The notes under the pieces were generated by a model. The model ran no database searches. It was not told the origin of the DNA and saw only the letters and a list, made by a program, of their open reading frames with translations. Made by a program: the position numbers and the translations under genes. A DNA stretch of 64,000 bases from Balanoglossus misakiensis (Eukaryota; Animalia; Hemichordata). Of the stretch, positions 1-64,000 are shown one piece after another (the stretch's first letter is position 1; each line of letters opens with the position of its first letter). Location: NCBI GenBank assembly GCA_040954595.2, contig CM082578.2, forward strand, positions 7,487,519 to 7,551,518, in the 5' to 3' direction.

Positions 1-267
1 ACATGTACATCTAACAAATTCAGCCACAGTTATCATTTGAAGTTGAGATCTAGACAATCACAGGTTTTCTCAGGGTTGCCACACGAAAAATTGCACCACC
101 AACATGAATAATCATTTGAAGACTGAGGCACGCCCTGTAAACAATATATCGACATAACCTTACGTAGATTAGGGGTGATTTTTATGCCTTTAACTAATAC
201 CATTTAATCAATTTCATTTTACATGGCAAAGTAAGATTTTCGTGTTCCATAGAATATCTTGTCTTAC

Positions 268-3200
268 CAAAGCTCCTGCGGTGGCGACATTTTCCACAAG
301 TTGAACCACTATACTTTCCGATGTGCAAACTATCGGGGCGTCTCCAATGACGTCATTAACGGTCACTGTGACGGTGGTAGTGGCGGAGCGTTTTGGACTG
401 ACTCCCTTGTCTTCGGCCAGGATGGTGAGGAGGACGGGACTTCCGGTTTCTTCGTAATCTACTTCGTTTTTCACCGTCACGGTACCGTTGACATTAATGG
501 CGAAATTGTCATACAAATCGCCGTCTGAAAATAACAACAGTGTATCAGATTCAGTTCTCGGGAACGCGTCGGGATATGCACTTTTTTTAAAATTGTCAAG
601 AATCAAGTCCGGATGGTTATCTTGAGATGTCGAAAGAATATCCTGACAACACTTACCGATGATTGAATATTCGACTTCTCCCTGGGGACCGATGTCTCCG
701 TCTGTAGCAGTGATCGTAAACACGCTCGTTCCATAGGGTAGATCTTCGGTCGTCTGGACAACAAATGAGAAACTGTCATTTAACACAACGCTCATTTGAA
801 GAAACCTGCAATTTTATCTAAGCGCATGAAAATCACCTGACACATGGCACTGCAGGTACAATGTCTAGGTATACATATACTGTAAGATGAATGTGTATGA
901 TTGTGGACGCGTATTTTCCCATATAAAATCATTCTGTCACCACGATGTTGGTTTCACACTTATAGCGACAACTGCAGTAACTTTCACAATTTCATTTTTT
1001 TACATGTTCACATTTTCTTAAAATTGTGTGTGTTCTTACAGTTTCTTGTTCTACTCCAACATGTTGACATGCCCGGCACCCAGAATTCACAGATGTTCTT
1101 CACAGTGTATATACTAATACTTACAACGACTGTTGCAGGCACCGTAGCTCCAAACACAGGATCGTAATCATTCACGGGATCAATAGTGATGTAAACTGTT
1201 GCCGTGGCAGTTTGTCCACCTGGCGCGGGGCCGTCGGCGATTGTCACGACGAGTGTGTAACTGTCGGGGTAGGTGACGGGGTCATCCGGGTCGATCTGGA
1301 TCGGGTCCCTCAGCTCCAGCTGTTTGTTCGGGATGTCGAATTGGAACTGGCTGAGTCCCGGTGTGCCCAGCGGTAGGGTGGTGTCTCCTCCGAAAATCTG
1401 GAAGTCGAAGCTGGTGACCCCGGCGGAGTCGAGGTCAACCACGTCGAAATCCACCAGGACCGTCCCGGCGGTGGCGTCCTCCCTGACCACGACGGGCGCT
1501 ATCGGTCCGATGGTCGGGGGATTGTCGTTGACGTCCTGCACGTTTATCACCACGTCGACCGTGCCGGACTTCTGCGGTGTGCCGGAGTCGCTGACTTTGC
1601 AGCGGAGCGTGTAGGTCTGCTGCGTCTCGTAATCCAGCTTGGCCTTCAGACTGATATCACCGGTGGCCGCACTCATTGAGAATTTGGTCTGTCCACTCGT
1701 CGCTGTGATAAAGTATAGAAATGCAAAAGATAAACTCCGTGCCACATTTTCAAATTGCAACGTACGCTGTGCGAATTTCAGAATTTCAAATCTGTTCTGA
1801 TCGTCAGAAATCTAAGTACAGTATAACAGAAACAAAAAAACCCTATATGTTGCATAATTAAGTCGACGTCTACACCCGCGACAACTTCCCTTCATGTCGA
1901 TTGCTTACACCAGTCACGTGTATCAGAAAGGTGGCAAATGTACTCGTCCCTCCCTCCACCTTTCATAACCCACGTTTGACGAAACTTGTCGAAAACACTC
2001 ACGCGAAAATGAAATGATCTGATAGACCAGTAGACCATCATCCCCTGCGTCCGCGTCATCTACAGGCAGAGTGAAAAACGGCGCGCCGATAGCCTGGTCC
2101 TCGGGCACAGGTACTGCAAATGGCGCACCGGGAAACGTAGGAGTAAACTCGTTTACGCCTTTGACCTGAAAGGAGAAAAACCCAACATTATCATGAACAT
2201 TAGTTACAACTAGTAGTTGAAATTATTTCGACACTGTGTTGGCAATTTCATTTTATTCTATTTATCAGTTTTTTTCCCGTTCTGAACTAGAAGTTGTTAT
2301 ATTATTACTTCTGTTCAAGTTACCTAAAATTCATCATCACCAGGCTGTTAGTAAGTACGCCTGCTCAGGTAAACTATGGACTTTCTTGTCGTGACATTTT
2401 TTTCTGTGAAGTCGATAGGGCTTCCATAATGTTGAACGCCTCGTTATAATGTTTAGTATGTTTGTATTTTTCATGGATTCTGGCAAATTGATATATTGCT
2501 CGGCTTTGGAGTGTTACACTGATGAACTCAGATGACGTCGGCCACTATTAAAACCACCAAGCATGCTTTGGTGCACGGTATGCTGGAGCACATATGTGGA
2601 AACTCACATGGACTGAGACCTGGGCCGTGCTTGTTTTGCCGCCCGAATCTGTGGCCTTTACGGTTAAGATGTAAATGTCCGAGGTAACCGCTTCGTAGTC
2701 GAGTACACCGTTTGTGATCAGCGATGTGCCACTGGTGTCGAATTTGTTTGCTGGAGCCAAGTCGTCTCCACTGACGATTTCAAGAGTCAGCGTGTCGCCA
2801 ATGTCTTGGTCAGTACAAGAAAGGTCTACCACCGTGGCCCCTAAATGAGAGACAAGAGATTGTTGTTGTTGTTTTTGTTGTTGTTAAAATACCTAGAGTA
2901 TTGTGCCGTGCTATTATCCGAAAGAAATCGTGACGTACCACCCCTCTATGATGATGAGTGTGTCAGCCAAAGATGTTAATGTTAAAATTGCAAAGTTTGA
3001 CCACTTTATTGGCTAAGTACATCTTGTACCTAGGACTATATGAACCGGCTAAAATACAGTCATTGTAAATTAAAGAGAGAGCCTGCGCGTATTTACCAAC
3101 TCCGCCGTTCTCAAAGATGACTTCGTTGTAGACGACGGGATCGAACACCGGTGGGTATTCGTTGACAGGCAGCACTGTGACGCTGACAGAGGTAGTTCCA

Positions 3201-6200
3201 GTGACTCCGCCTTGGTCCGTAGCGATCAGTTTGAACGAGTAGGTGTCACTCGCGCCGCCGTCAAGGTCAAAGTCAGCCATCGTGGCTATTATGCCGCTGG
3301 CATCCACGCTGAATTTACTGGCTCCCGCACCTAAAACGATAAACATGATGTGTTGAAGATACATCGTCATCTTAATGTGTTCTTGTTCTGCCCTATAAGT
3401 TGTAGCGCGTAAAGACTTTCAAGACTGATCGAAGTTGCTTTTTTCAGACGAAATAAGATTTCACACTTACCGCTCAAGGAAAACGTGAAAGAGTCGCCAG
3501 CATCGCGGTCGCTGAGTTCATCCACGGGACCGTTCGGTGTGGAAACTGGCCACGTGACATCGGTCCCAAACACGGCGTCTTCGTTGATTTCGCCGACATA
3601 GAGAGTTTTCAGGAACGTCGGTGCCTCGTCAAAGACTGGACGAACGTTTATATTGAGGTTTGCCGTGATGGGCACTTGTCCATCGCTTGCTCTGGAGTTG
3701 TTGAAAAGAAAGAAAAAAAATCGTTAAGTATTGGTTATCTCACGGTAAGTATGATACATATGTAGTCTAAATTAAATTAAACGTAAAACACCTTTAGACT
3801 ACTTGGCAGATGGAAGACTTCTGTAGCTATGAAAGTCATCATTGTAATGTTTAACTAACAGTTTCTAATAACAATTTCAATGTAATATGGGTTTAAAGGA
3901 ATACAATCACTGCTACTTTACAGGGGACATCCACTAATAATCTGTGATTGGCAACCGTCTCTAAATTTGCATAGGTGACTGTAAGATATATGTGAGTGCG
4001 TACCTGATCAGCAATGTGTATGACGTCACGGCGCCTGGATTGTCAGCCTGCAGGGAACCAACGGTGCTCACGACACCGGTTGCACCGATGCTGAATTTCG
4101 GAGTGCCAGCGGGGATCTGTGACAGGATAGCGTAGGTGATGACGTCATTATCTTCGTCGTTGACGACGACGGTGAACACTGACGTTCCGGTGCTGACGTC
4201 TTCGTCGACGTAGACCGTGTTGGCGAGGTTGGGCAGCGCGGCGAACGCCGGGTCGTCGTTTCTGTCGTTCACTCTGACGAGAATGCTGACGGTGTTCTTC
4301 GTCGTCGGGTCGGCGCCGTCCCAAATTTCGACCACGAGCGAATGCTGTGTCGCCTGTTCGTAATTCAGGCCTGAAGGGACCACACCAGAAGTGAACAGCT
4401 GTATAAGAAAGAAAAAACATCTGATTTGGTGGCCAATTTGTAATCACATTTTCTTTCTTAAGGTTCGAGCTCATTCAAGTCCGTCCTTCAATTCAAAGTT
4501 TCAGCTATGTCAATGCTTTATTACCATAATTTAATCTACTGGACACTTCATCATGAAAAAATGAGGCAACAAACGGACAAATAGAGCAATCCAACCGTAA
4601 TGGTTCATTTTTTGAAAACTATACCTCCCCACTGTCGGCTTTCACGAAGAACGCGTCCATCGGCCCGGGACTGGCGGATGCCAACCTCGCCGTACAGGTC
4701 GGATAGGTGTCACCGGTGAAAAACGCCCCCAAGGCGATGGGGGTGTTCGAGAGGGCGTCCTCATCGACATAGAATGTGGATCCTGGGTATGTTAGGGTGC
4801 ATGTCGTTTGGGCTGTTCAGAGACAAAAAATGGAAGAGTGAATATCAACGTAATGAAATGCATGTAGTCATCAGGCGATTGCTATCATGATGGAATGATG
4901 CTGTACATTCATTTGGCTATTTGCAGGAACACTACGATATTCAAGAACTTTGGTTGTCAACATTTTCATCATTGTTATTGTCAACTTCTCCAGTGGTTTG
5001 AGAGGATTTGTGGCGGGCTTCACAACGCAATTTACAGAAACTGCTCGAAAATATAACTCATGCGAAACTGTCTGTATCTCGTTAACCTTCTTCCACAGTA
5101 AGGGTGTTAGACTCACAAACCAGTGCACCGCGCGCGTCAAAGTTCAACTTGACCCGTACTAATAGAAAATTGACGTGCGGCTTCTTCAGTCCATTTTAAA
5201 GTCATAAAGTGTCTTTTGTTGTGGCGGGAGACAATAATGAACAATTGTTAAGTTTGAAATCCATTAAAAGTTTTAGTGACAGGTGTGGTCTTCTCATGTT
5301 GCGTCTCAGAACAATCTGGATCGTAAATAGTTTCTTTCGGTCAGCATTCACCGAAAATCGCCAGGCGTGTATTCATGTTGCATCCATGGCACTGGCGCCT
5401 TTTGATGTTTATTTCTATTCCCCCATTTCTGTTTTGACGACTGAATTCTCTAACGGGTGGGAAAACAGGCACTGACACAATACCCGCCGAACGAACGTCC
5501 GCGACAATATCACAAAAAAACAGCCTCTCTTTATCTGTGTGCCATTGAGAGCGAGTTTATATACCGTCACCCAAACCGCTATGAAACTGTTTGTGTTGGA
5601 AGCAAATTACGCCATTGAATCGAAATGGCCGTGCGATCATCCAGAATTGTGATTGGAAGGGTGCTACGTAAAAAAAAGACAATTCAAGGGAAGGACAATA
5701 AAAAGGCAATGTTTACCATGACAGACATAACAACAAAGTAAACAGGATGGTCGATCGCTCCACCCGCCTGAATACCTTTCAAAGGTCCCCATGACCCTTC
5801 TATAGCGAGCTATTGTCATATTTGATTCAATAGGATCATCTCTCTTTTAGGTGAGAATTTAATAGCTGAACACAATTTGTACCCATAAAAAATTGATTCA
5901 TTTTGCGAGTGTTTTGACAACCTTATAAGTCGCGCCTTGGTACAGATCTGTAATTACGTTAGCGTGCTATCGTTATTTATCGCGTTCTTTTATGACGTCA
6001 TAAGAAATGAACAGGAAAGCGTTTTTTAATCACACAGCCGTTTTGGAATGACGTGTTGAGTTTTTTCATGTACAATGAAAAGTACCGGGGCAACTGCGTC
6101 TTATGCGAATGACTAATCTTGGACTTGCAGACTCATTTTTTTAAAAATAAATAAAAAAGACGATCTTGAAAACTGTTTTCTTTCTTAAGAGACACATAGA

Positions 6201-8157
6201 AGAATTTGATTTTGTACAGCATAAGGGAGAAAAGTTTTACCTGTGTGGTTTACTGCGTCATGGATGCATGAAGACTGGCATATCAACTTCAGCGATAACT
6301 AAACAGTATAAATGAACATAGTGATGACAAATGTGCTATCAATGGGGTTTAGTTTCAGTGTGATAGACCGAAATACTTGTTTTTCATAATTGTTGACCAT
6401 TTTGCTAAATTTTAAATAGCGCGTTTCCCCAAACACAATAGACTTAGAGTACACCTGTCAGTATAAATTACCAGAAACAATATGTGGTATGGTGATTCTG
6501 GTCAAATTTTGGTTGTCCTGCCAGAATTCGGAGCAGCACAATGAGATCATCATAACTTTAAAAAAACTCACTGTAATAAGTGTCTTATTGAAATTTCAGG
6601 ACAAAGTATGTCCTTTAGCTGTAGCTTTTCACACTTCACTTCTCTCAAATGACATACAGTCATTACCGTGGGAGAAACGGAGTGCAGTGATCTACACTAA
6701 TTGTCATGAATTGTCTCGCTTCGCTTGTCCTTGTCAATTCGTCAGCCCACGCATGATTTAAACTTGTTTGATCCGGGTAAGAATGTTTTAGATCAGAATG
6801 ATTTGATGTGCATCCAAAGGCTTCAAGTTGCAGTGCACAATGACAAAAAAATGTGACGTTGCTTTGAAAACCGTTGTCCAGCGGCCAAAGCCGGACGTAT
6901 ACAAGTTACCTTTCTTCCCTAAAACAATGTTTGGAGTAACACACAGAATGCGACATGAAAGCATTGAACAAGACCCCTCTTATATACTAGTACGCACAGT
7001 TGACTGCCTATATGTGACATGCGCACAATATTGCCGGTGCACGCGCAGGTGTGTCGCTGTCGGGGCTGCTCAGAATGTGGTCAATTTAAGCGCGTCTTTG
7101 TCTCGATGATAATGATTTCGTCGAAATGAAAATAACCAAAATAATGTAAAATGTTCTTGTCACATTAAATTGTTCACAAATAACTCCTTACGCCGCAAAC
7201 CTGCATTTATGACTTCGAAGAAATAACGAAGTTGATGAAACTCCGTCAAGACTATAAGAAGATACATCATAGTCCGACGCATAACAATTTTATAAGTGTC
7301 ATAAATGCCTATCTCGATCATCTATCCCATATATATGTTTTCAAAATGCACCAAGACAATAATTTTTCTTAGAACCGGATATTTTCTCCGTGGAAGAGTC
7401 TACTTTCTCAATAAAAACGAGCACCTGTCTTGTTCGAGCATATCAGACCTCGTCGTTCAGAATTCAATCATATGAAAACGGTGTATTATGTCGCAAATGT
7501 TGTTAAATTCAACATTTCAAACTTACAAAGAGTTTATATCTTATACTGGACATTTTAATGTGATAAAAAAATTAAATTAATCATATTATCGCGCAAAAGT
7601 GACAATCGGCGGTTCAAATAACCGTACTAGTTTCAAAATGATTACATTTCAGAGCGGCGGGCATTCTATGAACGACGAAGTCTGTAATGAAGTTGTGTAA
7701 TCCGATTTCTCGTGATGGACCCAGAAAAGAAAAAAGACGACTCGGTGTCGGAGAGTTTACAGATGTCGTGACATTACATTATAAGCGCTGACACCTCAAT
7801 AGCTCAATTGGCCTAAACACCACGTAATGAAATTCCGCCTCGGCTGTGCCACTAAACCATATGACGCACGATTATAAACTTCTAAACACGAAACAGCTTG
7901 ATGATAGCGTGTGATTACAGTTAAAAATACTAAATTATATTCACCGACACAAAAAATCTTTCTTGGGGCTATTTTGGTCACCCCGGAATATTGATACGCT
8001 GTCTTAAACACTAATTTCGTTAAAAATTATGAAGTGTTTTGTAATGCAAAAATATAAAAAAAAGAACTTAGAAGAAAATTCACTCACCAAATATTTCTTC
8101 GCTTTGTAAAAGGACCAGAGTAAGAATCAAGGCGCAAATCACTTTTGTCGTCGACAT
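268..8157 (-). CDS. Gene A: long non-classical cadherin (CDHR3/4-like cadherin-repeat protein), 5' part only; continues beyond the left edge
   Basis: Hand-assembled exons in transcript order: 8157-8088 (signal peptide MSTTKVICALILTLVLLQSEEIF), 4812-4625, 4398-4004, 3691-3471, 3330-3097, 2840-2608, 2165-2003, 1702-1125, 753-657, 524-268. All have AG/GT boundaries and matching phases. They encode about 7 cadherin repeats with xE(N/D), DxD, LDYE and DVNDNPP motifs. Exon sizes 188, 221 and 97 nt match genes B and/or C. Confidence 0.9.
8088..8157 (-). CDS. Gene A exon 1, signal peptide
   Basis: ATG at 8157, hydrophobic core VICALILTLVLL, phase-1 donor G|GTGAGT that fits the phase-1 acceptor at 4812. 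Too short for the ORF track. Confidence 0.8.
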
Positions 8158-10352
8158 TTTGAAATGTTCATGTCATGCTTGCTTGACGCGGGGAAGCACT
8201 TGATTTCGGTCTGGTCCCGTATATCACGATAAAGGTACACTGAGCCGGCCTTCAGTTGCAATTTTCTCTTGGATTCATCAAAAGAGAACGCCCGCTATTG
8301 TGTTATTGTTGTTTCCTTGGCCTTTCGGGTCGCCGAGTGACGTGCATTCACGTTTTGTGATATATAAGCCTCGGCAAATAGAGTCGAATTGACAAGATAA
8401 CGCGGTTCTGTAAAATGGCGCCCTCTACATCTGCAACGGGGGAGTACACGCATGTATCGCAGAGGTGAAATGTGGAGGTTTGGTTTTCACTCTGGGTAAA
8501 GCTGTCAAAGGGAATAAGGCACAAATGGTGGGCAAGTACCGCCGTGTGGAGTTTGTTCACGTAACGGCAAAGCTATAAGTACCTTTCTTATCGGCATTTA
8601 AGGAACCTCAGATTATACACAACGCACTCGTATACTCACTCGCTCGATGGGCTAGGTTAGTGACCCCCGGGATAACAACACTTTCTAAAGCCGTGAAGAG
8701 AAGACCGTTATTCTCTTTGCCGCATTGTGCCCAATGATCGCCCGATAAAAAGATTAGTACAGTTCCTTTGTTCTATTGTGATCTCGGTGTCGCTGGTGTA
8801 GTGTGAAGATTTATTGGCCCCGCTTTGTTCGGAACACAAGGGCAGAATTCAGTGTGTAAAAAGACTATAAAGTAGTGCCATTGGTGACACTTCCTTACAG
8901 AGATGGTCGTCACGGCCTCGAGAATTTCAGTAATTGCTGCCATTGAGTGTTCCCCTCAAACGTCACACATAACCTTGAAGGAATGAAATTGGTCCGGGGT
9001 ACGACGCAACCTTCACGTTTCGATCGCTGAACTGATTTTCTTATTTAAAAAAGTAGAATTTACACAATACGGGGCAATTCTTGCGAGATTGATCACTAAT
9101 GTAGACGTTTTCCGATATTGTTTATGCCTACAGGTATTGAAAACGAGGCATATACTGGTATGTATGAAATTCCTAATGGTGAAAGTGACCAACAGAGGGC
9201 GATAATCCAGAAATTAAAACAGGTCCAATAAAAGCCTTGCCATTGCACCTTAGCGAACCAGAACTTTTAAAACCTTTCTCTTGGGGGCGCACTTCAACAA
9301 CCCAGTCTGAAGCTTGTTCTTCGAACTGTTTCACGGGATACTGCTAAGTTGTGTGACACATCCGATTTTTAACTGGGCTATTTCGAAGCATCGCTATACG
9401 TTGCATTTCACGAGTTGATTGGACAGTAAGTCGTCGGTCAGGTAAACACTTTCCCTATCTTTACATCTATAGTTGATGAATATCGTGCACCTCGTCACCC
9501 ACTAGTCTGAACAGAGCGGCAAAATCTAATTTTAATCTCGGGATGCGAATTAATGAGAGGACCTGCTTATCGCAAGAGAGGCAAGCACTGAATTGGATAC
9601 TTTGCCACCCGGGTTTGCAACCACGCAAAACTGGAGGAAAATTGTCCATGAACCCACCAGTTAAAAATCTGACCGCAAACATATTTATAGTGACAACTTA
9701 GTATAATATTGTAGAATTTGTACCGACTGGTTTTGTAGTCATTTACTTTGTGATTGCAAATGTAAAAAATGTTTTTAAAAAATTAAATAAATTATCTGCC
9801 AAGACTCCAACTCCGAGATGGCTTGAATAAACCCTTTCCTTCCACCAACGTTCACCGAAACTCTGTGTCACAACGTAGACGGTCATGTGATACCTTTCTA
9901 CAAACACACACGACAATCTTGATTCTTGCCGGTAATTAACTTCCATAACTACGTCAGACTGTGTTGGTTGTTGTCGGCACTTGTTTCGATACGCTCGGAC
10001 GCACAGAGGCTTTAGAAACTCATGAAGGGCCTGTGGATGTCGACTACGCTTCAGTGAGCATTAAGGTCGTGCACGCCACAACAGGTGCGACTGCGCGCAC
10101 GGTGCATATTTTGCTATCGTTCGGTACTGGTGGTACACTGCGCAGCCGCCATTGTCAACACTTCGCCGTTTCCGTGCCTTTCCAATAACTCAATTTATAG
10201 TGTACTGACGTTGACAAGTGTGATACCGTGGGCCTGGCTTATAGGTGATTTGCCGTGATATGACCTGCGGTTTAAGCTGTGGAATGTTTCTGCTGATAAT
10301 GGCGTAGCTTGCTGGAGCCACGATCGACGAGCTGAAAACTCACCTTGAAGCG

Positions 10353-10431
10353 ATGGCGTTGGAGCGAATTGGCGGTTTGTTGTTGTTGCTGATCTTGGTG
10401 ATTCTCCAAAACCGACCAGTGAATTCCCAGC
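10353..10431 (+). CDS. Gene B exon 1, signal peptide
   Basis: MALERIGGLLLLLILVILQNRPVNSQ followed by the phase-1 donor C|GTAAGT, which joins TT at 13913 to give L-C-S-I-S-Y. Confidence 0.85.
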
Positions 10432-13400
10432 GTAAGTAGATCATCACACCGTAGCCGAGTATGAATTACAAAAGAGAAAGACCGGGCAGGGGTGTAAAAA
10501 AACGACAACAGTTATCGAGTTCTAGGGAACTGAAACCTCAGTCAGGGGTGGTCTGGGACAGACAATTTTGTGGGCCACAATCACCCTCCTTCAAAATCGC
10601 CCATTTTTGACATTTTGGGGCTATTTGTGTTTCATTTGATATAAAACGATTTGTGTTGTTCAGCTCAGTGAAACATGCTGTTCCGGATGGTCAAAAAGTA
10701 AATGATGGGAATCTTCATGCGTTATGTCCATCACTGATGTACTGCACGGCTGTCGGTTGGTTGAAGTGTGACAACCAAAGATTGCGTATTTTACTGAACA
10801 GACACCAACAGATTAAAGTTAATTAACTAAAGCAAGGTCAGATGTTAGTGACTGTCCCTTTATAAGTCATCATGACATGTCGCTTCACTGGCCTTTATTT
10901 CGGAACTTGAAGGCTACTCCAACCCCAGAAGACGTTATGAAGATGTGATCTACGTGTATAACGTTGTTCTAAAAATGTCAAATTAAAAATATGTATCACT
11001 GAAGTCCAGTTTAAATAAGCTGATGCATCGTCTAGCAAATGATGGTCAACTGAACCTAGATTCTCAATGGAATATGATGACACGTTATTTCAAAGATAAC
11101 GATTCTCAAGAGTTGATAACAGAGGGCGAATGAGGATAGGATCATGATGACTCCGATGGCAAGATTTCAGTGATACATCTATTTCCTTAGTTTAGTGAGC
11201 CCATTTTGACAAGGTGGTCACGTTATAGAAAAGACATGGATATGAATATACTTTCATAAACCCTTGTATGCCCTAGGCCAGCACACCCACCCTTATAAAC
11301 TCCTAATTCTGTGATATATGTTATGTTACGTGCTCGTATACACGGTTTTAACGACAAACGGTAGTTACATATGAATGTGTTGTCGTAACACTTCATAGAG
11401 TAAAAACATGGATACGTCGAACGGACGTGTGCTAGGATTAAAAATCGTAAATCGTGAATCAAAAGTACATTATATACCAGATGTGACGCATGTCAGACAA
11501 GGAAACACAGTGACAGTGTTTGAACGGTTAGGTCTAAACACAGTCCGATATCAGATGCCATGTCATTTACCACACAAACACAAACATTTAATAACAAATT
11601 ATCATAAGCCATGTTTGTAAAAAATATACCGAAATATTGTATTATTATTTACACAAAATGCAAATAACAGAGGTGGATTAAACCCAAAAAATCAAGAACC
11701 TCTGTAAATCAGAATTCGAGATGTCACATATAGGCTAACTCTCAGCTGTTACACACGGCGCAGCCATAATCTGGTTGTTGCCTTCGTTAGTTAAATTGTG
11801 GTGAGAACGCAGGGGAGCAGTGAGATTAATATTTTTTATTAAGAAAAACAGGGGGGGGGGGGCAAAATATAGCCATCCTGTGTTCGGACCAGTTTCATTG
11901 AACAACAGACAAATCCACCTCGACCTCCGTAGCTATTTCTACCAAAAAAACATTGATCTTGAACTCACTAAGGTTTATGTTTGAATCCGAATTGAAGCTT
12001 ACTGCAAAAGGAAAAAAGTGGTAGAAATGTACATTAAATGGTCTTTGTGAACTAAGTACTAGTATTATATCTACAGTTTAAAGCTGTGTCTTCGTCACGG
12101 TATCTTGGCAAGAGTTTCAGAACGGCTGTCAGAGAATATCATGAAATTAATCTCCTTCTACCCGCGGAGAATTTATTTCCAATAGCATCAAAATAATACC
12201 ATATCGTACGTATTTTAATGAATGTTTAATACATACTATTTATTTTTTTATAAATTTGTCCTCGTCCTCCCCCAAAAAATCCCCCAAAGGCAAAATTCAT
12301 AATTTACTATTGATGATAAAGTATTCGGATTGAATTGAATTTTGAGCCATTATGCTTTGGCTGGTGTCAACAGTTTCTCTCCCACACCGCGTTTCATACT
12401 GTTGTGACATCAATGTGTCAGCGATGTGTGATAATCCTGCAGGAGTTGTTTAGCGTAGCCTTGGCAACAGCCAGTGGATCGGAACGCCATTGTGACCTAG
12501 CTGAAAGTAATGAGATCTGCTTTCAGCTAGACACTCCAGCGCCGGTCGAGCCGCGCGTGAACAAGTTGTGTCACGCACTGGGATTAAAGGCGCGCCAAGG
12601 TGCATTATCATTTTAAAGACTCAAGTGTATTGCGCTAAATTATTTATATATCACCTGTCAACTTCAATGTGTGGAGGTCATATATCTGCCCCAACAATGA
12701 TAAGATCGGATAATAAAGGAATGTTGACACAAAAATGTTAATATTTTCACGGTGCAAAAATTAATATCCGGTCGTTTACCTGTCGAGATCATACCCGACC
12801 AAGGTAACCATGACGAAATCACAAGTTGATTTAAAATTAATACAAGAAGCCCAGACAATGTTATTGCATTCTAATATGTACATGTGTAGGGAAGGTGGTT
12901 CATTTCTCAGTGTAATATACTCCAGTGCGTCATCAAAGTATGTGTACTTGTATGTAGACCTCCAAATACATCTCCGCCCACGTGACAAAGGTGTGACATG
13001 AATTTTTACTATAACAAGTCTTCAAGAGCCCCGAAAGAGAGTGGAATCCAGCCACTTATCGACCCGTCCGTGTGAGCAAAAAAAAGCCACTTTACACGAT
13101 ATCATGTCGCCCCTTGTTGCAACCAAAGGCGATTATCCTGTAAAGAGTACACACACACGCCTTCTACTCATTGTCCGCGCCTGACCTCATTTGCCCTCGC
13201 CCGGCCAACTTGGGTGACGAGTCAACACCACCTGAGACCCAATGCATGGAGTGTCTTTTGTGTTTGAGGGATTTATTGACTGGAGTGGCTCGTCCCGAGT
13301 CGTTAAATGTGTTGACTCGAAATTCCTCGGCGACAGGCGACGCGGTTGCTAGCGTCTTTGTGGTGTTTGAGAGGCAGGTTATAGGGATGACGTCGTGTCC

Positions 13401-16400
13401 GGGGTTCGAAGTGGTATTTCCTTTGTCTCATCCAACGGCACGGTTCAGACTTTGAGATGATGGATATGTGTTACCACGTGCCAAACTACAGGCTATGAGA
13501 CATAGCACGGGCAATGAGATGTACTACCTCAGGTTAAAATAAAACAAACTACCATCATCTGATCAGCAAACATCCATGTGCAATGCTGTGTTTGATAATT
13601 ACAAATGCCGATTAAATCGCGTGGTTGCAAATGAACAAGAAATTGTTATGAAACTCGCCCAAAGCAACTCGTGTTCTACAACCATATCTCATGAAAAATA
13701 AGTGTTAGCAAGTTTCATAAAATTCATAGCAAAACTTCACCAATGTACGCATGTAATATCAGTTAATCAACATGACAGACTACCAAATGTCTCAAAGCAC
13801 ATTCAGATCTCTGGGAGATCAATATATGTACAACATGAATTCTGGATTAACGGTGCTGATTGCGCAAATTCGCATAATTTGCTTATCTTTTTTTGTATTC
13901 ACGTACATATAGTTTGTTCTATATCATACACCGGAAGTCCATACCACATCAACGAGAACAGCATCCTGGGTACCACAATCGTCGACACATCTGACTTCAC
14001 TGCTACGTTTCCCGAAGGCGCTGCAAGTCCGGCGTTTGAAATCACGTCGGCCACAACCCTGTTTGCAGTCGTCGGGTCAACAGGAGTGGTCAGTGTTTTA
14101 TTTTCCACTCTTTGCATAAAGCTACCAGATATTCGTGTGTATTTTGTTTACACTTGGTGATTAAGAGGGGCTAAGTGTAATGCATTGCTTTTGGCGCGTT
14201 CACCCTGCTCGCTTATCATGCAATATAAATGTCTACTACACCCTGGCTTCTCGATGAACTAGATAACTTGGCTAAACTCCAAAGAAACGTCGAGGGCGAT
14301 GCGCAACATAAAACATTCCGACACAGTGGCTGTTTGGCTGTCAAATGATTTCAAAGGTGTTCATCACAGAGCCCTGCTAAGTTATGTTTTAATTTATCAA
14401 TTAGAGTAGCATTTCTTATATTTGCTCTTGATGTTTTCAGATATATGTCGAATCCGCCTTGGACTACGAAACAGATGGCGGCGCTGGCATTTCCGTCGAT
14501 GTAGCGTGCCGACAGGTCACTAACAACGACTCTACTTCCTCAATAACCATCTTCATCGACGACGTAGTCGAACGTAAGTGCCAGACATTTGGAGCAGAAA
14601 CGAGTGCAGAATCAGAGGCAATCGGATCAGGGATACCGAAGCAGCGAAAGGAAAACAGTCGAGAATCATTTGAAAATGAGTTTTACTTTCATTATTGACA
14701 AACAAATTTATTCAAATTTACGATAAAATGTGTTGTTTTTGGTTTTGCCCGTTGTTAGAAACTTTGGTGCTAATGTCATGTTTGTATTTGTTATGTCCGG
14801 ACAGCCTGCTCTGTCAGCTGGACGGGGCAGCCATTTCCGGTGCAGGAGAACTCGGCGTCTTCCACTCCAATCATCACTACCGGTGACATCAATGGCAGTT
14901 TCCCGGAATCCAAGGCTGCAACTGCGTTCGCAATCACAAACGTTAGCCCGGGCCCGTCCGATCTATTCTCAATCGATGCAACTACAGGCGCCGTAAGTAC
15001 AGTGACCACCCTAATAAATTGATATAATTTGCAGCTAACATATGCCTAAATGCGCTCTTCAATCGGCTATGAAAGTATTGATGTTTTTAAGTTTATTTTC
15101 CCAAAATATGTTATAGATACGCTAAGAAATAATATTTATGCATTTTGTTTTAGATATCAGTCGGCAGCCAAATTCCTGACTACGAGGCGCATGGCGGTTC
15201 AAGTCAGACGATAACGGTGACATGTTACCAGGTGTCTGGAAATAGCCAAGCTCAAGATGTTGATGTCGATATTCAAAACGTTGATGAAGGTAACGTTAAA
15301 CGTCATGACTAAGCACAAAGATAGATAGATGTGTGTGTTACGTCCTCTCTGATGGGGTACTATACCTGTAGCGTAGGCCCTACGTTCATTCATTTTTGTG
15401 CAGCAGCTATTGATATCTGACTACTGTATACTCTTTCTCCCTTCAAACCATGTAGCCTGTTCCATCACGCTGACAAACCCCACTTACTCAGTGGTTGAGA
15501 ACACTGTTTCCGGTTCTACCATCATACCTCTGTCACACATCACAGAAAGTTTCCCGGAAGGGCCCGCAACTCCGAGTTTTGTGATTGCAAGTGTCACCCC
15601 AGGACCAACGACACTTTTCGCCGTCGACGATTCCACCGGTGTGGTAAGGTTACTCTATACGATTTGCTTCCTTTACATTATACTTTTTACCCGATTTTTC
15701 GTTTATCTCTAAGTCTAATAACGATCCCTATGTCAAATCAATTGGTTAATTAATTAATTAACAAACATATCTCATCCTTATATTGAAGCTTAACGTCGGC
15801 AGCACTGTACCAGACTTTGAGGGTCACACAACATCCCAGACTGTGGACATTCAGTGCAAGCAAGCATCGGGCGTTGATGCCTCTGTTTCTGTTACAGTAA
15901 CCATCACAGATGATCCTGAACGTAAGTCTGTAGAAACACGACGGTGCACGTATTTCCCCTTGCATTCAATCACCGTGATTGTATGTTTTTATCCAATATT
16001 TATTACTTTAAATCTTGGCTCAAATATGAACCGGTGTAACCTTTACATAGATTATGAGCCGACATATAAATTGCACACTCAACTCTTGAGATGATTTCAT
16101 AGTCAATCTGATGAAAATGTTGACCAACTTGAAATTGACAATTTCGGATACACCATATATAACTTTTTTCCAGCAAATGAAGTTAGTATTTTCTTCTCAA
16201 AAACACGGTATAGGCTAATATTATAACTGGAATATCTTGAATTTGTTTTCGAATCAGCGTGTACCATAGCCTACAGCGGAGGCCCGTACACTGTCACCGA
16301 AAACACGAACACAGGACAAATCGTCATTGACGCTGCCGACGTAGTCTCTCAGTTTTACGAAACCCGATCATCGCCAGCTTTCTCAATCTCGGCCGTCAGT

Positions 16401-19400
16401 CCAGGTGCAGCCACGTTGTTTGCAATAGACGGAACGACGGGAGCGGTAAGTCGTGTACAAGCACAAATCCGTTTCAGTTGACCTGATGCAGAATTGAACA
16501 AACTTATAGGTTGTACATGTAATATTCATGTACCTGAAATGCACGTCACGTGCAAGCAACTGGTATGCACGTTTGCGAGACGGTTGGGGATTGGTTGGTT
16601 GATGCGAGGGTCTCGGAACGTTGCTTATGATTGGTCTACACCTTTCATCGAGTAAATCTTGAATAACAAGTGCGTTCGCGTGAATGCAGTACCTTGCGAG
16701 AACAGACCTGGCTGGGAGCATAACATTAACAAAAGAGGCATATTTATATATAAAATAGCATACTCGTCAAACTTAGGGGAATTCTCAGGTTGCTTACGAA
16801 TCACACCTATAATCTTGCGAGACTTCAACGGTTCAGTCCAATTTTTAATGTTCAATAAAATTATTGAAACTTACTGTAATTTTCCACTTACCTAGATTCT
16901 GGTTGGTTCAACCTCGCCGGATTTTGAGACTGACGTAACCATTCAAACTATAACCGTGTCATGCCACCAGGACAGTGGGAGGGATAACACTTACGACGTC
17001 ACTGTTACAATTGTGAATGTCGTTGAGGGTAAGTTAACTATTCCATTCCCATGGAAATAAGAAAACGCCCTGGGTTTCATTTTAGCACATTCACTGTGAT
17101 TATACCTGCTGCAGTACAATCACAGTTTCATGTTGTATATGTACTATATTGCATGAATGAATGTTGACGTTTACTATACTGTAGTATTCATGCCGAAAAT
17201 TGTCCTACCCTCACCGAGACCGTTTCCATCAGAGAGAGCGAGTTGAAATACTCCCGTTCCCTATATAGCTGCGTGCTGTACACAATAGTTGTGATTGGGT
17301 ATTAGGAGGGAAACTTTAATGTAATGCATATAAAAAAAATAAAGGGGGGTTAAACATTTCAGGCCCTTAACGGTACTTGTTGTACATTTCCACCTAGATT
17401 GTTCACTAAATTGGCCGGCTCAACCGTTTGGTATCGACGAGAACACAGCAACGTCAACAGCCATCGTCAGCGCTGGGGATTTTTCAGAAACGTTCCCGGA
17501 GACAAAGGCCGCTGACCCGTATGACATCACTGCAGTCAGTCCGGGGCCTTCGACGCTGTTTTCAATCGATCGAGCGACTGGTGTGGTAAGTGTCCGCCAC
17601 TAATATCAGCATTACACATTAAAGAACTGGTCGGACCGCCGCGATTAAACCTTCCATTCGGGTTATCGTTCAATGCTTTGATTTTCATTATCCTTCCGAA
17701 TCGAAGATATAGGCTATATCTGTGATGTGATTAATCTGTTAATGCAAAGTGAACGTGACACGGTTGGGGTTGATATAGCTTGAAATATGCATTAACGTTT
17801 TTTTATGGACACTTTTTACGGTTGCAGATTTCGGTTGGTAGCGAAGTATCGAACTACGAGAGCCATGGTCCGAGTCAGACAATAACGGTGACGTGTTATC
17901 AGGCGTCAGGCTCCAGCCAAGATCAGGATGTTGTAGTCGATATAAACGACGTAGATGAAGGTAAAAATATTCATTCAACTGGGCGCTGGATTGGCGTTGA
18001 TCACCGAATCATAAATATCAGCATTTGAATAACGTGAAAAATATTAAAATCATCATTTAACTTTTAAATCATATATATATTTTCAGCATGCTCCATCACC
18101 TTGTCATCTGCGACTTACTCGGTAACCGAGAACACAGCTTCCGGTTCTGATATTATTCCTTTTGGAGACATCACAGAAGATTTCCCGGAGGGAGAAGCTA
18201 CCCCTAAATATGTAATTGCTTCAGTTACTCCGGGACCGCCGACGCTTTTTGACATCGACGCCACCAGCGGCGTGGTAAGCAACTTCTATCTCAGCTCTTA
18301 CCTGTATAAGTTCACGAGAAAATTTGACTCGACTTTCCTTCTCTAGTTATTTTATTTCTCCTCGGACAGCGTCTAATTACATCGGGCATTGTTTGAATTA
18401 CAGCTGAAGGTTGGGAGCACTGTTCCCGACTATGAGACTCACGCTGCAACTCAAACGGTCGAAATCGAGTGCAAGCAGACGACGTTCGTTGATGGCTCTA
18501 TATCTGTTCCTGTCACCATTGTAGACGACCCTGAACGTGAGTTACCAAGCACTTCCATTCCAAACCTAATTTGCCCCCCCCCCCACACCATTAACCAGTT
18601 AGATGTAAATGCGAAAAATGCGTGATAAACATGTAATACTATATTTTTGTATTTTCACAGCATGCAGTGTATCTTACAGCGGAGGCCCGTACACTGTCAC
18701 CGAAAACACGAACACGGGACAAATCGTCATTGACGCTGCCGACGTAGTCTCTCAGTTTTACGAAACCCGATCATCGCCGGCCTTTTCAATCTCTGCCGTC
18801 AGTCCAGGTGCGGCCACGCTCTTCGCAATAGACGGAACGACGGGAGCGGTAAGTTGTTTACAAGTACAAATTCTAGCGCCTTAGAATTGATCATTTACTT
18901 GACATATACTCGAAATGCACGTCACGTGCAACTGGTATGCACGTTTGCGAGACGGCCGGGGATTGGTCGGTTGGTGTGAGGGTCCATGCCTTTTGTCGAC
19001 TAAATCTTGAAGCAGGTGTACAACAAGTGCGCTCGCGTGAATGCAATACCCTACGAGAAAAGACCTTGCTAGGCGCATCACATAAACAAAAGAAGCATAT
19101 TCTCGCCGATTATTTAAAATTGATATATAAAATAGCATATTGGTCAAACTTAGGGGAAGTTTCAAGTTGCTGACGAATCACAGCTAATCTTGCGAGACTG
19201 CAACGGGTCAGTCCAATAAAATTATTGATTTTTACTGTAATTTTCCACTTACCTAGATTCTGGTTGGTTCAACCTCGCCGGATTTTGAGACTGACGTAAC
19301 CATTCAAACTATAACCGTGTCATGCCACCAGGACAGTGGAAGGGATAACACTTATGACGTCACTGTTACAATTGTGAATGTCGTTGAGGGTAAGTTAACC

Positions 19401-22400
19401 ATTCCATTCTCGTGGAAATTAGAAAACGCTCTGGGTTTCATTTTATCACATTCACTGTGATTATACCTGCTGCAATACAATCTCAGTTTCATGTTGTATA
19501 TGTACTATATTGCATGAATGAATGTTGACGTTTACTATACTGTAGTATTCATGCCGAAAATTGTCCTACCCTCACCGAGACCGTTTCCATCAGAGAGCGA
19601 GTTGAAATACTCCCGTTCCCTATATAGCTGCGTGCTGTACACAATAGTTGTGATTGGGTATTAGGAGGGAAACTTTAATGTTATGCATATAAAAAAATAA
19701 GGGGGGGGGGGTAAACATTTCAGGCCCTTAACGGTACTTGTTGTACATTTCCACCTAGATTGTTCACTAAATTGGCCGGCTCAACCGTTTGGTATCGACG
19801 AGAACACAGCGTCGCCAACAGTCATCGTCAGCGCCGGGGATTTTTCTGAATCTTTCCCGGAGACAAAGGCCGCTGTGCCGTATGACATCACCGCAGTCAG
19901 TCCGGGGCCTTCGACGCTGTTTTCAATCGATCGAGCGACTGGTGTGGTAAGTGTCCGCCACTAATATCAGCATTACACATTAAAGATCTGGTCGGACCGC
20001 CGCGATTAAACCTTCCATTCGGGTTGTCGTTCAATGCTTTGATTTTCATTATCCTTCCGAATCGAAGATATAGGCTATATCTGTGATGTGATTAATCTGT
20101 TAATGCAAAGTGAACGTGACACGGTTGGGGTTGATATAGCTTGAAATATGCATTAACGTTTTTTTTATGGACTTTTTCTTCGGTTGCAGATTTCGGTTGG
20201 TAGCGAAGTATCGAACTACGAGAGCCATGGTCCGAGTCAGACAATAACGGTGACGTGTTATCAGACGTCAGGCTCCAGCCAAGATCAGGATGTTGTAGTC
20301 GATATAAACGACGTAGATGAAGGTAAAAATATTCATTCAACTGGGCGCTGGATTGGCGTTGATCACCGAATCATAAATATCAGCATTTGAATAACGTGAA
20401 AAATATTAAAATCATCATTTAACTTTTAAATCATATATATATTTTCAGCATGCTCCATCACCTTGTCATACGCGACTTACTCGGTAACCGAGAACACAGC
20501 TTCCGGTTCTGATATTATTCCTTTTGGAGACATCACAGAAGATTTCCCGGAGGGAGAAGCTACCCCTAAATATGTAATTGCTTCAGTTACTCCCGGACCG
20601 ACGTCGCTTTTTGACATCGACGCCACCAACGGCGTGGTAAGCAACTTCTATCTCAGCTCTCACCTGTATAAGTTCACGAGAAAATTTGACCTTCTCTAGT
20701 TATTTAATTTCTCCTCGGACAGCGTCTAATTACATTGGGCATTGTTTTAATTACAGCTGAAGGTTGGGAGCACTGTTCCCGACTATGAGACTCACGCTGC
20801 AACTCAAACGGTCGAAATCGAGTGCAAGCAGACGACAATGGTTGATGGCTCTATATCTGTTCCTGTCACCATTATAGACGACCCTGAACGTGAGTTACCA
20901 AGCACTTCCATTCAAAACCTAATTTGCCCCCCCCCCCCACCATTAACCAGTGTAAATGCGAAAAACTGGTGCCACTGTCTCGTACTATATCCAACTATAT
21001 AGCACATGACTAGAAAACGTTCATAAACATGTATATGCTATATTTTTGTATTTTCACAGCATGCAGTGTATCTTACAGCGGAGGCCCGTACACTGTCACC
21101 GAAAACACGAACACAGGACAAATCGTCGTTGACGCTGCCGACGTAGTCTCTCAGTTTTACGAAACCCGATCATCGCCGGCTTTCTCAATCTCGGCCGTCA
21201 GTCCAGGTGCGGCCACGTTATTCGCAATAGACGGAACGACGGGAGCGGTAAGAGTGTTATCTGTTTGCTTTTGTCACTGTGTATAGAGATGCCTAATAAT
21301 ATGTTTCCTTTTGTTTCCCGTCGTTCACTATATTGTGATGCCTGCAGACTCTGCCGCCAGCAAAATAAAGCATGTTTTCATGTACGACCATATGTTTGTC
21401 TTAAGCACTGTCTTCCATGGTTGATGTACATGTCGTGTTCAAATTAGCCTTTTACCGTAGCAAATTCTCTGAGCATGTATATTTTCACGTATTTACTGGT
21501 ATTAACATGTATTTCATGTATGGCATTTTATAACTTTTTCGGATTATATATTGTTGTCTATCTGTGTCTTGTTCAGGTTATGGTTGGTTCAACTCCGCCT
21601 GACTTTGAGACCGATGCCACCATTCAAACGTTAACCGTGTCGTGTCATCAGGACAGCGGAAGAAACGGGTCTGACACTGTCACAATCACCATACAGAACG
21701 TCTTTGAGAGTACGTGTCGAAGTTAATTTTTGTTATGTGCACAAAACGCAATTTTGTTCTGTCATTCTTTGCAGTATGCATTTAACCATAGACAGTATAG
21801 AGCGAATTTATGATTTCATTATAAATTCCAACATACTGACAACCCTTGAATATTTTTCCAGATTGTTCACTGACATGGGCAGGGCAGCCGTTTGCCGTCG
21901 ACGAGAACACAGCGTCCTCGACTGTCATCGTCAGTGCAGCGGATTTTTCTGAATCTTTCCCAGAGACGAAGGCCGCTCAGCCGTATGACATCACAGCAGT
22001 TAGTCCCGGACCCACGAATTTATTCTCAATTGAAAGAACAAGTGGAGTGGTATGCTATGAATGGATTTTGTAGAAACATAGACGAGTTCTCGGTTTAGTT
22101 CACGCGCCAAAATGTCTTGATTCGTTCACGTTAAACGCCAATTTCCCAATTTGAAAGTAAGGGAACAGATACCATGCTAAGAAAAGTTAACTTTCAATGA
22201 ACAATTAAAAGACTTCACATGGAAATCCTACGTTTCTAATGAACGTGATGATGATCGTGGTGGTGGTGGTGGTGGTGGTGATGATGATGATGATGATGAT
22301 TTTGTTGTTTTACCTGTACGTTACAGATATCGATTGGCAGTGAAGTACCAGATTACGAGGCCCACGGTCCAAGTCAGACAGTTACAGTCACGTGTTACCA

Positions 22401-25400
22401 GGCGACCGGTAATAATCACGTTCAAGATGTTGTCATCAACATCGACGATTTAAACGAAGGTAGGATATAGTCAGGGCACGCTTGGTCAGAGCTACTACAG
22501 AAATATGACATATCTACCTGAACAATTCTCACGGTGAATCTTCAGTTTTGCACAGGCGACCAAACGTTCATCCAATATCAATTTTCAGATTTCTATCCGG
22601 CCTTATATTTCAGTGTGCTCTCTTACGCTGGCGTACACTGCTTACTCGGTGGCTGAGAACACGGCCCCCGGTTCCGTCATAATTCCCCTTGGTGACGTCA
22701 CCGGAATCTTCCCGGAAGGAGCTGCATCTCCCAAGTTCGTGATTGCGACAGTGACACCCGGACCGGCGTCGCTGTTCGATGTCGACGGCGCTACTGGAGT
22801 GGTCAGTTTTCATTTTTTTAAATATGGCAGAAACAAAATGTTATCAGCAAAACATCGGTAGCAAAATCTCACAATGCATCATGGAGACACGGTCTTTCAA
22901 CTTCATTGATGTATATATTTACGAAAACCGATTTCTATGTAAACTGTACTCGATCATTGACTTGGGTGTCCGACGCTCTGTTCGCTGTCTATTCAAGAGG
23001 GGGGGGGGGGGTCGATAGACCGTTTTTTAGTTCGACACCAACTTTGATATTGAAGATTGGATGACATGCATGAAAGTCGACCAATTTCTTGATTGTGATT
23101 ACATGTATCTGTTTGTGATAACTGGTGTTTTGTTTTGGTTCGCTTTGATTTTGGTGTGTTTGTGGCACAAACCCGGCAGTTGAAAGTGGGAAGCACGGTT
23201 CCTGACTTCGAAAACCACCCGGTGACTCAATCGGTTGAACTTCAATGCAAACAAACCACAAGCAATGATAACATCACCACGGTCACTATCAACATCAGTG
23301 ATGAGGCTGAACGTAAGTGGACTTGAATAAAAATAATTAATCAGAATATACATTTAGAGCAGTTTTCTTAACAAACCAGGTCGAGATCCTTGTAACTGTC
23401 TTTTGGTATGTGAACTCTTCAAATTTAACCTTTCATGATTCTATAAAAGCGTCCTGTTCCGAGCAACTGTTTTAAACTTATAACAACCCTTTTATCGCTA
23501 CAGCCTGCACTCTGTCGTGGTCTGGAGGACCTTACTCGGTCGCTGAAAACACGAACTCGGGCGACATCGTCATCGATTCGGCTGACCTCGTCACGCAGTT
23601 CCCCGAAGGCGAAGCAGCGACGGCTTTTTCGATCACCGTCAGTCCGGGTGCAGCGACACTCTTTGACGTCAACCCGTTGACGGGAGCAGTAAGTTAATAA
23701 TGAGATTGTCCTTGACCTTCACGGCTAGCTACCTTCTCTTCCATAGCACTTTGGTCTAGCCCTGTGTTTAAAGTGGCGTTGCTTGACTCATCATGTACAG
23801 ACAAGTGTGCATTGTCTAGGTTGATAGTTTATGTAATGCATAGCTATATTTTGGACTATAATGAATCACCTCACTCTGTACACACATAAACACCTTGCAT
23901 GATTACCTACACCTGCAGCTATTAGTTGGATCGACACCCCCTGATTATGAAAGTGACGGCACCACTCAAACGATCACAATGTCCTGTCATCAGAGCTCGG
24001 GAAGGAACGGTTCTAACGTGATAACAGTCACCATAATTGATGTCGCTGAAGGTATGGTTAAAATCATCTCTTAATATGTATTAAATTAGCATGCAGATGA
24101 TATTTTCCTATCGTGACAAGAAGTCATACCAACATTTATATTATGTTTCACTAAAATCATACCTGTAAATATTCGTATATGAACATTATTATTAATATCT
24201 GTTTTACTGCTATATTAAATATTATTAATGGCTGCGATAAAAAATCAGAAATGCGTTTCTCTGTTTCAATATCTATGCAGCATGTGGAATAACTTGGACT
24301 AATGCGCCTTATAGTGTGGACGAAAACTCAGGACCCAATACACCTATTATCGCTGCCGCTGATGTAAATGGTACTTTCCCAGAAACCCCAGCGAGTCCCA
24401 AATATGGCATCAATCGCGTCGACCCTGGTCCAGGTGACCTGTTTAACATAGTACCAAATGATGGATCAGTAAGTATACTTTGATAAGTTTAATGGTGACT
24501 TGCTCTGTCCATTTTTGGAAGCATGTGCGCGTTTCTCCTTATTTTTATATAAATAACTCGACTAAACAAATTCTTAAAATGTCACCAACATAATGTTCAC
24601 ATTATAATGTCATAATACTTATATCTCGCCGTCGCAGATAACTGTCGGTAGCATCATACCAGATTTCGAGACGCACAGTCCGATTCAGACGATATACGTT
24701 GACTGCTTCCAAAATCCAGGTCTCGACTCCACCTTTACCGTCGACGTCACCATAAACGACATTGACGAAGTCGCGGAGGTGCGGAATCTGCCCGCGTCTA
24801 TCCGAATATCGGAATCTACGGCAGCGTCAGTGTCCGTCTTCAAGGTTTCGTACTACGACCAGGAAGGCGGGTCTGTCACAGTCGCCATAGCCTCGCAGAG
24901 TCCGGGCCTTCCAGGACCCGTGTTCACTATAGGCAACGCGGATGAAGTTATGACTCCGGCGGGACTGGACTATGATCTGGGCAGCAGAGTTTTTACTCTA
25001 GATATAACGTGAGGTTTTAAATCTTGTTTAACATAAAATAATAAACCTTTTCCACCAATTCTCCTGCTGGTGTCATGGAACTCGCGAAGTTTATTACAAA
25101 ACCTTAACGACTTCTCTAACTTCACCTCCCCCGTATCACTCCTTCAGGGTCGACGATGGTACTACCACCAGTGTCCCGTCTACCCTCCAAATTGATCTCC
25201 TGAACGAGTTTGACGAGGCGCCATTATTCGACCAGACCTCATACAGTGGGACCGTGGACGACGGAGATGGGTACGGCACACCTATAACCTGGACTGGGGC
25301 TGGCGATCCAGTGCTCGATGTAACCGATGATGACGTGGACGATATCTTGCGATATTATCTGACTGGTAATTAGAAGTGGAATTTGCTTTCCCGTGCATGT

Positions 25401-28400
25401 TTCCTGTTTTTGAACCTCCTCCAGTTCGATATTATTGAGTCTGTCTCGGATGAAAATCTACCAATTTTGCCAAATGTAATTCAGGTCCCATGCACACAAA
25501 GTACACTGTTGCCAGATTGTTTTCCATACTCATGCTGGTGTATTTTAGTCCCACGCTCGTCGAGGTTGACATCGACATCACACCCATTCTATTTTAAATC
25601 AAAGACTGACCTGCACAAATGTCCAACTATATTTATGGCGGCCAGGAAGTCGGCTCATGGTACTTGCGTCTTGTTCACTGGTCACTTGGGGTGACACAGC
25701 ATTTTAATTGTCATCGCTGAGATGAAACTCATAAACAAACTTCGAAGTTGGCCCCATTTTTCTAACAAATTGACACATTTTGTATTAACCCGCACAGGTA
25801 CCAACGCAGATCATTTCAACTGTGATCAGATGACTGGTTCCATATCAACGGCAAGGTCGGTGGAAGCCGATGGCGCTGGAGCCGTTGGGACGTACTCGTT
25901 GACGCTAACCGTTGTCGACTTGGCTGGGAGTAGTGCAACGACTGACGTCACCATTACTGTGAATGATACAAATGATAACTATCCTTTATTCAGCCCGGCG
26001 TTCTACGTCAGCAGCGTCCCGGAGAACAGCGCGGCAGGTAAGGTTCAGAACACGAACAAATACATGAGAGGACAACAGCGCATTCATTTGGGATGGGCAC
26101 ATTTTGATTTTTTAAGATTTTTCAGGAGTTTATGAGTCTCTCTGGGGTTTTTTTCAGCAAAGTACTTCAGCTCTTTATCGATAGTAGAGGTATCACTCGC
26201 GGTCACTCCAATAGGTGCCAGTGATATACACATTGAATTACTGTTCTACCTAATACCCATTGCAGGTGTCACGGCCGCCAGTCTTACCGTTTCTGACCTG
26301 GACACGGGAGCATTCGGTACAGTCATCCTGTCGATTGCCAGCGGAGACGGGGGGAAGTTCGCGCTGCTCGGAAACGACTTGGTGACCACGGCCGATCCCC
26401 TGGACTACGAAGCAGCCGACACGTACAACGTAATCGCCGTGGCTACTGACGGCGGCGGGCTCATCAGTTCAGCAACCGTCACAATTTATGTGAGTTGAGG
26501 CAGAGACTTGTAAGCTAAACATCAGACCATTACCCGTTAAATGAAAAACTAGAAAACTGGTTCTTTATTTTGACTTTACTCGACAGGTAACACCTGAGAA
26601 CGAATTTGCTCCCACATTCGCTTCTTTCCCGACCACTGCCGTCACAATCCCTGAAGATTCCGGTGCTGGGTTCGAGGTAGTGGCCGCTGCAGATATTTCA
26701 GCCACTGACAGCGACGGCGGAGTCGATGGGGAGCTCACCTTCTCAATCGTCGCCGTCACCGGTGAGTAATCGGTCGAGATAATAAATAAAGGCGCACATA
26801 TTTTATTGTTTTATCTAATGGCAAATGGATTAAACTTGATAGATATTTCAATGGAAAACAAAGGTTTTCCGCCACATACTTAACTTCTAATGCAAACATG
26901 AATCAGGGATCATTAAAAATTGGCTCTTTAAGTTAGGAGCATCACCAACTTTAATTTCATCTCCGTTAAACATTTCCTAACTTCAACCATAGGGGGAGCT
27001 CTGGACCGGTTCCACATGGAGGCCACCAGCGGCAGGATCACGACAGTCGACACATTCGATTACGAGAGCGGAACGACAACTTACACAGTAACTTGCCAGG
27101 TTCAAGATGGCGGCTCACCAACTCCGAGCGGCACCACGACCACTCTGGTGGTGAATATCGGTGACGTCAACGACAACGCACCCGAGTTCGACAGCAACTC
27201 TTACTTCGTCCCCGTATCAGAAGGCAGCGCGGTCGACACGGTGGTGAAAACATTCACCGTCAACGACGACGATTCCGCGAACTTCAGTTATCAGTTCGTG
27301 TCCGGCAATGACCTCGGCAAGTTCAAAGTAGACGACGCGACGAACGAACTTCGAATCAACTCCGTGGTCGACCTGGACGCCGGCGACCCGCCGAGTTACA
27401 CGTTGGTTGTTCGCGTCAGTGATGGCGGGTCGCCGGACCTCAGTGGTACATCCACCGTCTACGTCACGGTGACGTCGACCAATGATCACGCACCAATATT
27501 CGGGAACACAACACCTGTTGCGATAACGGTAAGCCGTTTTCTAAGCACGCCGACGTCAGTAATATTATACATGTATAGGCGTGCATTGTTTATAATCTAT
27601 AGGATCCACGCCCCCCTATCCACGCCCCCTCTCAACCATCCTTTCCCTCGAGGAAGATGACTGTGAGTTGATTACACCGTTTATTTTCAGATCACCGAAT
27701 CTGATCCTATTGGTACCTCGGTTGCTGTAGTGAATGTTGCTGACGGCGATTATGGACCTGAGGGTGACGTGGTTCTCTCCCTCGAGAGTGAGTACCCGAA
27801 GCTTAGCGATCTAGCATGTTCGATAGATCTCCCATTTGTATCTGTATTTTCGTTGTTTCAATGTTATGTATTGCCAACTTTGTCTGCGTGTCTTCTCAGA
27901 TGGCGACACCTTCGACAATTTTCGACTGGATCCAACGAGCGGTCTAATCGAGATCAAGTTACCCGTGGACTTCGAAGACACCGGCACTCCGATTACACTG
28001 ACCGTCAAAGCCACGGATGGCGGGACACCGGCAAACACGGCGACGCAGGACATTTCCATCGCCGTTACCAATGAGAACGACAACATTCCTACCTGTAATC
28101 CCATGGTCTATGTGGAATCCATTCCGGAAACGTCGGTGGCCAACTCGAGTGTAAGTGAGCGATTCTACACTACTATACATGATCGTTCTGTCTGTCTACC
28201 TCTCTGTCTGTCACGATAAAAAATTTCACCACTTGTATTTAGGTTGTGCAACTTAATTGCGAAGATTTGGACGGAACCGGACTATCCTACCGGTTCAAGT
28301 CTGGCAACATTGGAAACAGTTTTGACGTTTACAGCAATGGATTTATCACAGTGGCGTTATCAGGTAAACCATTCATTGCCATGGCTTAGTTACAAGTCTG

Positions 28401-31400
28401 AGCGGATGACATGTGGTAGAGTACTGATATTGTCAACAGTCGCTTGTTTTTTGTTCTGCAATGAAAGGTCGTTATGTCATACTCTGGCGGTTTTTTGTGG
28501 GGGGGGGGGCTCAGCCAAAATATTAATAAAATCATAAATTTTGTCAACGTCTAATAACATGTTGTTGGACATTTCTATGAGCACGCAAGGTTGGCGCGAA
28601 CTAAAATGAAGATAAACTGCAACATCTACCCACAGAATTCTGATTCTTTGCAATTTCTATGCAATCGTAACCTGCAAGTGGGTCACATTTATTGCAGTTT
28701 TCATATACAATCAACCTGTTTTTATCATACCAGGTACCCCCCTTGATTACGAATCCGGGGTCATCCTTTATCAGATGGTTGTCGAAATCGATGACGGTGA
28801 TAATTTGCTAGACGTGGAAGTCACAGTGAATATCCAGGCTGAAAATGAATATCCTCCCGCCTTTTCTCCCGCTTCGTGGACGACAAACATCACGGAAGAA
28901 TTTCCAGTGGGTGACGTCATCATCTCTTTGTCGAATTCGGTAAACGATAGCGACACTGGGGGACACGGTGTTGTCGAGTATCTAATCAATTCAGGTAAAA
29001 AAATATCAAAACTCTAACACCATCTCTGTCTTTCTATCGATTCTTTATTATTTTATCTGCCTGTTTGTCTGACTGACTGACTGACCGTCTCTCCGTCTTT
29101 TTGTCTGCCAGTTTTATTCTTAATTCCGAGACTAAATTGTTCTTTCTGTTCCAGTGCTACCAAACAGCGGCGCATCATTATTTATGATCGACAAAAACTC
29201 AGGCGACATCTACCTCGTGCAAAGTTTAGACTATGAGGACCAGGCTTCTTACATTCTCACGGTACAGGCAAAAGATGGCGGCGGCCTAACCACGCCAGCT
29301 ACCATCACGTTGGCCGTGGATGACGTCAACGACAACAGCCCTACATGCCTTCAATCAAGATATGACCGCAACGTCAGTGAAAACACTTGTAAGTATGATA
29401 CCCATACGAATGGGAGTGGCTTATGATCACATTTACTGCAATAGGTTATACTGCAAATATGGCAACTCATCTTTTTTTTTCCAGATCCCTACATTGCCGT
29501 GAGTATGGCCGACTTGGGCTGCACTGATATCGATTCCGGTACATTTGGCACCTCTGGTCTGACTTTCACTCTTGTCAGTCAATCGCCATCATTTGACTTC
29601 GAAGTAACCGTGCAGGGCGTTTCTCTCGTAGGTAAGTTGTTAGTGCAGGTGACTGCACCGCAGATTTTCAAAATTCATCGCTAGAGTACTCGATGGACTG
29701 GTGATTGCGCTGGTGTCCTCTTCAGGGGTATACACGTGTGAGAAAAGCATCAAAATTGTGATATTTTAATTGTGTAATATTTGAAAATGAGTGTTTCTCA
29801 TTTTTCAGCTAATACTCTGGACTTTGAAAGCGCGGACAGAGAGTACGATCTCGTCTTACGCGTGTCGGATGCCGGGTCACCACCGCTGTCAGTCGACGTC
29901 ACGATTACAGTAACTGTTGATCCCGTCGACGAGGGGCCACCCGCGTTTCCGGGGCCTTACTCCGCCGCTGTGAGTGAAAGCGTCCCCATAGGCACCAGTG
30001 TTGAAACGTGCGTCGCCAACGACCCCGACTCCGACGACACGGCCGATGGTCAGGTGACCTACTCGGTCACCAGCGGGGACCCCGGCGGTTTCTTCAGGAT
30101 CCGGACTACAACCGGTGAAGTGACGACCGCGAAAAATCTCGACGCAGAAACGACGGCGCGCTTTGACCTGGAAATCACGGCCGTCGATGGAAACGGAGGC
30201 TCTGACGTCGTTACTCTGACCGTCACTGTATCCGACGATAACGATAATACCCCGACTTGCGCGAATTCCACATTTGCCCAAAATGTGGACGAGAACACCT
30301 TGCCGCTTGTCGTTTATTCACTGGACTGCTCCGACAGCGACCAAGCCGACTCCTCCCTGAACTACGCCCTCACCTCGGGAGACACTACCAAGTTCGGCGT
30401 CAACGCGAACGGCGAGGTCTATCTGCAGTCAGCGCTGGACTATGACGCCGCTGGCGTCCCAAGGAATTATTCACTAGAAGTGACAGTTGAAGATTCTGCG
30501 TCTAATACCTTCGTCGTTCAAGGAACAGTTCACGTGCAGCCGGTCAATGAAGACGTACCATCCTTCGTTCCGTCGAGTAAGAAAACTTTTGTTTTGAAGC
30601 AAAAGTGCTTACTATGTATTTGGATGTCTGCGTTTGGTGATGTCAACTGAATAGTATTTTTTGTGTACGACAGAGAGTGCTACTTTGAATGAATGTGTAA
30701 ATCGTGCTTTCGATTCCAATTTTTCGTGTGACTTTTTCACCCGTATTGCGCAAACGGCGTATACATTTTGATCAGGCATGGTTGGTTCGACACCCGAAGA
30801 CAAAGCCTATAAAATCAGTGTTTTTAACATTCTGTGTGACAGACGATAATGACTTTTTGTATTAAAAAGATGTACGTGTATCAGCATATTCAATTTATTT
30901 CCACAGGCGTGTATTCGGTCAGCATCCCGGAAAACATAACTGCCGGGACTCTGGTGATCACCGTTTCAGCAGAAGATTCAGATTCTGCGGACACGCCCGA
31001 TGGTGTGGTCGAGTACGCGTTGGATTCGTCCTGCAACTGCCCGGAATTCCACCTCGATACATTCTCCGGCAAGGTCACCACTCTGCTGCCGTTCGACTTC
31101 GAGACGGAATCGTCGTACACGCTGGACATCCAAGCGTCGGACGCCGATAACATGGTCACCGGCGCCATCCTCGTCACCGTTACAGACGTCAACGACAACC
31201 CTCCGGTCTTCAGTTCGTACGTTTACAAGTACGTGGCTTATATTTTCAGTTTCCGCTGATTGGTTATTTTTCTGTCCGTGTCCATAACTTTCTTCAGATA
31301 TATCATATATCATTCAAGTCCCATTAACACCCGAAACAAGTGGCGTGTTTAAGAGAATCGGGGGAGGGGGTGGAAGTGTTTGTTCGGGTTTGCCATTCCC

Positions 31401-34400
31401 GGCCAAAAATGAAAATCGCTTCCTGCAAGGTTCTCTAAACTCGTTGTAACCATACTTATTTCAGTGGCTCGGTCGAAGAGGGTGTGGCTGCGGGACAGCT
31501 GATCACGACTGTAACTGTGATGGACCAAGATTCGGCAACTGACGACAATAATGTCATTGTTCTTTCCATAACAGGTGAGGTACAATTTCACAGTATTGTA
31601 TAGGACATGTATTGAGTTGCGCTTTGAAGATAAGTAGCCGAACATCCCCGATTTATAATAAGTCATCAAAGGTTGTCGGTTTTGGACTAAATAGTTTTGG
31701 ACTACATATATCTTAGATACACTCAGCATACATACACATGTACGTGAAAATTGTGATTTCATCTTTTTGGGATTGTATGTCTCAAGAAAATCATCGTTGA
31801 AGTGGCACATTTCAGCACTTGGTGATCTTGAATTTGTTTGCTTTTGTCTTGGCTTGGTTCTCGCCTTGAAAATCGATTAAAATGTGCCCAAACTTCATAT
31901 TTCGTAACATTTTTTTTTCCTTTCTAAGGTGGCGATTTATCATCGGTATTTACCGTGGACTCGGCTTCTGGCTATGTCACCACGACAAGTCCCGTCGATT
32001 ATGAGACCACCCGGAATGCCACCTTAGAGATCACGGCATCTGACAGGAATGGAGCCCCCGACGGCAATAGTGCGAAAGCATACGTCATTGTGGAGGTCAG
32101 GCCAGTCAACGAGGCAGATCCCGTTTTCCAGTCGACACCATACGCAGTCAACGTCACTGAAAATACATCCCCCGGAACATCAGTTTTTCAGGTCTCAGCG
32201 ACGGATTCAGATTCCGACTCTCATCCCCATGGCCAGATCAAGTTCAGCATCACGGCGGGGAACGCAGATGGCCGATTCTCACTGGACGAGCAGACCGGCG
32301 AGGTTTTCGTCGCTGGAATTCTGGACCGTGAAACGACCGATACGTACACACTCACAATCGAGGCGGCGGACAGCACGGTTGCGCTTGGTGACAGTCGCAC
32401 AGCAACTGAGAACCTGGTTGTCACCGTTGAGGACACGAACGACCACGCCCCGGTTTGCCTTTCGCAGCCGTATTTTGCCCCGGTGTCAGAGGCCGTTGCC
32501 GTCGGAACGACAGTGATGACGCTAACAGTTGCAGACGACGACGCGGGTATCAATGCTGAATTTTATTTCACCAAAGGAAGCGGGGATCCCGATGATGATT
32601 TCATAGTCGTTGATGACAAAGTTGTCGTCGCACAACAGTTGGCGTATGAAATCACGCCATCTTACGCGATTAATGTGGTTGTCGCGGATCTCGGTTCGCC
32701 GTCTTTATCGACGGAGTGTCCAGTTTATATCGCCCTGTTGCCTGAAAACACTCACCCGCCGGCGTTTCCGATTTCGGCGGATGTCGTGTCGCTGTTCGAA
32801 TCGACAACCGTCGGGACTCTCGTCTACACCGCCGCAGCAACTGACGCCGACGGCGTGGGTGAACATGGCGACGTCTCGTACAGCATCGCGAGCGGCAACG
32901 ACTTGGGCAATTTCTTAATCGACGCGCACACCGGCAAAGTCTTCATCGGTAAACTCTTGGATGCAGAGACAGTCGACACGTTCTCGTTGCAGATAATGGC
33001 CGCTGACGGAAACCTCACCTCGCAGACAACGTTGAACGACACGATGATGTTGGGGGTCGTCGTGTTGGACGTGAACGATAACAACCCGGTCTTTACGCAG
33101 CCGGTGTACGAGGCCACCATACCGGAAGACTTCCCCGCCTACGACACCGTTGTACGAGTAGAGGCGACGGACGCGGACACCGGCAGCAACGGGAACATAA
33201 CTTACAAAATCGCGGGGTTTTCTGGCGGTGGTGCCTTCGCCATCGACTCAGTAACGGGGGACATCACAACCACCGGCTACGTGGATCGCGAAGAGAGGAG
33301 TTTCTACCCCGTCGGCGTCGAAGCCTGGGACGACGGCACCCCGGCCCGATTTTCCACGGCAGTCGTGAAGATAACCGTAGAGGATATAAACGACAACTTC
33401 CCCGCAGTGTCACCACAGAATCTGACCGTCGGCATACCCGAAGACTCGGTCGCCGATTACATGGTGGCGCATCTGTCGGCCACGGATCGCGATATCGGAG
33501 AAAACGGCAACGTCTCCTTTTCGATAGCCGGTGGAGACCCGCTGGGACAGTTTTACGTCGATTCCACGCTAGGGACGGTACACGTTTCAAATGTTGGACT
33601 CGACAGAGAAGTGCAAAGCGAGTAAGTAAGACTTTCCGAATCCTCTTCGGGTGTGGGCTCTTTACGTAGTTTGTTATCCCTAGCTTAACTCAAATCGCCT
33701 TTTCCCGAGTGTCAAAGCTTCCTTTTGCCCGTCTTCCCATTTCTCTCATTACTGAAATGATTACTTATTGACCTTCTCTTCTTTTTTTAAATTCCTATTT
33801 TGGTGGATTTTACAGATTCCTTCTGGTGATAAACGTGAGCGATCATGGGTCGCCCTCTCTGGCGACCACAACCTTCCTGACGGTGGTCCTATCCGACATC
33901 AACGACAACGCGCCGGTAATCGATCCGGGTTTCTACGCCGTTTCCGTAGACGAAGGCACCGTTATCGGAACAGTAGTCTGCACCGTCATGGCAACTGATC
34001 CTGATACAAACGATAATGGCAAACTGACATTTGGAATTACGTCAGGCAATGAACTCGGTAAGATAATTTTCGAAAAATAAAATGTGTTCGTTGTTGAATC
34101 ACCAGTCGCTGTGAATACTCCCCCCTGACTTCACATTAAATTTACCAGTTTCTTTTCTTGCATTTTTCATCATTTGTCACGATGATTATTAAATCTTCTC
34201 AAATTGGATTGACTTGCCAATTTTTTAAATGCGTTTGTTGTCTGTATTTTCGGTCGTTTACAGGTCAATTTGCAATCGATACAGGTTCTGGGGTTGTTAC
34301 AGTCGCGGGCGCTTTAGACATCCGTATAATGGAATTTTATAGTTTGGTCGTCGTTGTTCGAGACGGAGGTACACCATCACTGTCTTCAGCAACCACAGTC

Positions 34401-37400
34401 AACGTCACCGTACTTGACATCAATGATAACGCCCCAGAGTTCACGGAGGAAACCTATACATTCTACGTTATGGAAAATGTGCCCGTCTCTACGTACATTG
34501 GAAATGTGTCCGCCACCGACCTTGATTTTGGCGCGAACAGTCTTTTGAACTACTCGTTTTCCAGTGGTGCGCACTTTCATCATTTCGCCGTGGACGCGGA
34601 AAGTGGCGAGATAAGAACGGCAGCTCCAATCGACAGAGAAGCGATAGACTCGTACACGCTGGTTTGTAAAGTGAAAGACAACGGAATCCCGCCGAAATAC
34701 AACGTAACCTCGGTGATCATAATCGTGCAGGATGACAACGACAACGACCCCGTCTTCACCGAGAATTTGTATCAAACCGATGCCCGAGAGGACCTTCCCG
34801 TCGGGGCGTACATTTTGTCCGTTGTCGCCACCGACGCGGACAACGGCTCAAACGCGGATATCGGGTTCGCTATACCGCTATCGTCAACCGACGGGTACAA
34901 ATACTTCAGTGTTGACGGTATTACTGGTGAAATCACAGTCAAGGAGTCCCTGGACTACGAGACGACCGAAATGATAGAGTTTGCCGTCATCGCATATGAT
35001 GGAGGTGTACCTACCAGGACGGGCACCACAACAGTGCGTGTGGTGCTGGAAGATGTCAACGATAACGCTCCGCAGTTTCACCCGTCGTTCTACAGCGCCG
35101 AACTAGCATCTTCCGTCAGCCACGCTGATCCCATCGTGACCGTGAGTGCGACCGATGGGGACTTTAATCACACCGTCAGCTTTTATTTTGCCACAGATTC
35201 GGATCCATTCCAGATAGACTCAGGCACAGGTAATGTATGAACTTTTGTGAGTTACATCTTAACAGTCATGGGACCTTCAGTCAGTATCGAAAAAAAACTA
35301 TGTCGTCATTTCATACTTTGTAAGTTATCAAGCATCCTAGCTATTACTGATTCACCGTGGCGTCACTTATACTTTCTCCTGATTCCGTTTGTGTTTAAAT
35401 ATTCCCGCAGGAGATATACTGCTTATGACAGACAAAACCTCCGACGTCGGCATGTACCTTCTCAACGTGACCGCCGTCGATGACGTAGTGCCGACGCTGA
35501 CGTCAGATGACTGCCACGTTCGCATCGACTCGTTCAGCCCGTCCAGCCACCTGGTCGATTTCTACATGGCCATTTCCAAGTCGGCGTTCTCTGCGACCGA
35601 AGACCTGTTTCTGGAGGAAGTCACAAAAATAACCTACGGGGACTTTCCATCTGGGAGATGCGGGGTTTCCCACGTGAGCCTCCAGGACACGACGTCCACC
35701 GGGGCAACTCTTCGTAGGCTTCTTACAACACAAGAGTAAGTCACAGCTTAGTGGGCTTGCGACGTTGGTAATACGGAACACCATAATTGCCGGATGAGAT
35801 AATACTATTAATATCGGATGTTCTATATTTACTCAAATGAATCAATTTCAAGTTCGGTCCACAGAGTGCATCCTTGCTAAGTAGTATTTTAAAATATCTC
35901 ATTGTCCAATCAGGTCATCCGTGATCGTCCATGTCTACGGTGTAGAAGATAACAGCACAGACTTGGAGAACGGCTTGGATCTGGATAAGAAGTTCATGTC
36001 AAACACTTACTTATTCAACAAATTTGCATCCGATTCCACCGGCACACCATCGCAGGAACTCCAAGGTAAAGTCTCATCTTTTCTGTGACAGATACGTGTA
36101 CTACATTGTATATGGAACGGCAGACAATTTTGATTGATTGATTGAAACTCTACCAGCTCCCAAACCAAACTCCTGGAATTTATAGAACCGCACCTGAATG
36201 TAAATGAAAACAGGGCCAAACGTGACCAAGTTTTAAACCTGACCCCCAAAATTAAGCCCTACTTCGAGACACGACTGCAGTGTTCCAGGTAAATAATACG
36301 TGAAAACGTGGACTCGGTTGGGTTGAACATATACCCGTACAGCTCTTCTAGGAGTGACCCCCCCCCCGACACACAGAGTAATACACAGTCCCTTAGACTT
36401 CATTTTGCACAGCGAAAAGTTAGAGAACATGTCACGGTAAAGGATTACAACTGCAATGCGTTTGTTTTCAACATTTCAGACGCGGCGTTTGATCCGTGGA
36501 ATATCGAAAAGGTTCAGTTATACGAGTACGAGGAAACTGCGCCGTGGTGGCAGGTTTGGTGGGGACTTCTTTTGATTGGAATAATCTGTGTAGTTGCCGT
36601 CGTGGTCATCATTGCTGTGATTCTGTTTGTTTACTGCTGTTGCTGTCGTGATAAATCGAAGAGTGACAAGGAGTAAGTAAAACGGGTATACCATTTCTCC
36701 ATTCTTTTCGGAGGGCGCACGTCAGCGGCTTGTCATGGTTTAAACACTGGTCTTCTCGGGTATTCGTCTGTGACGAGTTCGCTCATAAACGTATCGTCAC
36801 CTCCCTCGCTACCGCCCTCTTCTTTATTTACCCGGGAAACTCATGTCGCCATTGATGGTGTGGTAATATTTACCCCAACTCTATTAAATTTCAGTGACCT
36901 CGTCAGGAAACCCGCAGAAAGGCCCACGACACAAGAAGAAATTGGTAAGTTTTGTACAATCTTCATCTAAAAACACCAAAGAGGTGATAGTGAGTTAATA
37001 ACGTTTTTTGTTTGAGAGTAGACTGAAGTTGAATGTGAATGTATTTCTTGAGTGTGTGATACACCACTGAGATTGTACTACACTGTGCAATGTATTCGTA
37101 TTTTCTAACAGTGACATTTTCATCACACTCCGATCGTTTCATCATCAGGTACCGATAACCGAACGATGCGACCAGTGAATCCGGCACAAGCCATAATAGT
37201 ATCCCCGAGGGTAAGTCTGCTCCTTCAGGTTGTTACTGGTAAATAGCATCAGATTAGCAGCAGCAGCGATGTTGAGTCATCTTTCTCGTCGTATTCATTT
37301 TAAGGATTTCTGTGTAATTTTAATTCTGCATTAAATCATCAACGAATCATGAGTCCGATGATACCGTTCATTTCTGATCGCAGGCACGTCCCGACACAAA

Positions 37401-37761
37401 CAGCGCCTCCAACGGGGATAACAGCAGGAAGACTGGATGGCGACACTTTGCTCCAGGTATGTATGGCTGTAAATGTGACATATTCATTATGATTTCTTGT
37501 AACTGCGGTAAAAACAGGTCTTTCTGAAAGTATTGTTTACATTTCACAGTCTTCTGACGTACATTGATTTCTCAATTTGGCGCCTTTTACTTCCACTTGC
37601 ACGAGCTCAATATATGTACAATTGATTTCACAGACGAAGACGCTGAGAAGAGAGAAAGGAGATGGCTAGCTTTACAGAGGAAGATCGGTACATCTCTGCC
37701 GCCCGAGAAGTCAACGAAGTCCCTTAATCAGGGTGGTGGTAATCAACTCGACCAGTTCTGA
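10353..37761 (+). CDS. Gene B: giant single-pass cadherin, about 4128 aa: signal peptide, 14 atypical Cys-pair repeats, 22 further cadherin repeats, membrane-adjacent domain, TM helix, short cytoplasmic tail
   Basis: 53 exons: 10353-10431, 13913-14088, 14441-14573, 14805-14992, 15154-15289, 15456-15643, 15789-15921, 16258-16445, 16896-17028, 17398-17585, 17828-17960, 18087-18274, 18404-18536, 18661-18848, 19257-19389, 19759-19946, 20190-20322, 20449-20636, 20757-20889, 21060-21247, 21577-21709, 21862-22049, 22327-22459, 22614-22801, 23180-23312, 23504-23688, 23919-24051, 24281-24468, 24638-25008, 25148-25365, 25798-26037, 26266-26489, 26587-26761, 26993-27528, 27691-27787, 27900-28150, 28243-28363, 28734-28994, 29155-29388, 29485-29631, 29809-30576, 30907-31228, 31465-31574, 31929-33621, 33816-34057, 34264-35229, 35411-35735, 35914-36065, 36480-36672 (TM), 36895-36944, 37149-37210, 37384-37456, 37634-37761. 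Sum 12387 nt (divisible by 3), all GT-AG, ends ...GGGNQLDQF-stop. Confidence 0.9.
16272..21251 (+). repeat. Recent direct tandem duplication, period about 2.36 kb (three modules including introns), about 2.1 copies
   Basis: Matching exon offsets 16896/19257, 17398/19759, 17828/20190, 18087/20449, 18404/20757. The introns are also nearly identical by eye. The ORF track shows duplicated shadow ORFs (17739 vs 20092; 16383 vs 18881). Confidence 0.93.
22258..22300. repeat. (GGT)n(GAT)n compound microsatellite
   Basis: Directly visible in an intron of gene B. Confidence 0.9.
36480..36672 (+). CDS. Gene B transmembrane exon
   Basis: PWWQVWWGLLLIGIICVVAVVVIIAVILFVYCCCCRDKSK: a hydrophobic helix followed by a Cys cluster and basic residues. 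Confidence 0.9.
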
Positions 37762-40130
37762 TGTTCTATGCCGAAATATTTCCGACATAGTTTTTTAACC
37801 ATGATCCGCATCATAGACATCGTATCTGTAGCTCATACAGTCTATATAGCTGACTGTGCGTTTTTGAAGACTGCGTCTAGGTGGGGGAAGCGATGCACAG
37901 TTGACGTCCCCCCCCCCCCCCATTAAACATTTCTGTATACAGAAAAGATCCCTTGTTTATATCCATAGAAATGCTCACGTCAGCCACATGCGTCAACAGA
38001 TAGGAGTCTTTCAGTTCTTACGAGACCACATTTACACATTTTGGCCACAGTCCAATTTTCCAGAGCGTTTGCCGTTTCATTAACGATTGCTGCACCAGGA
38101 TGTATGGTCATATATAGGGGTATAGGTCGACGACGGCCTATTGCGTACAATTCTTCGGTGAGCCGCTATGAAGACCATTCTTTTTTACTGTAACATGTCA
38201 TAAGTAAACATGGACATCTTGTGTGTAACGCGGGTATGTTCAGCCCACGGCTTGTTTCACGAACTTTACGACCGTAGTCAGTCGTTCATGTACGATATCA
38301 TCCTTTGTACAATGATGAGTCAGCGAACACTTTTACTTCAAAAAAGTATTCTGATATTCTATTACAAGTAAATTTTACTTAATTGCCTGACAGGGCAAAG
38401 ACATGCGTATCTCAGCTATATTGTAAACAGTACTCAGCTAGACACTTGGCAATTTTCAAAATGTAAATATATTTTAATGAATTATTGAAATATGTAGCAA
38501 GGAAGATTCCATTAGATATATAGTATTTTTATATTCAGTGTTGAAGATAGTCATTTACATATATTTTTTTCAGTCTTTTGTGCCGAAAATATATCAGCGA
38601 TAGTTTGTAGGTACTTGACAGACATTCCTTTGGGATGTGACGTCATTATTCGACGTTTGGTAAGCCGTCCGTCCATAAACTTGCTCTCGGAAAACTTATA
38701 TGAAGAAATATAATAAAATATCACTATTTTACGATAACTATACCACAGCATAGTGTCTTCTCTTTCGAATGGAGTGATGATTCAGTCAAGATTTTCATGG
38801 GGTGCGCGTCAGCACCAAGATTCACGGTGAAGAATGTGCGTTTAATTGACTGAGTCACTGTTACGGGCCACGGTTTCCAACAGAGACATCGAAGACACGC
38901 AGGTATGTACATGTACATGTAAAATTGACAACTTCTCAAAAATGAGCCTAAACCTCTGACATGCAACGGAGTTGACACCATGTATACAATAACATGGGCA
39001 TGACGGGTAATGATCCTTCAGGACAGTAGTCCCACATCACCGTCATTACAGTCCGGCAAAGCAAATATTGGTATATGAGATTAAGGTCGAAAGTGTCCCG
39101 TTGATAGCTCTGACACGATTTGATTGTCAGTCCGTTGCCGGTCTGGAGAACTCGGAGTCGGATTTTGGGGGAACGGTCCAACGACTGTAACTCTTTCGTT
39201 GCTTCCGTTGAAAGTTCGTTCGTCGCGTTCAAAATGATTTTAGCGTAATGCTGTCGTCAAAACTGTTCACAATTCAAAATTGTCATTTCTACTACCAATT
39301 TACACAATGAGCTGGAAGCGCAAAATTTAGTTGATTGCAGTTTTAATTCAAACATATATTTTCATAATTAATGTTATTGGACAAAGTCATTCAATTCTGT
39401 TTTCATTATTGTACTATAATCGAAGCTGTGTAACTATATGTATAAAGCACATTAGTATGTGCACACACGTTATGCGGCTTGGTTTTGATCAATGTGGGGC
39501 ATCTAAAATTCCTTTTTGGCCGAGTGAAGACTAGCGGGAGGAAAGGGCCTTCTCTGTAGTCATGACTCAAAGCATTGTAGCGTTACTACTCAACAGAGAA
39601 GCGTCGATAAAGAAGCTGTCTTCGATTGCCAAAGTATTTCATTGGATAGCATTCATCGTCGCAGATAATAGGCTTTAGATGAACGACTTCATGACAGGCC
39701 CTATACAATATTCATTCTGTCAGTGTATAGAAATTCACTGTGTAAATCCAACAATTATATATTGCGTTGTTATTGACAGTAAGTCCGTGTAATTTGAGAG
39801 GGTCTTACCACATGCCGTGTCATACACACGGCAACAACGCCAACGCCGGGTAAATCTCACGAACACTGTTGACCGGGAATGAACTCCTGGTGTCCCGAAG
39901 GCCGATTTAATGTACGGCGACTGGAGGACGCACCGACTGTATGTATAGAAAGGTTAAGGATAAAGTTCTGGTGCTAGGCACTGCATTGGCAAAGCGACCG
40001 CTATCAGGAAGCTGAAGGTCCGGAACTCTATGTTCTGGGGCAGAATGTGCGAACTGGACTATTTGCACATACGTACCGAAGAAATTTTGGGTTTACCAAA
40101 TGAAAATTTGATTAAAACGTTTGTAAAATA

Positions 40131-40261
40131 ATGTGATGTGTTGTGTGGTGTTGTGGCGTGGTGCGATGTGGCGTGGTGTGTGGTGTGATGTGATGTGATG
40201 TGATGTGATGTGATGTGATGTGATGTGATGTGATGTGATGTGATGTGATGTGATGTGATGC
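40131..40261. repeat. (GTGAT)n pentanucleotide microsatellite with a degenerate left part
   Basis: Directly visible; source of the HHITS-repeat ORFs. Confidence 0.95.
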
Positions 40262-40859
40262 GCATTGTAACCTATACTGTGATGACGACTGTTCTATATT
40301 AAAGTCATATCCTAAAGAGTTCATGTGGGAGACACGTTACGTGGTCGCATTACTCGAGTGAGATCGTGACATAATCCCGAGAAAGTTGAATTTTGTGCTC
40401 TGTCGAGCACGGCAGCCAAAAAATATCGGACATTGGTTAATCCCGCTACAGGGAGTGTTGCCATTATATCAGTTGAAAGGATGGTCCTGAATAGATGTGC
40501 GGGCCGAAGAATCGTCTTCTCGGACTCGTATATGAATTTCGCAAGGTGTTACTCACAACGGGAGATTAGGCTACATAGAGGGATCTGACCTGTAATGCAG
40601 TCGAGGGCAGGGCCCGCACAAAACCGGTATCCGTGTATTGAAATCGTGCATAAAAACAAACAATTGACGTTCTACTATTTTGAAAGCGAAGCTGGTCTCC
40701 GGTTACGCGTCTTATCATTCACCTGGTAACAAGGGCAACAGGCTGTACCAAAAAAAGTTTCCCCGCGCGCTAACATTTTTTTCGGAATCGTGAGCTCAGC
40801 AAGTCGACTCCGATATGCTCGGTTGCCGCTGTAAATAAGCAAAGAGGAAAACTTCCAAG

Positions 40860-62913
<22,054 letters not shown>

Positions 62914-63668
62914 CAGTCCCGTTCACTAGTACATACCCGAGACGAAACAGATATTTCAGAAATCTGAAGTCCTTCCTGTATATTTTGGACACATGATAAA
63001 ATGTTTGTCAATGCAGACGACCCCACGGGATGTTTTATGAACTTAAAAATAGGCACACAGTTATGATATGAATAGACACTGTCTCAAGTTGTCGAATTTG
63101 TCTTTTTCCATAGGATTACGTTTGCTAGAGACCTATTGACGTTTCTGCACATAGCTCAGCCGCTAGAAACTACATGTATATGGTCACCAACGGTGCCTAC
63201 TTAATCAAGTCATCTTGTAAGGATTGTGTCTATATGACAACGACTTGTTTCATCGTCCCAAATCTAGAACAGCAACCACAATATTTTGATGACAGTTATA
63301 CAGAAGTTTTGACAAGCAAATAACTTTTGCGCATGCATTCATGTATAAAAGTACATATGTACATATTTTGAGTTTTAAAGATCACCATTGTTTGCAATAT
63401 TCATAATTATACTATACATGCAAACATGAATGTAAATATGTATATATCTGTAGCTATTTGTCATTTTTATGTGTATATAATACATATCAGGAATATATAT
63501 CTTATTGAGAACGTGTCACTTTTAATAGAGATTAATATAATTGATGTGTGGTTATTGAAAATAACTCGTAAAGTTATTTATTAATGAATTAAAACTGTTA
63601 CATTTTAACCCCTTGTGTGTACTCTGATGTCATGCGTGTGTGTGTGTGGTACATGTGTATCTGGTATT

Positions 63669-63703
63669 CTCTTTCGGAGGATGTGGTGGCCCTGAAAAGG
63701 GCC
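63669..63703 (-). terminator. Histone mRNA 3' stem-loop plus downstream element of the second H1 gene
   Basis: GGCCCTTTTCAGGGCC at 63703-63688 followed by ACCACATCCTCCGAAAGAG; identical to the signal at 51177-51211. Confidence 0.95.
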
Positions 63704-63727
63704 ATTTTGGTTTGGATTTAAGTATCT

Positions 63728-64000
63728 TTACAAACATAACTTCCTGGTGGCCTTCGATTTCTTGGGTCCCTTGTTGGTCGACTTCTTTGTTGAAGGTTTC
63801 TTCGCTGATGTCTTTTTCACCTTGCCTGTCGTTTTAGTTTTCCCCGTTTTCTTGGTAGATGTCTTGTTTGTCGTTTTCTTGGCATCTTTCCCTTTCTTCG
63901 CTGTCTTCTTCTCTTTTGGTTTAGTGGCTGACGGTTTGCTTTTCTTGGGTTTCTTGGCGTCCTTCGCTTTCTTGGGCGATTTCTTCTCCTTTGGCTTCTT
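63728..64000 (-). CDS. H1: Second histone H1 gene, C-terminal tail only (5' part beyond the right edge)
   Basis: Open frame KKPKEKKSPKKAKDAKKPKKSKPSATKPKEKK...KKSKATRKLCL-stop. It starts with a near-exact match to KKPKEKKTPKKAKDAKK of the nested H1 and is followed by a histone stem-loop. Not in the ORF track because no start codon lies in the window. Confidence 0.9.
   Translation of the reverse strand, partial: KKPKEKKSPKKAKDAKKPKKSKPSATKPKEKKTAKKGKDAKKTTNKTSTKKTGKTKTTGKVKKTSAKKPSTKKSTNKGPKKSKATRKLCL

What the first reader, a model, noticed from the sequence alone, without database searches (positions are those of the whole stretch)
13913..24770. 14-fold expanded, phase-symmetric N-terminal domain cassette on a CDHR3-like cadherin: candidate variable recognition or extensible-tip system
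Seen: genes A and C have one atypical first domain (188-nt exon plus the start of the next exon). Gene B has 14 tandem copies, adding exactly 26 exons (53 vs 27), while the rest of the gene is exon-for-exon colinear with C. Every a-exon is phase 1-0 and every b-exon phase 0-1, so any a-exon can join any downstream b-exon in frame and give a complete chimeric domain. The purely combinatorial ceiling is the number of compositions of 28 into odd parts (317,811 in-frame paths), or 14 if only one tip domain is kept. Known: in cadherins the N-terminal domain usually sets binding specificity, human CDHR3 EC1 is the rhinovirus-C binding site, and Dscam diversifies half-domain exons. Inference: this is either a Dscam-like or length-variable splice cassette, or a constitutive multivalent tip of about 1,400 extra aa, possibly used in adhesion, self/non-self recognition or pathogen decoy. 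I do not recognise this architecture from described cadherins.
Basis: partly seen in the sequence, partly recalled or inferred. Interest (0 to 1): 0.9.

Follow-up and report, generated by a model that had tools for sequence, protein, structure and literature searches.

The report
Repeated tip domain in acorn-worm cadherin
An acorn-worm adhesion-protein gene carries 14 tandem copies of its outermost domain, added in blocks of three and differing in number between species, which likely lengthens the protein rather than serving as a splice-shuffled recognition library.

Summary
In detail: gene B (53 exons, 4,128 aa) has 14 two-exon copies of an atypical N-terminal cadherin domain ahead of 22 ordinary repeats; paralog C has one. 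The host is an acorn worm. The copies are three types in fixed order, expanded as triplets at DNA level: 8 in Ptychodera, 14 here, at least 9 near-identical in Saccoglossus, fragments in Glandiceps. The newest triplet is about 3% diverged and present in reads; the sample's second haplotype lacks, or is under 90% alike across, exons b11-b13. Old copies are under purifying selection. The Dscam-like reading is untested, since no RNA run was listed, and has no positive support: the phase symmetry is what any in-frame duplication needs, ordinary gene C gives 12,526 in-frame paths too, no docking site was found, and near-identical copies carry no repertoire. Best reading: a constitutively spliced, calcium-poor, likely flexible tip extension whose length evolves by unequal crossing-over. 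'CDHR3-like' is a fold-level tie only. I found no paper describing it. The scan earlier noted exon-duplicated cadherin-like arrays in other genomes, unchecked here.

The parts
10353..10431 (+). Gene B exon 1, signal-peptide-like, ends in phase 1
13913..14573 (+). Module 1 (a 13913-14088, b 14441-14573); divergent first copy in the Z register
14805..15921 (+). Modules 2 (X: 14805-14992, 15154-15289) and 3 (Y: 15456-15643, 15789-15921)
16258..18536 (+). Modules 4 (Z: 16258-16445, 16896-17028), 5 (X: 17398-17585, 17828-17960), 6 (Y: 18087-18274, 18404-18536)
18661..20889 (+). Modules 7 (Z: 18661-18848, 19257-19389), 8 (X: 19759-19946, 20190-20322), 9 (Y: 20449-20636, 20757-20889); recent copy of modules 4-6, 94-97% identical in protein
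21060..23312 (+). Modules 10 (Z: 21060-21247, 21577-21709), 11 (X: 21862-22049, 22327-22459), 12 (Y: 22614-22801, 23180-23312)
23504..24051 (+). Module 13 (Z: 23504-23688, 23919-24051)
24281..25008 (+). Module 14, the ancestral tip position (a 24281-24468; b is the start of the 371-nt exon 24638-25008); groups with the single tip of gene C
16272..20965 (+). Recent tandem duplication of one 3-module unit (16272-18618 and 18675-20965, offset about 2.4 kb), introns included
21993..24325 (+). Stretch (end of a11 to start of a14) that the sample's second haplotype lacks or carries at under 90% likeness
24770..35450 (+). 22 canonical cadherin repeats of gene B (limits approximate)
35411..36672 (+). 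Membrane-adjacent domain with an RRLL motif, then the transmembrane helix (exon 36480-36672)
36895..37760 (+). Four cytoplasmic exons of gene B (short tail)
40860..62912 (+). Paralog C: signal exon 40860-40926, single tip domain (44134-44321 plus start of 44669-45033), 22 canonical repeats
1..8157 (-). Paralog A, cut by the window start: signal exon 8157-8088, single more divergent tip domain (4812-4625 plus start of 4398-4004)

Best explanation
Gene B is a long single-pass cadherin whose two-exon tip domain has been multiplied at DNA level into an array of three types in fixed order, and the array is likely spliced straight through to give a longer, probably flexible and possibly multivalent outer segment. 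Shown: 14 copies with period 3; different copy numbers in four acorn worms; a recent triplet duplication; homogenised a-exons; purifying selection; a cadherin fold; loss of two of the five calcium motifs. Inferred: copies three apart are the most alike, so unequal crossing-over keeps adding or removing triplets, and only phase 1-1 units keep the frame, which accounts for the phase symmetry without alternative splicing. Predicted: the two invariant cysteines (strand A start, strand F end) form a disulfide, and the joints bind little calcium and bend. At 4.5 nm per repeat the ectodomain would reach up to about 160 nm against about 105 nm for gene C. The likely role is reach or avidity on an epithelial surface; the ligand and tissue are unknown.
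For: Gene model and phases. Types 58-97% identical within and 33-48% between. Ptychodera flava model XP_070557431.1 has 8 modules in the same order; the Saccoglossus model P0153 has 9 full modules in near-identical triplets; Glandiceps fragments repeat the first triplet. Tree: Y clade 99/98, first-module clade 100/98, last-module clade 100/98, Z clade 88/89. dN/dS 0.07-0.25 in the 14 of 18 same-type pairs that are computable and not the recent X or Y pair. Introns of the recent copy differ by 0-4% (5 introns); a4, a7 and a10 are 96-97% identical while b7 and b10 differ at 20 of 31 synonymous sites. Contigs hold sequence unique to each copy, and summed depth there is about 78 against 39 upstream in run X1. 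Single-module model pLDDT 93, cadherin fold Z 12.6. DXD motif in 0 of 14 modules against 21 of 22 canonical repeats. No docking hub above shuffles; 12,526 in-frame paths in ordinary gene C.
Against: Cassette acceptor sites score somewhat lower than constant-exon sites (5.65 against 7.57 bits, p=0.03; donors p=0.08; copies not independent), which would fit some skipping. The X type was not resolved as a clade. The ortholog proteins are automatic, fragmented gene models, so their all-modules-in-order form is weak evidence of real splicing, and the near-identical Saccoglossus copies sit with records on an 8.2-kb scaffold and could be partly assembly artefact. Three types kept distinct at about 40% identity in three families suggest type-specific roles that a pure spacer does not need. 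The triplet model's domain orientations are uncertain (pTM 0.55), and the disulfide distance was not measured.
Confidence: 0.7

Rival explanations
1. The array is also a regulated length switch: whole modules or triplets are skipped in some tissues or stages, as in titin-type repeat regions, giving a ladder of ectodomain lengths.
For: Every module is a phase 1-1 unit, so skipping keeps the frame. Cassette acceptors are somewhat weaker.
Against: No isoform with other module use is annotated: 1 member in the Ptychodera cluster, and 3 Glandiceps isoforms that differ only in start point and a 2-residue tail insertion; the annotation is fragmented, so this is weak. Copy number already varies at DNA level.
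Confidence: 0.17
2. The array is a polymorphic recognition surface (self/non-self or microbe-facing) diversified by DNA recombination: haplotypes differ in module number and sequence, and the differences matter for binding.
For: The second haplotype lacks or is under 90% alike over 2.3 kb, and differs at 10 of 105 bases inside exon a3. Independent recent expansions in three lineages. The recent Y pair has 7 replacement against 3 silent changes, dN/dS 0.77 (too few to test).
Against: No pair has dN/dS above 1. Saccoglossus copies are nearly identical. Heterozygosity is also high in introns and in the ordinary exons, so it is not specific to the array. One sample only.
Confidence: 0.09
3. Dscam-like combinatorial cassette: one a-exon is joined to one downstream b-exon to build chimeric tip domains as a recognition repertoire.
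For: Such joins are in frame. The tip domain folds like N-terminal repeats such as CDHR3 EC1 (tied). Module 10 shows that same-type halves of different history can coexist.
Against: Exons alternate a-b and adjacent joins are in frame, so nothing enforces exclusion; introns are 120-450 nt; no docking element. Halves are type-matched in 26 of 26 ortholog modules. Homogenised copies would give almost no diversity.
Confidence: 0.04

Closest known systems
Tandem internal duplication of phase 1-1 modules (exon-shuffling framework; Ig and FN3 arrays of titin-like proteins) - recalled, not from a call
   Same: Frame-symmetric module multiplied in tandem with a higher-order period, by unequal crossing-over and conversion.
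   Different: The multiplied unit is the atypical N-terminal domain of a cadherin, two exons per domain, not an internal spacer repeat.
Long non-classical link cadherins CDH23, PCDH15, PCDH24/CDHR2, CDHR5 (PMC8691648, bioRxiv 10.1101/460097; passages read)
   Same: Long chain of repeats, membrane-adjacent domain, single helix; tip domain with cysteines on strands A and F, as described for PCDH15 and CDHR5 EC1.
   Different: These have one tip domain. The module profile does not match PCDH15 EC1 (below 0 bits in 7 of 7 sequences), and the membrane-adjacent profile does not match vertebrate CDH23 or PCDH15, so the likeness is analogy.
Human CDHR3 EC1
   Same: Top structural match of the single module (Z 12.6, rmsd 2.2, 101 residues, 18% identity).
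   Different: [quoted passage not shown]
Arthropod Dscam1 mutually exclusive exon clusters (PMC5740500; passages read)
   Same: Half-domain exons, many related copies.
   Different: Dscam clusters are runs of like exons of which one is kept; here a- and b-exons alternate and read through in frame.
C. elegans CDH-8 nanobristles (PMC9214534; passages read)
   Same: A cadherin ectodomain needed for length-defined surface projections that space microvilli; an analogy for a reach or spacer role.
   Different: Nine repeats, no amplified tip; relationship not tested.
Uncharacterised invertebrate 'protocadherin Fat 4-like / cadherin-23-like' models of acorn worms, molluscs and a sea anemone
   Same: Share the RRLL-type membrane-adjacent domain (E 1e-26 to 5e-12 in proteins outside the profile); acorn-worm orthologs share the array.
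   Different: Outside acorn worms no fetched protein scores above 41 bits on the tip module, against 67-146 within (one unnamed 72-aa record scores 80).

Membership tests
Cadherin superfamily | Cadherin repeats with the seven-strand fold, single transmembrane helix | tested here: met
   22 canonical repeats; Pfam PF00028 above cut-off on module arrays; module model matches cadherin repeats at Z 10-12.6
Cadherin superfamily (canonical joints) | Calcium motifs XEX, DXD, D(R/Y)E, XDX, DXNDN at each joint (motif list from 10.1101/460097) | tested here: not met
   Modules keep XEN (14 of 14) and D[YF]E (12 of 14, NYE in 2); DXD 0 of 14; a cysteine loop in place of XDX; linker ends in x-x-E
Dscam-type mutually exclusive cassette | Cluster of neighbouring like exons in one reading frame | tested here: not met
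   a- and b-exons alternate; neighbours are unlike and complementary in phase
Dscam-type mutually exclusive cassette | A mechanism of exclusion (branch point under 50 nt from the donor, frameshift on co-inclusion, docking and selector pairing) | tested here: not met
   Introns 120-450 nt (branch points not mapped); co-inclusion in frame; best hub 12, 7 and 4 introns for 8-, 9- and 10-mers against 10-13, 5-7 and 3-5 in 12 shuffles
Dscam-type mutually exclusive cassette | Junction reads bridging skipped exons, none joining neighbours | not testable with these tools
   No RNA holder listed
CDHR3 orthologs | Sequence relationship to CDHR3 | tested here: inconclusive
   No CDHR3-named protein among 93 hits; solved CDHR3 matched at E 1.3; first but tied in fold search; no tree with CDHR3
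Cr-3 tip cadherins (PCDH15, CDHR5) | EC1 with an A-F strand disulfide | tested here: inconclusive
   Two invariant cysteines per module (28 in 14 modules) at the start of strand A and end of strand F in the model; distance not measured
Cr-3 tip cadherins (PCDH15, CDHR5) | Sequence homology of the tip domain to PCDH15 EC1 | tested here: not met
   Module profile scores below 0 bits on the N-terminal domain of 7 of 7 PCDH15 sequences
Classical cadherins | Catenin-binding cytoplasmic domain | tested here: not met
   No PF01049 in the Glandiceps ortholog P0002; short unrelated tail in gene B

The most novel reading that the evidence does not exclude
An acorn-worm-specific variable receptor: the cadherin's binding tip is amplified in triplets, reshuffled between haplotypes by unequal crossing-over and conversion, and further varied by module skipping, so that individuals and cells display tips of different length and make-up for self/non-self or microbe recognition.
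Probability: 0.13. Interest if true: 0.8.

Novelty: new variant of a known kind. Interest (0 to 1): 0.45.

Why it matters
Cadherins normally have one specialised tip domain. Here that domain has been turned into a chain, kept in a three-type order across three acorn-worm families, with copy number still changing. It gives a natural test of whether tip domains without full calcium sites can be strung into an extender, and of how cadherin reach evolves. The gene is split into pieces and mislabelled in public annotations (two adjacent Ptychodera records, 'Mucin-22-like' in Saccoglossus), which may be why it has gone unnoticed. It would matter much more if haplotype or splice variation proved to drive recognition in a sister group of echinoderms.

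Tried and rejected
Expression and splicing: no RNA holder listed; this is no evidence either way. No whole genome is held. Assembly artefact for the 2.4-kb duplication: judged unlikely, because contigs carry the sequences unique to each copy and summed depth roughly doubles; no contig spans the array, and the tool warns that depth is no copy number. Clean 11-module allele: not shown. The reported joint 21992 to 24326 is 86 nt out of register and would frameshift if direct; the tool marks the letters between as unknown, and its shorter side is only 28 letters. Docking-site pairing: 330 inverted-repeat pairs, the 25 longest scattered, no hub above shuffles. PCDH15-EC1 homology: my own first guess, not supported by profile scores. 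Pfam on isolated half-exons: no cadherin hit for 5 of 5. ESM Atlas: only generic cadherin clusters. The VIA comparison of the triplet model was not obtained; Foldseek gave TM 0.27-0.39 to straight cadherin fragments, uninformative at pTM 0.55. Alignments A3 and A5 were out of register and not used. Literature: 10 searches found no description of this array; subscription journals are not covered and no supplements were read. No complex prediction was run.
Full report
Observation. I rebuilt gene B from the sequence. It has 53 exons and one open frame of 4,128 residues: a signal exon, 14 modules of an a-exon (phase 1-0) and a b-exon (phase 0-1), 22 canonical cadherin repeats, a membrane-adjacent domain, one transmembrane helix and a short tail. 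Paralog C has one module and the same 22 repeats, and its exons match B's one for one up to the transmembrane exon; its last exons I placed only roughly. Paralog A, on the minus strand and cut by the window start, has one more divergent module.

Host and family. The large exon 31929-33621 finds acorn-worm proteins first (Ptychodera 62%, Glandiceps 52%). A profile of the a-exons against 1.84 billion representatives gave 31 hits, 8 at E below 1e-10. Scored with a full-module profile, 15 of 191 fetched proteins exceed 60 bits: 14 named acorn-worm records and one unnamed 72-residue record; the rest stay at or below 41. The membrane-adjacent domain with its RRLL motif also occurs in mollusc and sea-anemone models but did not match vertebrate CDH23 or PCDH15. 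So B belongs to an uncharacterised invertebrate family of long cadherins, and the tip module appears confined to acorn worms within what was searched.

The array has period three. Modules 2, 5, 8, 11 (X), 3, 6, 9, 12 (Y) and 4, 7, 10, 13 (Z) are 58-97% identical within a type and 33-48% between types; modules 1 and 14 are distinct. The Ptychodera flava model XP_070557431.1 has 8 modules in the same order, one with a shortened a-half; the adjacent record holds the rest of the gene. A Saccoglossus model has 9 full modules plus partial ends in almost identical triplets. Glandiceps fragments show the first triplet repeated, and a separate model begins with a Z half and the last module. In the tree Y, the first module and the last module form well-supported cross-species clades, Z is moderately supported (88/89) and X is unresolved. 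The triplet is therefore older than the split of three families (several hundred million years, recalled), and three lineages have added triplets independently. The ortholog counts rest on automatic models and are lower bounds or, for Saccoglossus, possibly inflated by assembly.

It is still changing. 16272-18618 is repeated at 18675-20965 with five introns only 0-4% different, and a4, a7 and a10 are 96-97% identical although b7 and b10 are old paralogs, which points to gene conversion. Two DNA runs of one sample contain sequence unique to each copy, and summed depth there is about twice the upstream level in X1, so a false duplication is unlikely. In the same runs a contig joins 21992 to 24326, and in X1 six successive bins sit at single-haplotype depth on one 2,165-base contig without a variant. 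The second haplotype thus lacks about one triplet's length, or is under 90% alike there. I cannot say which: the letters between are unknown, the short side is 28 bases, and a direct join would be 86 bases out of register and frameshifted.

Selection. Of 18 same-type pairs, 2 are saturated beyond calculation, 14 give dN/dS 0.07-0.25, and the recent X and Y pairs give 0.36 and 0.77 on 10-12 changes. All copies look like maintained coding sequence; none shows positive selection.

Structure. A single Saccoglossus X module folds confidently (pLDDT 93) as a cadherin repeat. CDHR3 EC1 ranks first (Z 12.6) but ties with 15 other entries. Each module has two invariant cysteines, at the start of strand A and end of strand F, the arrangement reported to be disulfide-bonded in PCDH15 and CDHR5 EC1 (PMC8691648, passages), but sequence homology to PCDH15 EC1 was not detected. 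Against the canonical calcium motifs (10.1101/460097, passages), modules keep XEX and D[YF]E and lack DXD (0 of 14, against 21 of 22 ordinary repeats) and XDX. That is expected of a first domain, which has no upstream joint to serve. Chained together, such domains are predicted to give calcium-poor, bendable joints. The triplet model does not settle the geometry (pTM 0.55).

The splice-cassette idea. No RNA run was listed, so it is untested. The sequence gives it little support. Mutually exclusive clusters are runs of like exons with some block on co-inclusion (PMC5740500, passages); here unlike exons alternate, co-inclusion is in frame, introns are 120-450 bases, and no intron segment pairs with more other introns than in shuffles. 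Phase symmetry is the condition for any viable in-frame duplication. The 317,811 paths are real arithmetic, but 22 ordinary exons of gene C give 12,526 and 21 of gene B give 9,582. Halves match in type in 26 of 26 ortholog modules, and homogenised Saccoglossus copies could encode almost no repertoire. On the other side, cassette acceptors are somewhat weaker than constant ones (p=0.03, copies not independent), so occasional module skipping remains open.

Prior knowledge. Ten literature searches found no account of this array; an echinoderm cadherin survey (PMC10734073, passages) lists ten cadherins and notes poor hemichordate assemblies. Subscription journals and supplements were not seen. Earlier notes of this scan describe one-exon-per-domain cadherin-like arrays in other genomes and reached a similar exon-duplication reading; I did not check them, and no look-alike DNA was on file.

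Verdict. A real, apparently undescribed and conserved architecture: a cadherin tip domain amplified in triplets with variable copy number. The mechanism that made it is familiar, and the Dscam-like reading is unlikely but untested. New variant of a known kind; interest 0.45.

Noticed in passing
window 51240-51782 (minus strand): Intronless histone H1-like gene with a 3' stem-loop, nested antisense in an intron of gene C.
   Followed up: partly
window 63700-64000 (minus strand): 3' part of a second H1-like gene with the same stem-loop, cut by the window end.
   Followed up: partly
window 35411-36672 and 59128-60479: Membrane-adjacent domain with an RRLL motif, no Pfam match for its first exon, shared with mollusc and sea-anemone long cadherin models; possible cleavage site.
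   Followed up: partly
proteins P0016 and P0141: A fourth paralog with a single tip domain in Glandiceps and Ptychodera, on contigs of the same length as the B orthologs, so the cluster may hold four genes.
   Followed up: partly
window 4812-4625 and 4398-4260 (minus strand): Gene A's tip lacks the strand-F cysteine and has a second cysteine in the a-half, unlike its Saccoglossus counterpart P0128.
   Followed up: no
protein P0123, residues 664-751: The Ptychodera model's seventh module has an a-half about 17 residues short: an alternative donor or a prediction error.
   Followed up: no
window 10200-28400, run X1: Where both alleles are laid, the non-window allele has about twice the depth (27-34 against 16-17) in X1 but about equal depth in X2; unexplained.
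   Followed up: no
window 26525-26880: A joint and several long loose ends suggest insertion polymorphisms in two introns of the ordinary part of gene B.
   Followed up: no

What the first reader, a model, noticed from the sequence alone, without database searches (positions are those of the whole stretch)
13913..24770. Ca2+-ligand motifs replaced by a conserved Cys pair in the expanded domains
Seen: all 14 modules keep the xEN and (D/N)(Y/F)E motifs. The canonical DxNDNxP linker becomes (D/N)xxE-x-C, the DxD loop becomes F(P/Y)E, and AxDxG becomes C-x-Q (CRQ, CYQ, CKQ, CHQ, CFQ). Gene C EC1 has the same pattern (VCYIDW...VACLQ). Known: DxNDN, DxD and AxD converge at the interdomain junction to bind Ca2+ sites 2 and 3. 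Inference: the two invariant cysteines lie at this same end of the domain and form a disulfide staple, giving junctions with reduced Ca2+ occupancy and different stiffness or bend.
Basis: partly seen in the sequence, partly recalled or inferred. Interest (0 to 1): 0.75.

Follow-up and report, generated by a model that had tools for sequence, protein, structure and literature searches.

The report
Disulfide-clamped tandem cadherin tip domains
An acorn-worm-type giant cadherin gene carries 14 tandem copies of a tip-type cadherin domain, each with two invariant cysteines that likely form a strand A to strand F disulfide where the third calcium site would normally sit; this is a lineage-specific variant of a known cadherin feature, not a new kind of protein.

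Summary
Window 13913-24770 (+) holds 14 two-exon modules that splice into 1493 residues without a stop. They contain exactly 28 Cys, two per module, always in the same two columns. xEN, (D/N)(Y/F)E, F(P/Y)E and C-x-Q are each 14 of 14; (D/N)xxE-x-C is 13 of 13 internal linkers.

The modules are true cadherin EC domains:
- Pfam PF00028 scores above its cut-off.
- An AlphaFold2 model of the Ptychodera orthologue has pLDDT 90.2.
- Every listed structural neighbour is a cadherin EC fragment, Z up to 17.

Cys1 sits at the start of strand A and Cys2 near the end of strand F. A solved precedent is the A-F tip disulfide of PCDH15 and CDHR5 EC1. No coordinates were available, so SG-SG was not measured.

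A tree and single-module paralogues indicate the array arose by amplifying an EC1-type tip domain. The top-side ligands were therefore probably never there, not replaced. Site 1 and 2 ligands are invariant in 39 modules and site-3-specific ones are gone, so I infer two Ca2+ per junction. Strong matches with a source name come only from enteropneusts. New variant of a known kind.

The parts
10353..10431 (+). Candidate exon 1 of gene B: ATG plus signal peptide (26 codons + 1 base, GTAAGT donor, phase 1), predicted to join the acceptor at 13913
   Evidence: Only candidate found in a scan of 4001-13912 for ATG + hydrophobic peptide + phase-1 GT donor; inferred, no RNA support
13913..14573 (+). Module 1 (exon A 13913-14088, exon B 14441-14573); Cys1 codon 13915, Cys2 codon 14507; NEN, FPE, DYE, CRQ, DVVE-P-C
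14805..15289 (+). Module 2, type a (exons 14805-14992, 15154-15289); Cys codons 14807, 15223; CYQ
15456..15921 (+). Module 3, type b (exons 15456-15643, 15789-15921); Cys codons 15458, 15855; CKQ
16258..17028 (+). Module 4, type c (exons 16258-16445, 16896-17028); Cys codons 16260, 16962; FYE, CHQ
17398..17960 (+). Module 5, type a (exons 17398-17585, 17828-17960); Cys codons 17400, 17894
18087..18536 (+). Module 6, type b (exons 18087-18274, 18404-18536); Cys codons 18089, 18470
   Evidence: acceptor 18404 chosen by eye to match the orthologue
18661..19389 (+). Module 7, type c (exons 18661-18848, 19257-19389); Cys codons 18663, 19323
19759..20322 (+). Module 8, type a (exons 19759-19946, 20190-20322); Cys codons 19761, 20256
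20449..20889 (+). Module 9, type b (exons 20449-20636, 20757-20889); Cys codons 20451, 20823
   Evidence: acceptor 20757 chosen by eye
21060..21709 (+). Module 10, type c (exons 21060-21247, 21577-21709); Cys codons 21062, 21643
21862..22459 (+). Module 11, type a (exons 21862-22049, 22327-22459); Cys codons 21864, 22393
22614..23312 (+). Module 12, type b (exons 22614-22801, 23180-23312); Cys codons 22616, 23246
23504..24051 (+). Module 13, type c (exons 23504-23688, 23919-24051); Cys codons 23506, 23985
24281..24770 (+). Module 14, 'last' type (exon A 24281-24468; exon B starts 24638 and runs on to about 25012 into the next, Cys-less EC repeat); Cys codons 24283, 24704; CFQ; linker DIDEVA without Cys
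16272..21252 (+). Tandem duplication of a three-module unit: 16272-18853 and 18675-21252, 89.6% identical over 2658 alignment columns, introns included
   Evidence: in the paired exons 17 synonymous and 15 non-synonymous codon differences, exon identity 923 of 963
24771..36673 (+). Rest of gene B: EC repeats, most with canonical motifs (12 DxNDNxP-like linkers between 25965 and 35052; 7 AxDxG strings) and the C-terminal part, collinear with P0030
   Evidence: P0030 has 20 Pfam Cadherin stretches; in its printed C-terminal sequence I read a hydrophobic membrane-span-like stretch and a short tail
44134..44809 (+). Gene C EC1, the single Cys-pair module of the neighbouring paralogue (exon A 44134-44321 with Cys1 codon 44136; exon B from 44669 with Cys2 codon 44732); FSE, CLQ; extra Cys in the following linker at 44807
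   Evidence: candidate signal-peptide exon 40860-40926

Best explanation
The 14 two-exon modules are divergent cadherin EC domains, each with exactly two cysteines that likely form an intradomain disulfide between the start of strand A and the end of strand F, at the N-terminal end of the domain.

Shown directly:
- The modules are the N-terminal array of a giant type I cadherin, with about 20 further EC repeats, most with canonical motifs, in the orthologue.
- Related arrays of variable length occur in Ptychodera, Saccoglossus and Glandiceps.
- Cys1 occupies the 'x' before Pro of the DxNDNxP linker. Cys2 occupies the Ala of the AxD (XDX) motif.

Inferred:
- The array arose by repeated tandem duplication of an EC1-type tip domain of the kind seen once in PCDH15 and CDHR5. 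Such a domain carries the A-F disulfide and needs no Ca2+ ligands on its top side.
- Each module-to-module junction likely keeps Ca2+ sites 1 and 2. Their ligands are retained: E of xEN, D/N and E of D(Y/F)E, D/N and E of the linker, and E of FPE.
- Each junction likely lacks site 3. The first Asp of DxD is Phe, the Asp of AxD is Gln, and the first Asn of DxNDN is free to vary.
- Because Cys1 is the first residue of the module and Cys2 lies 80-85 residues later, the disulfide would enclose about 84 of 107 residues. Tension along the chain would pass from the linker through the S-S bond to strand G. Each module would then be clamped against unfolding, and its N-terminal strand would be held closed.
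For: Anatomy: 14 modules, 1493 aa, no stop, and 28 of 28 Cys in two columns.

Family-wide conservation over 39 complete modules (14 from the window, 25 from P0001, P0030, P0031 and P0033), all:
- Invariant (39 of 39): C1, E14, E73, C85, Q87, E106.
- D/N71 39 of 39; D/N103 38 of 39; N15, F32 and E34 each 37 of 39.
- Position 105 (the N102 equivalent) is variable: D10, V6, P6, N6, L5, A3, others 3.

Cadherin identity:
- Pfam PF00028 41.6 bits against a cut-off of 28.8, in 3 stretches, on the tri-module of P0001.
- Profile against PDB: cadherin-23 5un2, E 2.1e-08, with the motif-to-motif alignment.
- AlphaFold2 best model pLDDT 90.2, three beta-sandwich domains.
- Foldseek: every listed hit is a cadherin EC fragment, best 5un2 at E 7.8e-17.
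- VIA-align Z 17.1 over 301 aligned residues.

Topology: Cys1 at model residues 12, 119 and 226 immediately precedes strands 13-16, 120-123 and 227-230. Cys2 at 96, 203 and 309 lies in strands 89-98, 196-205 and 302-311.

Precedent:
- CDHR5 EC1 C5-C73 on strands A and F, 'similar to PCDH15', keeps the N-terminal strand closed (PMC8691648, passages).
- DXD and XDX at the top of the next repeat serve site 3, and two-Ca2+ linkers exist in PCDH15 (PMC7547225, passages).

EC1 origin:
- Gene C EC1 clusters with the 'last' modules (96/89). Types b and c are shared between Saccoglossus and the ptychoderid sequences (98/95 and 96/94).
- Single-EC1 paralogues P0095 and P0111 have the Cys pair right after their signal peptides.

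Selection and distribution:
- Cys codons vary between TGT and TGC.
- Rough dN/dS of about 0.3 between the recent duplicates, my estimate from 17 synonymous and 15 non-synonymous codon differences.
- Among 1.84 billion representatives, 33 proteins reached E 0.001 with the exon A profile. Every match that also scored 60 bits or more with the whole-module profile and carries a name is from an enteropneust; one 72-aa fragment has no name.
Against:
- The model is of the Ptychodera orthologue (P0001 residues 119-455), not the window's own spliced protein, and its alignment was shallow and partly stacked.
- Four of the five AlphaFold2 models were much less confident (73.7, 71.9, 69.3, 58.8), and pTM is 0.57, so interdomain geometry is unreliable.
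- Residue-level equivalence of the two Cys with C5/C73 of CDHR5 or the PCDH15 pair was not shown. 6oae matched only at E 0.43 and its alignment was not printed. P0095 did not align EC1 to EC1 with them among the five alignments printed.
- E34 and the invariant Q87 could still ligate a third Ca2+.
- E34 and Q87 are also present in true EC1 domains (module 1, gene C). Their conservation is therefore not proof of a junction role.
- Canonical EC repeats of the same genes carry another Cys pair (DxNDNxP-x-C ... C-x-D-x-D) together with full Ca2+ motifs. A top-side staple therefore does not by itself imply Ca2+ loss.
- The copy number of the array is not spanned by any independent contig.
Confidence: 0.68

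Rival explanations
1. The same intradomain disulfide forms, but the junctions still bind three Ca2+. The invariant Gln (for Asp of AxD), the Glu of FPE and backbone carbonyls would complete site 3, so the array behaves like an ordinary stiff cadherin rod with an added staple.
For: Q87 is 39 of 39 and E34 is 37 of 39. Canonical repeats in the same genes combine a top-side Cys pair with complete Ca2+ motifs. The model superposes better on extended triples (5vvm_B: TMq 0.54, rmsd 6.0) than on 3ubf (0.31, 22.2) or 4xhz (0.33, 15.1). That the latter two are kinked at Ca2+-free linkers is my recollection.
Against: The D134 equivalent is Phe or Tyr in 39 of 39 modules and the N102 equivalent is unconstrained. 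Q87 and E34 are also kept in N-terminal EC1 domains that have no junction above them.
Confidence: 0.12
2. The disulfide forms and the junctions are essentially Ca2+-free hinges or hydrophobically packed joints, with the invariant Phe acting as a plug. This would give a flexible or bent N-terminal chain.
For: Three of the five canonical motifs are altered. Ca2+-free and partial linkers are known in PCDH15 (PMC7547225, passages).
Against: All side-chain ligands of sites 1 and 2 are invariant or conservatively kept across 39 modules from three genera plus the window. That is hard to explain without ion binding. The AlphaFold2 model is extended, though this is weak evidence.
Confidence: 0.1
3. The cysteines do not pair within a module. 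They would form intermolecular cross-links (polymer or matrix formation), pair between neighbouring modules, or bind a metal.
For: No distance was measured. The proteins are extracellular with many repeats. One Saccoglossus fragment is auto-named mucin-like.
Against: Cys2 of module n and Cys1 of module n+1 lie at opposite ends of a cadherin domain by topology. The first Cys1 and the last Cys2 would then be left unpaired. Every complete module has both or neither. Single-module paralogues have exactly this pair.
Confidence: 0.05
4. The array is an assembly artefact or a decaying pseudogene region with no functional meaning.
For: The recent 2.6 kb duplication is not spanned by any independent contig, and the DNA runs are probably from the sample that was assembled.
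Against: 28 exons have intact splice sites and no stop over 1493 codons. Orthologous arrays with 6 to 11 or more modules occur in three other species. The substitution pattern looks purifying. No joints or deletions appeared in the laid contigs.
Confidence: 0.03

Closest known systems
EC1 tip domains of protocadherin-15 and CDHR5 (Cr-3 cadherins) with a strand A - strand F disulfide (CDHR5 C5-C73; PDB 6OAE is listed as mucin-like protocadherin, which I take to be CDHR5)
   Same: Two Cys, one at the very start of strand A and one on strand F, at the membrane-distal end of a cadherin repeat. In module 1 and in gene C EC1 the first Cys lies within a few residues of the predicted mature N-terminus. 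The published role is to keep the N-terminal strand tucked in (PMC8691648, passages).
   Different: There the domain occurs once, at the tip. Here it is repeated 14 times, with 13 copies internal, so the Cys sits inside a remodelled interdomain linker, (D/N)xxE-x-C. Sequence kinship with PCDH15 or CDHR5 EC1 was not demonstrated, so convergence is possible.
Non-canonical, partially Ca2+-occupied cadherin linkers (PCDH15 EC2-3 and EC3-4 with two bound Ca2+; Ca2+-free EC5-6)
   Same: The canonical XEX-DXD-D(R/Y)(D/E)-XDX-DXNDN set is incomplete, which predicts fewer than three ions (PMC7547225, passages).
   Different: In those linkers single junctions are affected and no disulfide takes part. 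Here the same altered junction recurs 13 times in a row. The missing ligands are those of the top side (site 3), next to a Cys pair. Occupancy here is inferred, not measured.
Cadherin-23 and other giant multi-EC cadherins (NCBI auto-names of the relatives: cadherin-23-like, protocadherin Fat 4-like)
   Same: Best sequence-profile and structural matches are cadherin-23 EC19-21. The orthologue P0030 has 20 Pfam cadherin stretches plus 6 modules, a hydrophobic membrane-span-like stretch that I read in its printed sequence, and a short tail.
   Different: No EGF or laminin G domains were found, so it is not a true Fat. As I recall, cadherin-23 EC1 uses an extra Ca2+ site 0 and not a disulfide; PMC8691648 describes this in the passages read. 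No Cys-pair array is known to me in cadherin-23.
PCDH24 (CDHR2) EC2 F-G hairpin disulfide C187-C201
   Same: Another solved example of a disulfide inside a non-classical EC repeat near a linker (PMC8691648, passages).
   Different: It joins strands F and G of an extended hairpin and coexists with a canonical three-Ca2+ linker.

Membership tests
Cadherin EC repeat (Pfam PF00028) | Match to the family HMM above the curated cut-off | tested here: met
   The tri-module of orthologue P0001 scores 41.6 bits against a cut-off of 28.8, in 3 stretches. Single exons of the window alone gave no hit at E 1.
Cadherin EC repeat (Pfam PF00028) | Seven-strand Greek-key beta sandwich, repeats joined head to tail | tested here: met
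   AlphaFold2 model pLDDT 90.2. Foldseek and VIA-align neighbours listed are all cadherin EC fragments, Z 14.7-17.1 over 278-311 residues. The model is of the orthologue, not the window protein.
Canonical three-Ca2+ cadherin junction (XEX-DXD-D(R/Y)(D/E)-XDX-DXNDN) | XEX and D(R/Y)(D/E) on the lower side of repeat n | tested here: met
   xEN 14 of 14 and (D/N)(Y/F)E 14 of 14 in the window. E14 and E73 are 39 of 39 family-wide.
Canonical three-Ca2+ cadherin junction (XEX-DXD-D(R/Y)(D/E)-XDX-DXNDN) | DXNDN linker | tested here: not met
   0 DxNDNxP-like strings in the module region against 12 downstream. The linker is (D/N)xxE-x-C; the D100 and D103 equivalents are kept and the N102 equivalent is variable.
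Canonical three-Ca2+ cadherin junction (XEX-DXD-D(R/Y)(D/E)-XDX-DXNDN) | DXD and XDX on the upper side of repeat n+1 (site 3) | tested here: not met
   DXD is F(P/Y)E and XDX is C-x-Q in 14 of 14 modules. The correspondence comes from the alignment to cadherin-23.
Canonical three-Ca2+ cadherin junction (XEX-DXD-D(R/Y)(D/E)-XDX-DXNDN) | Three bound Ca2+ ions | not testable with these tools
   No ion modelling and no coordinates were available.
EC1 tip domain with A-F disulfide (PCDH15 / CDHR5 type) | One Cys on strand A and one on strand F of the same repeat | tested here: met
   Positions relative to predicted strands in three modules. The definition of the feature comes from PMC8691648.
EC1 tip domain with A-F disulfide (PCDH15 / CDHR5 type) | The two sulfurs within bonding distance / the bond is formed | not testable with these tools
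   Structure prediction returns no coordinates.
EC1 tip domain with A-F disulfide (PCDH15 / CDHR5 type) | N-terminal (tip) position in the protein | tested here: not met
   True for module 1, gene C EC1, P0095 and P0111. 13 of the 14 modules are internal.
EC1 tip domain with A-F disulfide (PCDH15 / CDHR5 type) | Sequence kinship with PCDH15 / CDHR5 EC1 | tested here: inconclusive
   6oae matched at E 0.43 and no alignment was shown. No vertebrate name appeared among the 10 hits of the exon A profile whose names were looked up. P0095 aligned to internal repeats of other cadherins in the five alignments printed.

The most novel reading that the evidence does not exclude
Enteropneusts have evolved a distinct class of internal cadherin repeat. 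The adhesive tip domain, disulfide included, has been copied up to 14 times in series. In every junction a covalent A-F staple and a Phe plug stand in for Ca2+ site 3. The result would be a force-shunted chain that resists unfolding and needs only two ions per joint. Because each unit is an EC1-type binding domain, it may also present many binding tips in a row, acting as a multivalent or length-adjustable adhesive filament whose length is tuned by unequal crossing-over of a three-module unit.
Probability: 0.3. Interest if true: 0.65.

Novelty: new variant of a known kind. Interest (0 to 1): 0.45.

Why it matters
Cadherin mechanics are usually explained by three Ca2+ ions per junction, and the known exceptions are single odd linkers in tip-link proteins. 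Here the same altered junction, paired with a likely covalent clamp, recurs 13 times in one chain. It is conserved across three enteropneust families. That offers a natural test of how far a disulfide can substitute for an ion site. It also offers a test of how a clamp that encloses about 80% of a repeat changes elasticity and unfolding. Finally, it shows a route of cadherin evolution, serial amplification of the tip domain as a three-module cassette, that I did not find described in the three literature searches that bear on this. The effect on general biology is modest: the fold, the disulfide type and partial Ca2+ linkers all have precedents.

Tried and rejected
- Single exon translations against Pfam found nothing at E 1 for exon A or exon B alone. 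Whole modules are needed.
- phmmer of the tri-module against PDB sequences gave 0 hits at E 0.01. The profile search then worked.
- Coordinates of the model were looked for in the script box and none were found. SG-SG and interdomain angles could therefore not be measured.
The Ptychodera orthologue was used instead. MAFFT stacked the exon fragments on one module each and shifted the Saccoglossus row by one module.
- Bacterial origin of the modules was rejected. The best non-hemichordate hits are bacterial cadherin-repeat giants, but they score only 15-32 bits per domain and have 0-10 Cys in total, against 100-149 bits for complete hemichordate modules. The exon A profile gives them 13 bits or less.
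- Pairing between modules (Cys2 of n with Cys1 of n+1, spacing 22-23 residues) was considered and rejected on topology and on counting.
- RNA support: no RNA holder was listed.
- DNA contigs of two runs from one sample cover all 30 bins (X1) or 28 of 30 (X2). They show no joints, and no listed piece spans a repeat unit.
- Supplement S3 of PMC8691648 holds only the legend as text. The CDHR5/PCDH15 EC1 alignment is a picture and could not be read, so the exact column of their Cys remains unchecked.
- P0095 against PDB, tried in order to see an EC1-to-EC1 alignment with PCDH15 or CDHR5, gave internal-repeat alignments only among the five printed.
- The ESM Atlas look-up of one module returned only generic cadherin clusters.
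- Earlier notes of this scan: none for this genome.
- Literature searches for a cadherin disulfide with a Ca2+-free linker, for Saccoglossus cadherin repeats with cysteine, and for non-canonical linkers found no description of this array. Only listings and abstracts were seen, apart from the two papers cited. Subscription papers are not covered.

Full report
WHAT IS THERE

The window is animal DNA with short exons. Between 13913 and 24770 on the + strand there are 14 pairs of exons.
- Exon A is 176-188 bases and exon B is 133-136 bases.
- Every exon A follows an AG and begins with two bases that complete a split codon (phase 1).
- Every exon A ends before a GT donor in phase 0, and every exon B again ends in phase 1.
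- I moved two exon B acceptors (18404, 20757) by eye to the upstream AG so that they match the orthologue.

Joined in a script, the 28 exons give 1493 residues with no stop codon. They hold exactly 28 cysteines: the first residue of each module and a second one 80-85 residues later.

The only good candidate for a signal-peptide exon lies at 10353-10431. Module 1 would therefore start within a few residues of the mature N-terminus.

The last module runs, in the same exon, into a Cys-less EC repeat that lacks the module motifs. The gene then continues to about 36673 with 12 DxNDNxP-like linkers.

From the alignment:
- xEN: 14 of 14.
- (D/N)(Y/F)E: 14 of 14.
- F(P/Y)E: 14 of 14.
- (D/N)xxE-x-C: 13 of 13 internal linkers.

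Gene C, a paralogue at about 40860-59459, has one such module as its EC1.

WHAT THE MODULES ARE

Single exons do not reach Pfam. A word search with one exon found a Ptychodera flava protein, P0001. Further searches found P0030 (P. flava), P0031 and P0033 (Saccoglossus) and P0035 (Glandiceps). The window is 60-83% identical to the P. flava proteins over collinear exons, so it comes from another enteropneust or from a diverged paralogue.

Evidence that the modules are cadherin EC repeats:
- A three-module stretch of P0001 matches Pfam Cadherin at 41.6 bits (cut-off 28.8) in three stretches.
- A profile of that stretch finds cadherin-23 EC19-21 in the PDB at E 2.1e-08.
- The printed alignment puts C-K-Q on A-E-D (the AxD motif), D-D-P-E-P-C-S on D-D-N-D-N-W-P, and F-D-E on D-E-D (the DxD loop).

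Cys1 is the 'x' before the Pro of DxNDNxP, and Cys2 is the Ala of AxD.

STRUCTURE

The window's own spliced sequence cannot be handed to the folding tool. I therefore folded P0001 residues 119-455, aligned with one stretch each of P0030 and P0031 and with 28 window exon translations (the alignment is shallow and partly stacked).
- The best model has mean pLDDT 90.2 and pTM 0.57. The other four models are at 73.7, 71.9, 69.3 and 58.8.
- It shows three beta-sandwich domains.
- Every listed Foldseek hit is a cadherin EC fragment, best E 7.8e-17.
- VIA-align gives Z 17.1 over 301 residues for cadherin-23 EC19-21, and 15.4 for PCDH15 EC1-3.
- In all three modules Cys1 directly precedes strand A, and Cys2 is the third- or second-last residue of strand F.

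By cadherin topology the start of A and the end of F are both at the N-terminal end of the repeat. Cys2 of one module and Cys1 of the next are at opposite ends, so pairing must be within a module. The count agrees: the first Cys1 and the last Cys2 would otherwise be left over.

No coordinates are returned, so the SG-SG distance was not measured. This remains the main gap.

PRECEDENT

Gray et al. 2021 (PMC8691648; passages read) describe a disulfide between C5 on strand A and C73 on strand F in the solved CDHR5 EC1. [quoted passage not shown]

Choudhary et al. 2020 (PMC7547225; passages read) give the canonical motif set XEX-DXD-D(R/Y)(D/E)-XDX-DXNDN. They state that DXD and XDX at the top of the next repeat serve site 3, and they describe PCDH15 linkers with only two bound Ca2+.

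An A-F staple at this end of a cadherin repeat is therefore structurally proven elsewhere, and partial Ca2+ junctions are known.

HISTORY OF THE ARRAY

An exon A profile separates these modules sharply from generic cadherin repeats.
- Run over 1.84 billion representative proteins, it found 33 proteins at E 0.001 or better.
- I looked up names for 10 of the 33.
- Hits that also score 60 bits or more with the whole-module profile are from Ptychodera, Saccoglossus or Glandiceps, plus one unnamed 72-residue fragment. The remaining hits score 43 bits or less per domain and lack the Cys pair.

Module counts differ between proteins:

| Protein | Modules |
|---|---|
| Window gene B | 14 |
| P0001 | 8 |
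| P0030 | 6 |
| P0031 | 9 |
| Saccoglossus fragment P0116 | at least 11 |

Two short proteins, P0095 and P0111, and gene C carry the pair only in a true EC1 right after the signal peptide.

In a maximum-likelihood tree of 41 modules:
- Gene C EC1 groups with the 'last' module of the arrays (support 96/89).
- Module types b and c each unite Saccoglossus with the ptychoderid sequences (98/95 and 96/94).
- The midpoint root is for drawing only.

Within the window a 2.6 kb unit of three modules was duplicated recently. The copies are 89.6% identical including introns. The paired exons are 923 of 963 identical, with 17 synonymous and 15 non-synonymous codon changes.

I read this as an EC1-type tip domain, disulfide included, amplified N-terminally as a three-module cassette before the enteropneust families split, and again later. 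On that reading the missing top-side ligands were inherited from a domain that never needed them. They were not replaced one by one.

CALCIUM

Over 39 complete modules (14 from the window and 25 from relatives):

| Position | Canonical equivalent | Conservation |
|---|---|---|
| E of xEN | E11 | 39/39 |
| D/N of D(Y/F)E | D67 | 39/39 |
| E of D(Y/F)E | E69 | 39/39 |
| First linker acid (D/N) | D100 | 38/39 |
| Linker Glu | D103 | 39/39 |
| Glu of FPE | D136 | 37/39 |
| Phe/Tyr of FPE | D134 | 39/39 (non-acidic) |
| Gln of C-x-Q | D195 | 39/39 |
| Third linker position | N102 | variable (D10, V6, P6, N6, L5, A3, others 3) |

The residue numbering and the assignment of ligands to sites are recalled from classical cadherin structures, supported in outline.

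The side chains that build sites 1 and 2 are under strong constraint, and those specific to site 3 are gone or free to vary. I therefore infer two Ca2+ per junction. This is not tested.

Two cautions apply:
- E34 and Q87 are also present in the true EC1 domains (module 1 and gene C).
- Canonical repeats of the same genes carry a different Cys pair (DxNDNxP-x-C ... C-x-D-x-D, for example 30234-30341 and 53374-53481) together with complete Ca2+ motifs.

MECHANICS (INFERRED)

If the bond forms, about 84 of 107 residues of each module lie inside the disulfide loop. Only strand G and the linker lie outside it. Tension along the chain would bypass most of the fold. Each module could then extend only by roughly the 22-23 outer residues unless the bond is reduced.

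The model superposes better on extended cadherin triples (5vvm_B: TMq 0.54, rmsd 6.0) than on 3ubf (0.31, 22.2) or 4xhz (0.33, 15.1). This hints at an extended chain. It is weak evidence because pTM is 0.57, and the bent nature of those two entries is recalled.

LIMITS
- No RNA run was listed.
- DNA contigs from one sample cover the region without joints, but none spans a repeat unit.
- Residue-level equivalence with the CDHR5/PCDH15 cysteines could not be checked.

VERDICT

- The disulfide is very likely, but it was not measured.
- The Ca2+ loss is probably confined to site 3.
- 'Replacement' is better described as amplification of a tip-type domain.

This is a new variant of known things (cadherin EC repeats, the A-F tip disulfide, partial Ca2+ linkers). 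Among the named matches it is confined to enteropneusts.

Noticed in passing
window 30234-30341 (gene B) and 53374-53481 (gene C); linker-plus-Cys also at 29322, 32432, 49347, 50811, 55755; P0030 residues 1303/1327, 1513/1539, 1726/1749: Canonical EC repeats of the same genes carry a second kind of Cys pair. One Cys lies two residues after the Pro of DxNDNxP, and one lies just before the DxD loop (C-x-D-x-D), 22-26 residues apart. This is presumably a strand A to strand B staple that coexists with complete Ca2+ motifs. Similar spacings occur in a Lymnaea cadherin (P0063).
   Followed up: partly
window 40860-59459 (+): Gene C is a tandem paralogue of gene B with a single Cys-pair EC1. It has a candidate signal-peptide exon at 40860-40926 and repeats collinear with P0030. 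Its EC1-EC2 linker holds an extra, apparently unpartnered Cys at 44807-44809.
   Followed up: partly
window 1113-3669 (-): A third cadherin gene fragment lies on the minus strand. Its tblastn matches to the canonical EC repeats of P0001 and P0030 are 29-43% identical.
   Followed up: no
window 16272-21252: A 2.4 kb-period tandem duplication of a three-module cassette is 89.6% identical with introns included. Intron length differences (450 against 408, 124 against 170 bases) account for much of the divergence.
   Followed up: yes
P0116, P0095, P0111, P0001, P0030 (relatives): The automatic names of the relatives are misleading. 'Mucin-22-like' (Saccoglossus) is a run of at least 11 Cys-pair cadherin modules. 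'Desmocollin-2-like' and 'CELSR2-like' are short models with one Cys-pair EC1. 'Fat 4-like' proteins have no EGF or laminin G domains in Pfam. P0001 module 7 lacks part of exon A, probably a gene-model error.
   Followed up: partly
window 13500-25200: Contigs of the two DNA runs differ from the window at many single positions and at a few small indels (for example 6 bases put in behind 15093). This is consistent with heterozygosity or a second haplotype. One short stretch (22243-22313) was skipped as a repeat.
   Followed up: no
P0070 and P0083 (Glandiceps): Another Fat4-like paralogue keeps a Cys at the start of EC1, but its nearest second Cys is about 35 residues later (27/62 and 25/59). This suggests that the N-terminal Cys can pair with different partners in different subfamilies.
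   Followed up: no
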